DNA of 64,000 bases from an uncultured Desulfuromonas sp. (GCA_964508035.1 CAZDRL010000002.1:20828-84827), one strand, 5' to 3'. Shown: positions 1 to 64,000, counted from the first letter of the stretch. Notes: generated by a model from the sequence alone, not told the origin. Program-made: numbers and translations.

Positions 1-78
1 GGCACCCATCTGATCAAAAGTGCAACCAAAGATTATTTTGAAGTATTGCGTACCAAACTGCGCTGGGGAGAGCGCTAA
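1..78 (+). CDS. nadK: 3' end of NAD kinase (partial, enters from upstream of window)
   Basis: Frame 1 is open from base 1 to TAA at 76-78. The tail ...KDYFEVLRTKLRWGER resembles the NadK C-terminus. nadK-recN adjacency is common in bacteria. Confidence 0.4.
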   Translation, partial: GTHLIKSATKDYFEVLRTKLRWGER

Positions 79-83
79 CCTGT

Positions 84-1772
84 ATGCTTAATGAGCTCAT
101 TATCCATAATCTCGCCGTGGTGGAACGTGCCGAAGTAACCTTTGCTTCAGGCTTTAATGTGCTTACCGGTGAGACCGGGGCAGGAAAGTCGATCATTGTT
201 GATGCCCTGGGGCTGCTTCTCGGGCAGCGCAGCCGTGGCGATCTGATCCGCACTGGACAGGAGCGTGCCGTGGTTGAGGCGGCATTTGATATCCGCACGC
301 ACGCGCACGTGCAGCACTGGCTGGAGGAGAACGATCTGGCGAATCCGGAAGATCGTACCGTATTGCTGGTAAAGCGGATTCTGCCGCGCCAGGGGCGTAA
401 CAAGGTGTACATCAATGGATCTATGGCAGCGCTGGCGCAGTTGCAGGAACTGATGCAACCGCTAGTGGCTATTTACGGCCAACACGAGCAGCAACAGCTC
501 CAACGGGTGGAGAACCATCTGCGCCTGCTCGATCGATTTGGTGCCTATGCTGCGGTGTTGGAGAAGTATCAGCACTGTTTCAGCACCTGGCAGCAGATGC
601 AGCGTACTTTGGCGCAACTTCAAGCTGAGGTTACCCAACGGCGTGATCGCCTCGATCTGCTTGTGTTCCAGAGTAATGAACTGCGTGAAGCGGAGTTGAA
701 AGAGGGGGAATGTGCCGACCTTGAGCAGGAACGTTTGCGCCTCCAACATGGAGAACGTCTCAGTTCGGTGACGCGCAAGGGCTACGATACTCTGTATGCC
801 ACCAAAGGGGCGATCTGCGAACAGCTCGGCACCCTGAAGGGGGAGTTGGAGGTCCTGCTGGAAGTGGACCCACGCTTAAAGTCCCCCTTTGAAGCGGTAA
901 GTGATGCCATGTACACCCTCGAAGATGCGGCGCTGCAGTTGCGTGCGCATGCGGATGGGGTGGTATTTGACCCCGAGCGCCAGCAAGAGGTGGAGCAGCG
1001 TCTCAATCAGTTGCACGGATTGCAGCGCAAGTATGCCGCAGACGAAAGTGGACTGATCCAGAAGCTCGCCGCGATGGAGGCGGAGCAGAAGCTCCTGGAC
1101 AGTAGCGACGATGAGATGGAACGACTGGAACAAGAACTGCACCGCACGCACCAGCAGTTGGAGCATGCTGGCGCCGCGCTTACCCAAGCCAGAGAAAGCG
1201 CGGCACAACAGCTGCAAGAGGCATTACACTATGAACTGGAGGGGCTAGCGATGCCGCGCGCCCGTTTCGAGGTGCGCTTCAGCCCACGGGTACACCCTAA
1301 CGCCACTGGGTTTGAAGAGGCAGAATTTTACTTCAGTGCTAACCCTGGGCAGGAATTGCGCCCGCTGGCAGCAACTGCATCGGGTGGGGAGCTTTCGCGC
1401 CTGATGTTGGCGTTGCGCAAAGCTGCTCCTGGTTCTGATGCGCTGGGTACAGCTGTTTTTGATGAGGTTGATGCCGGAATTGGCGGGGAGGCTGCGACTG
1501 CGGTGGGGCATCGCTTGCAGGATGTAGCGCAACGCAGCCAGGTGCTGTGTGTTACCCATCTGCCCCAGGTTGCGGCGTTTGCCACGACCCAGTTTCGCAT
1601 AGAAAAAGTGGTAGAGCAGGACCAGACCAGCACCAGGGTTGTCCAGCTGGAGACTGAGCCTCGCGTGCAGGAGCTGGCGCGGATGCTCGGAGGAGCCTAT
1701 AGCGGAGCACAGAGTGTGGAGCATGCCCGTGCCCTGTTACACCATAGCCTAAGGGAAATCCATGATTCGTAA
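84..1772 (+). CDS. recN: DNA repair protein RecN
   Basis: 562 aa. N-terminal Walker A GETGAGKS, long coiled-coil middle, C-terminal SMC-type signature GGELSRLMLAL and Walker B VFDEVDAG. Confidence 0.95.
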   Translation: MLNELIIHNLAVVERAEVTFASGFNVLTGETGAGKSIIVDALGLLLGQRSRGDLIRTGQERAVVEAAFDIRTHAHVQHWLEENDLANPEDRTVLLVKRILPRQGRNKVYINGSMAALAQLQELMQPLVAIYGQHEQQQLQRVENHLRLLDRFGAYAAVLEKYQHCFSTWQQMQRTLAQLQAEVTQRRDRLDLLVFQSNELREAELKEGECADLEQERLRLQHGERLSSVTRKGYDTLYATKGAICEQLGTLKGELEVLLEVDPRLKSPFEAVSDAMYTLEDAALQLRAHADGVVFDPERQQEVEQRLNQLHGLQRKYAADESGLIQKLAAMEAEQKLLDSSDDEMERLEQELHRTHQQLEHAGAALTQARESAAQQLQEALHYELEGLAMPRARFEVRFSPRVHPNATGFEEAEFYFSANPGQELRPLAATASGGELSRLMLALRKAAPGSDALGTAVFDEVDAGIGGEAATAVGHRLQDVAQRSQVLCVTHLPQVAAFATTQFRIEKVVEQDQTSTRVVQLETEPRVQELARMLGGAYSGAQSVEHARALLHHSLREIHDS

Positions 1773-2226
1773 AGCACATATTGACGACGCCAAAGCCATC
1801 CATAAACTTCTGTCCGCATACGCGCAGGCGGGCACCATGTTGTCGCGTTCCCTCGCAAATATCTATCAGACCATCCGTTCCTTCTATATTTGCGAGGATA
1901 ACGGCGAAGTGGTGGGGATCTCCTGTCTGCAGATCTGGTGGGCCGACCTGGCTGAGGTGCGCTCACTGGCAGTGAGCTCTTCCCACGCAGGGAAGGGGTT
2001 GGGACGTGAGCTGGTAGAAGCATGTCTACACGAAGCGCAGGAGCTGGGGATAAGCCGCGTGTTTGTCCTCACCTATCAAGAAGATTTCTTTGCGCGGCTG
2101 GGGTTTGAGGCGATTGAAAAGAATGAATTGCCGCAGAAGATCTGGGGGGATTGTATGCAGTGTCCTAAATTCCCCGACTGCGACGAAATTGCCATGGCAA
2201 AACAGATCCCCCGCCTCGATACTTGA
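1762..2226 (+). CDS. GNAT-family N-acetyltransferase (ArgA-like short amino-acid acetyltransferase)
   Basis: 154 aa. Acetyl-CoA binding pattern ...RSLAVSSSHAGKGLGRELV... The start overlaps the recN stop by 11 nt. Confidence 0.8.
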   Translation: MIRKAHIDDAKAIHKLLSAYAQAGTMLSRSLANIYQTIRSFYICEDNGEVVGISCLQIWWADLAEVRSLAVSSSHAGKGLGRELVEACLHEAQELGISRVFVLTYQEDFFARLGFEAIEKNELPQKIWGDCMQCPKFPDCDEIAMAKQIPRLDT

Positions 2227-2311
2227 TCCACGCAGGGGGCACAAGGCAGGGGATCTGGCAACATTTAGAGTATAAAAGAGTATAGGGTTTATTGCTCCGG
2301 TGTAGAGGAAG

Positions 2312-2794
2312 TTATAAGGGGATATTTATGCTAATCCCCGGCAATGCAGTAAACATCCCGAGATTGTGCCTTACATACTGTTGTGCGCGCCGCTGAGCTT
2401 TAAAGTTCTTGTGACGCAGCTTTTGATGCTGTGTGAAGCTGTTGTTAATGATGTGCGTGTTGTGCTTACGGTACTGCTTGCATGCCTTGGAGCCCTTGGA
2501 GCCCTTGGAGTTGTAGTGCTTGCCTCCATGATATTGGGTTGCCCCTCCAGGTTCGTAGTAGCGTGTAGTGGTAACAACCCGCTGCGTGAACTGCTTCCCC
2601 TGCGCGCGCGCGCCATTGTTATGATACCCGTATTTACTTGCTGACTTAACATGGGCTGAGTTGGAATGAGCAGGTTTGAAATGGCGCGCGTAGCCATCGG
2701 CCTGGCTTACCCCTGCACCGGGGCACAGAAATATGAAGGATGCGATCAGGATGCTTGCCGTTGTTACTGGTTGCAGGTTCTTAAGTCTTCGCAT
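2312..2794 (-). CDS. Secreted, highly basic His/Lys/Asn/Tyr-rich low-complexity protein of unknown function
   Basis: 160 aa. The N-terminal signal peptide ends ...CPGAGVSQA. The mature part is rich in K/R/H/N/Q/Y and contains a KGSKGSKGS tract. I recognise no homolog. Confidence 0.5.
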   Translation of the reverse strand: MRRLKNLQPVTTASILIASFIFLCPGAGVSQADGYARHFKPAHSNSAHVKSASKYGYHNNGARAQGKQFTQRVVTTTRYYEPGGATQYHGGKHYNSKGSKGSKACKQYRKHNTHIINNSFTQHQKLRHKNFKAQRRAQQYVRHNLGMFTALPGISINIPL

Positions 2795-3011
2795 GGCGAT
2801 CTCCTTGGTTCGGGGGTGGCGACTTCAACGTTGTGACCTTTGAAGCCCGTTATCTTGCGGCGTTGTTCTGTAAGTCAATATGGCAAAGAAAAACCCTGGG
2901 TGCACTCGACATCGACCCCCATATCCGTGGATGTCTAGTCCGGCACGAGATGGCGAACAGCGTGCCCTGCGTTGAGTTGTCCCGCATAATCAATATCTTA
3001 TATGTGTGTTT

Positions 3012-3050
3012 CAGGTTTTACCTCAGATTCGGGTGTGAACCTGTTTTTTT
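3012..3050 (+). terminator. Intrinsic-terminator-like hairpin plus U7 in the 5' leader of the ABC-F gene (possible attenuator)
   Basis: caggtt (3012-3017) pairs with aacctg (3038-3043) and is followed by T7 (3044-3050). It sits 24 nt upstream of the ATG at 3074. No plus-strand gene ends nearby. Confidence 0.35.
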
Positions 3051-3073
3051 AAGAGCTGTTTTTTGAGAGACCT

Positions 3074-5023
3074 ATGCTGCAGTTACAGAAAATAGAACTT
3101 ACCTTTCCTGCGCGTACTCTGTTTTCCGGAGTGAGTTGGCATCTGCGCCCCGGTATGCGGGTAGGGTTGTGCGGGGCGAACGGTGCAGGGAAAACCACCC
3201 TGCTGAAAATGTTGGCCGGGCAGGTGGAGCCAGACAAAGGTGACATCATTCTGGCGAAGGGCACCACCGTGGGCTACCTGCCGCAAGAGGGGTTGTGCTA
3301 CCAGGGGCGGAGTCTGTACGCCGAAGTTGAAAGTGCATGTACCGAAGTGCTGGCTCTCGGGCGCGAGATGAAGAAATTGGAACAGCAGATCGCCCTCGAC
3401 GCGCACGAAGATCAGCTCGCACGCTATGCCGAGGTGCAGGAGCAATTCCGCCAGCAGGGTGGTTTTACCCTGGAGGCTGATCTGGCACGGGTGCTCCACG
3501 GTCTTGGCTTTACCACACAGGACTGGGACAAACCGAGTGAGACTTTTTCGGGCGGATGGCAAATGCGGATCGCCCTTGCACGTCTGTTGATGCAGCGTCC
3601 CAATCTGCTGTTGCTGGATGAACCCACCAACCACCTCGATCTGCCCGCGCGCGACTGGCTCGAACAGTATCTGTGCAATTATCCCGGCACCGTGGTGTTG
3701 GTCTCGCACGATCGATTCTTCATGGATCAGGTGGTGGAGCGCATAGTTGAGGTTTGGAATGGTGTCCTGGCGGAATACCCGGGGAACTATTCGCTGTATC
3801 TGCAGGAGCGCGACCGCCGTGTTGCTGCGCTGCGGGCAGAAAAACAGCAGCAGGATGAGGAGGTTGCACGTATCGAAGCCTTTATCAGCCGCTTTCGCTA
3901 TCAGGCTAATAAGGCATCTCAGGTGCAGAGCAGGGTTAAGCAGCTGGAAAAGATTGAGCGCATCCAGGTTCCGCCGCAACGCAAAAAAATTGCGTTCAAG
4001 TTCCCCTCTCCTCCGCGTAGCGGCAAGGAGCTGGTGACTCTCAAGCACGCCGCCCAGCAGTACGGGGATAACCTGGTACTTAACCATGTTAATCTGTGTG
4101 TAACCCGCGGGGAGCGCGTGGTGCTCGTAGGTCCAAACGGGGCGGGAAAATCCACTCTGATGCGCCTGCTCTCCGGGGTAGAACAGCCCAGTGCCGGAGA
4201 ACGGATACTCGGACACAATGTGGAGATGGCGTACTTCGCCCAAGATCAGGCACAGGTTCTTGATGAGAGCAAGACCGTGCTGGAGGAGATAACCGCGCAC
4301 TCTCCGATAGATATGGTGCCGCGCCTGCGTGATGTGCTCGGCAGCTTCCTCTTCAGTGGCGACGATGTGCACAAGCCGGTGAAGGTGCTTTCCGGTGGGG
4401 AGCGTAATCGCCTTGCGCTTGCAATTCTACTGCTGCGTCCTGCCAATCTGCTGTTGCTGGATGAGCCTACCAACCACCTTGATCTGGAGTCCAAGGATGT
4501 ATTGTTGGAGGCTTTAAGCGGCTATAGTGGTACTTTGGTGTTTGTATCCCACGACCGCTATTTTGTAGATCAACTTGCGACGCGCGTAGTGGATGTAAAT
4601 GCCAGGATGGTGGAGGCATATCCGGGTAATTATGCGGATTTCCTGCGGGCCAAACAAGGGGAAGGGGTGGGGGGCCACAGTAGCGAGCGGGTGGAGACTC
4701 TGGCGCAACACACCTCTTCGGCGGGCACTACTCCAGATGTGGACAAGGAGCAGCGCAAGCAGGATCACGCCCGCCGCCGCGAGGAACAGAAACTGCGGCG
4801 CAAACTGGAAAAAGAGGTGGAAGGGCTGGAACAGCAGATTGCCACGCTAGAGCAACGCCAGACTCTGTTGGAACAGGAACTTGCCGATCCACAGCTGTAC
4901 GCAGATCAGACACGCTTTAACTCCAAGGCTGATCAACACGCAGAGGTGAGAACCGAATTGGAGGCGTGTTTGTCGAAGTGGGAGGTAAAACAAGAAGCAA
5001 TGGAGGAGTTATGCATACCCTGA
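3074..5023 (+). CDS. ABC-F family ATPase (Uup/YheS-like translation-associated ABC protein, no TM domain)
   Basis: 649 aa. Two ABC cassettes: GANGAGKTT/LSGGWQMR/LLLLDEPTNHLD and GPNGAGKST/LSGGERNR/LLLLDEPTNHLD. Charged coiled-coil C-terminal tail. Confidence 0.9.
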   Translation: MLQLQKIELTFPARTLFSGVSWHLRPGMRVGLCGANGAGKTTLLKMLAGQVEPDKGDIILAKGTTVGYLPQEGLCYQGRSLYAEVESACTEVLALGREMKKLEQQIALDAHEDQLARYAEVQEQFRQQGGFTLEADLARVLHGLGFTTQDWDKPSETFSGGWQMRIALARLLMQRPNLLLLDEPTNHLDLPARDWLEQYLCNYPGTVVLVSHDRFFMDQVVERIVEVWNGVLAEYPGNYSLYLQERDRRVAALRAEKQQQDEEVARIEAFISRFRYQANKASQVQSRVKQLEKIERIQVPPQRKKIAFKFPSPPRSGKELVTLKHAAQQYGDNLVLNHVNLCVTRGERVVLVGPNGAGKSTLMRLLSGVEQPSAGERILGHNVEMAYFAQDQAQVLDESKTVLEEITAHSPIDMVPRLRDVLGSFLFSGDDVHKPVKVLSGGERNRLALAILLLRPANLLLLDEPTNHLDLESKDVLLEALSGYSGTLVFVSHDRYFVDQLATRVVDVNARMVEAYPGNYADFLRAKQGEGVGGHSSERVETLAQHTSSAGTTPDVDKEQRKQDHARRREEQKLRRKLEKEVEGLEQQIATLEQRQTLLEQELADPQLYADQTRFNSKADQHAEVRTELEACLSKWEVKQEAMEELCIP

Positions 5024-5670
5024 TTCTCCCGCGTGGAATAACCGTGAAACAGTTTGATGCTTCGCAGCGGGTAAAAATCCCGCAACTGCTTGAACGCTTC
5101 CGCTCCAACCGTTTCAGCGGTTATCTCCATTTCGATTTAACTCCCCAAGTTGGAGTTATATGTTTTCAGGATGGGAATATAGTCGCTGTCCTGTTTGAAA
5201 GTGATAACGCGCGCTTTTCCGGTTATGAAGCCCAGCTTGAACTGTTTCGCGCCTTGCAACTGAACAGCGGGGCGATCAGGGTGTATCGCCTCGAAAGTGA
5301 GCTTGTTCCCTATGTAGCGCGGATATGTCGGGGGCAGGTGGAGATTGAGGCGCAGTTGGTGCGCTTTCTCGATAGCGCGCGCCTGCTTGCCTATCTGGAG
5401 GCGGAGCGTTTTAACGGCTGTATCCGCATTTATACATCCGCCGAAGCAACTCTGGTTTTCTATACCGAGGGGCGTGTAGAAGGTTTTTTTGTGGATGGTG
5501 TCGCAGGGCTGCAGGATGACCTGGATATCGCACATTCTCTCGCGCTGGATAAAGAGTGCAGATACGATGTTATCCGCACTCCAGAATCAGGACGCAGCCC
5601 AGTAATGCCTCTGGATGATATCAATTTTGAAAAAGACTGGCTTCTGGTCTGGCGCGAACTCAACACCTGA
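5011..5670 (+). CDS. Hypothetical protein with two DUF4388/PATAN-like repeats
   Basis: ATG at 5011 is preceded by GGAGGAG (5003-5009) and overlaps the ABC-F stop by 13 nt. There are two similar modules: RFSGYLHFDL..VGVICFQDGNIVAV and RFNGCIRIYT..TLVFYTEGRVEGF. The ORF-track start at 4966 lies inside the ABC-F gene and is less likely. Confidence 0.6.
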   Translation: MHTLILPRGITVKQFDASQRVKIPQLLERFRSNRFSGYLHFDLTPQVGVICFQDGNIVAVLFESDNARFSGYEAQLELFRALQLNSGAIRVYRLESELVPYVARICRGQVEIEAQLVRFLDSARLLAYLEAERFNGCIRIYTSAEATLVFYTEGRVEGFFVDGVAGLQDDLDIAHSLALDKECRYDVIRTPESGRSPVMPLDDINFEKDWLLVWRELNT

Positions 5671-5688
5671 CGGCGCGTCATATTAATG

Positions 5689-5718
5689 CGTAGGGGCGCT
5701 TCGTGAAGCGCCCCTACG
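5689..5718. terminator. GC-rich perfect hairpin between convergent genes (bidirectional terminator or REP-like element)
   Basis: cgtaggggcgcttc / gaagcgcccctacg gives a 12-14 bp stem. There is no clear U-tract on either side. Confidence 0.4.
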
Positions 5719-5737
5719 GGTGATCTTCGCTACGGTT

Positions 5738-6700
5738 TTATTCCATTTCGGCGAGCACAATCTCAATCCGGCGATTTTGCGCGCGCCCTTCAGGGGTGGA
5801 GTTGTCCGCCACCGGCTGGTATGGGCCCATGGCGCGGATCTCAAGTCTTTTCCCGCTGATTCCAACTTCATCCTGTAGAAAATGGACGACGTTTGCCGCG
5901 CGTGCCGCAGCAAGCTCCCAGTTGGAGGGGAACACCTCGCGCAGGCTTGATGCAATGGCGAGGTTGTCTGTATGTCCCTCCACGCAGATGCGCTTGTCGG
6001 CTATTTTTTGCAGACTTGTACCCACCTGTTTTAATACCCGCTTTCCATCTTCAGTCAGGGTGGCAGTGCCTGAGGCAAACAGGATTTGTCCCACCATATT
6101 TACACTGAGCTTGTTTTTAAGCTGCTTGATGGTGAGTTCGCCGCGCTCCAGCTCCTGTTCCAGGTTTTCCACCAGTTCATTGTAGGTGCTGGATACCTTG
6201 GCGATGCGCGCCTCGCGTGCAATCTGCTCCCGTTCGAGTTCCTGCTCCAGGCGCGTGGTCTCACTTTCTAACATCCCCACTTCATCAAGGAGTGTGACCT
6301 TATCCTGTTGCAGGTGCGCTATCTCCTGTCTTAACTCCGCTACCGAGCGCGCGGTTTTGCCCTCACGCGCGGCATAGATGCTGCTGAGGCGCTCTTTCTC
6401 TGACTCAAACTCAAGCCTTTTTTGTTCCAGTTCGGAACGGCAGTCGGCAAGCTTGGTTCTGGTGCCATTTAGCTCATCCTTAAGGTTGTCGATGTTTGCT
6501 TTTAGCTTATCTATTTGCGAAGAGAGGGATTCGCTTTGGTGCAACTGCTGATCGTAGGTGTGCTTACTTACACATGCACTCAACGATACGAGGGGGATAA
6601 CGCAGAGTAAGAGCAGAAAATTACGCCGCCAGGGAGTTGGAACGGCGGAGAGTTTCAGGGTTTTGCTTGAGACATACATGGAAACAACGTGTTTGAGCAT
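5738..6700 (-). CDS. OmpA/MotB-domain lipoprotein with a long coiled-coil
   Basis: Lipobox ...LVSLSAC. About 170 aa of heptad-rich E/L/K/Q sequence. C-terminal OmpA_C-like motif GHTDN...SNWELAAARAANVV...NRRIEIVL. Confidence 0.8.
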   Translation of the reverse strand: MLKHVVSMYVSSKTLKLSAVPTPWRRNFLLLLCVIPLVSLSACVSKHTYDQQLHQSESLSSQIDKLKANIDNLKDELNGTRTKLADCRSELEQKRLEFESEKERLSSIYAAREGKTARSVAELRQEIAHLQQDKVTLLDEVGMLESETTRLEQELEREQIAREARIAKVSSTYNELVENLEQELERGELTIKQLKNKLSVNMVGQILFASGTATLTEDGKRVLKQVGTSLQKIADKRICVEGHTDNLAIASSLREVFPSNWELAAARAANVVHFLQDEVGISGKRLEIRAMGPYQPVADNSTPEGRAQNRRIEIVLAEME

Positions 6701-6981
6701 ATACCATTCTCCTGAGTTTTTATGTGCGGTGTGTGCAGTTTGAACAATATCGATTCTGCACGGTATTCTGCCTTACAATGGCTGCAGTGTAAATCATTAC
6801 CCCTGGCTTCAGGGTGGAATTGTTGCCCTGTTCCCACCTTGCACAAGTGCGGGGGAGCAGGCGTTAGGAGGGGCAGGATAAGGATACTTTGTTCTTGCCC
6901 GAGTTTTCAATAATATGGTACACGAATAGTATTATCAATTACTTATAGATTTTATTCATCTATTTGCGTACGGGGTGCAAT

Positions 6982-7806
6982 GTGCTTGAAATTGCTGAAA
7001 TTATAAAGCGGGCGCTGCAGGAAGATATCGGCAGCGGGGATGTCACCACTATGGCAACGGTTCCGGCAGGAACGATCCGCCGCGCGGAACTGGTTGCAAA
7101 AGAGAACTTTACCCTTGCTGGTCTCGATGTGGCGCGCCAGGTTTTTACCACTCTGGACCCGGACGTGGCATTTGAGCCGCTGAAGTTTGACGGCAACAAG
7201 GTGCAGAGTGGGGATGTGCTTGCGTGGATTAAAGGTGATGCTCGTGTTTTGCTTCAAGGAGAGCGGGTGGCACTGAATCTGCTTCAGCGCATGAGTGGTG
7301 TGGCCACCACTGCGGCACGTTTTGTTGCCGCGGTAGCACACACCGATGCAATTATTGTGGATACACGCAAAACCACCCCGGGCTTGCGGGTGTTGGAAAA
7401 ATACGCAGTGCGGATGGGAGGGGCGCAGAATCACCGCACCTCGTTGTATGATGGCGTACTGATCAAAGAGAATCATATCGCCGCCGCCGGGGGGATCAGC
7501 GCGGCAGTTGCGGGCGCGCGCCGCAGTGCCCCGCATACCTTGAAGATTGAGGTGGAGACCGAAACCTTAGATGATGTGCGCGAAGCGCTTGCGGCTGGAG
7601 CAGATATTATCATGCTCGATAATATGACGCTGGAACAGATGTCTGAAGCGGTTGCGTTGATCGGTTCCAAGGCTGTAACCGAGGCCTCTGGCGGGGTTAA
7701 TCTGGATACCGTGGCGGATATTGCGGCAACTGGGGTAAATCTGATCTCGGTTGGGGCGCTGACTCATTCGAGCCGCGCCACGGATATTTCGATGTTGTTT
7801 CGTTAG
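6982..7806 (+). CDS. nadC: Nicotinate-nucleotide pyrophosphorylase (carboxylating)
   Basis: Typical QPRTase sequence: ALQEDIGSGDVTT..., RKTTPGLR, IMLDNM. I chose GTG at 6982 as the start; the ORF-track TTG at 6964 is also possible. Confidence 0.9.
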   Translation: MLEIAEIIKRALQEDIGSGDVTTMATVPAGTIRRAELVAKENFTLAGLDVARQVFTTLDPDVAFEPLKFDGNKVQSGDVLAWIKGDARVLLQGERVALNLLQRMSGVATTAARFVAAVAHTDAIIVDTRKTTPGLRVLEKYAVRMGGAQNHRTSLYDGVLIKENHIAAAGGISAAVAGARRSAPHTLKIEVETETLDDVREALAAGADIIMLDNMTLEQMSEAVALIGSKAVTEASGGVNLDTVADIAATGVNLISVGALTHSSRATDISMLFR

Positions 7807-7854
7807 ACCGCTGTCCTAAGTTTTCTGCACTGAGCAGTTGAGGAATATCAACCC

Positions 7855-8841
7855 ATGGAGCAAAACCGTTTGCGTGAAGCTATCGTACGCATGTTTCTGG
7901 AACACGAGGGGCAGATTATCTCCGGTGCGGAGTTGAGCTTGAACCTTGGGGTCAGTCGCACTGCGGTATGGAAGCATATCAATAAGTTGCGCGCAGACGG
8001 GTATGAGATTGAAGCTGTCCCTTCGCAGGGATACAAGCTGAGTGGCCGCCCGGACCTCTTGCTCCCCGCTGCGATTGAAATAGGGCTGGATACTTCCAGA
8101 ATCGGATGTCAGATCGAGTATCACGCGGAGATTGATTCCACCAATCTCAGAGCGCAGGTTCTTGCGGATCAAGGCGCACCGGAGGGGAGTGTGGTGGTGG
8201 CTGACAGCCAGAGTGCCGGGCGCGGCCGCATGGGGCGACCATGGAGCTCTCCGGCCGGGGTCAATATCTACACTTCAATTATTCTCCGCCCCACCTTGGG
8301 ATTGAGCGAAGCAACCCAACTTACGTTCCTTGCGGCAGTGGCAGTAGCGCGCGCGCTGGAAAAAAGCTGTGGCGTAAGTGTGAATGTGAAATGGCCCAAC
8401 GATATTCTCCTGAATGGAAAAAAGATTGCGGGTCTGCTCAACGAGTTGAGCGGCGAAACCGAGGGGATTCACCATGTAATTCTGGGGATAGGGGTGAATC
8501 TGAACATGGAACAAGATCAGTTCCCTCCCGATTTACGCTATCCAGCGACCTCAGTCCGCATCGAAACAGGGCAACGTGTGGATCGCGTTCAGTTTGTGCG
8601 CACCCTGTTCAGTGAAATTGAAACCCTGTACAATCTGTTGCTAGGGCACGGTTTTGTCCCGATACGCCTGGCGTGGGAGGCACTGTTCGACCTTGTTGGT
8701 ACCGTGGTGGAAGTTGATACCGGTTCCACCCCGGTGCGGGGTACGGTGGCGGGGATAGCTGAAGATGGAGCACTCCTGCTTACTACCGGGGCAGAAACCA
8801 CCCCGATCTACTCTGGAGATGTTCGACCGGTAGGGGTTTGA
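7855..8841 (+). CDS. birA: Bifunctional biotin-[acetyl-CoA-carboxylase] ligase / biotin operon repressor
   Basis: 328 aa. N-terminal wHTH (ISGAELSLNLGVSRTAVWKHINKLR) and the biotin-binding motif GRGRMGRPW. Confidence 0.9.
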   Translation: MEQNRLREAIVRMFLEHEGQIISGAELSLNLGVSRTAVWKHINKLRADGYEIEAVPSQGYKLSGRPDLLLPAAIEIGLDTSRIGCQIEYHAEIDSTNLRAQVLADQGAPEGSVVVADSQSAGRGRMGRPWSSPAGVNIYTSIILRPTLGLSEATQLTFLAAVAVARALEKSCGVSVNVKWPNDILLNGKKIAGLLNELSGETEGIHHVILGIGVNLNMEQDQFPPDLRYPATSVRIETGQRVDRVQFVRTLFSEIETLYNLLLGHGFVPIRLAWEALFDLVGTVVEVDTGSTPVRGTVAGIAEDGALLLTTGAETTPIYSGDVRPVGV

Positions 8842-8907
8842 ATTGCTACACAAGATGCGCGTGGGTACAATTAGCGCAGTTTTTATAGAAAGGAAGCGCT
8901 GAAATAT

Positions 8908-9672
8908 ATGCTACTGGTTGTCGACGTAGGTAACACCAACACAGTTCTGGGGCTCTTCCATGAAGACAAGCTCCTGCACGACTGGCGCATCCGTACCGAT
9001 CAGTCGCGTACGGATGACGAATGCGCCATGCTGTTGAACGACCTTATGACTTATAGTGGCTTTCAGATTTCGCAGGTAAACGCAGTAATTATTTCGTGCG
9101 TGGTACCCCCCCTTCTTGATGCGCTTACGCGGATGAGTCGCAGGTACTGCGGGGTTGAACCTCTTGTGGTGAACACGCAGATTAAAACCGGGATGAAGAT
9201 CGCTTACGACAATCCACGCGAGGTTGGCGCCGATCGTATTGTGAATGCGGTTGCTGCGTATGCACGCTACAAAAGTGCTTTGATAATCGTAGACTTTGGC
9301 ACCGCGACCACCTTTGACTATATCAGTGCCGACGGGGTGTATCAGGGGGGCGCCATCGCTCCGGGGGTGAGAATCTCCGCCGATGCCCTGCACGAAAACG
9401 CGAGCAAGTTGCCCCGGGTCTCTCTTGAACTCCCCCCTTTGGTAGTGGGGCGGAACACGGTCAACAGTATGCAGTCGGGGCTGTTGTTCGGCTACGCCGG
9501 CCTCGTGGATGGGATAGTTATGCGCATGAAAGCCGAGGTTAAAGATCATCCCCAGGTTATCGCCACCGGGGGGTTGGCCGAGCAGATTGCGAAAGCTGCC
9601 ACCTCTATTGACGCCGTAGAGGGGCAACTGACCCTCGATGGACTGCGGCAACTGTATATGCTCAACCGATAA
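8908..9672 (+). CDS. coaX: Type III pantothenate kinase
   Basis: 254 aa. N-terminal LLVVDVGNTNTVLG and ASKHA-fold motifs (DFGTATTFD, ATGG). Confidence 0.9.
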   Translation: MLLVVDVGNTNTVLGLFHEDKLLHDWRIRTDQSRTDDECAMLLNDLMTYSGFQISQVNAVIISCVVPPLLDALTRMSRRYCGVEPLVVNTQIKTGMKIAYDNPREVGADRIVNAVAAYARYKSALIIVDFGTATTFDYISADGVYQGGAIAPGVRISADALHENASKLPRVSLELPPLVVGRNTVNSMQSGLLFGYAGLVDGIVMRMKAEVKDHPQVIATGGLAEQIAKAATSIDAVEGQLTLDGLRQLYMLNR

Positions 9673-9677
9673 CTTAA

Positions 9678-9709
9678 CCCCGTCAGGACTATGTCCGGCG
9701 GGTTTTTTT
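9678..9709 (+). terminator. Rho-independent terminator after coaX
   Basis: An imperfect ~10-bp stem (cccc-gtc-aggac / gtcc-ggc-ggg) is followed by T7 at 9703-9709. Confidence 0.55.
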
Positions 9710-9793
9710 GTCCGTGGAACATGAAGAGCACACCTGGTGCGATCCGCTCAGATCCGTTCTTCATACGGCATTACCACTATGAAAGGAGTACCC

Positions 9794-11872
9794 ATGGGAG
9801 CAAATCACACGGAGAAATTGAGGAATGTGGGCATTGTTGCACATGGAGGTGCGGGTAAAACCTCATTGGTTGAGGCGATGCTATTCAACACCGGCATGAC
9901 GACGCGCTTCGGCAAAGTGGATGAGGGCAGCTCTAGCATGGATTTTGAGCCTGAGGAGATTAAGCGCAAAATCACTATCAGCTCGAGCTTGAATCACTGC
10001 GTGTGGAAAGATTTCAATCTCAATTTGGTTGACACCCCGGGGTATTCCAACTTTCTCCACGATACGCGCAACTGCATGCGCATTCTGGGGGGAGCGGTGA
10101 TGATTGTCTCCGCTATTAGCGGGGTTAAAACCCAAACCCATAAAATATGGGAGTGGGCAGAAGAGTACGAGATTCCGATGCTCGCGTTTGTAAATAAGAT
10201 GGATCGAGAGCGTGCCGATTTTCTCCGCGCCGTAGACGATATGGAGAAAATGCTCGGGTGCCGCGGGGTTCCGGTCAACATCCCGATTGGAGCGGAAGAT
10301 AATTTTCGCGGCATCATCGATCTGGTGAACATGAAGGCGAGAATCTATCAGTTTGATGAAAAAGGTACCTACACCGAAGAGGAAATACCTGCCGAGTATG
10401 TAGATGAGGCGCAGCGGTTGCGCACGCAGCTGCTTGAAGCGGTGGCTGATGCCGATGATGCCCTGATGGAAAAATATCTTGAAGGGGAAGAGCTCTCGCG
10501 CGATGAGATAATTCGTGGGTTGCGCGAAGGAACCCTGACCGGCACCTTTACCCCGGTTCTGTGTGGCAGCGCTACCGCAAATATCGGGGTGCGCCAGCTC
10601 CTTGACTATATAACCGATTGTCTCCCCTCCCCAGTGGACAAAGGGGTGCAGATTGGTGTCAATCCTGATACGGAGGAGATGGTGGAGCGACACCCCGACA
10701 ATGCTGCACCTTTTTCTGCTATGGTGTTTAAAACCATCAACGATCCTTATTCCGGCAAACTTACCCTGTTTCGGGTGTATTCCGGGACACTCAATTCTGA
10801 CTCCACGGTATATAACTCTACCCAGGGTAAAGAGGAGCGTGTAGGGCAACTGTTGGAGATAGAGGGGAAAAAGCAAGTGCCGGTGGACTGTGCCCGCGCC
10901 GGAGATATAGTCGCGGTGGCAAAGATGAAGATCACCGCTACCGGCGATACCCTGTGCAGCGCCAAAGAAAAGATCCGCTATGAGAGCGTCATACAGATGA
11001 AGCCGGTGATATCCTTCTCCCTCAAGGCGTGCAGTAAAGGGGCTGAAGAGAAGATTGTCTCCGGGTTGCAGCGCCTGATGGAGGAAGATCCAACCCTGCA
11101 GGTCACCCGGGATGAACAGACCCATGAAATGATCCTCTCCGGGATGGGGCAAGTACACATTGAAGTAGCGGTGGAGAAACTCAAACGCAAGTATGGTGTG
11201 GATGTAGAGATGCATGTGCCAAAGGTGCCGTATCGCGAGACCATCCGACGTAAAGCAAGCTTGCAGAGCAAATACAAAAAACAGTCTGGCGGGCGCGGGC
11301 AGTATGGCGACGTATGGGTTGAACTGGAACCGCTGGAGTCTGGCGGAGGGTATGAGTTTGTAGATAAAATTGTTGGCGGGGTGGTGCCGCGCCAGTATAT
11401 CCCCGCAGTCAGCAAGGGGATTCAAGAAGCGATGCAGCGCGGTGTCCTTGGGGGTTTTCCGGTGGTGGATGTAAAGGCAACATTGTTTGATGGATCCCAT
11501 CACTCGGTGGATTCATCGGAGATGGCGTTTAAAATTGCGGGTTCCATGGCGTTCAAAAAAGGGATGGAACAGGCCAAACCGGTGCTTCTGGAGCCAATTA
11601 TGGAGATGGAAGTGATCATGCCGGATGACTGTGTGGGCGATGTGATCGGGGATATAAACTCCCGTCGTGGTAGAGTGTTGGGGGTGGAGCCGCAGGCTGG
11701 CAGTCAGGCCCTTAAGGCCCATGTGCCCATGGCTGAGGTGCTGCGTTATGCACCAGAGCTGCGTTCCATGACTTCCGATAGAGGTTTATTCACCATGGAG
11801 TTTTCTCACTACGAAGAGGTTCCTTCGAACCTGACCGCTAAAATTCTTGCAGAAAATAATGCAGAAGGATAG
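9794..11872 (+). CDS. Elongation factor G paralog (EF-G2-like translational GTPase)
   Basis: 692 aa from ATG 9794, with RBS GAAAGGAG at 9781-9788. The G1 motif is AHGGAGKTS, not the canonical AHIDAGKTT. DTPG and NKMD motifs and EF-G domains II-V are present. It is not located in an str operon. Confidence 0.9.
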   Translation: MGANHTEKLRNVGIVAHGGAGKTSLVEAMLFNTGMTTRFGKVDEGSSSMDFEPEEIKRKITISSSLNHCVWKDFNLNLVDTPGYSNFLHDTRNCMRILGGAVMIVSAISGVKTQTHKIWEWAEEYEIPMLAFVNKMDRERADFLRAVDDMEKMLGCRGVPVNIPIGAEDNFRGIIDLVNMKARIYQFDEKGTYTEEEIPAEYVDEAQRLRTQLLEAVADADDALMEKYLEGEELSRDEIIRGLREGTLTGTFTPVLCGSATANIGVRQLLDYITDCLPSPVDKGVQIGVNPDTEEMVERHPDNAAPFSAMVFKTINDPYSGKLTLFRVYSGTLNSDSTVYNSTQGKEERVGQLLEIEGKKQVPVDCARAGDIVAVAKMKITATGDTLCSAKEKIRYESVIQMKPVISFSLKACSKGAEEKIVSGLQRLMEEDPTLQVTRDEQTHEMILSGMGQVHIEVAVEKLKRKYGVDVEMHVPKVPYRETIRRKASLQSKYKKQSGGRGQYGDVWVELEPLESGGGYEFVDKIVGGVVPRQYIPAVSKGIQEAMQRGVLGGFPVVDVKATLFDGSHHSVDSSEMAFKIAGSMAFKKGMEQAKPVLLEPIMEMEVIMPDDCVGDVIGDINSRRGRVLGVEPQAGSQALKAHVPMAEVLRYAPELRSMTSDRGLFTMEFSHYEEVPSNLTAKILAENNAEG

Positions 11873-11879
11873 TTAATCA

Positions 11880-12950
11880 TTGACCGATAAGATAAAGCGT
11901 AAACAGGATAATGACGGGCAGCTGCAGATCTCAACTGAGGTTGCCCGTCTTGTTTCTCCCGCTGCCGGAGAGGAAGAAAAACGCCGTGCGGTAGCTGGGC
12001 ATCTGCCCCTTTCTATGCCTGACCAGGTTATGCTCTGGTATCTGTTTTACACCCGTACTCCAGATGAACGTGTAAAAGAGTTGTGTTTAGAGGGGATGAA
12101 AAACAGCAGCGTTATGGCACTGAAACCGATGTTGCGCGATCCTGATCTTGATTGGCGCATCCTTGAGTTTATCCTGCGTGCGCGCCGCTCCGATCTGCCA
12201 ACCTTGATTATTCTGCGCCCCAACTCATCCGTTCCCGAAGAGAGGTGGGCAGAGATTTTTTCGCTCTGTTCCTACGAGGTGCTCTTATTTTTCTTTGATC
12301 CCAAAAGCCCGTTTGCCCTGAGCCCTGCAGAACTTAAAGCTGCTGCCACCAATCCGCAGGCGACTACGGAGATACATGGCATTGTCGCTTCACGCTTAGA
12401 GGCAGCAGCGGCAAAAGCAGCAGCAAAGCTGGACGAGGCAGAGGGCGAAAGCCCCGAAGATGATGCGGAGCCTTTGGAGGACGAGCAAAAACCTGATTCC
12501 GACACTGTAGCCGATGAGCTTGTCGATGAGCTGGAGGCGCTGACGAAGTATCAGACGATCCAGGAGTTGGGTGTTGGAGATAAGATAAAACTTGCCATGA
12601 GTGGAGACAAAGAATGGCGCTCACTCCTTATCAAGGACAGCAACAAGCAGGTAAGTAGCGCGGTGCTGAAAAATCCGCGCATCACCGAAAAAGAGGTGCT
12701 TCTTCTGTGCCAGAATCGCAGTTCCAACGAGGAACTGATCCGCATCATTCTCCTCAATCGTGAATGGATGAAAAACTACAGTATCCGCCTTGCGCTTACT
12801 ATGCATCCACGCACCCCTTTAAGTCAGGCAATCAGGTTCCTCTCAACTCTGAGCGGGCAGGATCTGCGTAAGCTTTCCAAAAGTCGCAATATCTCCTCGG
12901 CGTTAGTCAATGCGTGCCGGCGGATTGTAGCGACGAAAGCAGAGCGCTGA
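11880..12950 (+). CDS. Hypothetical helical-repeat protein with an acidic central linker
   Basis: 356 aa from TTG 11880, which is 8 nt after the EF-G paralog stop. C-terminal repeats of the type ...NPRITEKEVLLL.. / ..HPRTPLSQAIRFL.. The start codon is uncertain. Confidence 0.5.
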   Translation: MTDKIKRKQDNDGQLQISTEVARLVSPAAGEEEKRRAVAGHLPLSMPDQVMLWYLFYTRTPDERVKELCLEGMKNSSVMALKPMLRDPDLDWRILEFILRARRSDLPTLIILRPNSSVPEERWAEIFSLCSYEVLLFFFDPKSPFALSPAELKAAATNPQATTEIHGIVASRLEAAAAKAAAKLDEAEGESPEDDAEPLEDEQKPDSDTVADELVDELEALTKYQTIQELGVGDKIKLAMSGDKEWRSLLIKDSNKQVSSAVLKNPRITEKEVLLLCQNRSSNEELIRIILLNREWMKNYSIRLALTMHPRTPLSQAIRFLSTLSGQDLRKLSKSRNISSALVNACRRIVATKAER

Positions 12951-13066
12951 GCTGACGTAAGGTTTTTCACTCGAGTATCAGTCTCTGTTCAGCTCAGAGA
13001 TGTGGCTCCATTTCAACGGGCACCTCGCGCGTTTCCGGGCGCGGCAGTATATACGCCGTGGCAGTT

Positions 13067-13095
13067 TTGATTTGACCTGTTGCCTCTGCTATGAT
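13067..13095 (+). promoter_or_regulatory. Candidate sigma70 promoter for the acyl-CoA synthetase gene
   Basis: TTGATT (13067-13072), 17-nt spacer, TATGAT (13090-13095). It lies about 100 nt upstream of the ATG at 13199. Confidence 0.3.
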
Positions 13096-13198
13096 ATTCA
13101 AAAAAACGTTTTAAAATCACATTGTTATCCACGCTAAACCCGTGTTTGGCAGCGTCAAACCGTGGTTTGTTTTAAGTACACTAAAGGAGATTTGAATC

Positions 13199-14851
13199 AT
13201 GGCAGGACTGTTGGATAGTACCGTAGGTGGCATTTTGGAACAGATGGCAGAGCGTTTTCCTGACAACGATGCTCTGGTGTATCCGGACCGAGGCCTGCGC
13301 TACACCTATGCCGAATTTAATGCGCTGTGTGACCGGGTAGCACGCGGGCTGCTCGGAATGGGGATTAAAAAAGGGGAGCATATTGCAATCTGGGCCACCA
13401 ATGTGCCTGAATGGGTGATTCTGCAGTTTGCAAGTGCCAAAATGGGCGCGATACTGGTGACGGTAAACACCAGTTACAAATCTTCAGAGCTTGAATATGT
13501 CCTGAATCAGTCCGATTCATGCGCGCTGTTTATGGTTTCTGGTTTCAAAGATACCGACTACGTGAAGACCGTGCGCAACGTGGTGCCGGAACTCGACAGC
13601 GCCACGGATGGCAAATTCAAGAGCGCTAAACTCCCTTTTCTGCGGCATGCGGTGTTTATTGGTCCAGATACTCCCACGGGAATGTTGAATTTTGAGGAGA
13701 TCGAAGCACATGGGGAGAAGGTCTCCGCTGCAGAGTTTGCGGCGGTGAAACAAAGTCTAACGGTGCACGAGGTTATCAACATGCAGTACACCTCGGGAAC
13801 CACCGGATTCCCGAAAGGGGTGATGCTCACCCACTACAATATCGTTAACAACGGGTTCAACATCGGCGAATGTATGCGCTTTAGTGAAAAAGATCGCCTG
13901 TGCATCCCGGTGCCGTTTTTCCACTGTTTTGGTTGCGTGCTCGGAGTTATGGCCTGTGTCACCCATGGTACAACAATGGTGCCAGTAGAAACGTTTGCGC
14001 CCGAGAAAGTGCTGCAGGCGGTGGAGGCAGAAAAGTGCACCGCTCTCCACGGGGTGCCCACCATGTTTATCGCCGAACTTGATCACCCAACCTTTGAGCA
14101 CTTCGATCTCTCTTCGCTGCGCACGGGGATTATGGCCGGTTCTCCATGCCCCATCGAAGTGATGAAGCGTGTAATTCGCGATATGCACTGTGACGAGATC
14201 ACTATTGCCTATGGTCAGACAGAGGCATCTCCGGTTATCACCCAAACCCGCACCGATGATCCCATTGAGCTGCGTGTTTCCACGGTGGGGCGTGCTCTGC
14301 CAGAGGTGGAGGTGAAAATTATCGATATCGAAACCGGTGAAACCCTCCCTCCTGGCAAGCAGGGAGAATTGTGTACCCGCGGTTACCACGTGATGAAGGG
14401 GTATTACAAGATGGAAGATGCCACCGCCAAGGCGATTGATGCTGACAACTGGCTCCACACCGGGGATCTGGCGATCATGGATGAGAACGGTTACTGCAAG
14501 ATCACTGGGCGGATCAAAAACATGGTTATCCGGGGGGGAGAAAACATCTATCCGCGTGAGATTGAGGAGTTTCTTTATACCAACCCTGCTATAGCTGATG
14601 TGCAGGTGTACGGAGTGCCGGATCGCAAGTACGGCGAACAGGTGATGGCGGCGATTAAACTCAAAGATGGGGCAACGCTGACCGAAGAGGGTGTGAAGAG
14701 TTTCTGTCGCGGGCAGATTGCCAACTACAAAATTCCGTACTACATAAAGTTTGTAGATGAATTCCCCATGACCGCCAGCGGCAAGATTCAGAAATTCAAG
14801 CTGCGCGAACTCGCCATCAGCGAGCTGAAGTTAGAAGATATTCAGAACTGA
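13199..14851 (+). CDS. AMP-dependent acyl-CoA synthetase/ligase (fatty-acid-CoA ligase family)
   Basis: 550 aa. AMP-binding motif [12 protein letters not shown], plus [12 protein letters not shown] and the C-terminal ..SGKIQK. Confidence 0.85.
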
Positions 14852-14960
14852 GGCGTAGAGGCAATTTGTGGAGATGAGAATCCGCGAATTGCCCCTCCAT
14901 TTTGGTCTAGACAGAAGTGGTGTGCGCGCTGTTGTTTTACCCGCCCAGCATGAATATGTC

Positions 14961-15665
14961 TTACAATGGGGCTGTAAAAATAAGCCACAGACCGCCACAC
15001 ACCACCAGAAAACCGCAGACCTGTTTTAGGATCACTGCCCCCTTCGAGTGCTCGTTCCAGTTCAGGTAATGTTGCACTGTTTCGGTAAAGGTTCCGGCTA
15101 GGACAATCACTGCACAGTGGCCAATTCCGTAAGCGAGCAACAGCAGCGTGGCGTAGAGCATGCTTTCTGCCGCGGCGCTGAACGCAACCCCTAGAACCGG
15201 CCCCATAAATGCAAACGTACATGGTCCCAGCGCTATGCCGAAAATCAGTCCCAAGATGAAGGCAGCAAGTAATCCTTTGCGCTGCATCCCTATGTGCCCC
15301 GGGGCAGAAAATGGCACCGCCACCACCCCCATAAGGTGGAGACCAAACAGAATAAATATCCCTGCAACAAGCCAGTTGCCCCATGGGCCCAGATTGCCGA
15401 GCATGCGCCCGGCCACAGCGGTAGCGAGCCCGATCAGGGCGATTGAGAGCAAAATCCCGATGCTGAACAGCGTCGAGACCACAAATGCGCGGCGGATGCT
15501 GATTTTTCCCTGCCCGTTAATAAACCCCACAATCAGCGGAATACTTGCCAGATGACACGGCGAGAGGATGATGCTTAAAATCCCCCAGCCAAACGCGGCC
15601 ACAAGGGCTAACAGCGGGGCACCAGAAACCGCTTGGCTCATGCTTGAAAGCACCTGTTGCAGCAT
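14961..15665 (-). CDS. ccdA: Cytochrome c biogenesis thiol-disulfide transporter CcdA (DsbD transmembrane family)
   Basis: 234 aa polytopic membrane protein with the paired Cys-containing TM motifs ..LSPCHL.. and ..ALGPCTF.. The start overlaps the stop of the upstream thioredoxin gene by 1 nt. Confidence 0.85.
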   Translation of the reverse strand: MLQQVLSSMSQAVSGAPLLALVAAFGWGILSIILSPCHLASIPLIVGFINGQGKISIRRAFVVSTLFSIGILLSIALIGLATAVAGRMLGNLGPWGNWLVAGIFILFGLHLMGVVAVPFSAPGHIGMQRKGLLAAFILGLIFGIALGPCTFAFMGPVLGVAFSAAAESMLYATLLLLAYGIGHCAVIVLAGTFTETVQHYLNWNEHSKGAVILKQVCGFLVVCGGLWLIFTAPL

Positions 15666-16087
15666 CAGTTGTTATCCTCGAAGCGATATCCCAGTTCCGC
15701 CCATTTTTGTATGATTTCCTTCCGACTGTAGAAACCCACGTGGCGGTACAACTCCGTGCCATCGGGAGCATAAAAGATCTGCGTGGGGATCATTTTGACA
15801 TTATACGCCGCGGCCTGTTCTTTGTTTTTCCATACATCGATGAACTCCACCCCCATCTCAGCGTGGAAATCTTGTTTCAGTTGTTCCAACAGCGGCGCCA
15901 TCTTCTGACATGGGATACATTTGTCTGCCCCTAGATCTACCAAGCGGGGAATGCCGGTGGCCTGGTGTACCGGGGTGCGCTCTTCTGTGCCGCTATTGGT
16001 GTTGTTGCACCCCCCCAGTGCGCACAAGAGCAGGAGTAGCGGTATTATGCCCAGTGTAGCCAGGTTCGATTTTAAGTATTTAAACAT
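15665..16087 (-). CDS. Thioredoxin-fold thiol:disulfide oxidoreductase lipoprotein (ResA/TlpA-like)
   Basis: 140 aa. Lipobox LCALGGC and active site CIPC. It is translationally coupled to ccdA. Confidence 0.8.
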   Translation of the reverse strand: MFKYLKSNLATLGIIPLLLLLCALGGCNNTNSGTEERTPVHQATGIPRLVDLGADKCIPCQKMAPLLEQLKQDFHAEMGVEFIDVWKNKEQAAAYNVKMIPTQIFYAPDGTELYRHVGFYSRKEIIQKWAELGYRFEDNN

Positions 16088-16146
16088 TGGTTGTCTCCCT
16101 GGAGGTGTCTTAGATGTGGTGGAAATGTGACGCTAGCCCATTTGTA

Positions 16147-16174
16147 GCCTATTTGGCAATGTAGCCAAATAGGC
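16147..16174. repeat. Perfect 11-bp inverted repeat in the divergent trx-ccdA / secA control region
   Basis: gcctatttggc-aatgta-gccaaataggc. A further tagcc-containing half-site-like copy lies just upstream. Confidence 0.6.
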
Positions 16175-16370
16175 AAGAAAGTCAAGGCTTCATATTAGGC
16201 GTTCTCATCCTTAAAGTGTACTGTGTTAATACTTGTCGCTCAGGTGTGATTGTGATACTTTTGAGCCTGTTTTTTAGCTGTAAAATTTTGTCCTTTTTAG
16301 CTGATATTTCTGCCTTTTTTCAGACTGTTCTGGCTTAGGCAGCGAATGACTAACCCAAGCGGAGAAATCG

Positions 16371-19055
16371 ATGATCCGTTCCATAGCAAAAAAGATTTTC
16401 GGCACCAAAAATGAGCGCGAACTTAAGCGCATGCAATTTATGGTAGATAAGATTAACTCTCTGGAAGCGCAGATAAAAGAGCTTGATGACACAGCCCTGC
16501 AGGGGAAAACGGCTGAATTCCGCCAACGCCTAGAGCAGGGCGAAACCCTGGACGAGCTACTCCCCGAGGCTTTCGCCGTAGTGCGTGAAGCAGCCTGGCG
16601 CGTATTGGAAATGCGTCATTTCGATGTTCAGCTTGTCGGTGGGATGGTGTTGCATCAGGGCAAGATTGCGGAGATGAAGACCGGGGAGGGGAAAACCCTG
16701 GTTGCGACCCTGGCAACCTATTTGAATGCCCTGCCCGGTAAAGGGGTGCATGTGGTGACGGTGAACGACTACCTCGCAAAACGTGACTCCGAATGGATGG
16801 GGCGCCTGTACAATTTTCTGGGTTTGAGCGTGGGCTGCATTGTGCACGGAATTTCGGATGAGGAGCGCAAAGATGCGTATCAGTTCGATATTACCTACGG
16901 TACCAATAATGAGTTCGGCTTCGACTATCTGCGCGACAACATGAAGTTCGATCTGGATGAGTATGTACAGCGCGATCTGAATTTTGCCATTGTGGATGAG
17001 GTTGACTCTATCCTGATTGATGAAGCGCGTACCCCCTTGATCATCTCTGGCCCCAGCGATGTCTCCAGTGACCTCTACACCCAGGCAAACAACGTGATTC
17101 CACGTCTGACGCGGGGTGAGATTATCGAACACCGCAATGCAGGCAAAGTGGGGCAGACCGAAAAAGAGTTCACCGGCGACTACACCGTGGATGAAAAGGC
17201 CAAAAGCGCCGCATTAACCGAGAATGGCGTGGCAAAGGTGGAGAAGATCCTCGGGGTGGATAATCTGTACGATCCCAGACATATCGAATTACTCCACCAT
17301 GTGAATCAGGCGCTCAAGGCGCATGCGCTGTTCAAAAAAGAGGTGGACTACGTCGTTAAAGATGGAGAGGTGTGCATTGTAGACGAGTTCACCGGACGTC
17401 TGATGCCGGGCCGGCGCTGGAGTGACGGGCTGCACCAGGCGGTGGAGGCCAAAGAGGGGGTCACGGTTGAAAAAGAGAATCAGACCCTCGCTACTATCAC
17501 CTTTCAGAACTACTTCCGCATGTACGACAAACTTGCAGGGATGACGGGAACTGCAGATACCGAAGCGCAGGAGTTTTCTGAAATCTATAAGCTCGATGTG
17601 GTCGTTATCCCCACCAATCGCCCGAGTAAGCGGCATGACTTTGCCGATCTTATCTACAAAACCGAAGCGGAAAAATTCAACGCGGTTATTGAAGATATTG
17701 TGGAGTGTAATGCACGGCGTCAACCGGTGCTGGTGGGTACCATCTCTATAGAAAATTCGGAGCGTCTGGCGGAAAAACTCAAAAAACGTGGAGTTAAACA
17801 CAATGTGTTGAACGCTAAACACCACGCTATGGAAGCGGAGATTGTAGCCCAGGCAGGGCGCGCCGGTGCGGTGACCATCGCAACCAACATGGCGGGTCGC
17901 GGTACCGACATCGTTCTGGGAGGTAATGCCGAGATGATGGCGGAAGCCGCAACGGGAGCCAGTGGCGATCCCGAGCGCTTTGCTGAACTGCTGGAGCAGT
18001 TTACTGCCCAGTGCAATTCCGAACGTGAAGAGGTTCTTGAGTCAGGGGGACTGTACATCCTTGGCACCGAGCGTCACGAATCGCGCCGCATCGACAATCA
18101 GCTGCGTGGGCGCGCCGGACGTCAGGGAGACCCGGGGGCGAGCCGCTTCTATCTGAGCCTTGAAGATGATTTGTTGCGCATTTTCGGCAGCCAGCGTGTC
18201 TCCTACGTGATGGAAAAGCTTAAAATTCCCGAGAATGAGCCTATTGAACATGGGATCATTTCGCGCGCGATAGAAAATGCACAGAAAAAAGTGGAAGGGC
18301 AGAACTTCGAGGTGCGTAAGCATCTGATTGAGTACGATGATGTTATGAACCGCCAGCGCGAGGTGATCTATACCCAGCGTCGCGAAGTGCTGGGGGGAGA
18401 AGATATCCGTGAGACCTGGAATGCCATGATTGAAGAGATGGTGGAGGATATGGTGGCAACCTTCTGTCCGGAGAAAACTCCGATGCAGGACTGGAACCTC
18501 TCCTCCCTCGCAGATGATTTCCACAGCCAGTTCCACTTCTGGCCGCAACTGCCTGGCGAAGAGGATCGCACTACGCAAGCTGAACTGGAGCAGAGTCTGA
18601 AGCAGGAGGTGTTCAAGCGTCTGGAAGAGCGGGAAGAGGAACTCACCACCAAGGTGTTTGAATACCTGATGAAGGTGTTGCTCCTGCAGGTGATAGACAG
18701 TAAATGGAAAGATCATCTTCTCTCTATTGATCACCTGAAAGAGGGGATTGGACTGCGCGGCTATGGGCAGAAAAACCCCAAGCAAGAGTACAAGCGCGAG
18801 GCATACAATCTGTTTATAGAGGTTATGGGACGCATCCGTCAGGAGGCGATTCAGAAACTGTTTGTGGTGCAATTAGTACAAGAGCGTGATGTAGAGCAGA
18901 TGGAAGCAGAGCAGAAGCGGCGCAAAGTTATCACCAACCGCAGCGATGAGCCTAAACAACCCCAGACCGTGGTGCGTACTGAGGAAAAAGTGGGACGCAA
19001 TGAACCGTGCCCGTGCGGCAGTGGCAAGAAGTATAAAAGGTGCTGCGGACGTTAG
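16371..19055 (+). CDS. secA: Preprotein translocase ATPase SecA
   Basis: 894 aa. [11 protein letters not shown] Walker [20 protein letters not shown], and C-terminal zinc finger [14 protein letters not shown]. Confidence 0.97.
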
Positions 19056-19083
19056 GCTTAAGGCAGATACCAGGAGAACACAG

Positions 19084-20280
19084 ATGACACCTGTAAAGAC
19101 ACACGTAAAAGGGTTCAGTTTCGCGGTTGCCAACGCGGGGATAAAACAAAGCGAACGCCCCGACTGCGGTCTTATTTATTCCGATGTGCCTGCCACCTGC
19201 GCCGGGGTGTTTACCCGCAACAAAGTGGTGGCCGCGCCCCTGCAGATTACGCGCCCGCGGATACGTGCAGGCAAATGCCAAGCGGTTCTAATCAACAGTG
19301 GCAATGCGAATGCGTGCACTGGAACCCAGGGGTTGAACACCGCACAGCGCAACGGCAATACCCTTGCTGCAGCGTTAGAGATTGCAGAGGATCTGGTTGC
19401 CCTTGCTTCCACCGGAGTTATCGGAGTGCAGCTTCCGGGTGAGCGCCTGGATGCGGTGATACCGCAACTGGTGCGCACGCGCTCCGCTGCAAAGGCAGAG
19501 GCGGTGGCTGAAGCGATCATGACTACTGATCAATTCAGTAAGGTTTCTGTCGCATCACTACAGGCTGCGCAGCAGCATGGCACGCTCCTCGGGATAGCCA
19601 AGGGTGCGGGAATGATCCATCCCAACATGGCTACCATGCTCGGATTTGTAGTTACCGATGCCAGGGTGGGGGCAGAATTGCTCCAGCAGAGTTTGAGTAT
19701 TGCGGTGGAGCAGTCGTTCAACTCCATAACTGTGGATGGGGATACCTCCACCAACGATATGGTGTTGGTGATGGCCAACGGGCAGGCAGGGGATGTGGAG
19801 ATTGTTCCCGGTAGTGCTGGCGCAGAAGATTTTCAGCTTCAGCTCAATAAGGTTCTGCTCGATCTGGCGAAGATGATCGTGCGTGACGGCGAAGGTGCTA
19901 CCAAAGTGGTGCAGATCCATGTGCAGGGGGCGCGCAGCACAACCGAGGCGAAGGAAGCGGCACGCAGTGTAGCAACCTCAAACTTGGTGAAGACGGCGTT
20001 TTTTGGTGAGGACGCCAACTGGGGGAGGATCATAGCAGCCCTGGGTTACTCCGATGCAGAGGTGGATGCGGACAAGGTGGATATCTGGTTTGATCAGATT
20101 CAGGTGGTTAGCAACGGTCTGAGTACTGGTCCGGAGCAGGAGGCGTTAGCGACTGAGGTGCTGCAGAATAAGGAGTTCTGCGTTACCCTCGATCTGCATC
20201 TGGGGCAGGGGAGCAGCGCCTACTACACTTCCGACTTGACGTACGAATACGTCAAGATTAATGCAGACTACCGTACCTGA
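19084..20280 (+). CDS. argJ: Bifunctional ornithine acetyltransferase / N-acetylglutamate synthase
   Basis: 398 aa from ATG 19084. Autoproteolysis site PNMATMLGFVVTDA. The ORF-track start at 18946 overlaps secA and is an upstream extension. Confidence 0.9.
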   Translation: MTPVKTHVKGFSFAVANAGIKQSERPDCGLIYSDVPATCAGVFTRNKVVAAPLQITRPRIRAGKCQAVLINSGNANACTGTQGLNTAQRNGNTLAAALEIAEDLVALASTGVIGVQLPGERLDAVIPQLVRTRSAAKAEAVAEAIMTTDQFSKVSVASLQAAQQHGTLLGIAKGAGMIHPNMATMLGFVVTDARVGAELLQQSLSIAVEQSFNSITVDGDTSTNDMVLVMANGQAGDVEIVPGSAGAEDFQLQLNKVLLDLAKMIVRDGEGATKVVQIHVQGARSTTEAKEAARSVATSNLVKTAFFGEDANWGRIIAALGYSDAEVDADKVDIWFDQIQVVSNGLSTGPEQEALATEVLQNKEFCVTLDLHLGQGSSAYYTSDLTYEYVKINADYRT

Positions 20281-20963
20281 TGTCTGCGGTGCTGGATTGT
20301 CCTCCAAGTTTTATTATCGAGCACACCCTGCTTAGCCCCGCCGCGCAGAAAAAACAGATTATGCGCGTATGTGAGGAGGCGGTTGAATACGGTTTTGCTG
20401 CAGTATGCATCCCCCCGGTGTATGTGCCTCTAGCGGCAAAACAAGTGTATGGCAGCGATGTGCGGGTGTGTACCGTGATAGGATTTCCTGCCGGTTTTGA
20501 ATGCACTTCCACTAAAGTTTTTGCAGCGCAACAGGCGCTGCAGGGCGGCGCGCAGGAGCTCGATGTGGTGGTGCAGCAAGGGTGGATTCAAGATGAGCGC
20601 TATGCCGATATCGAGGCTGAAATTCGCCAGATAAAGGATGTGTGTGGTTCTGTTCCCCTAAAAGTTATCATCGAGTGCTGTAATCTGAACCCTGCACAGA
20701 AGCGACTTGCGGCGCTAAGTGTTGCCAACGCTGGGGCAGATTACGTCAAAACCTCTAGCGGTACCGCAGCAGGTGGTGCGACCGTTGCTGATGTGGAGTT
20801 GCTCCACGCCGCAGTTGGAGAACGTATCAAGATTAAGGCCGCAGGAGGGATTCGTACCCTAGAGCAACTTCAGGATATGTATCGTGCCGGAGCATCGCGA
20901 GTTGGTACCAGCTGTGCTCTCGACATTGTGGCGCAGTGGCTAAAAGCTGATAGTCAGGTGTAA
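20280..20963 (+). CDS. deoC: Deoxyribose-phosphate aldolase
   Basis: 227 aa. Class I aldolase pattern (IEHTLL, LKVIIE, YVKTSSG, KAAGGIRT). The start overlaps the argJ stop by 1 nt. Confidence 0.9.
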   Translation: MSAVLDCPPSFIIEHTLLSPAAQKKQIMRVCEEAVEYGFAAVCIPPVYVPLAAKQVYGSDVRVCTVIGFPAGFECTSTKVFAAQQALQGGAQELDVVVQQGWIQDERYADIEAEIRQIKDVCGSVPLKVIIECCNLNPAQKRLAALSVANAGADYVKTSSGTAAGGATVADVELLHAAVGERIKIKAAGGIRTLEQLQDMYRAGASRVGTSCALDIVAQWLKADSQV

Positions 20964-20965
20964 GG

Positions 20966-22171
20966 ATGCTCGAATTTCAACGTGTTGTGCTGCTGGTGCT
21001 TGACGGAGTGGGGTGTGGTGCGCTCCCCGATGCAGAGATGTATGACGATGGAGGTGCCAATACCCTGGGGAATATAGGGACAGTAGCAGGACCGTTGAAC
21101 CTCCCCACCCTGGAGCGGATGGGGCTGGGGCATATAACTACAATCGCGGGAGTGCCTGCATGTGCAAAGCCTCAGGCTGCATGGGGGCGGATGGCAGAAC
21201 GTTCCGCTGCCAAAGACAGCACCACGGGGCACTGGGAGATAGCCGGGGTGGTAATGCCGGAGCCGTTTCGTGTATATGCCGATGGGTTCCCGGCGGAAAT
21301 TATCCGCTCTTTCACCCACATTGCAGGGGTCGAACCTTTGGGGAATATCCCCGCTAGCGGCACCGAGATTATTCAGCGCCTGGGGCCGAAGCATGTACGC
21401 AGTGGGCGCCCGATCGTATATACCAGTACCGACTCGGTGTTTCAGATCGCCGCACATGAAGATGTGATCCCCGTAGCGCAGCTCTACGCTATCTGTACAA
21501 AAATGCGCGCTGTGTTGGATCGATACAGGGTGGGGCGGGTGATCGCGCGCCCCTTTACCGGTAACGCCCAGGATGGGTTCGTGCGCACCAGCAGGCGGCG
21601 CGATTTTTCCATGCCGCCGCCCCAGTTAACCGTGCTCGACCTGTTGCAGGAACACAACATCGAAGTATGTGCAGTTGGGAAAATCTCTGACATCTTCTGT
21701 GCGCGGGGGATCGACACCCACGTTTGCACCACGAGCAATGCCGAAGGGATGGAAGCGACACAGGCGTTATTGCAGCAGATGGAACGCGGCCTGATATTTA
21801 CTAATCTGATCGATTTCGACATGGGCTACGGTCATCGGCGTGACAGCATAGGCTTTGCGGCTGCTCTGCAGGAGTTTGACATATGGCTTGGAGGCTTTTT
21901 GTCTCAGTTGCGCGCCAGTGATCTCCTTATCATCAGCGCAGATCATGGTTGCGACCCCACCATGCCGGGGAGTGATCATACGCGAGAATACGTGCCGTTG
22001 CTGGTATACACTCCACGTTTTCGCACGGGGTTAGACTTGGGGGAGCGCACAAGTTTTGCAGATATAGGCGCAACCATACTGCAAAACTTTGCCTTGCGTG
22101 GTAGTATTGGGACCAGTTTTCTGCCACATTTGGATGCCCGCAAGCATGGGCATGGCGATGGGAATAAATAA
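20966..22171 (+). CDS. deoB: Phosphopentomutase
   Basis: 401 aa. N-terminal VLLVLDGVGCGALPDA...GANTLGNI and C-terminal SADHGCDPT motifs. Confidence 0.9.
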   Translation: MLEFQRVVLLVLDGVGCGALPDAEMYDDGGANTLGNIGTVAGPLNLPTLERMGLGHITTIAGVPACAKPQAAWGRMAERSAAKDSTTGHWEIAGVVMPEPFRVYADGFPAEIIRSFTHIAGVEPLGNIPASGTEIIQRLGPKHVRSGRPIVYTSTDSVFQIAAHEDVIPVAQLYAICTKMRAVLDRYRVGRVIARPFTGNAQDGFVRTSRRRDFSMPPPQLTVLDLLQEHNIEVCAVGKISDIFCARGIDTHVCTTSNAEGMEATQALLQQMERGLIFTNLIDFDMGYGHRRDSIGFAAALQEFDIWLGGFLSQLRASDLLIISADHGCDPTMPGSDHTREYVPLLVYTPRFRTGLDLGERTSFADIGATILQNFALRGSIGTSFLPHLDARKHGHGDGNK

Positions 22172-22266
22172 GAATATTTCAGGTCAGCAGATAGAGCTTC
22201 TTGCTTCGGGCACTCGTTCTTCCGCCTGGCCTCAAGTGCAACCCATTCTATATAAAGGGTAATTAA

Positions 22267-22647
22267 ATGAAGCAGTGGATATATGCGTGTTTATTCGCTA
22301 TGTTGATACTCCCAGGCAATCTGCACGCTTTAGAGATAGCCGATGCGGCCATCACCAGTAGCATAGTTAACCGCAACGCAGTCGATTCTCTGAACACGGT
22401 GAAAGGTCCTGTCGACCAATTGTTCTGTTTCACCCGTGTGGTAGATGCGCAGGAAGATACTTGGATCACCCATGTCTGGTATTACGAAGGTAAGGAGATG
22501 GCACGCGTGCGCTTGGCAGTATCCTCTTCCAACTGGAGAACTTGGTCCTCGAAGAAGATTTTGCCCGAGTGGGTGGGGCAGTGGCAGGTGCATATCCTTG
22601 ACGAGCTTGGCAAAGCCAGACTTATTGTGCCGTTTATGATTGAGTAG
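22267..22647 (+). CDS. Secreted DUF2914-like protein
   Basis: 126 aa. Signal peptide ...LPGNLHA. Pattern ...LFCFTRV...THVWYYEGKE...WRTWSSK...GQWQV.. matches the DUF2914 family as I remember it. Confidence 0.55.
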   Translation: MKQWIYACLFAMLILPGNLHALEIADAAITSSIVNRNAVDSLNTVKGPVDQLFCFTRVVDAQEDTWITHVWYYEGKEMARVRLAVSSSNWRTWSSKKILPEWVGQWQVHILDELGKARLIVPFMIE

Positions 22648-22764
22648 CGCGAAACTGTATTTTATACATATAAATTACTCTACGGGTGGTTATAATTTTT
22701 GCAACTATGTGGGCAGCTTGTCTGCAGATAGCACTGCCCTGAACAGGGAACTCAGGAGGTTTTG

Positions 22765-24048
22765 ATGGGAAAACAGCTGTTGCTGGCAGATGACAGTGTT
22801 ACGATCCAGAAGGTCGTAGAGATAACATTTGCGGATAAAGATTACGAAATTGTCCTGACCGGTAATGGCGATGAGGCCCTGCAGGCGGCGCAAAACAGGC
22901 GTCCTGATCTTGTCCTTGCTGATGTTTTTATGCCGGGGCTGGATGGCTATCAGCTGTGTGAACGGCTGAAAAGTGATCCAAATCTCGCCAGCGTACCTGT
23001 ATTATTACTCGCCGGAACATTCGAACCCTTTGATGAAGAGCGCGCGACTCAGGTGGGTGCTGTAGGGTGGGTCCCAAAACCATTTACATCACAGGCTCTG
23101 ATTGACAAGGTTGAGCAAACGCTGGCCGAAGCGGCGGAGCAGGCTCCGCAATGGCAGGCAACCCCGGGCAAAAGCCCCGATGAGAGTCTCCTCGACGCGT
23201 TTGAACAGGTGGCTGCCACCGAATTTGGCAGTGGACGCAGTGATGATGTGGTTCCGCTAGATACTGAAGTTACAACACCATTGCGGGAGGAGGAACCCCT
23301 CTCTTTCGTGCAAGATTCTAGCGCTGCGGTTGAGGCACACGCGGCAGCAGATTTTGCAACCGGAGGGCGGGAAGACTTTAGTTTTGAAGAGCTGGCTTCT
23401 ACCCAGGCAACTGAGGAGCCATTGCAGACATCTCTGACGCAGGAAGAGCCAGCATCTCCAGTCCAGGATGCGCCTGAGGTGGATGAAACCCCACCTCTTC
23501 CCCCCGCCGATTTCAGTTTTGCCCCTGTAGAGGAGGAGCCAGCGCCAGCACCCCCTGCACCAGTCCCCCCTGCAGTAGAAGTTCCCCCCGATCCTTTTGC
23601 CGCGGACGAGCAACTCACAGACGCTCCCTTCAGTGCAGATGCAACATTTGAAACGGCGGAATTTCCTTCTGGCGCAGAGATTGATGCGGCAGACGCTGAA
23701 CCTGAATTGCCGAGTCTCAGCGAGTTTACCGCCCCCGTCCCACCGGTCGATGTTGCGCCACAAACCGATTCTACCCCTGCAGGAACTGAAATAATTGATC
23801 TACGCGCGGACCAGATTGTCGCTGAAGGGAAGTATGCCGCCACCAAGCCTCGCGTTGAAGCACGGGCAGCATACTTGAGCGATGCTGAATTGGAACGTTT
23901 AGTAGAGCGCGTTGCCGGTGCTGTAATTGAGCGCCTGGCTAACCCCATATTGGAAAAAGTGGTATGGGAAGTGGTGCCAGATCTGGCTGAGGGGATGATC
24001 CGCGAAGAGATGGAAAAGATAAAACAGTACGCCGATTCCGGCACCTGA
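22765..24048 (+). CDS. CheY-like response regulator receiver fused to an acidic Pro/Glu-rich linker and a conserved C-terminal helical domain
   Basis: ATG 22765 follows AGGAGG (22754-22759). The receiver has LLLADDS...DLVLADVFMPGLDG...KPF. About 200 aa are E/P/A/D/T-rich with repeated DFSF-like motifs. The C-terminus is ...ILEKVVWEVVPDLAEGMIREEMEKIKQ. Confidence 0.8.
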   Translation: MGKQLLLADDSVTIQKVVEITFADKDYEIVLTGNGDEALQAAQNRRPDLVLADVFMPGLDGYQLCERLKSDPNLASVPVLLLAGTFEPFDEERATQVGAVGWVPKPFTSQALIDKVEQTLAEAAEQAPQWQATPGKSPDESLLDAFEQVAATEFGSGRSDDVVPLDTEVTTPLREEEPLSFVQDSSAAVEAHAAADFATGGREDFSFEELASTQATEEPLQTSLTQEEPASPVQDAPEVDETPPLPPADFSFAPVEEEPAPAPPAPVPPAVEVPPDPFAADEQLTDAPFSADATFETAEFPSGAEIDAADAEPELPSLSEFTAPVPPVDVAPQTDSTPAGTEIIDLRADQIVAEGKYAATKPRVEARAAYLSDAELERLVERVAGAVIERLANPILEKVVWEVVPDLAEGMIREEMEKIKQYADSGT

Positions 24049-24076
24049 ACAGGTTTATGTGCCACTGATTGATGTC

Positions 24077-24107
24077 AAAAAAGGGGATTGCGTAAATCCC
24101 CTTTTTT
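24077..24107 (+). terminator. Rho-independent terminator after the response regulator gene
   Basis: aaaaaaggggatt-gcgta-aatcccctttttt. The stem ggggatt/aatcccc is followed by T6. Confidence 0.75.
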
Positions 24108-24266
24108 GCCTCAACCCAGCGTAAAAAAGCGATAGTCTATATTTTATTTTTAGTACCTGCGCCCTGGCTGCATTCGATGTTTATCCCAAGCATAAAGACA
24201 ATTGCGTGGATAAACATTTTTGTTTTTGCACAGTAGGGGCGCATATTTCAAGAAAGTGAACACACC

Positions 24267-26927
24267 ATGGCAGACGAGTTAGCAAAAGGATACGAACCGC
24301 ACGATTTTGAACAGAAATGGTATCAGCGTTGGGAGCAAAATGGCTATTTTCATGCGGATGAAAATTCCGACAAGCCTGCGTATTCCATTGTAATCCCTCC
24401 GCCCAATGTCACCGGAGTGCTGCACATGGGGCATGCGCTCAACAACACCCTGCAAGATATCTTGGCGCGCTGGAAGCGGATGTGCGGTTACGAAGTTCTT
24501 TGGATGCCTGGTACCGACCATGCTGGAATTGCGACTCAGAACGTAGTGGAAAAACAACTCAGTGACGAAGGTCAAGATCGCCACGATATTGGACGCGCTG
24601 CCTTTGTGGAACGCGTGTGGCAGTGGCGCGAAGAGTCTGGCGGTAAAATAATCAATCAACTCAAGCGCCTTGGGGCTTCGTGTGATTGGGAGCGTGAACG
24701 CTTCACTATGGATGAAGGGTTAAGTACGGCGGTACGCGAGGTGTTTGTCAGCCTGTACGAAGATGGGCTTATCTATCGCGATAATCGTCTCATCAACTGG
24801 TGCCCCCGCTGCCACACGGCGTTGTCCGATCTTGAAGTGGAACATGAGGAGCAAAAAGGCAGTCTGTGGCATCTGCGCTATCCGGTAAAGGGAACTGACA
24901 CGGTGCTGGTGGTTGCCACCACCCGTCCCGAAACCATGCTCGGCGATACCGCCGTGGCAGTACATCCCGAGGATGAACGCTACGCTGATTTAGTGGGTAA
25001 AATGGTGGAATTGCCCCTCACCGGACGAGAAATCCCCATCATTGCCGATGAGTATGTGGATCTGGAGTTTGGCAGTGGTGCGGTGAAGATCACACCGGCG
25101 CACGATTTTAATGACTTTGAGATGGGCAAGCGCCACAACCTTGAAAATATCAATATTCTGGATCAGTCCGGCAATATAAACGAAAACGGCGGGGTCTATC
25201 AGGGGCTGGAGCGCTATGCTGCGCGCGCGAAAATAGTTGCGGATTTGGCTGCGCAGGGGCTCCTGGAAAAAACTGAAGAACATCCCAATGCTGTTGGTGA
25301 ATGTTACCGCTGTAAAACCGTCATTGAACCCTACATGAGCCTGCAGTGGTACGTGGATGTAAAGCCGCTGGCACAAGAGGCGATCAAGGCGGTGGAAAAT
25401 GGAACCACACGTATTGTCCCTGCCCATTGGGAAAAAACGTACTATGAATGGATGTACAACATTCAGGACTGGTGCATAAGCCGTCAGATATGGTGGGGAC
25501 ATCGCATCCCGGCATGGTATTGCGAAGAGTGCGGTGAAATAACCGTATCACGCGCCGACGCCAGCGAATGCAGCAAGTGCAACAGCACCAAACTGCGCCA
25601 GGAAACTGATGTGTTGGATACTTGGTTCTCCTCTGCCCTGTGGCCGTTCTCCACCATGGGGTGGCCGGAGAAGAACGCTGCGTTGCAGAAGTTTTATCCC
25701 ACCTCCTGCTTGGTAACGGGCTTCGATATTCTGTTTTTCTGGGTCGCACGCATGATGATGATGGGACTGAAATTCATGGGCGCAGCACCGTTCAAGGATG
25801 TGTATATCCATGCGCTAGTACGCGATGCCCAAGGGCAGAAGATGAGTAAGAGCAAGGGCAATGTGATTGACCCCCTCACCGTTATTGAAGAGTTCGGCAC
25901 CGATGCGTTTCGCCTCACCCTTGCCGCATTTGCGGCGCAGGGGCGCGATATCAAACTTTCCACCGAGCGTATCGGCGGCTATCGCAACTTCTGCAACAAA
26001 CTCTGGAACGCAAGCCGTTTTGCCCTCATGAATCTGGAGGACTTTACCCCCAAAGATCGCTCTAACTGGGAAGGGCTTAATCTGAGTCTCGCAGACCGCT
26101 GGATTCTTACACGCCTGGAGGCAGTGGAGCACGAAGCGAATACCGCGTTGGAGGAGTACCGCTTTAACGAGGCAGCCAACACCCTCTACGCCTTTACCTG
26201 GCATGAGTTCTGCGATTGGTACATTGAGTTGATTAAAGGGGCACTGTACGGTGACGATGCGAATGCGCGCTACGGTGCGCAGACCGTACTCTACACCGTG
26301 CTCGAACGGCTGCTGCGTCTGCTCCACCCCATAACTCCCTTTATCACAGAAGAGATCTGGCAGAACATCCCTGGCAAGCGTCCGGTGCCCTCCATCATGC
26401 TCAGCACCTATCCGCAAGGTGCCGGACTCCTGCATGATTCCGACGCCGTTGCAGCCATGGAGCAAGTTATGGATGTAATCCGCGCTATCCGCAATATTCG
26501 CGGCGAGATGGATGTTGCTCCAGGTAAAAAGATCACCGCTTTGCTCGAGTGTAAAAATCAGACCATTTGCGACCTGATGCACGCGGCTACACCCTACATC
26601 AAAGCGCTGGCACGCGTAGAAGATCTGACCTGTGCAGTTAAACTGGAGCAACCCGCGCAAGTAGCAAAACAGGTGGCGGGGGAGGTGGAAATCCTTCTCC
26701 CTCTTGCTGGACTCATTGATGTCGCAGAAGAGGAAAAGCGCCTCAATAAAGAGATAGCCAAGGTGCAAAAAGATGTAGATATGTTCAGTAAAAAACTCTC
26801 AAACGAGAAATTTGTCGCGAATGCACCTGCGCAAGTGCTGGAAAAAGATCGAGGCAAATTGGTTGCAGCACAGGAAAAGCTCCAGGTTCTGCAGGCAAGT
26901 TTAGCGAAGATTGTGGCATTGAAGTAG
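24267..26927 (+). CDS. valS: Valine--tRNA ligase
   Basis: 886 aa. HIGH-type motif (LHMGHAL), KMSKS, and a C-terminal coiled-coil. Confidence 0.97.
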   Translation: MADELAKGYEPHDFEQKWYQRWEQNGYFHADENSDKPAYSIVIPPPNVTGVLHMGHALNNTLQDILARWKRMCGYEVLWMPGTDHAGIATQNVVEKQLSDEGQDRHDIGRAAFVERVWQWREESGGKIINQLKRLGASCDWERERFTMDEGLSTAVREVFVSLYEDGLIYRDNRLINWCPRCHTALSDLEVEHEEQKGSLWHLRYPVKGTDTVLVVATTRPETMLGDTAVAVHPEDERYADLVGKMVELPLTGREIPIIADEYVDLEFGSGAVKITPAHDFNDFEMGKRHNLENINILDQSGNINENGGVYQGLERYAARAKIVADLAAQGLLEKTEEHPNAVGECYRCKTVIEPYMSLQWYVDVKPLAQEAIKAVENGTTRIVPAHWEKTYYEWMYNIQDWCISRQIWWGHRIPAWYCEECGEITVSRADASECSKCNSTKLRQETDVLDTWFSSALWPFSTMGWPEKNAALQKFYPTSCLVTGFDILFFWVARMMMMGLKFMGAAPFKDVYIHALVRDAQGQKMSKSKGNVIDPLTVIEEFGTDAFRLTLAAFAAQGRDIKLSTERIGGYRNFCNKLWNASRFALMNLEDFTPKDRSNWEGLNLSLADRWILTRLEAVEHEANTALEEYRFNEAANTLYAFTWHEFCDWYIELIKGALYGDDANARYGAQTVLYTVLERLLRLLHPITPFITEEIWQNIPGKRPVPSIMLSTYPQGAGLLHDSDAVAAMEQVMDVIRAIRNIRGEMDVAPGKKITALLECKNQTICDLMHAATPYIKALARVEDLTCAVKLEQPAQVAKQVAGEVEILLPLAGLIDVAEEEKRLNKEIAKVQKDVDMFSKKLSNEKFVANAPAQVLEKDRGKLVAAQEKLQVLQASLAKIVALK

Positions 26928-27088
26928 GTACTCCTCACTGTGGAGTTTAAACGTAACTTTTCAATAACGGCTTGTGGAGCCGATTTCAAGGGGCACAACA
27001 AGCCCCCACTGTTTAGTGAATGACGAATAGTTATAAAATATTGCAGATATCGGTATGGCCCACAAGCATCATCACATAGGGGGACGCT

Positions 27089-27580
27089 ATGAACACAGCA
27101 CCGGAAATTGGTACAGTTGCACTCGACTTTTCTGTTACCGATATTGAGGGAAAAAACATCACCTTGGCACAGTACCGTGGCGAAAAGGCGGTGCTGTTGG
27201 TGCTCAATCGCGGCTTCAAATGACCATTCTGCCGTCGGCACATGACGCAGTTGCGTCGCCACGCAGAGGAATTTTCAGCTTTGGATATTGAGGTGTTGAT
27301 TGTCGGCCCGGAACAGGCGCAAAGCTTTGCCACCTATTGGGAAAAAGCTGAGCTGGATGGAGCAGCATACCCCTTTGTTGGGATTCCAGACCCGGAAGAA
27401 CAGATACTTAAGTTATATGCCCAACCAAAACGCTTGCTACGGCTGGGGCGGATGCCCATGCAGGTGCTGATCGATAACACTGGGGTGGTGCGCTGGAAAT
27501 ATATTGGATCTTCCATGGCAGATATTCCGGACATGGAAGAAGTGCTGCAGCAATGCCGCATATTGAAGGGTGGGGGCTAA
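27089..27580 (+). CDS. Peroxiredoxin-like (AhpC/TSA-redoxin family) thiol:disulfide oxidoreductase, predicted selenoprotein with Sec (TGA 27221-27223) in a UxxC motif
   Basis: ATG 27089 follows AGGGGGA. The 44 codons before the TGA read MNTAPEIGTVALDFSVTDIEGKNITLAQYRGEKAVLLVLNRGFK, a typical redoxin N-terminus. The TGA is in frame with the downstream ORF 27242-27580. The context GFK-U-PFC corresponds to the RGxWCPxC active site. A hairpin follows. Confidence 0.7.
27229..27266 (+). other. Candidate bacterial SECIS element
   Basis: The hairpin starts 5 nt after the UGA. Helices are ctg/cag, cgt/acg, ggc/gcc and gacgc/gcgtc, with bulges on the 5' arm only. The apical loop AGUU at 27249-27252 contains GU and lies 25 nt after the UGA. 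Confidence 0.5.
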
Positions 27581-27679
27581 TAATTATCGCGGGGGAGAGA
27601 GGTGGCCTGTTTGTTTTCTCTTCTGCTTCAGCGTCTCCGGGTGTGGCGTGACTCTCGCCTCGGCAGGTAAAACAAATAC

Positions 27680-27726
27680 AAAAGGCGGCACCAACTTCGT
27701 GTTAACGAAGCCGGTGCCGCCTTTTT
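27680..27726. terminator. Bidirectional rho-independent terminator between the redoxin gene and rhlE
   Basis: AAAA-ggcggcacc-aa-cttcgt-gtta-acgaag-cc-ggtgccgcc-TTTTT. This is a two-tier perfect stem flanked by A- and T-runs. Confidence 0.75.
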
Positions 27727-27757
27727 ATATTGCCGAAGCTATGCCGTGGCGCTGTGT

Positions 27758-29071
27758 TTAGACACTCGCGTGGCGGCTCTGGCTGCGCCCTGAACTCTGG
27801 TTGCCTCTGAATCCACTGCGGCTGTTTTGTTTACGTGCGCCAGAATTATTATCGTTCTGGCGTCCATTTCGATCCCGGTTTTGACTTCTGTTTCTGCCAT
27901 TGTTTCCAGGTTTTGCTGCAGCGCTACTTTCGCTGCTGCTGCGCTCATAGCCAGGAACGTGCTCGGTGGCTATTTTCTTTTGCAACAACCTTTCGATGGC
28001 GCGTAGCTGACCTGTTTCATCGCCGCCCACCAGGGAAATTGCCTGTCCAGAGTGCCCGGCGCGGCCGGTGCGACCAATGCGGTGCACGTAATCTTCCGGT
28101 ATGTTGGGAAGATCGTAGTTAACCACATACGGCAGCTGCTCTATATCGAGGCCGCGGGCAGCAATGTCGGTGGCTACCAGCACTCGTGCTTTGCCCGATT
28201 TGAAATCGGCTAGTGCTTTGGTGCGTGCGCCTTGACTTTTGTTCCCGTGGATTGCGGTGGAGCGGATACCATCTCGCTCCAATTGTTGCGCCAGGCGGTT
28301 AGAGCCGTGTTTGGTGCGGGCAAAAACCAAAACCTGTTGCCAGTTATGGGTACCAATGAGGTGGGAGAGCAGTTCACGCTTTCTCCCTTTGTCGATGGGG
28401 TACACTGTCTGGCTTACCTGCGCTGCTGCGGTATTGCGCTGCGCCACTTCAATCATGACAGGCTTGTGCAGTAATCTGTCAGCCAGGGTTTTAATTTCAT
28501 TGGAAAAAGTAGCGGAAAAGAGCAAGCTCTGACGTTTTTTAGGTAACAGTGCCAGAATTTTGCGGATATCGTGGATAAAACCCATATCCAGCATGCGGTC
28601 TGCTTCATCCAGGATTACGATCTCGACCTGAGATAAATCCAGGGTGCGCTGACTCACGTGATCAAGGAGGCGGCCGGGGGTGGCAATCACAATATCAACC
28701 CCTTTACGCAAGGCGTTGATTTGGGGACGGATGTTAACCCCGCCAAAGATTATGCTCGAACTCAGGGGCATATAGCGTCCATAGTTGGCAACACTTTCAC
28801 CAACCTGAGCTGCGAGCTCACGCGTGGGAGTGAGGATAAGGCCGCGTACTGCGCGCTTACCTTCGGGTTTGGTACTTTGATGGAGACGCTGCAGCAGCGG
28901 CAGGGCGAAACCAGCTGTTTTGCCGGTTCCGGTCTGGGCTCCGGCGAGGATGTCGCCACCAGCAAGTACTGCAGGGATAGCTTTTAGTTGAATAGGGGAG
29001 GGTTTGCTGTAGCCCATTTCGGCAACAGCACGCAACAGTTCGGCCTGTAGGCCGAGGGTGTCAAACGTCAT
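27758..29071 (-). CDS. rhlE: DEAD-box ATP-dependent RNA helicase (RhlE-like)
   Basis: 437 aa. Q-motif, [25 protein letters not shown], and a basic R/N/S/G-rich C-terminal tail. Confidence 0.9.
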
Positions 29072-29231
29072 TTAAATTGTACTCCAGATTGGATTCCGCC
29101 CATCCGGTGCATGCGCACCGCAACGGTCTGTTAGGTTGGGAATCCTATTGATTTGTGTCAGGGGGGGATATCTTGAGGAAATCTACCAAAAACACGGACG
29201 GTGCCGACCGATGGGCACCAAAGAATGTTGC

Positions 29232-29260
29232 AATGTAGCACCGCCGTGGAAGGAAGTCAA
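29232..29260 (-). promoter_or_regulatory. Candidate sigma70 promoter for rhlE
   Basis: On the minus strand: TTGACT (29260-29255), 17-nt spacer, TACATT (29237-29232). This implies a ~150-nt structured 5' UTR. Confidence 0.3.
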
Positions 29261-29329
29261 TCTAATTAACCTGTAGCTATTTCGCCACAACCCTTGGTCC
29301 GTAACCGGGTTGAGACCAGGTTAGTATAA

Positions 29330-30376
29330 TTAATCGCGAATCGCATCGGCGAGAGTCCCAACTGCAATGCCAAAGGCGTTAGAGCGATTCCACTTCAGGA
29401 TAACCCTGAAATTCTGGTACACCAGCCATGCGTCGCCACCAGCGCCATCGGGGCGAATCAGAGAAGCGTCAATATCCACTGCTGGCAGAGGTGCACCATT
29501 GGCTCGCTTCACTCCGTGGTTTGCCCATTCATGCAGAGGCAGGCGGGTGTTGTGTCCGAGCAGAGCTTGATCGAGGTTGTCCGGCACTTGAACCTTGCGT
29601 CCCCAGGTGTAGCCTGTTTCCCACCCTGATTTGCGCAGATAGTTAGCCGCCGAGGTGAGTACATCGGGGATTGAATTCCAGATATCGATCACCCCGTCAC
29701 CATCACCATCTATAGCGTGGTTGCTGAAGGATGAGGGCATAAACTGACACTGCCCCATGGCTCCGGCCCAGGAACCCTGCATCTTCTCAGCTTCTATGTG
29801 CCCAGCATCAATGATCTTCAGCGCCTGGAGCAATTCAGCGCGGAAATAGGCGCTACGCCGTTCGTCATAAGCGAGGGTAGCGAGCGCCTGAATTACTGAG
29901 AAGCCACCGGTGTAGGCACCGTAGCTGGTTTCCAGCCCCCACAGCGCCACGATAAAGCGTGGTGGCACTCCGAATTGCTGTTCAATCTGCTTCAGCACTA
30001 CGGCATGTTGTTGCAGCATCGCTTTCCCTTTTGCAATCCGTGTCGGAGTCAAGCGCTGCTCCAGATAGGTTGCTAAAGAGAGTTTTAGCTCTGGCTGGTT
30101 GCGGTCAAGTTCGATGATCCGTTTAGTTGGGGCCTCAATCCGGCTCAAAGCATCATCCAAGGTTGGCTCCGAGATCCCTTGCGCCAAGGCCTCTTGGCGC
30201 AGGTCCGCCAGCCAGCGTGCGAACAGCTGTGCTGCAGATGCGCTTACGTCTGCGGAGTCTTCGGCGTGGGCCGGGTTAAGGAGCGGCGACGATTGGAACA
30301 GGAACGCAGCGCATATACACACAAAAAAGAGCGTGAAAATATTTTTTTTAAGCGTGGGATTGCGCATCAGATTCAA
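29330..30376 (-). CDS. mltB: Lytic murein transglycosylase (MltB / SLT_2 family)
   Basis: 348 aa. Signal peptide, catalytic region ..WGLETSYG.., and GSWAGAMGQCQFMPSSF. Confidence 0.85.
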   Translation of the reverse strand: MNLMRNPTLKKNIFTLFFVCICAAFLFQSSPLLNPAHAEDSADVSASAAQLFARWLADLRQEALAQGISEPTLDDALSRIEAPTKRIIELDRNQPELKLSLATYLEQRLTPTRIAKGKAMLQQHAVVLKQIEQQFGVPPRFIVALWGLETSYGAYTGGFSVIQALATLAYDERRSAYFRAELLQALKIIDAGHIEAEKMQGSWAGAMGQCQFMPSSFSNHAIDGDGDGVIDIWNSIPDVLTSAANYLRKSGWETGYTWGRKVQVPDNLDQALLGHNTRLPLHEWANHGVKRANGAPLPAVDIDASLIRPDGAGGDAWLVYQNFRVILKWNRSNAFGIAVGTLADAIRD

Positions 30377-30402
30377 ACCTTTTTAATTGAGTGTAGCGTA
30401 AA

Positions 30403-32022
30403 TTAGCCTTCTACACGGTTGCTGCCGTGTTTCTTAGCACAATACAATTTTTTATCTGCACATTCAAACAATCCTTTGGGGTCAGCTGTTTCAATACTTG
30501 ACGCTGCTCCAAGGCTTAAGGTTACTACGGATGCCACTTCTGAGCGCGCATGCGGGATTGCCAGTTCCATTACCGCCTGCCGCAGGCGCTCTCCGACATA
30601 GAGAGCCCCGGCCAGATCAGTGCCAGGGAGGACTACCACAAATTCCTCTCCACCATAGCGTGCCACCCAGTCGATGCTGCGCCCCAGATTACGCTTCAGG
30701 CACGCGCTAACCCGGCGGAGGCACATATCTCCCTGCTGATGCCCGTAGTGATCATTGTAGAGCTTAAACTGATCGATATCGCACACCAGGATGGAAACTT
30801 CGCGTCCAGAACGGATTGAAGTGGTCAGTTCGCTGTGCAACATCTGATCAAAATAGCGTCGGTTATAGAGCCCCGTAAGACCGTCGCGGGTCGCTTCGCG
30901 CTCTGCTGTTACTAAGCGCAGTTCGCGATTGAAAGTCCAGATTAATATGATCTCAATTAAAATAAAACCGATCACAGCATACGCGATGTTGAACCACACC
31001 GAGGTGCGGAATGTGGTTACTAAGGGGGTAACATCCTCCCACGTCAAGACAAACCCGGCTGCAGGCAGGTGTGGATTCTGCTCACCTTCGTAGTCACGCA
31101 GAGGGAAGTAATAGACCGAGATATGCTTGCCATCGAGTTGTATCAGGTGTGCGTGCGCGGTGGTGAATTCGGGAGTAAGACTGATCTGCTGCAGGACCCG
31201 GGGGACATTCTGGCGTGCTTCTGGGCTCGAAGCAGATTCGAGGTAGTACTGCATAGCGGGATTGGCACTAAAAAACTTGTGTATAAATTCGGGCCACATG
31301 CGTGTTTCAATATGTTCAGGAGTGAGGAGCACTGAGATGTCCGTTCCATAGAAACTCGCAAACATGGGGAGAATCAGGTCAAAAGAGGTCCCCACCTCCA
31401 GGGTGCCCACATGTATATCTTCAGCAGTGGTGGGGTCTTGAGTCCAGACGGGAGTTACCGCGCGCAGACCACCATAGATGCGCCCAGTTTCGAATCCGAT
31501 ACGTGGGGTTTCTTCTGCATACGTGTCAACAATGGTGTGACGCAGATCGTCCATCCGATCTCCGTACTTGTCCGGCGTGTGAACGCGCAGAAAGCTTAGA
31601 CTGCCAGGACCGAGATGGTAATGCAACTGACGCACGTTGAACTGGGCGGTAAGTTTGTCCCATGCGGGCTTAACCTGCTTGAGCACTTGCTGGCGCGCAA
31701 GCTCTGCTTTTGCTCCGCCGTTGCTGGTTGAGTTAGCATCTACAGCTTTTTTGCCCTGTAAAAACAGCTGGTTGAGTTCATGGTCGTTACTGATGAACTG
31801 CGCCATCTGCATCATGTTGGCGTAGGTCATCTCCAACATGATCCTGAACTCATTCTCGTGATCGTGAGCATGCTTAGAGAGGGTATTGAGGAGGGCACTT
31901 TTGGAGGAGTGGTAGTTCAGGGCTACAAATGCAACATTCAACATCAAGATGATAAGACTGATGAGAAGCAGCGACTTCCGCGCGTGCTGATGGATGTAGC
32001 GAATGAGGTTCATAATGCCCAT
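30403..32022 (-). CDS. Membrane diguanylate cyclase with a periplasmic Cache-like sensor domain
   Basis: 539 aa. Two TM segments flank a ~300-aa extracytoplasmic domain. C-terminal GGDEF domain (RYGGEEF) has an RxxD I-site (RSID) 5 residues upstream. Confidence 0.9.
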   Translation of the reverse strand: MGIMNLIRYIHQHARKSLLLISLIILMLNVAFVALNYHSSKSALLNTLSKHAHDHENEFRIMLEMTYANMMQMAQFISNDHELNQLFLQGKKAVDANSTSNGGAKAELARQQVLKQVKPAWDKLTAQFNVRQLHYHLGPGSLSFLRVHTPDKYGDRMDDLRHTIVDTYAEETPRIGFETGRIYGGLRAVTPVWTQDPTTAEDIHVGTLEVGTSFDLILPMFASFYGTDISVLLTPEHIETRMWPEFIHKFFSANPAMQYYLESASSPEARQNVPRVLQQISLTPEFTTAHAHLIQLDGKHISVYYFPLRDYEGEQNPHLPAAGFVLTWEDVTPLVTTFRTSVWFNIAYAVIGFILIEIILIWTFNRELRLVTAEREATRDGLTGLYNRRYFDQMLHSELTTSIRSGREVSILVCDIDQFKLYNDHYGHQQGDMCLRRVSACLKRNLGRSIDWVARYGGEEFVVVLPGTDLAGALYVGERLRQAVMELAIPHARSEVASVVTLSLGAASSIETADPKGLFECADKKLYCAKKHGSNRVEG

Positions 32023-32077
32023 ATCAAAATACCTGTGTGCAAGAGGGTAAGCAGGTGGACGGGGCCCTCACCTGCTG

Positions 32078-32704
32078 TTAAGAGCCAGACATATCCCCGC
32101 CAGACATATCTCCGTTGCAGCGGACAATGTAGCCGCTGCCAATGGCACTAAAAGGGAGATCCAGCCTTAGCTCCGGCACCTCGCGCCCTATCCACGCGGT
32201 AAAGGTGTTACTGTTGGGTCCGGGGAAAGCGCGGTATTCATCAGGCCAGGGGTAGGTGCGCGCCGCAGCATCCAGGGCTTTAACCAGATGCGCCGCGGCA
32301 GGACCGCGATGTTCTTGCAACAGACGCGGTTTTTCTCCATACCAGTAGCGGTCGGGGATATCCTCTTCGATCCGTACTACCGGCAATCCCTGGTGCTGGC
32401 GCCAGCCTATCACCTCATATACGGTGTAGGTATTTGCCCCCTGTGGTTTTGCTGCAATCCAGGTATGTACTGCAAACCAGCCGCGCCAACTCCAAGCGTC
32501 GGCGGCGTATACCTGTATTATTGCGTCCTGTGCTTCATGCGGAGAAGGGGCAATCCCAGCAGATTCACGGCTGGCGGTACGCCAATCTTGCCCGCCATTA
32601 CAGGCGTAGATAAGGGTACAGATACCCGCAAGAATCAGGGCGAGAACCACGATTCTGTACGTTAGTCTAGGCTTTATGCTGCGTATTTTGAAACGTGAAA
32701 GCAT
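32078..32704 (-). CDS. Membrane-anchored DUF3750-like protein
   Basis: 208 aa. N-terminal TM segment. The pattern ..YAADAWSWRGWFAVHTWIA..YEVIGW.. matches my memory of the DUF3750 family. The tail ends in a GDMSGGDMSG repeat. Confidence 0.45.
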   Translation of the reverse strand: MLSRFKIRSIKPRLTYRIVVLALILAGICTLIYACNGGQDWRTASRESAGIAPSPHEAQDAIIQVYAADAWSWRGWFAVHTWIAAKPQGANTYTVYEVIGWRQHQGLPVVRIEEDIPDRYWYGEKPRLLQEHRGPAAAHLVKALDAAARTYPWPDEYRAFPGPNSNTFTAWIGREVPELRLDLPFSAIGSGYIVRCNGDMSGGDMSGS

Positions 32705-32730
32705 ACATCTTTTTCTCCTACGTGCGTTGT

Positions 32731-33882
32731 TTAATCCGCGAGCCTGAAGACCCCATTCTGCACCTCAACAATTACCATAGAGTTGGTATCCAGACCATTA
32801 TGATCCGCAGGGGTGATATTGTAAATCCCGGACACCCCGATGTGGTTGGTGGTGTTTTCAATAGCTAAGCGCAGTTCGTCAGCTGTGGTTCCACTTCGTT
32901 CGATCGCGGCGGCCACAATCATTATGGCGTCCCAAGCATAGCCGGAATGGGTGTTGATAGGGAATTGTTCTGCATACCCTTTTTCTTGGTAGAGGCGGAT
33001 AAATTCCTGAATCACCTGTTTCTGCGGATCGCTGTCGGGAAGCTGCTCTGCAACCAGCAGCTTGGTGGAGGGCATCCGGTTCCCCTCGCTCGCAATTCCG
33101 GCTAGTTCGATATATTTGGGGTCTGGGAGGCCATGACACTGGAAGAGGGGGATCTCGATTCCAAGTTGCGTCCTGTTTTTGGCCACAATTGCCCCTGCAG
33201 GGCCGATGGTCCAAGTTACAATGGCGGCGGGATTGGCATTTTTAATTTTAGTCAGCTGCGTGGTCATGTCTGTGTCACGCGGGGCAAAAGACTCCTGTGC
33301 TACGATCTCAATGCCGTACTCCGGTGCCAATTTCTTGATCCATTTTGCTCCATCTTTGCCAAAACCGTCTGCGGCTGAGAGGAGGGCTATAGTGTTGATT
33401 TCATGCTTCTGCAGGTACTGAAACAAGCGTGCCACTGCGATGCTGGAGCGCTGCGGCGACTTGAAGACCCAGTCGAAGGGACCGAATTTTCCCCCCAAGA
33501 TAACCGGATCGCCGCCGACAGTCATAAAGATCGGGGTTTTCCCTGTGTTGGCGAGCATTTTAACCGCCATACCGGTATCGGTCATGGTGGGGCCAATAAT
33601 GGCGGTAACCTTATCTTTATAGATAAACTTTTTCGCTAGATTTACCGCTTTTGCAGGGTTGGCCTCGGTGTCGCCTACAATCAGCTCGATATTACGCCCG
33701 TTAATCCCGCCACGGGAGTTTATCTGCTCCACTGCCATCTGTGCCACCAGACGTGTGGGGGTGCCAATAAACGCTGCATTGCCGGATAGATCAAAAAAAG
33801 CTCCGATTTTGATACTGTCGTTGGCGTGCAGGTTAAATGTCACCCCTATGAGTATGATTGTAAGTAGCAGTATGCGCTTCAT
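32731..33882 (-). CDS. livK: ABC transporter periplasmic substrate-binding protein (LivK/type I PBP family)
   Basis: 383 aa. Signal peptide, IKIGAFFDLSG...A, and a typical Leu/Ile/Val-binding-protein fold pattern. The substrate could be aromatic rather than branched-chain, given the operon context. Confidence 0.85.
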   Translation of the reverse strand: MKRILLLTIILIGVTFNLHANDSIKIGAFFDLSGNAAFIGTPTRLVAQMAVEQINSRGGINGRNIELIVGDTEANPAKAVNLAKKFIYKDKVTAIIGPTMTDTGMAVKMLANTGKTPIFMTVGGDPVILGGKFGPFDWVFKSPQRSSIAVARLFQYLQKHEINTIALLSAADGFGKDGAKWIKKLAPEYGIEIVAQESFAPRDTDMTTQLTKIKNANPAAIVTWTIGPAGAIVAKNRTQLGIEIPLFQCHGLPDPKYIELAGIASEGNRMPSTKLLVAEQLPDSDPQKQVIQEFIRLYQEKGYAEQFPINTHSGYAWDAIMIVAAAIERSGTTADELRLAIENTTNHIGVSGIYNITPADHNGLDTNSMVIVEVQNGVFRLAD

Positions 33883-33923
33883 TGCGTTCTCCTCCTATTG
33901 ATTAAATCGGATGCAGCGTTTTC

Positions 33924-33959
33924 GCCCTTGGTGCTGCTCAGGGTAGTAGCACCAAGGGC
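33924..33959. other. 12-bp perfect hairpin in the paaK-livK intercistronic region
   Basis: gcccttggtgct-(12 nt)-agcaccaagggc. No U-tract follows on the transcribed (minus) strand. Confidence 0.6.
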
Positions 33960-34018
33960 AGGAGTATCACAACCTTTAGTTGAACTGTTACCGTCAGATC
34001 TTTGATTCACATGCCTGG

Positions 34019-36133
34019 TCAGACTATTGGGCCTTGAATCCGATCATCAAACACCCGCTTACTCTTTTTTTCTGAGCGCGGCAGGGTGCCGTAGTCGACC
34101 AGTTCAAGCTCAGCACTTACCAGCAGTTGCCTTTTAATCTGGTGTTCTGTTTCGTGGATCAACTCAGGATTGCGGCTCCTCTCTACCCCTTCGCCACGCT
34201 CTACCACCATCCGCATGTGGTCACGGCCGGAATCTTTGTCGCGCCTGAGGTGGATCTGGTATTCACTCCCCAGCCCTGGCACTGCGGAGAGGATGGTGTC
34301 GACGCTGCTCGGATAAATATTGACCCCGCGAAACTTGATGGTGTCGTCCGAACGTCCCTTTATGCGCGAATGGCGCGGCAACGGGCTCCCACAAGTACAT
34401 GGGCCGGGAATTTTGCGTGTTATATCGCGGGTGCGATAGCGCAGCATGGGGGTTCCCTCCTTGCACAGGCTGGTTACCACCATTTCGCCCCATTCTCCAT
34501 CTGGCACTGGTTGCAAAGTCTCAGGGTCGATAATTTCCAGGATAAAATAGTCGGCCCAGTAGTGGATGCAGTCGTGATCGGAGCACTCAATGCCGGTGCC
34601 GGGTCCATAGAGTTCGGTAAGCCCAGTGATGTCGAAAAGTTCCGCACCACCGAAGAGCTCGGATATCTTGCGGCGCATGGAGACAGAAGAACGTTCCGAA
34701 CCGTAGATGATTTTTTTGACATTGATTTTGTCTGCAATGCCGCGGCGGTTAATCTCTTCCGCCATCAGCAATGCCATGGAGGCGGTGGAGCAGAACACCG
34801 TGGACTGGAAATCAAGGAGGAACTGAATCTGTAGGTCGATGTTCCCCGGTCCTACAGGCACTGCCATGGCGCCGATTTTTTCACATGCGGCCTGGAACCC
34901 GGCCCCTGCCGTCCATACTCCGTAACCCACCGCAATCTGAATGCGATCTAGCGGGGTGATCCCAGCCATCTGGTAGCAGCGCGCAAAGAAGTACTGCCAA
35001 TCGTGCAGATCTTTTTGCGTGTAGCACAGCACCTTGCGCAACCCCGTAGTGCCAGAGCTGGCGTGGATGCGCACAACCTGTTCAAATGGGACCGCGCGCA
35101 ACGGGAACGGATAGCCAGCGCGCAGATCGTCGGCATCGGTAAACGGAAGGTGGCGTATATCATCTAGAGTTTGAATGGTAGCGGGATTTACCCCTGCTGT
35201 ATCAAGTTTTTCCCGATAAGCGCTGGAACCTTCGTAGGCATGGCGCACGCTCCACTGCAACCCTTTTAGTTGGTGCTGGCGCAGTTCATCTTCAGAGCTG
35301 AAAGAGGGCATAAAATTCTGATTACACATATCTGGTTTCTCCAGGCGGATATTGGTTAGGCCTGCCGCACCGAGACGGCTGGCTTTCGGACTATCGTTAC
35401 TTGCGGCACCCAGAAAGGCGGCACGCAGATTGGGATCGTTGAGAAGTTCAGCGCTGCGCCCCTGCTGTACCAGCTTTCCATTGGCGAGCAGATAGGCGCG
35501 ATCCGATGCGGACAGGGCGCGGGCGGCGTTTTGTTCCACCACCAGGATGGTGGTGCCGGCACGCGCGAGTTGGTGGATAAGCGCAAATATTTCGTCGGTG
35601 ATTTTCGGTGCCAGCCCCAGGCTGGGTTCATCCAGCAGGAGCAGGCGTGGTTTCGCCATCAGGGCACGCCCCATGGCGAGCATCTGTTGTTCTCCGCCAG
35701 ACAAGGTGCCGGCGAGCTGGGTGCGGCGTTCGCGCAGGCGCGTAAAACGCTGATAAATTTCCTCCAGGCGCTGCTGGTGTACGGCACGCTTGAGTTTTAG
35801 CGCCATAGCCCCGAGGGTGAGGTTTTCTTCCACACTCAGCTGTGCAAAAACCTCGCGCCCTTCTGGTGAGAGGGCGAGGCCGTGCCGCACCATAGCGGCG
35901 GGGGAGGCTGTGGTTACATCCTCCCCCGCTAGCAGGATGTGACCCCCACTGGGTTTCAGTAGCCCCATAATACATTTCAGCAGGGTACTCTTGCCCGCTC
36001 CATTTGCACCGATAAGGGCGATGGTCTCCCCAGTTTTGATGTGGAGATCCACTCCATATAGCGCCTGTGCTGCGCCATAGTGGGCACTGAGGTGTTCAAT
36101 TTCCAGCAGTGTTTGTGCGGTTTTAGTTTTCAT
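34019..36133 (-). CDS. Fusion protein: LivF-type ABC ATPase (N-terminal ~235 aa) plus PaaK-type phenylacetate/arylacetate-CoA ligase (C-terminal ~430 aa)
   Basis: One uninterrupted 704-codon frame from ATG 36133, which overlaps the livG stop in an ATGA. N-terminus: GANGAGKST, LSGGEQQML, LLLLDEPSLGLAP. C-terminus: IHASSGTTGLRKV, YGPGTGIEC, RYRTRDIT..CTCGSP..RIKGRSDDTIKFRGVNIYP. Confidence 0.8.
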   Translation of the reverse strand: MKTKTAQTLLEIEHLSAHYGAAQALYGVDLHIKTGETIALIGANGAGKSTLLKCIMGLLKPSGGHILLAGEDVTTASPAAMVRHGLALSPEGREVFAQLSVEENLTLGAMALKLKRAVHQQRLEEIYQRFTRLRERRTQLAGTLSGGEQQMLAMGRALMAKPRLLLLDEPSLGLAPKITDEIFALIHQLARAGTTILVVEQNAARALSASDRAYLLANGKLVQQGRSAELLNDPNLRAAFLGAASNDSPKASRLGAAGLTNIRLEKPDMCNQNFMPSFSSEDELRQHQLKGLQWSVRHAYEGSSAYREKLDTAGVNPATIQTLDDIRHLPFTDADDLRAGYPFPLRAVPFEQVVRIHASSGTTGLRKVLCYTQKDLHDWQYFFARCYQMAGITPLDRIQIAVGYGVWTAGAGFQAACEKIGAMAVPVGPGNIDLQIQFLLDFQSTVFCSTASMALLMAEEINRRGIADKINVKKIIYGSERSSVSMRRKISELFGGAELFDITGLTELYGPGTGIECSDHDCIHYWADYFILEIIDPETLQPVPDGEWGEMVVTSLCKEGTPMLRYRTRDITRKIPGPCTCGSPLPRHSRIKGRSDDTIKFRGVNIYPSSVDTILSAVPGLGSEYQIHLRRDKDSGRDHMRMVVERGEGVERSRNPELIHETEHQIKRQLLVSAELELVDYGTLPRSEKKSKRVFDDRIQGPIV

Positions 36134-36894
36134 GCGGTGGGCTCCATACTTCCGAGGTAGGCATTGAGAACGCGTGGATTGCGCTGTACCTCTGCCGGAG
36201 TGCCACACGCAATAACCTCGCCGCTGTCGAGCACCACAACCTGATCCGCAAGTTCCATTACCAGTTCCATATCGTGCTCCACCAAAAGCATGGTCTGACC
36301 CAAGCGGTGCAGACGGCGTAATTGTGCTGCCACTGCTGCTGTTTCGGTGGCGTTGAGTCCTGCCACCGGCTCATCGAGAAGGAGCAGGCGCGGATTCCCT
36401 ACGCTGGCGCGTGCCAGTTCGACCCGTTTTTTGTCTCCATACGCGAGTATCTGCGCCGGATGGGAAGCGAGATGGGTCAGATCAAAGTTATCCAGTGCTT
36501 CGAGCGCGCGCAGTTTAAGGTGTCGTTCGCGATGGCGCAGATAGGGGAGGCGCAACAGCGCCATACACATACTTGAACCGGCCTCGTTGTTGAGCCCGCT
36601 CAACACATTGTCTAACACACTCAGGCGCCCGAACAGCTTCAGGTTCTGAAAAGTGCGTCCCACTCCGTGGCGTGCAATTACATGTGTTGGTGCGGAGCGG
36701 ATGGAGACTTGCTCTAGCTGGATCTTCCCGCTGTCGGCACGGTGCACCCCCGTAATGCAGTTGATGAGGGTGCTTTTCCCTGCGCCGTTGGGGCCGATAA
36801 GGGCGGTAATCCCCCCGCGTGGAACATGGAAGGAGACCTCATGCAGGGCGGGTAGTCCGCCAAAATATTTAGACACGTTGTCAAGATGAAGCAT
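36130..36894 (-). CDS. livG: Branched-chain-type ABC transporter ATP-binding protein LivG
   Basis: 254 aa. GPNGAGKST, ..YGDKKRVELARA.., LLLLDEPVAGL. Overlaps livM by 14 nt. Confidence 0.9.
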   Translation of the reverse strand: MLHLDNVSKYFGGLPALHEVSFHVPRGGITALIGPNGAGKSTLINCITGVHRADSGKIQLEQVSIRSAPTHVIARHGVGRTFQNLKLFGRLSVLDNVLSGLNNEAGSSMCMALLRLPYLRHRERHLKLRALEALDNFDLTHLASHPAQILAYGDKKRVELARASVGNPRLLLLDEPVAGLNATETAAVAAQLRRLHRLGQTMLLVEHDMELVMELADQVVVLDSGEVIACGTPAEVQRNPRVLNAYLGSMEPTA

Positions 36895-37885
36895 GGCGAC
36901 TCCGCCGTAATGCGGTGCGGGTTTTAAGTAGATCGACTATACCGCTGACAAAACCCTGGGGTAGAAACATCAACACCAGCACTAAAATTCCGCCATGGAT
37001 AAAATCTTTGTAGGTTTCAAATATCTCAATCCATTCTGGCAACAGGGTTATGAGGGCAGCGCCGAACAGTGAGCCCCAGATAGAGCCCATCCCCCCGATA
37101 ACCACCATGATTACCAGATCGGTGGAGACAAAGATGTCAAAGGAGCCGGGGCTTATATAGCCATAGCAGTGGGCGTAGAGGCTCCCGGCTACGGAAGCTA
37201 GTACTGCCGAGAGGACGAACACTTTGATTTTGCTCGTGCGCGTATCGACCCCAAGTGCCGCCGCCGCCGTTTCATCGCCGGCGAGGGCGGCAAGGCCGCG
37301 CCCAACTCCGCTGCGTACCAGATTCAGGCATAATAAAAGTGCCACCAAGGCCACGCTCCACACCAAGTAGTGAAAGCGGATTTCGTTGTCGAGGGCGAAG
37401 GTGCCGATTTGTAGCGCCGGAATACCGTAAAACCCACTTACCCCACCAGTAACCTCGTCCCACTGCAGCAAAATCCGATGGATGACGATATTAAACCCCA
37501 AGGTTGCCATGGCGAGATAATGCCCCGATAGCCGCAGGGTGGGGATTGCCAGCCCCAGCGCAAGGAAAGCCACAAGAAGTGCCACTATGAGCATCGCGCT
37601 CCAAGGGGGGATTTCAAACGTTACTGTGCTGATGGCGGAACCATACGCGCCGAGACCAAAAAAAGCCGCGTGGCCGAGGGAGATCTGTCCGGCATAGCCA
37701 ATAAACAGATTTAACCCCAACACTACGATGCCATATATCGCCACCAGATTAGAGACCCCAAGGGTGTAGGGATTATCCTGCACCAGTGGATACAGCAACA
37801 ACCCCAGCCCCAACACGGTTACCCATAGCCCGGTGCGGTGCAAACGTATGAAGTACGCAATTTTATCCGAAGTACGCATGTGCAT
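36881..37885 (-). CDS. livM: Branched-chain-type ABC transporter permease LivM
   Basis: 334 aa polytopic membrane protein with the LivM-like GQISLGHAAFFGLGAY motif. Confidence 0.9.
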   Translation of the reverse strand: MHMRTSDKIAYFIRLHRTGLWVTVLGLGLLLYPLVQDNPYTLGVSNLVAIYGIVVLGLNLFIGYAGQISLGHAAFFGLGAYGSAISTVTFEIPPWSAMLIVALLVAFLALGLAIPTLRLSGHYLAMATLGFNIVIHRILLQWDEVTGGVSGFYGIPALQIGTFALDNEIRFHYLVWSVALVALLLCLNLVRSGVGRGLAALAGDETAAAALGVDTRTSKIKVFVLSAVLASVAGSLYAHCYGYISPGSFDIFVSTDLVIMVVIGGMGSIWGSLFGAALITLLPEWIEIFETYKDFIHGGILVLVLMFLPQGFVSGIVDLLKTRTALRRSRHASS

Positions 37886-37924
37886 TGGTTGAAATCCGCT
37901 CAGGCCGCTCAGAAAAAGATATCC

Positions 37925-38425
37925 TTAGCCCTGCAGGCCAAGGTGAAACGCGGCGATATTTTGTTCCACAAATTTGGCAGGAGCCAACATGCGGATCGCT
38001 TCTTCGCAATCCTCGCGGGCGCAGAAGATCTTTCCTGCGCGCACTGCTGCACCGAGCAAAACCAGGTTTGTGAGCACTGCATTACCTAGATTGCGTGCCA
38101 TGCTGACAGCATCCAGGCGGATACCATCTCCATCTGTGTGGGAGTTGACTACAGCCGTACCATTGGGACGCAGGAGCCCCTGGTGAACCTCTAAGTTGGC
38201 ATCCCATAAGATCAGGGCCAGATCAGCCTGCCCGGTGCGGATCAGCGGACTGGCGAAATCCCCTACTTTAATGCATGACAACACCGTACCGCCGCGTTGC
38301 GCCATGCCGTGGGTTTCAGACGTCAGTACCGGAATATTGCGGTTCACCGCAACCTGGGCAATAACTCGGGTCAGGAACAACACCCCTTGACCGCCTATTC
38401 CACTGACAATGATCTGTTGTTTCAT
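37925..38425 (-). CDS. iorB: Indolepyruvate:ferredoxin oxidoreductase subunit beta
   Basis: 166 aa from the Met in MKQQIIVSGIGGQGVLF... This is the gamma-type domain of 2-oxoacid:ferredoxin oxidoreductases. ORF-track start is 38437. Confidence 0.85.
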   Translation of the reverse strand: MKQQIIVSGIGGQGVLFLTRVIAQVAVNRNIPVLTSETHGMAQRGGTVLSCIKVGDFASPLIRTGQADLALILWDANLEVHQGLLRPNGTAVVNSHTDGDGIRLDAVSMARNLGNAVLTNLVLLGAAVRAGKIFCAREDCEEAIRMLAPAKFVEQNIAAFHLGLQG

Positions 38426-38548
38426 GTTGCGCTCCATCTATATTTATTATGTGGATGTGGGTTTTGCGTAACTTTTCATCATCCGCTAACGGTATGGGGC
38501 TTGTGGTACCACTAGCCCCTGCTTATCAGGTTGCATTTTGCAGTTGTT

Positions 38549-40402
38549 TCAGGATGGCTTATTTCCCTTTAATCGCCCTTTAATCGCGTTTACTGGGCAC
38601 ACCGGAATGCAGGCGCCACACCCGACGCAGCGGTCATGGTCGACTACTGCGATTCCGTTGTCGATGTCCATGCTTAGAGCGGGGCATTCAAATGCATCCA
38701 CGCACCGGCGACACCCGATGCAGGTAGCGGCGATGCTGATGGTGTAGCGCGGCTGTTGCTGCAAGACGCCAGGCTGCATCATGCAGCCATGGCGTGCGAT
38801 GAGCACCGCTACTGAGCCCGCAGGTGCGCGGGTATGTGCGTCTGCGGCACGCAGGAGTTCTTCAAAACGCTGATTATCGTAGGGATCGCAACATTCAAGA
38901 AACTCAACTCCACTGGCTTTTACCAACGGCTCAATGGGGATTGCTTTGGTCTCGGCACCGGTGGCGCTGATTCCCAAATGGGGGACCGGTTGACCGCCAG
39001 TCATAGCAGTGATGGAGTTGTCGAGGATCACCACAATGATGCGCGCTTTCTGGATCACCGCATTGATTAAGGCGGTGATGCCTGAGTGGAAAAAAGTGGA
39101 ATCGCCAATGGTGACAACCACCGTGGGGAAGTTGTCTGCGTGATCCTGGGCGTAGGCGTGGTAAAAACCCGCACCCTGGCTGATACACGCACCCATGCAG
39201 TGGACGGTATCCACCGCCTTGAGGTTGATTCCCAGGGTGTAACAGCCGATATCGGACGGGAAAATCCCCTTTGGGAACACTTTTTTGATGCTGTAGAATG
39301 CGCTTCGATGGCCACATCCCGGGCATAGGGAGGGGCGTTGCCCCCGATTTGCTTCCGGCGCAGCTGCCGGAGCGGGAAGATCGAGGAAACGGCTCAGGGC
39401 TGGGTAGAGCAGATCCGGAGTCAGTTCCCCCTCTTTGACAATATCGCCGCTGTGTTTGCCAAACGCACCGGGGTGGCACAGTTGCATCTCAATGACCGGA
39501 TATGTCTCTTCTGCCACCATAACGCGGGTGTAATCGCGCTTTAGGTGGGCAATCCACGCGGGATTGAGCGGGTAAGGCACTACCACTTGGAACAGGTCGA
39601 TGCTCCCGCTCAGATCGAGCTCTTCAAGTAGATCCACCAGGTGACTGTACACAATCCCAGATGCCACAATAGCGCTACGCGGATAGCGCCCGTCGCCATC
39701 GGTTTTGCGCGCCTGAATTGCAGCTTCGGTTGCAAAGGCTTCGAGTTTGGTGTTGAGCTTGCGGTGCAGCGCGGGGAGAAACGCCGGGGTTGCGGCCCAA
39801 CGCGCTGGATCGCGTTTGAAATCGGCGCGCCGTGCCAGAGTGGTTATCTCTTGACGCCTAATGCTTTGGCGCGAATGGCAGATGCGCGTTGCAGGACGTA
39901 GTACCGTAAGCATCTCATACTTCTCTCCCAGTTCCAGCGCCAGGGGGATAAGTTCTTTGGCTTCTGCCGGGCTCGCAGGGTCAAATACCGGTACACGCCC
40001 CTGGAGGCAGAACAGCCGGGTATCCTGCTCGTTCTGCGAACTATGTGGCCCCGGATCGTCGGCGACAATGGCGAGCATCCCCCCCTTTATCCCCAGATAG
40101 GCGGTGCGCATAAAGGGGTCTGCGGCAACATTCAGCCCCACCTGTTTCATAATCGCGGCACTGCGCTTGCCGGTATAGCTCGCCGCCAGGGCAACTTCAA
40201 ACGCAATCTTCTCGTTGACGGACCATTCCACATGCAGGGGTTCGCGTGCTTCGCTATAGCGCTCAGCTAGCGCCTGAAGGATTTCGGTAGAGGGGGTTCC
40301 GGGGTACGCGGCTACCACTTGACACCCCGCCTCAATCAGACCGCATGCCATGGCTTCGTTGCCCATTAACAGTTCAATATTGTTGTATTCGTCCATGCTC
40401 AT
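38549..40402 (-). CDS. iorA: Indolepyruvate:ferredoxin oxidoreductase subunit alpha
   Basis: 617 aa. N-terminal pyrimidine-binding domain, TPP-binding domain (GDSTFFHSG), and two C-terminal ferredoxin motifs ([26 protein letters not shown]). Confidence 0.9.
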
Positions 40403-40442
40403 CCCATTGTTGTTTTACGTAGTAGAAATTCATTTTATATAA

Positions 40443-40484
40443 AATATGGCACGCCGAATATGGCACGCCGAATATGGCACGCTG
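40443..40484. repeat. 14-bp tandem direct repeat, 2.9 copies (AATATGGCACGCCG)
   Basis: aatatggcacgccg aatatggcacgccg aatatggcacgc. It lies in the 97-bp gap between the livH stop (40500) and the iorA start (40402). An AT-rich tract lies next to it, between the repeat and the iorA start. Confidence 0.95.
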
Positions 40485-40499
40485 TGACGCGCCCGGCGC

Positions 40500-41360
40500 T
40501 CATTTCCCCAATAGCCCCTTTGGGCGCACAAACAGTATCAACAACAGAACCACAAAAGCCACGACATCTTTGTACGCGCTCGAAAGGTATCCTGCTGAGA
40601 GAGATTCAAGTAGTCCCAAAGCGACACCGCCTATAATCGCACCTGGAAAGGAGCCGAACCCGCCAAGGATGGCGGCGGCAAACCCTTTGAGCCCCAGAAG
40701 AACACCAACATCGTAGCTTAAAGTGGTGATAGGGGTGACCAACACTCCGGCCAGCCCACCCAGAGCGCCGGCGATGGCAAAGCTCATTAGCCGAATGCGT
40801 TCTGGCGCAATCCCTACTACTGCAGCGGCGGTAGGATTGGAGGCCGCTGCGCGCATTGCGAGCCCCATAGGGGTGTGATGGAAGAACCAGTGCAGGAGCG
40901 TAATTACCCCCAGCGTAAGTCCTAAGATCCAGACAGCCTGGGGTAAAATAGTGGCACCAAACAGATTGACAGGGGTTTCACCTCTTAAAGGGGGAACCGC
41001 CATCCGGTTGGTACCCCATATAAATTTCATCCCACCGCGCAGGATGATGGATATTCCAATGGTGAGGAAGATCAGCACCAACTCGTTGTGTGAACGCGCA
41101 GGGCGCAGACCAAAACGTTCCACCAGCATGGCAATCAGTGCCACTCCGGTCACAGCTAGAACTACTCCGGGCAACGTCGGGATCCCGAAGGTGACCAGAG
41201 CAGTAAACATGAGCATACCGCCGAGGGAGACAAAGTCGACCTGGGTGAAGTTGACAATCCCCATGGCGTTATGCACTACGCTGAAGCCGAGAGCTATAAG
41301 GGCGTAGATCGCGCCATTGGTAAGGCCTGCGAGGGCGAATTGTAGAAGATCCTGCGCCAT
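40500..41360 (-). CDS. livH: Branched-chain-type ABC transporter permease LivH
   Basis: 286 aa from the Met in MAQDLLQFALAGLTNGAIYALIALGF..., a typical LivH N-terminus. The ORF-track start at 41492 adds 44 unlikely residues. Confidence 0.85.
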   Translation of the reverse strand: MAQDLLQFALAGLTNGAIYALIALGFSVVHNAMGIVNFTQVDFVSLGGMLMFTALVTFGIPTLPGVVLAVTGVALIAMLVERFGLRPARSHNELVLIFLTIGISIILRGGMKFIWGTNRMAVPPLRGETPVNLFGATILPQAVWILGLTLGVITLLHWFFHHTPMGLAMRAAASNPTAAAVVGIAPERIRLMSFAIAGALGGLAGVLVTPITTLSYDVGVLLGLKGFAAAILGGFGSFPGAIIGGVALGLLESLSAGYLSSAYKDVVAFVVLLLILFVRPKGLLGK

Positions 41361-41701
41361 ACGGTTCGCTGTCTGAGGGTAGTTGTCTGAAGTTGAAGTA
41401 GCGTATACACCAAGAGAGTAAACAGGGAAAATAAAACACTTGTTTACATCTGTGCAGAAAAAGGTTGCGCCAGAGTATGTCAGACGTGCCAAAAGGTCAA
41501 GAAACGGGGTTGACTAAAATGCCTATTGGCTTCAGAAACAGTGGGATCAACAGGTGGGTGTCTGGGGGGATATCCAGGCACGCGCTACTCAGCATGTACC
41601 CAGTTTTTTCTTAAATTGTGGTTAAAGTTGGTAATTGCTATATTATGAGCGTTGACTTTGAGGGTTGGTGCCAGATGTTAATTTTACCTGTGTAATGGAG
41701 A

Positions 41702-42451
41702 GTGTGCGTGGCAGAGATTGTGATCGATTCACTGTATAAAAAATACAAGCCGGGTCTATTTAAAAAGCCGGTACAGGCGGTGAGTGGGCTGAGCTTGAAG
41801 GTTCCGACGGGAACTGTATACGGTCTAGTTGGCCCTAACGGGGCGGGGAAAAGCACCGCTATCCGCATGTTGCTAAATCTCATCCGCCCCGATAGCGGTG
41901 AGGTTCGCATTGATGCGCAGCCGATTACAGAGGGAGAATTTCTACAGCAGATTGGCTATCTGCCGGAAAATCCTTATCTGTATGAGCATTTGAGTCTGCG
42001 CGAGCTGCTCCGTTTTGCAGGGCACGCATGTGGAATGCCTGCAGAAAAGATCGAAACCCGGATAGACACCTTAACCCGCGAGACTGGGATTGCCCATGCG
42101 CTGAAGCGGCGTCTTCGCACCTTTTCCAAGGGAATGCGGCAGCGCGCTGGCTTGTGTTTTGCTCTGTTGCACGATCCACAACTGGTGATTCTGGATGAAC
42201 CCATGAGTGGGCTGGATCCACTCGGGCGGAAGATGGTGTGCGAATTGATTCTGGAGCTGAAGCAGCAGGGGAAAACGGTATTTTTTTGCTCGCATATCCT
42301 AAGTGATACCGAGCGCCTGTGCGATAGGATTGCAATTCTGCACCAAGGGTCTCTAGTGCGAGAATTTGAAGCTGATGACCTGCGCGCTTTTCGGAACAAG
42401 GAGCGCAGCCTTGAAGCTGAATTTGTTGCCGCAGTGGGAGGTGAAAGTTGA
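41702..42451 (+). CDS. ABC transporter ATP-binding protein (ABC-2 exporter type)
   Basis: 249 aa. GPNGAGKST, FSKGMRQR, VILDEPMSGLD. The start is GTG 41702 or GTG 41708; GGAGAG at 41696-41701 favours the latter. Confidence 0.9.
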   Translation: MCVAEIVIDSLYKKYKPGLFKKPVQAVSGLSLKVPTGTVYGLVGPNGAGKSTAIRMLLNLIRPDSGEVRIDAQPITEGEFLQQIGYLPENPYLYEHLSLRELLRFAGHACGMPAEKIETRIDTLTRETGIAHALKRRLRTFSKGMRQRAGLCFALLHDPQLVILDEPMSGLDPLGRKMVCELILELKQQGKTVFFCSHILSDTERLCDRIAILHQGSLVREFEADDLRAFRNKERSLEAEFVAAVGGES

Positions 42452-43269
42452 TGCTGAAGCGGGTAGGTGCACTGGCGCTGGTAACGTGCAAGGAGGGGAT
42501 TCGTGATCGCTCCCTGTTCGGGATACTCCTCTTCGCCCTGTTTGTGCTGGGGCTCAATGTGGCGGTGGCCGGATTTTTCATGCGCGATCTGGGCAAGGTA
42601 ACGGTGGATATGAATCTGGCGGCACTCTCGTTTGCAGGGCTGTTGCTGGTGTTTTTTATTGGTATAAATTTAATGGCGAAAGATATCGACAAAAAAACCA
42701 TTCATCTGGTGCTGTCGAAACCATTTTCACGTGGAGAGTATATCTGCGGCAAGTATCTGGGGCTGGTATTTCTGGTGGTGTGCACGCTGGCTTTGTTACT
42801 GGTGTTTTCCACCGCAACGGTAGCAGGGGTCCATGCCATGTATCCGGCATATTTCGGCGGCTTTACCTGGAGTGTGTACTTCTGGGCCGTGGCTTTTGTG
42901 ACCCTGCAATTGACGCTGCTGTGCGCCATAGTGGTGTTTTTCAGTGCGATTACGACTTCATCCTTTATCACCCTGATTTTCTCTGTTGCCACTTACATGG
43001 TGGGGATCAGTATTGAAGAGGTGTTGTTTTATCTGAAGACTCAGGCGGCTGCAGGGGAGGTGGTGGCGTCGGAAGCCTTGCGCACGGTTCTGGAGGTGGT
43101 AGCGTGGTTAGTGCCCAATTTTTCTGCCTTTGATCTGAAGACCGAAGCGGCACACGGCCTCGCGCTGGAGCCGGTGCGGTTGCTTACCAGTGTAGGGTAT
43201 GGCCTGGGGTATATCCTGATCTTACTCTGGCTTGCCACTCTGATCTTCCGGCGGCGGGAGTTTAACTGA
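42451..43269 (+). CDS. ABC-2 family transporter permease
   Basis: 272 aa with six predicted hydrophobic segments. ATG 42451 overlaps the ATPase stop by 1 nt. Confidence 0.8.
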   Translation: MLKRVGALALVTCKEGIRDRSLFGILLFALFVLGLNVAVAGFFMRDLGKVTVDMNLAALSFAGLLLVFFIGINLMAKDIDKKTIHLVLSKPFSRGEYICGKYLGLVFLVVCTLALLLVFSTATVAGVHAMYPAYFGGFTWSVYFWAVAFVTLQLTLLCAIVVFFSAITTSSFITLIFSVATYMVGISIEEVLFYLKTQAAAGEVVASEALRTVLEVVAWLVPNFSAFDLKTEAAHGLALEPVRLLTSVGYGLGYILILLWLATLIFRRREFN

Positions 43270-44135
43270 TGTGCTGGCGTCGATTTGGCATAAATGTGTT
43301 GCTGTTACTGGTGCTGGTGCCGCTGTATCTGCTGCTACATAGCGCGAGCTGGGAACAGCGCGCTGAAGTGCGCCGTAGTGCCTTGCCTGGCTATACCATG
43401 CCAGCTGCGTTTAGTCGCGTCCTGGCGCTGGGTTATCAGGGCCTGTTGAGCGACTACGAATTTCTGCGTGCTCTCACCTTCTACGGCGATCGGTCTGTAA
43501 AGCAAGAGCGCATGAGTGCAGATGACTGGGACTTTTTCGCTTATAGCCTCGATGTGGTGACCGATCTGGACCCCTATTTTCTCGATCCCTATGTGCTGGG
43601 CGAAGGGTTGCTGACCTGGGACGCCCAGCGTTTTGAAGAGGCTAACGCCCTGCTGATCAAGGGGATGGCATACCGCGACTGGGATTGGCAACTTCCGTAC
43701 TTTGTAGGGTTCAATCACTTCTATTTTCTCAATGACTATGCCAGCGGAAGTGAATATATGATGCAGGCTGCGGAGATCCCCGGGAGTCCGGCGTTTTTAA
43801 AAACCCTCGCCGCACGCTTAGCGTATTACGGCGGCAAATCCCAGACGGCACTGCTGTTCCTGCAGCAAATGTTGGCACAATCCAACAGCGATCACTTGAA
43901 GAGGCGCATGCAAAAACGTTTGCTTGCACTTGAGCGTGCAGTGCAGATCGAAGAGGCACTGCAGCGCTACCGCAGCGAGTTTGAGTCCGATCCGGCAGCG
44001 TTGGAAGTGTTGGTGCACCACGGCTATCTGCAGGAACTTCCCTCTGATCCCTATGGAGGGGAGTGGAGAATTTTATCCAACGGGCGGGTCTACAGTACGA
44101 GCAAGTTTGTGGACCCTAGGTCTGCCGCAGACTAA
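43269..44135 (+). CDS. Membrane-anchored helical-repeat protein of unknown function, translationally coupled to the ABC-2 permease
   Basis: 288 aa. One N-terminal TM segment, then an alpha-helical W/Y/F-rich region. The start overlaps the permease stop by 1 nt. Confidence 0.5.
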   Translation: MCWRRFGINVLLLLVLVPLYLLLHSASWEQRAEVRRSALPGYTMPAAFSRVLALGYQGLLSDYEFLRALTFYGDRSVKQERMSADDWDFFAYSLDVVTDLDPYFLDPYVLGEGLLTWDAQRFEEANALLIKGMAYRDWDWQLPYFVGFNHFYFLNDYASGSEYMMQAAEIPGSPAFLKTLAARLAYYGGKSQTALLFLQQMLAQSNSDHLKRRMQKRLLALERAVQIEEALQRYRSEFESDPAALEVLVHHGYLQELPSDPYGGEWRILSNGRVYSTSKFVDPRSAAD

Positions 44136-44247
44136 ATCTTGGTTGTGTAGATATACGGCAAAGAACTTGCGCCATTTTTTCCATGGGAACCATAAGCCAT
44201 GGCCGACCATTACATCTGACTAACTACGCTTTGTTAGAGGAGAATTG

Positions 44248-45720
44248 ATGCTCATCCCTGTGGTTTTATGTGGCGGTTCCGGCACACGTTTGTGGCCGGT
44301 ATCGCGTCAAATGTACCCCAAGCAGTTTTTACCCCTGATCTCTGAACACACCATGTTGCAGGAGACCCTGATCCGCCTTGAGGGGTTGAGCGTGGCGCCA
44401 CCGAGTGTGATCTGCAACGAAGAACACCGTTTTTTAGTGGCAGAGCAGCTGCGCGCCTTAGGGCTTGATGACGCTACTATTGTGCTGGAGCCGGAGGGGC
44501 GTAACACTGCGCCGGCTGTAGCTCTGGCGGCGTTGCAGTGTCTGGAGCGGACACGCCATCTCGAATGCAACAGTGCAGATGCAAGCTTGTTGCAGGACGA
44601 TGATCCGCTGATGTTGGTGTTACCTGCAGACCACTACATTGCGGATGCCTCAGCATTTCAGACTGCCATTATGCAGGCACTGCCTGCCGCTAAAGCGGGG
44701 AAACTGGTGACATTCGGCATCACTCCACATCGCCCCGAAACTGGCTACGGCTATATCGAGCAGGGTGAGGTGCTGCGCGGGGAGGATTATGCCGAGGGTG
44801 AGGTGTTTTGCATCAAAGGGTTCAGCGAGAAGCCTACGGTGGAAGTGGCGCAGCGTTTCATAGCGCAGGGCTCCCATCTGTGGAATGCGGGTATCTTCAT
44901 GTTTCGCGCTGGAGTTTTTCTTGCCGAGTTGCGCAAACTAGCACCGGAGATCCTGTCTTGGTGCGAACAGGCAATGGCAGGAGCAGAACGTGATCTTGAT
45001 TTTATCCGCCCCAATGCAGTACTGTTCAGCGCCAATCCTTCGATCTCTATAGATCATGCGATAATGGAGCATACCGCACTCGGGGCAGTAGTACCTTTGA
45101 GTGCGGGTTGGAGTGATATCGGTTCTTGGTCTGCGCTGGGGGAGCTGGGCCCTGCAGATGCGGCGGGGAATGTGAGCAGCGGCGATGTGATTGCGATAGA
45201 CACACATAACTCCATGCTGCGTTCTGAAGGGCGCCTGATAGCTGCAGTGGGGCTTGAGGATATGATTGTGGTAGAAACTGCGGATGCCGTTTTGGTGGCG
45301 CAGCGCGACCAGGTGCAAAAAGTGCGTGAAATTGTAGCACACCTGGAAAAGCAGGGGCGCGGTGAGTCCAAACAGCACCGTCGCGTTTACCGCCCGTGGG
45401 GGTATTACGATTGCATGGGCCAGGGGCAACGTTATCAGGTTAAGCACATTGCCCTGAAACCCGGAGCAAGCATCTCTTTGCAGCAGCATCATCATCGTGC
45501 CGAGCACTGGGTGGTAGTTTCCGGGACTGCAAAGGTTACCCGTGGAGATAGTGTAAGCATGATAACAGAAAATCAATCCACCTATATCCCGGTAGGGGAG
45601 ATCCACCGGCTGGAAAATCCAGGACTGATAACACTGGAACTTATAGAGGTGCAATCAGGCAGCTATCTGGGTGAAGATGATATTGTTCGCCTGCAGGATG
45701 ACTACAACCGCAAAACATAG
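44248..45720 (+). CDS. manC: Mannose-1-phosphate guanylyltransferase / mannose-6-phosphate isomerase (type II PMI-GMP)
   Basis: 490 aa. N-terminal LCGGSGTRLWP and a C-terminal cupin (QQHHHRAEHWVVVSGTA...IHRLEN). Confidence 0.9.
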   Translation: MLIPVVLCGGSGTRLWPVSRQMYPKQFLPLISEHTMLQETLIRLEGLSVAPPSVICNEEHRFLVAEQLRALGLDDATIVLEPEGRNTAPAVALAALQCLERTRHLECNSADASLLQDDDPLMLVLPADHYIADASAFQTAIMQALPAAKAGKLVTFGITPHRPETGYGYIEQGEVLRGEDYAEGEVFCIKGFSEKPTVEVAQRFIAQGSHLWNAGIFMFRAGVFLAELRKLAPEILSWCEQAMAGAERDLDFIRPNAVLFSANPSISIDHAIMEHTALGAVVPLSAGWSDIGSWSALGELGPADAAGNVSSGDVIAIDTHNSMLRSEGRLIAAVGLEDMIVVETADAVLVAQRDQVQKVREIVAHLEKQGRGESKQHRRVYRPWGYYDCMGQGQRYQVKHIALKPGASISLQQHHHRAEHWVVVSGTAKVTRGDSVSMITENQSTYIPVGEIHRLENPGLITLELIEVQSGSYLGEDDIVRLQDDYNRKT

Positions 45721-45744
45721 GCTGTGTACTAGGCTACATCGCGC

Positions 45745-45774
45745 TTGACGCTAGGAGCATTGTTCAGGTATAAG
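45745..45774 (+). promoter_or_regulatory. Candidate sigma70 promoter for pta
   Basis: TTGACG (45745-45750), 18-nt spacer, TATAAG (45769-45774). Confidence 0.3.
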
Positions 45775-45822
45775 ACCTGTATACAAGGGCAAATCAAACC
45801 ATGTTCTATATGAGGAGAAGCC

Positions 45823-46824
45823 ATGCACCTAGTTGATCAAATCAAAAATAAAGCGCGTGCAAGTAAACAGACCGTTGTTTTGCCAGAAGGGTACGATGAC
45901 CGTATGCTGGAAGCGGCGGGAAAAATTATCGCCGATGGTCTCGCCGATATTATTCTGCTGGGCAAGACAGATACACTACAGGCTAGAGCTGCTAAATTAG
46001 GGGTAAGCCTTGAAGGGGTGACCCTGCTTGACCCCGCACAGGATAAGAACCTCAATGCTTATGTGGATGAACTGGTAAGGCTGCGTGAGAAAAAGGGGCT
46101 TACTGCAGATGAAGCGCGTACACTGCTCACTGCGGAGGACAACCTGTTTTTTGCCTCGATGATGGTGCATAAAGGGGATGCGGGTGGTGCCGTCGCCGGG
46201 GCGTCCAACACCACTGGGGATGTGCTGCGTGCTGCATTTCAGGTGATTGGCACTGCCGCAGGGATGCAGACGGTTTCCTCAGTGTTTTTGATGGTGACTA
46301 AGAATGCTGCCTTTGGCGAGAACGGCATTTTGCTGTTTGCTGACTGTGCGGTCAACCCCAATCCCGACGCGCAGGCGCTGGCAGAGATTGCCATCGCCAC
46401 CGCAGGGAGTTGCCGAAGCTTTCTCGGCGTAGAGCCCAAGGTCGGAATGCTTTCGTTCTCCACTAAGGGGAGTGCGAAACACCCTGATGCTGACAAGGTG
46501 CTTGAAGCTCTGAGTATTGCACAGAAACTTCAACCCGAACTGCAGGTTGACGGTGAACTTCAAGCCGATGCGGCGCTGTTGCCCACTGTTGGAGTCAAGA
46601 AAGCACCGGAGTCGAAGGTCGCAGGGCAGGCTAATACCCTGATATTCCCAGATCTCGATGCGGGAAATATTGCGTACAAGTTGGTTGAGCGCGTCGCTGG
46701 TGCTGAAGCTGTTGGTCCCATCATCCAGGGGCTGGCTAAGCCGGTAAACGATCTGTCACGTGGGTGCAGTGTTGATGACATCATCAGTGTTGCTGCTATT
46801 ACTGCGGTGCAGGCACAGGGATAA
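45823..46824 (+). CDS. pta: Phosphate acetyltransferase
   Basis: 333 aa PTA_PTB family ([15 protein letters not shown]..., ..[10 protein letters not shown].., ..[11 protein letters not shown]..). Confidence 0.9.
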
Positions 46825-46842
46825 ACTCAACCCTTAGCACCA

Positions 46843-46893
46843 AAAACCAAAAGCCCCGATACTCAAGCAATGAGTATCGGGGCTTTTGGTTTT
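46843..46893. terminator. Bidirectional rho-independent terminator shared by convergent pta and ackA
   Basis: A 23-bp perfect stem aaaaccaaaagccccgatactca / tgagtatcggggcttttggtttt with loop agcaa. A/T runs sit at both ends. Confidence 0.85.
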
Positions 46894-46925
46894 CTACCTC
46901 TGTTTTCAGAACTTAATGCTGGTAT

Positions 46926-48188
46926 TTATGGTTTGTAGTCGGGATCGGTAAACGAGTACTGGAACTCCAGATGATTGGTGTAGGTTTCGTTCATGATAGC
47001 TACTACATCTTCAACAAATACCAGTTCTTCGTTGGTCGGGATTACAAATACCTTCACTGTTGAGTCTGGGGTGGTTATTTCAGTTTCCCCGTCCTTGCTG
47101 AAGGTTTTAAGATTTTTCTCGCGGTCGAGCTCAATACCTAAAAATTCCAGCCCTTCGAGAGCTTTTTCTCTGATGATACCGGCATTTTCTCCTACGCCGG
47201 CAGTGAAGACAATTGCGTCAAGCCCGCCCAGTGCCGCAGCGTAAGCGCCAATGTATTTTTTAATGCGATACGATTCTATGTCCAGCGCAAGTTGGCAGCG
47301 GTAGTCCCCTTTTTCTGCATTTTTAATAACATCGCGGCGGTCAGTGTAACGTCCGGTGACACCAAGGATGCCAGATTTCTGGTTAAGCAGAGAGTCCATC
47401 TCAAGGGGGTTGAGCCCCTGATTGTCCATGATAAATGGGGGGATTGCAGGATCAATGTCTCCGCACCTGGTGCCCATCATCGCCCCTTCAAGGGGGGTAA
47501 GACCCATAGAGGTGTCTATCGAAGCGCCGTTCTTAATTGCGCTGTGTGACACACCGTTACCGATGTGGAGAGTGATGATTTTACTTTCGGTCAGCGGTTT
47601 CCCCATTTTTATCGCCGCACGCTTGGATACGTACAGATGGCTGGTGCCGTGGAAGCCGTAACGCCGTACGCCGTAATCCTGGTACCACTGGTAGGGGAGA
47701 GGATAGGTATAGGCGTAGTCGGGCATGGTCTGATGGAACGCGGTGTCAAAAATGGCGATGTGGGGCACATCGGGAAGTACAGATTGTGCTGCTTTAATTC
47801 CAGAAATGTTGGGTGGATTGTGCAGAGGCGCGAGATCCTGCACGCTCTTGATTGCATCGAGGACATCTTTGTCGATGGCGACTGAGCGGGTAAATTTTTC
47901 TCCCCCGTGCACCACGCGGTGGCCTACGGCAGAGATTTCATCCATACTTTTCACTACTCCATGCTCAGGGTGCATCAGGGTAGAGATAATCAAGTTTATT
48001 GCGGTTCTGTGATCTGGACATTCGTATTCTTCTTTGTATGTCTTTTTGCCGGGCACTTCATGGGATATGAACGAGTTACCGATGGTCACGCGTTCCACCA
48101 TCCCCTTCGCAATAACGCAGCGCTCATCCCAGTTGAAAAGCTGGTATTTTACGGACGAACTGCCGCAGTTTAAGGCCAGTATCTCCAT
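46926..48188 (-). CDS. ackA: Acetate kinase
   Basis: 420 aa from the Met in MEILALNCGSSSVKYQLF, with AAGGAG upstream. Also GHRVVHGG, FHGTSH and a ~20-aa C-terminal extension. The ORF-track start at 48305 is an upstream artefact. Confidence 0.9.
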   Translation of the reverse strand: MEILALNCGSSSVKYQLFNWDERCVIAKGMVERVTIGNSFISHEVPGKKTYKEEYECPDHRTAINLIISTLMHPEHGVVKSMDEISAVGHRVVHGGEKFTRSVAIDKDVLDAIKSVQDLAPLHNPPNISGIKAAQSVLPDVPHIAIFDTAFHQTMPDYAYTYPLPYQWYQDYGVRRYGFHGTSHLYVSKRAAIKMGKPLTESKIITLHIGNGVSHSAIKNGASIDTSMGLTPLEGAMMGTRCGDIDPAIPPFIMDNQGLNPLEMDSLLNQKSGILGVTGRYTDRRDVIKNAEKGDYRCQLALDIESYRIKKYIGAYAAALGGLDAIVFTAGVGENAGIIREKALEGLEFLGIELDREKNLKTFSKDGETEITTPDSTVKVFVIPTNEELVFVEDVVAIMNETYTNHLEFQYSFTDPDYKP

Positions 48189-48492
48189 AGCCAGTACTCC
48201 TTCTTGAGAAAGAAAAAAGTAGAAAGAAAATAGTGTTTTAAAAGTAACACTATTTCTGCTCATATCGTTAACTATTTGTTTTAAGAAGAAAAAATAGAAT
48301 TTCAACCACAGAGAATAGCCAAAGAAGACTCGATGTGCAAGTTTTTTGTTTGCTTTTAGTATGGCTAAACAATCAGTGTGTTATTTGGTTCTGGAGTTAA
48401 TACCGGTAAAAAACAGCTGGTTGGCTAAGGGGCGTGTAGCTATACGGCAGGGATATGCTTATATGTAAAGTAAAGAGGAAACAGAAAGGGGG

Positions 48493-48524
48493 GAGGGCGT
48501 AGCTTGATTTTAGACTACGCCCTC
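48493..48524 (-). terminator. Hairpin immediately downstream of the zinc-ribbon gene stop
   Basis: gagggcgtag-(12 nt)-ctacgccctc gives a 10-bp stem. Only a weak pyrimidine-rich tract follows on the minus strand. Confidence 0.4.
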
Positions 48525-48528
48525 TGAA

Positions 48529-49686
48529 TTATTTATTGACTGAAGTTGTGGCGGCTTCACTGATGCCAAATTCAGCAAAGTTTTCCGGCAGGTCACTAAA
48601 TACCGCGTAGAATGGGATTGATTCTCCGGGCTGAACGGAAACATTGGAAAGTCCAGCCCCAAGTTTGTTAGACATCGACCCCTGCAACTGCTCTAAGGTT
48701 GCGGAACGGAGTTCGTCTCTGCTGATAGGGTTGCCGCAAAAGACTTTGATGCTCCTGAGCACGGTGCCGTCAGAGGCATGCAATGTCGCAATAACCGCAA
48801 TTTCTCCCTGCGGTTGAGCACTGATATTGGTAACTTTGCCCGTAACTACAAACAGGGATCCGAGGTGGTCGTTATTGATGTAGAAATTGTCTCCGCTCTG
48901 AATGCTTATAGAGGGACCTGCAGGTTTTGGTTGTGGGTTTAGCCATTGATTCACTTGCTGTTCAACCTTGCTGATCAGTTGAGGGGCGGAGGTAACTCCA
49001 TACGTCACAAAATAGTACGCAAAGACTCCCGCCCCTATAAGGAGGATGAGAAGCAGAGCCAGGAGTAGCTTCGAGCCTTTCTTTTTAGACTTTGTTGCTC
49101 TCGCTTCAGGAGCAGTGTCGACCGGGTCTGGTTGTGGCGCAAGAACAACGCTGTCCACGGGAGTATCTTCCGTGGCATCAGGCATAGCTGGGGGTTCTGG
49201 AGTTTCGTCACGGAGAGTATCGTCAAGGGGGTCAAAGATAAACTCGTTGGAATCACTGTCCAGTGCTTGCGCAGATCCCGCGAGAGCGGAGTCTTGCTCC
49301 TTGGGAGGCTCTGCTTCTGCCGAAGGATCCAGGCTGAATTCTTTTGTGCTGGTCCAGAAGTCGTCCTCTTCTTGCGTTTCTTCAACGGGTGTATCTATGG
49401 CAAACGTACTCTCTTGAGCAGAGGTATCAGCGGAGAATTCGGTAAAAGTAGATTCGGCTAGAGGCACAGAAGTGTCAGGAGTGCGACTTAAGCTTTGCGC
49501 TTCAGGGGTGGATAAGTCTGCAGGCTGTGCAAGAGATTCTTCAGCGCGAGATTCCCCAATGTCCGATTGGGCATCTATCCTGAAGACGTTGCCACAGCGG
49601 ATGCAGCGCACTTGAGCTTCACCATTTTGGAGTTGGGCAGAATCAAATTGATATGTGGTTTCGCATTGCTCGCATTGGATTATCAT
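48529..49686 (-). CDS. MJ0042-type zinc-ribbon protein with an acidic linker, one TM segment and a DUF3426-like C-terminal domain
   Basis: 385 aa. N-terminus is MIIQCEQCETTYQFD...VRCIRCGNVFRI. A D/E/T/P-rich region is followed by a TM segment (LLLALLLILLIGAGVFAYYFV) and a beta-rich C-terminal domain. Confidence 0.7.
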   Translation of the reverse strand: MIIQCEQCETTYQFDSAQLQNGEAQVRCIRCGNVFRIDAQSDIGESRAEESLAQPADLSTPEAQSLSRTPDTSVPLAESTFTEFSADTSAQESTFAIDTPVEETQEEDDFWTSTKEFSLDPSAEAEPPKEQDSALAGSAQALDSDSNEFIFDPLDDTLRDETPEPPAMPDATEDTPVDSVVLAPQPDPVDTAPEARATKSKKKGSKLLLALLLILLIGAGVFAYYFVTYGVTSAPQLISKVEQQVNQWLNPQPKPAGPSISIQSGDNFYINNDHLGSLFVVTGKVTNISAQPQGEIAVIATLHASDGTVLRSIKVFCGNPISRDELRSATLEQLQGSMSNKLGAGLSNVSVQPGESIPFYAVFSDLPENFAEFGISEAATTSVNK

Positions 49687-49787
49687 ATGTGGTAGCAGCC
49701 TCCGACTGGGGGACAGGGTTTGTCTGTTAGTGTATGGCGCAAATTTTTGTGGTTAAAGGCTTGGGTGGAAATCCCATGGTAAATGTT

Positions 49788-50291
49788 TTAAATGGTGTAT
49801 ATCTGCCCCAGGTGGCGGAATTTGCCGCCATGGTCAAGACCATATCCTACAACAAATTTATCTTCAATTTCCATCCCCACATAGTCAGCTTCTATGTCGG
49901 TTTCGCGGCGCTCTTTTTTGTCCAACAGGGTGCAAATGCGCAGCGAAGCCGGGTTGCGCTCACCTAAAACGTGACGCAGACACGAGAGGGTATGACCGCT
50001 GTCTAGAATATCTTCAATGATAATAACATGTTTCCCGGAGATATCGCCATGCAGATCAAGGATTATTTCAACGTCGCGGTTGGAACGTGTGCCATTGTGG
50101 TAGCTGGCGACCTGCATAAATTCAAGGGAGACCGGAACGCTGATGTTGCGAACCAGGTCTGCGGCAAACATGAAAGCCCCCTTCAGAACGACTACGGCAA
50201 CAATATCGTGCCCCACGTAGTCGCGACTGATATCTGCCCCTATACGCATCACTTCGGCAGCAATATGCTCTTTGGAATAGAGTAGTTCCAT
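49788..50291 (-). CDS. hpt: Hypoxanthine phosphoribosyltransferase
   Basis: 167 aa with PRPP-binding motif VIIIEDILDSGHTL. Confidence 0.9.
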   Translation of the reverse strand: MELLYSKEHIAAEVMRIGADISRDYVGHDIVAVVVLKGAFMFAADLVRNISVPVSLEFMQVASYHNGTRSNRDVEIILDLHGDISGKHVIIIEDILDSGHTLSCLRHVLGERNPASLRICTLLDKKERRETDIEADYVGMEIEDKFVVGYGLDHGGKFRHLGQIYTI

Positions 50292-50357
50292 GGTAGTTAT
50301 GTACTCGTGTAATTAGAAAGGTTTTAGTCTGTTTTTAAGGGCAAATAGATAACTGAC

Positions 50358-50386
50358 TCTATAACAATCAGGGGTGTGTTTGTCAA
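50358..50386 (-). promoter_or_regulatory. Candidate sigma70 promoter for hpt
   Basis: On the minus strand: TTGACA (50386-50381), 17-nt spacer, TATAGA (50363-50358). It lies about 65 nt upstream of the hpt ATG. Confidence 0.4.
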
Positions 50387-50871
50387 TTTATCTGCTTTTA
50401 TCTCAAATGTTTTGTCGCTCGATGATTAAGTAATTCAAAATACTCACTTGAAAGCATACGCTCGAAGAGAGGGTGCGCTGCGGTCGCGGACTCGAAACGC
50501 TTTCTGTGGACGCATGCCTGGTCTGCAATATCTCTGTCGACAGGTAAGCTTGAGAGCGTGCGGCTGTGCGGCTTGACTTTGCAAAGGGCGCATGGTTAGC
50601 CAACCACATAACGGAGAATAGCGCTGATGCCCATTTATTTATATTGTCGAACGCGGCAAAGAAGAGTATACCCAGCGCAATCATCGGAGCGTGCTCTCCA
50701 CTCTTCTGTGAAGGGGAGAAATGGTGGCGCGAGGAAAACGCCTGGTTCTGCATGAAATTAAATGGTTTAGCGCACCACTAACGGCAGCTCTGCCGTAGGT
50801 CTGAATATGCAAGTCCGCAAAGTGCCACTTGTACAGCATCTGTATCTAACCCCAGTGGATGAATGTAGTAT

Positions 50872-51369
50872 ATGGAAAACTCTACCCGTACAGTGCCTGC
50901 CGATACCAGCCCTGCGCTGATGTGTCTGGGGTGGCGCGAATGGATCTGTTTGCCTGAATTCGGGATTGAGCGAATAAAGGCGAAGGTTGATACCGGAGCC
51001 AGAACTTCGGCACTGCACGCATTTTTCATCGAACCCTTTACCACGCCTGCAGGGGTAAAGATGGTGCGTTTCGGTATTCATCCACGCCAACGCGACATAA
51101 ATACGGAAGTTGTATGCACCTTGCCGGTAAAGGATGAGCGCCAGGTTACCGATTCTGGCGGACACCGTGAGATGCGCTACGTGGTTGAAACTGAAGTAAT
51201 GTTAGGCGCGAGAACCTGGCGCGTGGAGATGACCCTTACCAATCGCGATAATATGAAATTCCGTATGTTGCTCGGACGTACTGCGATGCGCGGCATGGCA
51301 GTGATTCCGCACCACTCGTACCTGCAAGGAAAAAATCACGCTGTGGTACAGAATTTTTCTCTACGCTGA
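50872..51369 (+). CDS. RimB-like retropepsin-fold protein (DUF785, annotated as putative ATP-dependent zinc protease)
   Basis: 165 aa. LGWREWICLPEFG...IKAKVDTGARTSALHA is the DUF785 signature with a DTGA aspartic-protease-like motif. It lies directly upstream of rimK. Confidence 0.75.
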   Translation: MENSTRTVPADTSPALMCLGWREWICLPEFGIERIKAKVDTGARTSALHAFFIEPFTTPAGVKMVRFGIHPRQRDINTEVVCTLPVKDERQVTDSGGHREMRYVVETEVMLGARTWRVEMTLTNRDNMKFRMLLGRTAMRGMAVIPHHSYLQGKNHAVVQNFSLR

Positions 51370-51515
51370 GGGGCGTTAAGTGCAAAAAACATGTTGCATG
51401 TTTAAAATATTGGCTAATTGTTACAACATCGCAGGATTGAAGTTGCTGCGGATAAACAGTTGATTTGATCATTAATTCAGGGTGTAAAAGCTGTAAGGCA
51501 GGGAGGTATTCCCCC

Positions 51516-52421
51516 ATGAAAATAGGAGTTTTATCGCGCAATCCAGATTTGTATTCTACTCGGAGGTTAGTGGAGGCAGGCGAGGAACTCGGACACGAAA
51601 TGCATGTAATCGATCCCCTGCGGTGCTATATGACCATCGCAACTCAGCGCCCCACCATCCACTATCGTGGGCATGAACTCGAAGGCTTTGATGCCATCAT
51701 CCCCCGTATTGGAGCTTCCATAACCTTTTATGGCACCGCCGTTGTGCGTCAGTTTGAGATGATGGGGGTATACAGCGTCAACGAATCGGTCGCCATCAGT
51801 CGCTCGCGCGACAAGTTGCGCAGTCTGCAACTTCTTGCGCGCCGCGGTATCGGGTTGCCGGTAACTGGGTTTGCCCATTCCACCCAGCACACCCAAGATC
51901 TTATCAAGCTGGTTGGGGGCGCGCCTCTGGTGGTGAAGCTTCTTGAAGGGACCCAGGGGATTGGGGTAGTTCTAGCCGAAACCGAACAGGCAGCGGGAAG
52001 CGTTATTGAAGCGTTTCGCGGTCTGAAAGAGCAAATTCTGGTGCAAGAGTTCATCCGTGAGGCTAAAGGCGCTGATCTGCGCTGTTTCGTCCTTGGGGAT
52101 AAAGTTGTAGCCGCAATGAAACGCCAAGGCAAAGAGGGTGAGTTTCGTTCCAATCTGCATCGGGGAGGAAGCGCCAGTCTGGTGAAGCTGACTCCGGAAG
52201 AGCGCTCTACTGCAGTGCGCGCCGCCAGGATTATGGGACTCAATGTCGCAGGGGTTGATCTGTTGCGCTCCAACCATGGTCCTGTTGTTATGGAAGTCAA
52301 TTCATCGCCCGGGCTGGAGGGGATTGAAACCGCGACCCAGAAAGATCTGGCAAGTGCCATAATTAACTACGTGAATCGTCAGGCTCGCCCCGGCAGAACC
52401 AAAACGCGGGGGAAGGGATAG
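51516..52421 (+). CDS. rimK: RimK-family ATP-grasp alpha-L-glutamate ligase
   Basis: 301 aa from ATG 51516, with GGGAGG at 51501-51506. Sequence [18 protein letters not shown]... and an ATP-grasp pattern ([28 protein letters not shown]). Confidence 0.9.
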
Positions 52422-53462
52422 ATGCAGAAAAATAAGCCCTTTGAGTTTGGTGGGATAACCGTTGCACCAGGTGCGCGTGCAAGTGTGGATCTGGATATCG
52501 CGCGCCTCTATACCCACAACGATATGACCTTGCCGGTGCAGGTGGTTAACGGACGTCGTGCGGGTCCAGTGATGTTTGTGAGTGCGGCCGTGCATGGAGA
52601 TGAGATCAACGGAGTGGAGATTATCCGCCGTCTGCTCGCGCATAAAAATCTTACCAAACTGCGTGGCACCTTACTCGCGATTCCGCTGGTGAATCCGTAC
52701 GGATTTATCCATCGGTCGCGCTACATGCCCGATCGGCGCGATCTTAATCGGGCATTTCCTGGCTCCCCCAAAGGCTCGCTGGCCGGACGTCTGGCGTACC
52801 GCTTTATGCGCGATGTGGCGAGCAGGTGTGATTTTGGGGTAGATCTACACACCGGATCCAATTACCGTACCAATCTGGCCCAGGTACGTGCAAATCTGGA
52901 GCATAAACGCACGCGCGAATTAGCCATGGCCTTCGGTGCGCCACTTATTATTGATTCCTCTCTGCGCGAGGGCTCTTTGCGTGCAGCGGTATCCTCACTG
53001 GGAAAGCCAGTGCTGGTGTATGAAGGGGGGGAGGCGTTGTACTTTAACGAATCCGCTATCCGCACCGGTTTGCGAGGCTTGTGGCGTTTGATGCACCATA
53101 CCGGCATGCTCCCTTTGCGGCGGCAGAGCGCACGCTTCGAGCCCATTGTGGCGCACAAGAGCAGTTGGGTGCGTGCCCCCATGAGTGGGATCTTTTCCAA
53201 CAGCGTTAGTCTGGGAGCCATTGTGGAAAAAGGTGATAGCATGGGAACTCTGAGCGCACCCCTAGGCGAAGAGTCTGCCCAGGTGCTTGCTCCGTTCAGC
53301 GGCGTCGTAATCGGGCGCCTCAATCTCCCCCTTGCGTACGAAGGTGATGCGTTATTGCATCTGGCGCGTATTTATGCAGAAGAGGACGCGGAGGAGACCA
53401 TGGATGAGTACACCTCATATTTGCGTGACGATGAAGTTGAGATAGATGTGCTGGGACGTTAA
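52422..53462 (+). CDS. Succinylglutamate desuccinylase/aspartoacylase-family zinc deacylase (M14-like)
   Basis: 346 aa with zinc-site motif AAVHGDEINGVE. The start abuts the rimK stop. Confidence 0.8.
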   Translation: MQKNKPFEFGGITVAPGARASVDLDIARLYTHNDMTLPVQVVNGRRAGPVMFVSAAVHGDEINGVEIIRRLLAHKNLTKLRGTLLAIPLVNPYGFIHRSRYMPDRRDLNRAFPGSPKGSLAGRLAYRFMRDVASRCDFGVDLHTGSNYRTNLAQVRANLEHKRTRELAMAFGAPLIIDSSLREGSLRAAVSSLGKPVLVYEGGEALYFNESAIRTGLRGLWRLMHHTGMLPLRRQSARFEPIVAHKSSWVRAPMSGIFSNSVSLGAIVEKGDSMGTLSAPLGEESAQVLAPFSGVVIGRLNLPLAYEGDALLHLARIYAEEDAEETMDEYTSYLRDDEVEIDVLGR

Positions 53463-53501
53463 AAAAACAGTCTGTAGAGTAAAAATAAAGCGAGGGAATA
53501 G

Positions 53502-56003
53502 ATGTATTCCATGATTACACGTTTGATGTTGCAGGTGAGCGTAATCTTCGTCTGCGCTATGTGTGTATTGCCCCCGAGCAGTGCCAGGGCTGAAGTTCAG
53601 GGTGGCGCAGAAGCCACAACCAAACCAGCCCCAGAGTCAAAACCTCTCTTTCCAAGTGCTGCTGAGGTTGTCTCCAGGGCCATCATTGCGCGCCAGGAGA
53701 TGGACGCAGCACAGGAAACCCTTAGAAATGTTGCCGATCTTGGTGGGTGGCAGAGCACACTGAACGAAAGAAAAATTAAACAGGTTGAACTCAGCGCCAG
53801 GATGCAGGAGATAGGGGATCTGCAGAACCAGAGTTTTGAACGACTGCTCCGTTTTGCCCGCTTGCTCCAGGCGCACAAAAAAAATCTACAGGATGATATA
53901 GCGCGCATTTCATCCCAGATTTCAGACTTTGATAAGATGCGCAACCACTGGCGTGAGCGCTACACTTACTGGGAAGATTGGCGCGAACAGTTAAACAAAC
54001 AGGAGTCTGAATTTCCTGCGGGGGAGTTTAGTCAGATCTTTGAAGAAAACAAACTGCTGCGCGAAAAAACAGTTTCTCTCAACAACGACTACATCGAGCT
54101 CCAGAAGCAGTTCGTCGACCTGCTTGAAGCCAATAATGTCTACGAAAAAAAGGTGGAAACCGAACTGCAAAACCTGCGTTCCACCACATTCAACAAAACT
54201 GCACCTTCGTTTTTCAATCCAGCGTATTATCAGCAGTTTAATCCGGAAATACCCCACAAAATACTCGCTGAAATCGATAGTATTGACTGGCTGGTTTTCC
54301 AGGAGGTCGCTGCCGCGTGGTGGATAATTCTGCTGCAGGCACTGGTGATGCTCGCAGCGGTGTACACTATCAAACACTACGCCAAAGCCCATCACGAAGA
54401 TAAACAGTGGGGTTTTCTTATGGCGCATCCGTGGGCAAGTGGCATCTTTATTGCCATTGTTGCCGTTGGCACGCTGTATGAGGCCCCAAGCTTGATGCTC
54501 CGCTTTTATCTTGCACTGCTGATGGTTTTAAGTGTCTGTGTGTTGGTTGCAGGTATCATCAGGAAAAAGCGCCACCGCAACATGGTCTGGCTACTTGGTG
54601 GAGCGTATCTGGTCGCCCAGTTCATGCAGGTTATAAATCTTCCTATGCCGCTGATGCGCATGTTCATTGCGCTCCTCTCTCTGATATTGCTGCTGTTGCT
54701 GATTCCATATCGCGCTATAGCGCACAAGGAAAAAGAACACTGGAGCATCATTGCCGCTGTGTGGATTGGAATTGCGATCTCTGCGGTTTCACTTCTAGCG
54801 CAGGTGGGGGGGTATAGCAATCTGGCTGCGCGCTTAGTAGATGCGAGCTTTAAGACTGTATTTCTTGCTCTGGTAACTATGATGGTGATCAAACTCACCC
54901 AGGGAGGGGTTAATTTTGCGGTAAACCACCGCAAGATGCAACGCCTGTATTTTTTCCGCACTTTTGGGACGACGTTTAAAAACCAGGTAAACGCAATTGT
55001 AAAAATAGTGTTGATTATTAACGCCATTCTGGCGCTGGGGCAGATCTGGAGCGGCAGCAGCAGTATTGCTACAGTCTGGGACAAGGTTGCTTCTGCCGGG
55101 GTTGAAATAAGTGGTCTGCGGATCGATATCGCAACGTTGGTCAATGTCGGCGTTATTATGTACTGCACCGTTGTGCTCTCATGGTTTATACGTTCCATGT
55201 TCGATGCCGGAAAGATCGGCCCCCGTTATGTAGATTCCGGTGTGCGCGACTCGATCAATACCCTTATCCACTATTTCCTTATCTTCAGTGGAGTGATGTT
55301 ATGTTTTGGCGCTGCTGGGATTGGGATGCAGAATTTTGCCGTGATTGCCGGTGCCCTGAGTATCGGAATCGGCTTTGGTTTGCAAAATATAGTCAACAAT
55401 TTTATCAGCGGTATCATCCTGCTGTTTGAACGCCCCATCCGCAAAGGAGACACTATTATTATGGATGGCGAGTGGGCCGTGGTGCGCAATATTGGTCTAC
55501 GCTCCACGGTCGTGGAGACCTTCAACAAAGCTGAGCTCATTGTTCCCAATAGCGATCTGATTTCACAGAAGGTCACCAATCTGACCCATTCTAATGCCCA
55601 GTATCGGGTGGTGATGAATGTGGGGACAGCGTATGGCACCGACATGGAGCTCGTTCTGAAAATCCTAGAACAAGAAGCGGCCAAACATCCAAATGCAGCG
55701 AAAACTCCAGCTCCCTCAGCGTTGTTTGTCGGCTTTGGCAACAGCTCTCTAGATTTCAAATTGCGGATATGGCTGAACAATCTTGAATATAGCTTTAGCA
55801 TGTTTAGTGAGATCGGGATTGCAGTATACAAACGCTTTGCTGCAGAGGGGGTGGAGATTCCATTCCCACAGCAGGATCTGCATGTGCGTTCCATGGATGA
55901 GAAGGTGGTTGAAGCCTGGCGTGGTAAGGTTGAAGTGCATGACAGCACCTCAGGTGAGGCCAACATTTTAAACGAAAAAAATCTCAGCGAAAAAAGCGTG
56001 TAA
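53502..56003 (+). CDS. Large mechanosensitive channel of the MscS family (MscK/MscM-like)
   Basis: 833 aa. Signal peptide, ~230-aa periplasmic coiled-coil region, ~10 TM segments, and a C-terminal MscS core (..LLFERPIRKGDTIIMDGEW..). Confidence 0.85.
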   Translation: MYSMITRLMLQVSVIFVCAMCVLPPSSARAEVQGGAEATTKPAPESKPLFPSAAEVVSRAIIARQEMDAAQETLRNVADLGGWQSTLNERKIKQVELSARMQEIGDLQNQSFERLLRFARLLQAHKKNLQDDIARISSQISDFDKMRNHWRERYTYWEDWREQLNKQESEFPAGEFSQIFEENKLLREKTVSLNNDYIELQKQFVDLLEANNVYEKKVETELQNLRSTTFNKTAPSFFNPAYYQQFNPEIPHKILAEIDSIDWLVFQEVAAAWWIILLQALVMLAAVYTIKHYAKAHHEDKQWGFLMAHPWASGIFIAIVAVGTLYEAPSLMLRFYLALLMVLSVCVLVAGIIRKKRHRNMVWLLGGAYLVAQFMQVINLPMPLMRMFIALLSLILLLLLIPYRAIAHKEKEHWSIIAAVWIGIAISAVSLLAQVGGYSNLAARLVDASFKTVFLALVTMMVIKLTQGGVNFAVNHRKMQRLYFFRTFGTTFKNQVNAIVKIVLIINAILALGQIWSGSSSIATVWDKVASAGVEISGLRIDIATLVNVGVIMYCTVVLSWFIRSMFDAGKIGPRYVDSGVRDSINTLIHYFLIFSGVMLCFGAAGIGMQNFAVIAGALSIGIGFGLQNIVNNFISGIILLFERPIRKGDTIIMDGEWAVVRNIGLRSTVVETFNKAELIVPNSDLISQKVTNLTHSNAQYRVVMNVGTAYGTDMELVLKILEQEAAKHPNAAKTPAPSALFVGFGNSSLDFKLRIWLNNLEYSFSMFSEIGIAVYKRFAAEGVEIPFPQQDLHVRSMDEKVVEAWRGKVEVHDSTSGEANILNEKNLSEKSV

Positions 56004-56040
56004 GGATTAATACAGACATTTACTCTTTAAGTATCGTTAA

Positions 56041-56090
56041 CCCCAAAGCCCCTCCAACGCATAAACATATGCGCTGGAGGGGCTTTGGGG
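56041..56090. terminator. Long hairpin between convergent mscK-like and M16 peptidase genes (bidirectional terminator)
   Basis: ccccaaagcccctccaacgcat-aaac-atgcgctggaggggctttgggg. The stem is ~22 bp with one mismatch. Confidence 0.7.
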
Positions 56091-56111
56091 TGGGGGAAAA
56101 TCAAGCTGAAA

Positions 56112-59066
56112 TTAGATTCGTTTTATCTGCAGCTCTGGCAGTGTCTGCACGCTGTTGCGCAGTTTTTCTTCGCTGGAGATGATGGAGATAGCCTGAACAC
56201 TCTGTGGATTATTCAGATATGTGCGTGCGACTCGAAGCAGATCTGCGTGGGTGACATTGAGTAGATTGTCGCGGAACTGCTGCCGCATGGAGTATGTTAA
56301 CCCCTGCAGATGACACGCGAATTCTGCTGCCGCACGCCCTGAAGGAGCTTTGGGGCGATCGTAGCTGCTGAATACGGATAATACCGCCTCCTTGATCTCC
56401 TGCGCACCGAAGGCTCCACTCTCAACCCACTCCAGCGCCTGGGTATACACTTCCAAGGTGCGCTCCAGATGTGGGTCGCGATAGGAGAGCATACAGAAGA
56501 TTCCTCCGTCGCTGCTGTTTGACGCCATTCCTCCATATGCACCCCCCTTTTCGCGGATTTCACGATGGAGAAAGTTTGCGCGTAGCAGCGTAGCTAGAAC
56601 ATTCAGCGCAGCGGCGTCCGCGTGAGCGTAGGGGATGGTACGGAAACAGCGCGTTACATAGGATACCGGTATCGATGTGGCCCAGCCCAGCTGTGCAGCC
56701 TTGGGGGTAACCTTCTCGAGCGCAGCGTTGGCACGCACGTGGCCTTCTGGCAGCGCTTGTATGAAAGATGTGAACGCGTTGGAAGCGGAGTCGAGTTGAT
56801 CCTGTTCTGCGGTAAGGGCAGCGCGCATGTTGCTGCGCTCGAACAGTTGCTGCTGCAGCTGCGTCAGCATTTGGGCCGTGTGGGTAAGTTCTTCCTGCGG
56901 AAGAGCGGCTAGCTGTTTGATATGTTGCAGTTGCGCCAATCCGTTCCAGAGTTCGCGACGCTGCGCGGCTGGGGTCAGACATGCTGCTCCGGCCTGAGCG
57001 GCAAAGCTGTGGCCAGAAGCGGGGATGGAGTTTTCCAGCGAGCTTTTGAGTTGCCCAATAACTGTGGCCAGACGTTCGGTGTCGCTGAAATCAGCGCAGG
57101 TGGACAGTTCCGCCATAATTTCGCACAACGGTGCCACGTTTCGATCAAGCGCCTTCCCTTTCAGGCTGATCCAGACATTGGCGCGCTCAAGGGTGTGGAT
57201 GTCGTTCATCACATTGGCAGAACACGAAATCCCCCCAGTGTTGGCTTCCATGCGCTGCGCCATCTCTACGTAGTCGTACTTATCTGTTCCCACCTGGGTG
57301 AGCATGCTGCAGAACAGTGGCACATAAGGGATCAGTTCCTTTTCGATATGTGCGCATGGGAAGTAGCTGTTGATATAGCTTAAGCCATTGGTGGGTTGGG
57401 CAAAGCGGTGTATCTCTAGCCTACCTGTGCCTAGCTCACCTATTTGGCTGATTTCAGCCTCTACGCGCGGCTCCACTGGATCGATATCTTCCATCTCCAG
57501 ATCAGGCAGACACGAGAGATCCTCAATCTGTTCCTGGTTCTGTTGTAGTTGCTGCGCCTGCTTAATTAGTGCTTGTTTTTGCGCTGGAGTAAGAGAGGCT
57601 TTAATGGTATCCAGACGTTCCCGTTCTTGCATCTGTTCGCGCGTGCCCTGCTCTTGATCCGGGCGCAGACACAGAGTTACTCGATGTTGGTTGTCGAGAA
57701 GCCAGCTCTGGATCAAACCTTCAAAAAAGCCCCCCTTGGCAACATCGGCACGTAGACGTTCAAAGTGGGCGTCGAATTTTAGCGCCGAAGCAGGGTCGTC
57801 GCAGTGGAGCCAAGGCCCGAGAATGCGCAGCAACAGGGTGATCGGGTAGGGGTATGACCCCCCACTTACTTCACGATTTGCCAGTTCCATGCGGTGGATA
57901 GCTGCTTCGATCCGCTCCTGGCTGAAGCCGGCTGTAGCAATGGCTTGCAGGTTTTCGAGGATGCAGGCTTCGACCGCTTTCGCGCGCTCTGGCTCCGTGC
58001 CTTGAAGCCCAACAGCAAAACAGGTGGTGCGGTAGTCATCGTGGTAGCCACATCCAGGGGTGAGGTTTTTCCCCAGGCCAGAATCCAGCAGCGCCTTGTA
58101 CAGTGGTGCCCCTGGATTGCCCAACAACAGTTGCGATAGCAGAGTCATGCATAGACGGGTATAGCTGTCGGAGATGTCGTTGGTGAGCCACGCCATATGG
58201 AGCATGGTTTTTTCGCTGATTTCTTCACCCGGATCAAGCGGGAAGGTCTCCTCCGCAAATAGTGCCTGATCACGTACGGGTTCCGGCGGTACTTCACTGT
58301 TGACCTCAAGCGCATCAAAGTGCTGCAAAACCTGAGACTCGATACGCTCCAGGTGTTCTTCCACGGGGAAATCACCGTAGGTAAAAAAGCATGCATTGCT
58401 AGGATGGTAGTAGCGCGCGTGAAACGCCTTCAGCTCTTCCCAGGTGAGATTGGGAATATCCTGCGGTTCCCCGCCAGAATTGTGATGGTAGCAGGTGGTC
58501 GGGTACAGATGTCTGGTGGTGCGGCGCCCCAGCAGGCTGGCAGGGTCTGCCATGGCCCCTTTCATTTCGTTGTATACCACCCCTTTAAATTCCAGGGGGC
58601 TATCTGGATTGTTCATCTCGCTGAATTCGAGCCGATGTCCTTCCTGGGCAAAATCCTGCTGGCGCAGCAGGGGGAAAAACGCTGCGTCAAGATAGATCCC
58701 TAAAAGGTTGGAGAAATCCTTGTGATTCTGGCTCGAAAAAGGGTAGCAGGTCCAGTCGCTTGAGGTGAACGCATTCATAAAGCTGTTAAGGCTGCGCTTT
58801 AGCATACTGAAAAATGGGTCGCGCACCGGGTAGTTTTTAGAACCGCACAGTGCGGTGTGTTCCAGAATATGTGCAATGCCGCTTGAGTCTTCCGGCGGAG
58901 TTTTGAATGCCACAGCAAACATATTGTTGCTGTCATCACACTCGAGGTGGACAAAACGTGCCCCTGTCCGTGTGTGTTTGAGTTGGTACATTTTGGCGTT
59001 GATTTCGTCGAGCATGCTGGTTTGAACCAAGGTGAATCCAGCTGGGATAGCAATGTGTTCAGGCAT
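56112..59066 (-). CDS. M16-family zinc metallopeptidase, PreP/pitrilysin-like (M16C)
   Basis: 984 aa with inverted zinc motif HILEH (GIAHILEHTALCGS). The size and four-domain layout are typical of presequence-protease-like enzymes. Confidence 0.9.
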   Translation of the reverse strand: MPEHIAIPAGFTLVQTSMLDEINAKMYQLKHTRTGARFVHLECDDSNNMFAVAFKTPPEDSSGIAHILEHTALCGSKNYPVRDPFFSMLKRSLNSFMNAFTSSDWTCYPFSSQNHKDFSNLLGIYLDAAFFPLLRQQDFAQEGHRLEFSEMNNPDSPLEFKGVVYNEMKGAMADPASLLGRRTTRHLYPTTCYHHNSGGEPQDIPNLTWEELKAFHARYYHPSNACFFTYGDFPVEEHLERIESQVLQHFDALEVNSEVPPEPVRDQALFAEETFPLDPGEEISEKTMLHMAWLTNDISDSYTRLCMTLLSQLLLGNPGAPLYKALLDSGLGKNLTPGCGYHDDYRTTCFAVGLQGTEPERAKAVEACILENLQAIATAGFSQERIEAAIHRMELANREVSGGSYPYPITLLLRILGPWLHCDDPASALKFDAHFERLRADVAKGGFFEGLIQSWLLDNQHRVTLCLRPDQEQGTREQMQERERLDTIKASLTPAQKQALIKQAQQLQQNQEQIEDLSCLPDLEMEDIDPVEPRVEAEISQIGELGTGRLEIHRFAQPTNGLSYINSYFPCAHIEKELIPYVPLFCSMLTQVGTDKYDYVEMAQRMEANTGGISCSANVMNDIHTLERANVWISLKGKALDRNVAPLCEIMAELSTCADFSDTERLATVIGQLKSSLENSIPASGHSFAAQAGAACLTPAAQRRELWNGLAQLQHIKQLAALPQEELTHTAQMLTQLQQQLFERSNMRAALTAEQDQLDSASNAFTSFIQALPEGHVRANAALEKVTPKAAQLGWATSIPVSYVTRCFRTIPYAHADAAALNVLATLLRANFLHREIREKGGAYGGMASNSSDGGIFCMLSYRDPHLERTLEVYTQALEWVESGAFGAQEIKEAVLSVFSSYDRPKAPSGRAAAEFACHLQGLTYSMRQQFRDNLLNVTHADLLRVARTYLNNPQSVQAISIISSEEKLRNSVQTLPELQIKRI

Positions 59067-59466
59067 AAGAATAAAATCCTGTGGTTTTGTTTGGGGTTGA
59101 TAAATTAAAGAAGCAGGGTGCAGATATCAATAAAGGGGGAAGATAACGTATATTCAGAGAAGTGCAAGGGTGGATATGGCAAGCACGCCGTAATCAAGCG
59201 CAGATTGATGGCGGATTGGTGCTATTGGGCACCACAGCGCAATCCATGGTTGCAATATATAGGTTTGGCGCTGCACTTAAAATATTCCTGCACTAATTAA
59301 ATATACGCAAACGGTCTATTTTTCCACCTTCTAGTTCTTCGCTGCTGTAATCTTCCCCAGTATCAGGTTATATTGTGCTCTGCAGCGGATGGGGATTTAT
59401 TCTGCTGGAGTGGATGGCGGTCAATTTTTTATGCCTATGGTGTGGAATTATGGTGGGAGCTTACGG

Positions 59467-59497
59467 AGATGGCATCGACTGCTGCCATCTGTTTTTT
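59467..59497 (+). terminator. Intrinsic-terminator-like hairpin plus U6 directly upstream of the DsbC-like gene RBS (attenuator or end of an unannotated small RNA)
   Basis: agatggca (59467-59474) pairs with tgccatct (59483-59490) around an 8-nt loop. G plus T6 follows at 59491-59497. AGGAGG is at 59503-59508 and the ATG at 59516. Confidence 0.5.
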
Positions 59498-59515
59498 GCT
59501 CTAGGAGGAACAAAT

Positions 59516-60337
59516 ATGTCCTTGAAACAAGGTACTATGCGGCAAATGAACCTCGCACGTAATCTGCGGATCGGTTTGGTGGCGCAGACATTTATGCTGC
59601 TGTTTTTTTTGGGCTTAATTTTGCCTGGAATAGCTCTGTCTTTTGGCGCGGGGGGGTGTGGCGCGGGTGAATGTAAAGATTGTCACTCCCTCAGTGCGGA
59701 TGAAGCGCTGAAGCTTCTTCCAGCTGGAGCTGACAAGATCAACAAGGTTGATTTTTCCGAAGTGGGAGGCTTGTGGCGCGTTGAAGGGGAAGCGCAGGGA
59801 CAGAGTTTTAGTGTATATGTCGATTTTTCTAAGCAGTACCTCATTGCTGGCAATATCATCCGTATTCGGGACGGAGCGGATATAAGCCATAAGGTGGATG
59901 TGAGCGAAATCCCACCAGGTGGAGGGATAATCCTCGGCAATCCTGAGGCGCAGGTACGTGTATATGTTTTCAGTGATGTACGTTGTGTTTACTGCGAAAC
60001 CTTACACCAAAACCTTGAAACTCTGGTAGCGCAAAACCAGCAAGTTCAGGTGGTGGTGCATCTGCTTCCGGTAATGATGGAGAAGGAGTTGGCTGCGGCG
60101 CTTGGGTGCAGCAATTCTGCCGACATGTTGCGTGCAGCGTACGCTTCACGTGGGGAAAGCGATATCCTAAAAGAGTTGGAGCCCTGTGCCCATACAGATG
60201 TTGATGCAGTGGTCAGTTTTGCACGCAAGTGGCAACTGCGTTCCACCCCAACAATAGTTTTGCCGGATGGGCAGGTTGTGCGCGGCTCGCGCTCGCTGGA
60301 GCGTATAGAGCAGATGTTGGAACCATTTTTAAACTGA
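59516..60337 (+). CDS. Periplasmic DsbC/DsbG-like thiol:disulfide isomerase with an extra N-terminal Cys cluster containing CxxCH
   Basis: 273 aa from ATG 59516. Signal peptide, then GGCGAGECKDCH. A DsbC-like N-terminal domain (GLWRVEG...VYVDFSKQYLIAGNI) is followed by a thioredoxin fold with CVYC. Confidence 0.75.
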   Translation: MSLKQGTMRQMNLARNLRIGLVAQTFMLLFFLGLILPGIALSFGAGGCGAGECKDCHSLSADEALKLLPAGADKINKVDFSEVGGLWRVEGEAQGQSFSVYVDFSKQYLIAGNIIRIRDGADISHKVDVSEIPPGGGIILGNPEAQVRVYVFSDVRCVYCETLHQNLETLVAQNQQVQVVVHLLPVMMEKELAAALGCSNSADMLRAAYASRGESDILKELEPCAHTDVDAVVSFARKWQLRSTPTIVLPDGQVVRGSRSLERIEQMLEPFLN

Positions 60338-60466
60338 GTCAGAGTGGGTCTGTTTGTTGGGTGGTGTGAGCAGTGTGGGCTTGATTTTATTCCTTTTATC
60401 TGCTAGATAACCATCTTCCAATTTTTAAAACTAGTTTATAAAAACAGCACGGAGAATGTAAAATCT

Positions 60467-61237
60467 ATGGGACTGATGAGCGGTAAGCGTGGCATTATTT
60501 TTGGTGTAGCAAATGAGATGAGTATCGCCTGGGGGATTGCCCAGCAGTTGAAAGAACAGGGCGCCGAAATGGCGTTTACATACTTAAATGAATCGCTTGA
60601 AAAGCGGGTGCGCCCTCTGGCGCAGAGACTTGACTCCAACATTATCCTCCCTTGTGATGTAAGCAAAGACGAGGAGATAGAAGCAGTATTTGAAGAGCTG
60701 CGCAAGGAGTGGGGTAGCATCGATTTTGTCGTACATGCGGTTGCATTTGCCGACCGTGAAGACTTGAAGCGTCCTTACAGCCAGACCAGCCGTGACGGCT
60801 TTAAACTTGCCATGGATATTAGTGCGTACTCGCTGGTTGCGGTTACCCGTTGTGCCGTGCCCCTGATGAGCGAAGGGGGGAGTATCGTAACCCTGACCTA
60901 TCTTGGAGCGCAGCGTGCAGTTCCTAACTACAATGTGATGGGGGTGGCAAAGGCGGCGCTTGAAGCTTCGGTGCGCTACCTCGCAGCCGAGCTGGGTGAG
61001 AAGCAGATTCGGGTCAACGCTATTTCTGCCGGTCCTATTCGTACCCTGGCGGCTTCTGGGGTTGCGAACTTCCGCGCAAAAATCAAGCTGATGGATGACT
61101 ATTCTCCGCTGCGACGTACCGTAACCCAACTAGAGGTGGGCAAAAGCGCCACCTATTTTCTCTCTGATCTGGCGAGTGGGGTTACCGGTGAGGTGCACTA
61201 CGTGGATGCAGGGTTTAATACGGTGGTTAGCGCTTGA
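60467..61237 (+). CDS. fabI: Enoyl-[acyl-carrier-protein] reductase (NADH)
   Basis: 256 aa. GKRGIIFGVANEMSIAWGIA..., a typical FabI SDR with the Y..M....K catalytic pattern. Confidence 0.95.
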   Translation: MGLMSGKRGIIFGVANEMSIAWGIAQQLKEQGAEMAFTYLNESLEKRVRPLAQRLDSNIILPCDVSKDEEIEAVFEELRKEWGSIDFVVHAVAFADREDLKRPYSQTSRDGFKLAMDISAYSLVAVTRCAVPLMSEGGSIVTLTYLGAQRAVPNYNVMGVAKAALEASVRYLAAELGEKQIRVNAISAGPIRTLAASGVANFRAKIKLMDDYSPLRRTVTQLEVGKSATYFLSDLASGVTGEVHYVDAGFNTVVSA

Positions 61238-61270
61238 GAATACTGCATTGTTCCATATGATTTAGCGAGT

Positions 61271-61296
61271 AAAAAGGGGCCTATGTGCCCCTTTTT
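61271..61296 (+). terminator. Rho-independent terminator after fabI
   Basis: AAAAAggggc-ctatgt-gccccTTTTT. Confidence 0.65.
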
Positions 61297-61317
61297 GCGT
61301 TTTAAGGGGGTGTAGAT

Positions 61318-62982
61318 ATGCTTCACGGAAACACAAGTGGACTGAAAGCGTCGCAGGTAAAAGCTCTCGAACGTATTCAGCGGCGGCGTATCCCTCCGCA
61401 TGAGATGATCTCCACCGAACTTGCCAATTTCATGTGTGCTCTTGCGCGCGATCTCCGGCGTCAGATCGGCATTCTCGTAGACCGCGACGGTACCATCCAG
61501 CATGTGATTCTGGGCAATGATCGTGAGATTGTGCTTCCAGATATTAGTGATTATGCGCTGGGGCGTAGTGGTCTGCGAGGCTTGCGTTGCATCCATACCC
61601 ATCTGAACAACGAACCCCTGTCGCAGGACGATATAGCTGACCTGACCCTGTTGCGTCTGGACTTGATGGCCGCGATAGGGGTGGATGAAGATGGCGCGCC
61701 GCTGGGGCTTTACTATGCGCACCTGCTTCCACCCAATCCGCAACAACGTCAGGTTGAACAACACCAGCTCAAGCATTTCCACACCCTTGAGCTGGATATT
61801 GAAGAGTTTCTGCGTGCATTAGAAGCTGAGCTGGAGCGCAGCGCCGCAGCGACGGTGGACCTTTCAGATTCGCGTGAGCGCGCACTGCTTATATCAGTGA
61901 GTAAAAAGCCCAAGAGCGCTATCGAGGACTCCCTCACTGAGTTGCGGGAACTTGCGCGCACTGCAGGGGTAGTTGTGCTTGGTAGTGTGGTGCAGCGCCC
62001 CAACCGTTTCAACCCCCGCTATCTCATGGGGGAGGGGAAAATCAAAGACGTGATGAGTAGTGCGTTGCAACAGCGCGCTACCATGCTGATTTTTGATCAG
62101 GATCTCACCCCGACCCAAGTGCGTTCCATCTCTGCCCTTACCGAGTTGAAAACCATAGACCGGTCTCAGTTGATCTTAGATATCTTTGCGAGCCGAGCGC
62201 ACACCCTCGACGGTAAGGTGCAGGTAGAACTGGCTCAGCTTAAATATATCCTTCCACGTCTAAGTGGAAAGGGGACGGAGCTTTCCCGCTTGATGGGAGG
62301 GATTGGTGGGCGTGGACCCGGCGAGACCAAGCTGGAGATCGATCGGCGCCGCATTCGCGAGCGGATCAGCCACCTGGAGAAGCGGCTAAAAAAGATGGCG
62401 CGCAGCCGTCTGCAGCGGCGCCAGCACCGCAATCGCTCTAATGTTCCCATTGTCTCTATTGTTGGGTATACTAATGCGGGTAAATCGACATTATTAAATG
62501 CCCTGACCCAAAGTGATGTATTCGCCGAAGATAAGCTCTTCGCCACTCTAGACACTTCTACGCGGCGCTTACGTTTTCCGCAGGAACGTGAAGTGATCAT
62601 CACTGACACTGTGGGCTTTATTCGCGATTTACCTCCAAGTTTGATGGGAGCATTTAAGGCAACCCTTGAAGAACTTGAGGATGCTGATTTGCTGTTGCAG
62701 GTGGTGGATATCTCCGATCCGTGTTTTGAAGATCACCTCAATGCTGTGGACCAAATCCTTGAAGATCTCCAACTTGCACATACCCCCAGGCTGCGGATTT
62801 TTAACAAAATTGATCGCATTGACGCGGCAGAATGTGAAGAACTGTGTCGACGCTATGACGCCATCCCTGTATGCGCTCAGGATCGTACCACGTTTAAGCC
62901 GCTGATGGAGGCATTGCAGAGGCGTTTCTGGCCCGATGAAAAGGTGTTTGATAATATTGACTGTGCGGACGATTTTCTATAG
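61318..62982 (+). CDS. hflX: GTPase HflX with a ~185-aa N-terminal extension
   Basis: 553 aa. From residue ~186 it is a canonical HflX: N-domain ..LTELRELARTAG.., GEGKIKDV, G-domain GYTNAGKSTL, DTVGF, NKID. RBS AGGGGG precedes ATG 61318. Confidence 0.9.
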   Translation: MLHGNTSGLKASQVKALERIQRRRIPPHEMISTELANFMCALARDLRRQIGILVDRDGTIQHVILGNDREIVLPDISDYALGRSGLRGLRCIHTHLNNEPLSQDDIADLTLLRLDLMAAIGVDEDGAPLGLYYAHLLPPNPQQRQVEQHQLKHFHTLELDIEEFLRALEAELERSAAATVDLSDSRERALLISVSKKPKSAIEDSLTELRELARTAGVVVLGSVVQRPNRFNPRYLMGEGKIKDVMSSALQQRATMLIFDQDLTPTQVRSISALTELKTIDRSQLILDIFASRAHTLDGKVQVELAQLKYILPRLSGKGTELSRLMGGIGGRGPGETKLEIDRRRIRERISHLEKRLKKMARSRLQRRQHRNRSNVPIVSIVGYTNAGKSTLLNALTQSDVFAEDKLFATLDTSTRRLRFPQEREVIITDTVGFIRDLPPSLMGAFKATLEELEDADLLLQVVDISDPCFEDHLNAVDQILEDLQLAHTPRLRIFNKIDRIDAAECEELCRRYDAIPVCAQDRTTFKPLMEALQRRFWPDEKVFDNIDCADDFL

Positions 62983-62997
62983 TCTGACCCCACGCTT

Positions 62998-63033
62998 GGC
63001 GTATCTGTGGCGGCGAAGCGTATCAGATACGCC
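62998..63033 (+). terminator. 10-bp perfect hairpin downstream of hflX (possible terminator or REP-like element)
   Basis: ggcgtatctg-(16 nt)-cagatacgcc. No U-tract. Confidence 0.3.
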
Positions 63034-63110
63034 ATCTGATCATGGCTCTATCCGCAGCGTTCCTGGTGTCTGAACGCGCCTTTGGAAGTTAATATTTTAC
63101 TGGATATGTT

Positions 63111-64000
63111 ATGCATAAATACTGGATAGATATAGTAAAAATCTGCGTGATTGTATTGACTTGCATTGGTGTGATTGGGTGTACCTCTTCGAGGCTGGAA
63201 CGCAACGTAGATGTAACCGGCGTACCAGCTGTGCAGAACAATGCTGAACGTACAGTTGGAGCAGCGCTTGATGCTAAGGCATCATTTGCGGGTGCAAGTG
63301 GAGATAGGGAAGCTAACCTCGGGGCGGTGAAAGTTGATCCTGATGGAACCCCCATCCGCTGTGCTGATAACCGTGCAGAGCAGAGTGTGCCGGAAGATTG
63401 TGGCCCGAGCTACGATTTCCCCATAGTTAGAAATGCGCAAGTAGAAGAACTAATCGACTACTACACCACCGGATCAGGGCGACGTTCACTCCAACTGTGG
63501 CTCGAGCGTTCCGGGCGCTATCTCCCTTTGATGCAGCGCACCTTTGCCGAGGCAGGTTTGCCTCAGGATCTAGCCTTGCTCGCACTCGTTGAGTCTGGTT
63601 TCAATAGCAATGCGCACAGTTGGGCGAATGCTGTTGGGTACTGGCAGTTTATTGAGTCTACCGGGCGGATGTACGGGTTGGAAAATACCTGGTGGCGTGA
63701 CGAACGACGCGATGTAGAAAAAGCTACCCGTGCAGCAGCGCACTATCTTAGAGATCTCTACGCTCGTTTTGATGACTGGTATCTTGCAGTGGCCGCCTAT
63801 AATGCTGGTCCCGGTAAAATGTTGAATGCCATCAAACGGCACAATTCACGCGATTTCTGGCGGCTGGCGCAGGGCAACTATCTGCGCGCTGAAACCAAGC
63901 GCTACATCCCCAAGCTTCTTGCAACAATTATCATCTCCAAGGAGCCAGAACAGTACGGCTTCACGAACCTTAAGTATGCTCAAGCGCTAGAGTTTGACAC
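63111..64000 (+). CDS. mltD: Membrane-bound lytic murein transglycosylase D-like lipoprotein (partial, runs off window)
   Basis: Read by hand; it is absent from the ORF track because it has no stop in the window. Sequence is MHKYWIDIVKICVIVLTCIGVIGC (lipobox), then an SLT domain ..LALVESGFNSNAHSWANAVGYWQFIESTGRMYGL..AAYNAGPGK.. The frame is open to base 64000. Confidence 0.8.
   Translation, partial: MHKYWIDIVKICVIVLTCIGVIGCTSSRLERNVDVTGVPAVQNNAERTVGAALDAKASFAGASGDREANLGAVKVDPDGTPIRCADNRAEQSVPEDCGPSYDFPIVRNAQVEELIDYYTTGSGRRSLQLWLERSGRYLPLMQRTFAEAGLPQDLALLALVESGFNSNAHSWANAVGYWQFIESTGRMYGLENTWWRDERRDVEKATRAAAHYLRDLYARFDDWYLAVAAYNAGPGKMLNAIKRHNSRDFWRLAQGNYLRAETKRYIPKLLATIIISKEPEQYGFTNLKYAQALEFD

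Follow-up and report, generated by a model that had tools for sequence, protein, structure and literature searches.

The closest described transporters are the LIV-I/HAAT importers (TC 3.A.1.4), in which LivFGHM operates with a LivJ/K-type solute-binding protein (SBP). The locus described here has the same five transporter parts, and its LivF-like ATPase carries LivF-type motifs, with PEGR replacing the Q-loop Gln and an EQN switch. It differs from the HAAT importers in that this ATPase falls below the LivF equivalog cut-off and bears a C-terminal enzyme of about 435 residues, and in that iorAB, encoding an indolepyruvate:ferredoxin oxidoreductase (IOR), is inserted between the permease genes. 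Its SBP is most similar to the aromatic-acid binders of importers with cluster B-III SBPs (R. palustris CouP-type, Variovorax IadK2), although the residues through which IadK2 contacts IAA are mostly absent. In the usual view, ABC importers that depend on a binding protein deliver their cargo to the cytoplasm unaltered, and the extra domains known on their ATPases are regulators rather than enzymes acting on cargo. Such regulatory domains sit C-terminal to the nucleotide-binding domain (NBD), as the enzyme does here. However, those of MalK, MetN and ModC bind effectors and inhibit transport, whereas the domain in this protein is a complete enzyme for the presumed cargo.

That enzyme shares its fold and motifs, at 38–40% identity, with PaaK1 and PaaK2 of B. 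cenocepacia and with BT_0428 of B. thetaiotaomicron, to which it is closest. Unlike these proteins it is joined to an ABC ATPase and, with other IOR-linked ligases of Desulfobacterota, forms a clade of its own, and unlike PaaK it lies below the TIGR02155 cut-off and outside any paaABCDE aerobic pathway. The AMP-forming ligase encoded next to IOR in Bacteroides (BT_0428), which has the same genomic partnership with IorAB, was assayed as an arylacetate-CoA ligase, and an anabolic role has been proposed for it (PMC13285125). An aryl-acid route through IOR, in which arylacetate passes via arylacetyl-CoA and arylpyruvate to the amino acid beside the de novo pathway, is described from Methanococcus maripaludis, Methanobacterium and rumen bacteria; for M. 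maripaludis, the work of Porat et al., as presented in PMC4162585, has aryl acids feeding aromatic amino acid synthesis via IOR. The route that we propose would follow the same sequence, but with uptake, ligase and IOR encoded in one operon and the ligase joined to the importer. Kuehl et al. 2014, on D. alaskensis G20, was considered as a source for phenylacetate-to-phenylalanine genes and set aside, the paper having no such text.

By analogy, the proposed working also resembles vectorial acylation (FadL/FadD, eukaryotic FATP, peroxisomal Comatose/ABCD), in which transport of a carboxylic acid is linked to formation of a CoA thioester on the trans side. Comatose, for example, is an ABC transporter that works with acyl-CoA chemistry (PMC6642094). 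However, FadL/FadD, FATP and Comatose handle fatty acids and involve separate proteins or another class of transporter; none is a binding-protein-dependent bacterial importer with its NBD covalently fused to a ligase.

The fusion gene lies on the minus strand of the window (the whole 64,000-nt stretch of DNA that was analyzed, from an uncultured Desulfuromonas sp.), running from 36133 to 34019. Its ATG at 36133 overlaps the livG stop codon (ATGA), its TGA stop ends at 34019, and its 704 codons contain no internal stop.

34019..36133, minus strand: livF::paaK-like fusion ORF, 704 aa plus stop, one open frame with Pfam and NCBIfam matches to both halves
35408..36133, minus strand: LivF-type nucleotide-binding domain, residues 1–242, assigned from NCBIfam LivF, 1ji0, AF2/Foldseek and conserved motifs
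34019..35329, minus strand: PaaK-type adenylate-forming CoA ligase domain, residues 269–704, assigned from TIGR02155, 4r1l, PaaK1/PaaK2 and BT_0428

The initial annotation described, without naming the strand, a single 704-codon frame joining a complete LivF-like protein to a complete PaaK-like one. The ORF and the Pfam and NCBIfam searches confirmed this, and every motif it had named is present in the translation. Pfam places ABC_tran at residues 27–171 (E 2e-31), AMP-binding at 348–554 and AMP-binding_C_2 at 603–698; NCBIfam LivF matches residues 7–242 and PaaK (TIGR02155) residues 280–698. Against solved structures, the LivF half matched PDB 1ji0 (E 2.7e-67) and the ligase half 4r1l (E 1.7e-95) and PaaK1/PaaK2 (E 1e-85 to 1e-90). 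Each half is complete and under purifying selection. The ATPase half has GANGAGKS, LSGGEQQ, LLLLDEPS, PEGR and VEQN, and the ligase half SSGTTG, YGPGTG, RYRTRD and GRSDDTIKFRGVN. Across 43 fusion proteins, motif residues are mostly invariant or at least 90% conserved, with S49, L163, T503 and T513 as exceptions; the SSGTTG P-loop is invariant and the catalytic-type (A10-type) Lys690 is at least 90% conserved. Neither half is a textbook enzyme, since both score below their NCBIfam equivalog cut-offs (261 vs 441 bits for LivF, NF008626; 382 vs 646 bits for TIGR02155); another PaaK-like gene in the same genome scores 634 bits on the latter. By sequence, then, the ATPase half is LivF-like and not an E. 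coli LivF equivalog. A match to the NCBIfam DVU_1553 family was discounted as general PaaK-like similarity.

From a shallow alignment of 43 sequences, AlphaFold2 (AF2) predicted the ligase poorly (pLDDT 64), whereas a deeper alignment of 114 sequences gave a model with good domains (pLDDT 86). In the latter the LivF half had pLDDT mostly above 90 and matched 1ji0 in Foldseek at TM 0.92. The ligase half matched BT_0428 and PaaK2 at TM 0.76–0.77 (BT_0428: TM 0.77, 40% identity), and on this model it has the PaaK fold. Residues 251–270 of the linker were predicted with pLDDT below 50 and without secondary structure, and the 114-sequence model (pTM 0.60, interdomain geometry unreliable) showed no docking of the ligase on the ATPase. 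With the linker unstructured and the geometry unreliable, the model is uninformative on docking.

Searching related genomes for LivF+PaaK fusions, as the initial annotation advised, readily found them. The best 120 database relatives were all fusions (694–714 aa, 77–97% identity), and 18 of 40 close relatives had an intact one. Among 401 sampled genomes of the phylum, 14 (the window's own included) encode the fusion and another 150 or so have a stand-alone orthologue only, at 54–72% identity. We fetched 80 related genome loci from several orders of Desulfobacterota. All 80 had the same fusion with the frame unbroken across the junction, in carriers that include Desulfuromonas, Malonomonas, Desulfuromusa, Geothermobacter, Desulfopila, Desulforhopalus, Desulfofustis, Desulfoprunum, Desulfosarcina, Desulfomicrobium and a Syntrophales MAG. 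The fusion has been kept across several orders, with 66–87% identity and synonymous sites that are saturated. A missed stop or frameshift hiding two genes, or a pseudogene, is so improbable as to be negligible: the frame is uninterrupted in all 80 loci, which come from independent assemblies with complete genomes among them and exclude an assembly artefact, and the junction peptide is invariant. On these comparative grounds the fusion is real. An apparent second paaK following the fusion at one locus (L079) is due to the assembly, in which a frameshift divides a single gene.

The LivF-ligase architecture is not rare; public genomes and metagenomes contain it by the hundreds, and it is already annotated, JGI naming both halves. 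In agreement with the earlier statement that no characterized LivF-PaaK fusion was known, full-text literature searches returned none, and nothing specific on the fusion or on Liv-IOR-ligase operons. What is new here, as read from the alignments, is the invariant linker peptide and the conserved internal GGAG-ATG at the ancestral ligase start.

Relatives of the fusion show how it arose. One genome (G099) has the two genes unfused in the order livF-TAA-GGAG-ATG-ligase, in the same frame, and in another (G168) they are unfused but adjacent. Together with the stand-alone orthologues, such neighbors one stop codon apart show that two adjacent genes fused. The adjacent livF and ligase genes of an operon lost the intervening stop codon, and the product has since been inherited or transferred within a compact operon. 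The reverse also occurs, the stand-alone ligase of G039 being a fission of the fusion. LivF-ligase fusions form three families with unrelated linkers, that is, at least two besides this one, and the linkers of families 2 and 3 are variable. Family 2 is independent and has the operon SBP-livHMG-livF::ligase-iorAB-aminotransferase. An IorB::ligase fusion also exists (P0141).

The segment between the two halves contains the following features:

35330..35407, minus strand: linker, residues 243–268 (AASNDSPKASRLGAAGLTNIRLEKPD), following the last LivF-similar residues (..AFLG) and preceding the ancestral ligase start
35333..35380, minus strand: invariant linker core S252–P267 (SRLGAAGLTNIRLEKP), from 83 unique linker DNAs
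35339..35342, minus strand: internal Shine-Dalgarno-like GGAG in codons L264–E265, with near-fixed bases and low synonymous entropy
35327..35329, minus strand: internal ATG, Met269, the ancestral ligase start and candidate second start, ATG in 83 of 83 sequences

The initial annotation proposed a Ser/Ala/Gly-rich linker of about 35 residues. The linker stands, but it is about 26 residues long, only partly rich in Ser, Ala and Gly, and has an invariant core. That core, SRLGAAGLTNIR, is invariant as a peptide. In the 83 unique linker DNAs, S-R-L-G-A-A-G-L-T-N-I-R-L-E-K is identical or nearly so, and within SRLGAAG the synonymous sites vary freely while the peptide does not change, so the read-through, full-length product is also under selection. 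Judged by this pattern the core is neither low-complexity filler nor a mere flexible tether, and SRLGAAGLTNIR is possibly a docking motif.

Farther along the linker it is the nucleotides that are constrained. Codons 262–266 form the window of lowest synonymous entropy in the fusion gene. At E265, 97% of sequences use GAG (baseline 46%), and the synonymous entropy is 0.18 bits compared to at least 0.86 at the other 15 conserved Glu columns; the L264 codon ends in TG in 96–100% (baseline 60%), and AAA follows GAG in 87–93% (baseline 55%). All 83 ATG-type sequences keep 9 nt between GGAG and ATG. For comparison, the corresponding signals are GGAG-8 nt-ATG where the fusion itself begins and GGAGGAG-6 nt-ATG at the SBP gene. 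Every stand-alone ligase orthologue examined begins at the position aligned with Met269, and in the stand-alone G039 gene CTGGAGAAGCCGCACATG is the sole plausible ribosome-binding site and start. The Met269 codon is ATG in all 83 sequences of this linker type and TTG in the five sequenced members (5/5) of a sister clade; the change to TTG is a single evolutionary event in one clade.

SD-like motifs within genes can be conserved for reasons other than initiation. RNA structure was ruled out as the cause of nucleotide conservation at codons 257–266, where RNAalifold gave −2.6 kcal/mol with no covarying pair; no Rfam family matched in 32000–42000. By eye, no sigma-70-type hexamers with workable spacing, as for an internal promoter, were found at the internal start. 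The in-frame SD and start codon are conserved beyond what the protein sequence requires, as expected of a functional internal start, and since the strongest synonymous constraint in the gene falls on this GGAG/ATG, a free ligase beginning at Met269 is probably made besides the full-length fusion. The initial annotation had set internal initiation at MCNQNF... against the fusion; the comparative evidence suggests instead that both products are probably made. IF2, ClpB and CheA are bacterial genes in which a conserved in-frame internal start gives two isoforms, and they resemble this gene in that nucleotide-level selection acts on an SD and start codon lying in frame within a longer ORF. They differ in that the short form here would be a whole ancestral enzyme freed from its transporter tether.

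We typed the surroundings of the fusion at the 80 loci. The usual operon is livH-iorA-iorB-livM-livG-livF::ligase-binding protein, as in the window:

40500..41360, minus strand: livH permease (BPD_transp_2), likely start ATG at 41360
38549..40402, minus strand: iorA, IOR alpha subunit (TIGR03336 IOR_alpha; Pfam POR_N, TPP_enzyme_C, Fer4)
37925..38437, minus strand: iorB, indolepyruvate:ferredoxin oxidoreductase beta subunit (Pfam POR; NCBIfam IOR beta, 189 bits)
36881..37885, minus strand: livM permease (BPD_transp_2, E 1e-44)
36130..36894, minus strand: livG, partner ABC ATPase (ABC_tran and BCA_ABC_TP_C), its stop overlapping the fusion start
32731..33882, minus strand: periplasmic solute-binding protein of the aromatic-acid (cluster B-III) type (Peripla_BP_6)

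The longest livH ORF reaches 41492, but orthologues align from residue 3 of the product starting at ATG 41360. IorA scores 606 bits against TIGR03336, below the cut-off of 651. LivG, two BPD_transp_2 permeases and a Peripla_BP_6 SBP lie beside the fusion in the window and in most of the 80 loci; the fusion stands without nearby permease genes, as orphan copies, in L019, L079, L092 and L107. Most of the 80 loci have iorAB within the operon or next to it; some fusion operons, e.g., that of D. baculatum, lack these genes. The ligase adjoins iorA/iorB in the window, and the same adjacency occurs for stand-alone orthologues, e.g., G027. There are no paa catabolic genes among the operon members in the window.

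The best solved relatives of the binding protein are 7ylt (the IAA-specific Variovorax IadK2, E 7e-41) and the R. palustris aromatic-acid binders 3sg0, 4dqd, 3uk0, 3ukj and 3tx6, and not proteins that bind Leu/Ile/Val. Among the five positions through which IadK2 contacts IAA, this protein retains just Tyr311 and a displaced Arg; because the pocket is mostly not conserved, ligand identity is not transferable, and we rejected a transfer of IAA specificity from IadK2 on that basis. In 14 of the 55 loci reaching that far, livH has a divergent TrpR-family gene (TIGR01321, 64.5 bits) upstream. The window's genome has no PF01371 match, and a 90-aa ORF upstream of livH (41638–41910) was rejected as a TrpR candidate because it has no Pfam match and is antisense to the neighboring ABC gene. 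This genome has trpB and prephenate dehydratase, so an aryl-acid route would not be essential.

We infer the function of the fusion and its operon, and every step of the following mechanism, from sequence. The aromatic-acid-type SBP, a ligase like the IOR-linked Bacteroides enzyme, the upstream TrpR-family genes (14 loci) and the aminotransferase of the sister fusion operon together point to arylacetate uptake, CoA activation at the importer and, through IOR, reductive carboxylation on the way to aromatic amino acids. LivF, one of the two ATPases of the importer, is tethered by the 26-residue linker to a PaaK-family AMP-forming CoA ligase, presumably for aryl acids. The periplasmic binding protein would capture an arylacetate (of the indole-3-acetate, phenylacetate or 4-hydroxyphenylacetate type), LivHM/LivG-LivF would import it, and the ligase at the cytoplasmic face would make the CoA thioester at once, trapping a membrane-permeant weak acid. 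IorAB would then reductively carboxylate the arylacetyl-CoA to the arylpyruvate, which an aminotransferase would convert to tryptophan, phenylalanine or tyrosine, giving a salvage pathway alongside de novo synthesis. The earlier proposal that the fusion couples uptake to CoA activation fits this operon context of Liv-type importer, aromatic-acid-type SBP and IorAB; channelling, or gating of transport by the fusion, may follow. We give somewhat better than even credence to this reading of a tethered LivF-ligase serving arylacetate import, CoA trapping and IOR salvage, with a probable free ligase besides.

A free ligase starting at Met269 (GGAG-N9-ATG) could form a pair with the one ligase copy tethered to each transporter, because PaaK enzymes are dimers. 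As a more tentative extension, which we hold to be possible but doubtful, the gene would yield two products, with the free ligase dimerizing with the tethered one and SRLGAAGLTNIR docking to LivG, the permeases or IorAB, to form a membrane-bound metabolon in which arylacetates would be imported, trapped as CoA esters and reductively carboxylated.

The fusion could instead be neutral or merely stoichiometric, a "Rosetta-stone" joining of adjacent, translationally coupled genes that persists as harmless and fixes a 1:1 ratio without channelling, a trapping advantage or regulation, the internal SD-ATG being a relic. The in-frame neighbors separated by one stop codon in G099 suit this explanation, as do the repeated origins, expected if adjacency makes fusing easy, the variable linkers of families 2 and 3, the fission in G039 and the lack of interdomain contact in AF2. 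We nevertheless judge it unlikely, given the long retention across several orders and a linker core invariant at the peptide level, which is unexpected for a neutral tether; nor is the SD-ATG a decaying relic, since it bears the strongest synonymous constraint in the gene. Alternatively, the ligase domain could be mainly a regulatory module, with occupancy by acyl-adenylate, CoA or acyl-CoA gating ATP hydrolysis and matching import to downstream capacity. Its position C-terminal to the NBD recalls MalK, MetN and ModC, the large C-terminal domain rotation that ANL enzymes undergo could be transmitted to the ATPase, and the invariant linker core is consistent with such a role. However, all the catalytic motifs of the ligase, including the P-loop and A10-type Lys690, are conserved, which argues that the domain is an enzyme; it is present on just one of the two NBDs, AF2 predicted no contact, and a ligase made separately by internal initiation would not act as a regulator. 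We therefore consider a mainly regulatory role very improbable.

The pathway might also run in the catabolic, energy-yielding direction, with an imported aromatic amino acid or arylpyruvate converted by IOR to arylacetyl-CoA and the ligase reversed to make ATP, or with another fate for the CoA ester. IOR is reversible, the aminotransferase of family 2 fits either direction, and in Syntrophus aciditrophicus an AMP-forming ligase is proposed to run in reverse (acyl-CoA + AMP + PPi to ATP). Phenylpyruvate induced IOR in Desulfococcus multivorans, and 4dqd, a close solved relative of the SBP, was reportedly crystallized with phenylpyruvate. IOR is also classically oxidative in peptide fermentation, at least as Mai and Adams are cited. 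Against this direction, AMP-forming ligases are argued normally to favor thioester synthesis, and catabolic IOR clusters usually have ADP-forming ligases or Pta plus kinase (PMC13285125). A TrpR-type repressor is what one would expect of an operon for biosynthesis or uptake that its end product shuts off, and there is little sense in attaching to an importer an enzyme that releases product. We regard the catabolic direction as distinctly improbable and favor arylacetate import with CoA trapping and salvage through IOR.

The fusion is a natural test of whether chemical trapping of a substrate, in the manner of vectorial acylation, can be coupled to an ABC importer, and the conserved internal start and invariant linker motif offer simple mutational handles. 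Cultured carriers include Desulfomicrobium baculatum, Malonomonas rubra, Desulfuromusa kysingii, Desulfosarcina variabilis and Desulfuromonas versatilis. Should the two-product metabolon prove true, it would amount to group translocation by a bacterial ABC importer. More broadly, the operon suggests that sulfate- and metal-reducing bacteria of sediments have an unstudied salvage route, by which fermentation products or auxin-like arylacetates would become aromatic amino acids; this would bear on carbon and amino-acid cross-feeding in anoxic sediments.

The open frame that the initial annotation had described lies on the minus strand (36133..34019) and translates without interruption into 704 residues plus a stop; every motif that the annotation listed for the ATPase and ligase halves is present in the product. 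The frame starts at 36133 with an ATG that shares bases with the stop codon of livG (gcATGAaa) and has GGAG ahead of it at a spacing of 8 nt. The operon in the window, and the domains placed on the fusion, are as follows.

Operon genes (window positions, all minus strand)
41360-40500, livH
40402-38549, iorA
38437-37925, iorB
37885-36881, livM
36894-36130, livG
36133-34019, livF::ligase fusion
33882-32731, Peripla_BP_6 binding protein

Domains of the fusion (residues)
27-171, ABC_tran (Pfam)
348-554, AMP-binding (Pfam)
603-698, AMP-binding_C_2 (Pfam)
7-242, LivF, aligned end to end (NCBIfam)
280-698, PaaK, TIGR02155 (NCBIfam)

The longest livH ORF (40500-41492, minus strand) begins at TTG 41492; orthologues align from ATG 41360, which is the likelier start. 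Both halves of the fusion score below the curated NCBIfam equivalog cut-offs (261 bits against 441 for LivF, 382 against 646 for TIGR02155). Among solved structures, the nearest chain to the ATPase half was T. maritima 1ji0, and those nearest to the ligase half were B. thetaiotaomicron BT_0428 and B. cenocepacia PaaK1/PaaK2; the same search returned no chain spanning both halves.

The reading of this gene as one translational fusion held up in a database and domain-architecture search: of 5.8 billion proteins searched, the 120 that matched best were all fusions of 694-714 aa with 77-97% identity and the same four Pfam domains, named 'ATP-binding cassette domain-containing protein' or, at JGI, after both halves. 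Full-length intact fusions were present in 18 of 40 genomes from the same genus, family or order. Phylum-wide, 14 of 401 sampled genomes carried it, the window's own counted, and about 150 others had only a stand-alone ligase orthologue (54-72% identity). The fusion is neither an artefact nor rare, and that it is real is virtually certain.

The best 80 junction-spanning loci, collected in a scan with a single genome for each species, came from Desulfuromonas, Malonomonas rubra, Desulfuromusa kysingii, Geothermobacter, Trichloromonas, Geopsychrobacteraceae, Desulfopila, Desulforhopalus, Desulfofustis glycolicus, Desulfoprunum benzoelyticum, three Desulfosarcina species, Desulfomicrobium and a Syntrophales MAG. 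The seven-gene order livH-iorA-iorB-livM-livG-fusion-SBP recurs in most of them. In Desulfosarcina-type loci iorAB lies upstream and divergent, and the Desulfomicrobium baculatum operon (L024, CP001629.1) lacks iorAB; a 355-bp gap between its livH and livM (6896-7252) sits at the place that iorAB occupies in other genomes. Four loci (L019 at 5761-7884, L079, L092 and L107) hold an orphan fusion: livG, livH, livM and ior genes are all missing from the surrounding 4-10 kb, and in L019 its neighbours are genes for DUF6599, DUF362, an Fe-S protein and pirin. In locus L021 (genome G120), with the operon iorAB-livH-livM-livG-ligase-SBP, apparently one ATPase gene only, LivG-like (7380-8132), precedes an unfused ligase. 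In the window, genes for DUF3750 (32078-32704, minus strand) and a dCache-GGDEF diguanylate cyclase (30403-32022, minus strand) come after the binding-protein gene and share its strand; they are not conserved with the operon in other genomes. A second, more canonical PaaK-like gene in the window's genome (G000:C13:44874-46145, L018; 634 bits on TIGR02155) adjoins a second iorA, with no transporter there.

Unfused relatives indicate how the gene arose. In genome G099 the order is livH-livM-livG-livF-TAA-ligase-SBP-iorA, with the ligase in frame with livF and GAC TAA GGA GCC CGC ATG between them; loss of that single stop codon yields the fusion. The two genes are likewise adjacent and unfused in G168. 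Stand-alone orthologues (G027, G120, G198, G302, G132, G286 and G141) start 3-6 residues ahead of a conserved (N/T)F(M/L)P, exactly at the position of Met269 in the fusion. The G039 ligase is a secondary fission product, which retains from the linker only CTG GAG AAG CCG CAC ATG, its RBS and start.

The fusions very probably form a single-origin family, accompanied by two further LivF-ligase families with unrelated linkers; at 50% identity, library clustering reduces the family to P0122 as its sole full-length representative, hence the single origin. Family 2 (P0126) is a LivF::PaaK-like fusion whose length is about 755 aa and whose linker is long, basic and variable. It comprises over 50 clusters at 90% identity, has been met only in metagenomes, and sits in the operon SBP-livH-livM-livG-fusion-iorA-iorB-aminotransferase (L115:9001-11277). 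Family 3 (P0357-P0361; L116:9001-11160, L117:1589-3658) is a LivF::PaaK fusion of about 690 aa whose PaaK N-terminus is canonical; an ACT-domain gene follows the L116 fusion, and the L117 copy is an orphan. In P0141 (635 aa, representative library) IorB, with a POR gamma-type domain, is fused to a PaaK-like ligase. The pathway's enzymes have thus been linked repeatedly, both to one another and to the importer.

The 83 unique linker DNAs all encode the peptide S-R-L-G-A-A-G-L-T-N-I-R-L-E-K with no or almost no change. In the window it lies within SRLGAAGLTNIR (residues 252-267; 35333-35380, minus strand), which exceeds most of either enzyme domain in conservation. All synonymous codons are in use in the SRLGAAG stretch; the peptide itself is thus selected, and full-length protein must be made. 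AlphaFold2, given a 114-sequence alignment, modelled both domains well (mean pLDDT 86; pTM 0.60) and left residues 251-270 below a pLDDT of 50 with no secondary structure, so that the peptide by itself is predicted to have no structure. It may serve for docking or as a processing site.

The codons for L264-E265-K266 are themselves nearly fixed, as (C/T)TG GAG AAA.

Codon use ahead of Met269 (observed; baseline in these genes)
L264 ending in TG, 96-100%; 60%
E265 as GAG, 97%; 46%
K266 as AAA, 87-93%; 55%

Synonymous entropy at E265 is 0.18 bits, the lowest of 16 conserved Glu columns (next, 0.86); K266 is lowest among 6 conserved Lys columns, and L259 and L264 among 42 conserved Leu columns. 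Codons 262-266 are the most constrained five-codon window of the entire 704-codon gene. The fixed bases spell GGAG at a constant 9 nt ahead of an ATG; all 83 sequences have this ATG, which coincides with the ancestral ligase start (Met269, 35327..35329, minus strand). The operon's own starts are alike, with GGAG-8 nt-ATG at the fusion and GGAGGAG-6 nt-ATG at the binding protein, and families 2 and 3 still have an SD and ATG at the ligase N-terminus. No conserved RNA structure or Rfam family was found that accounts for the codon constraint at this site. The sole sister clade without the ATG has TTG there in 5 of 5 sequences; TTG can serve as a start codon and accounts for just 10% of Leu codons, although this is weak evidence because it represents one evolutionary event. 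From these codon patterns we lean slightly towards a free ligase being translated from Met269 alongside the fusion. PaaK enzymes are reportedly dimers; as a speculation, a LivG/LivF pair bears one tethered ligase, and a free copy could complete the dimer.

The top solved relative of the binding protein is 7ylt (E 7e-41). We take this to be Variovorax IadK2, because the paper holding the code solved IadK2 and its five named residues (F168, W172, R199, F308 and Y311) match the chain with the same offset throughout. IadK2 binds indole-3-acetate (IAA) with nanomolar affinity. R. palustris aromatic-acid binders are next, and Leu/Ile/Val binders score far lower. Of the IAA pocket, only Tyr311 and a displaced Arg are retained, so IAA specificity was not carried over from IadK2 and the claim is limited to an aromatic carboxylate. 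An aromatic acid is probably the cargo.

The nearest relative of the ligase is BT_0428. The IOR-adjacent AMP-forming ligase of Bacteroides is reported to be an arylacetate-CoA ligase (2026; PMC13285125); the authors reason that thioester formation is the favoured direction of such enzymes and that Bacteroides IOR may therefore act anabolically, as in methanogens (Porat et al., as cited in PMC4162585). A TrpR-family gene (64.5 bits on TIGR01321 versus 28.9 on the YerC/YecD model) is found upstream of livH, in divergent orientation, in 14 of the 55 loci that reach that far, in Desulfuromonadia and Desulfobulbia; one example is the small gene at L025:3678-3932 (minus strand), with 13 other loci likewise. 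A search of the window's genome found no TrpR-family gene. That genome has two copies of trpB and a prephenate dehydratase; the route here would be salvage, otherwise regulated. The binding protein, the ligase, the regulator and the sister operon of family 2, which ends in iorA, iorB and an aminotransferase, together fit a pathway in which the importer would take up an arylacetate, which would then be activated with CoA, reductively carboxylated and transaminated. On balance, we favour this anabolic direction.

None of the constituents, which are a HAAT-family importer, a PaaK-family ligase and IOR, is out of the ordinary. The system is not categorically new; what sets it apart is how these parts are combined. 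Unlike the accessory domains of MalK, MetN and ModC, the extra domain here is an enzyme that would act on the presumed cargo itself, and in contrast to vectorial acylation (FadL/FadD, FATP, Comatose with LACS; PMC6642094) the link is covalent and on a binding-protein-dependent importer. The initial annotation knew of no characterised example, and our full-text literature searches likewise found no published study of a LivF::ligase fusion. The conserved internal start was unexpected, and the fusion, with its invariant linker motif, provides a widespread and easily tested case of an enzyme-armed ABC importer.
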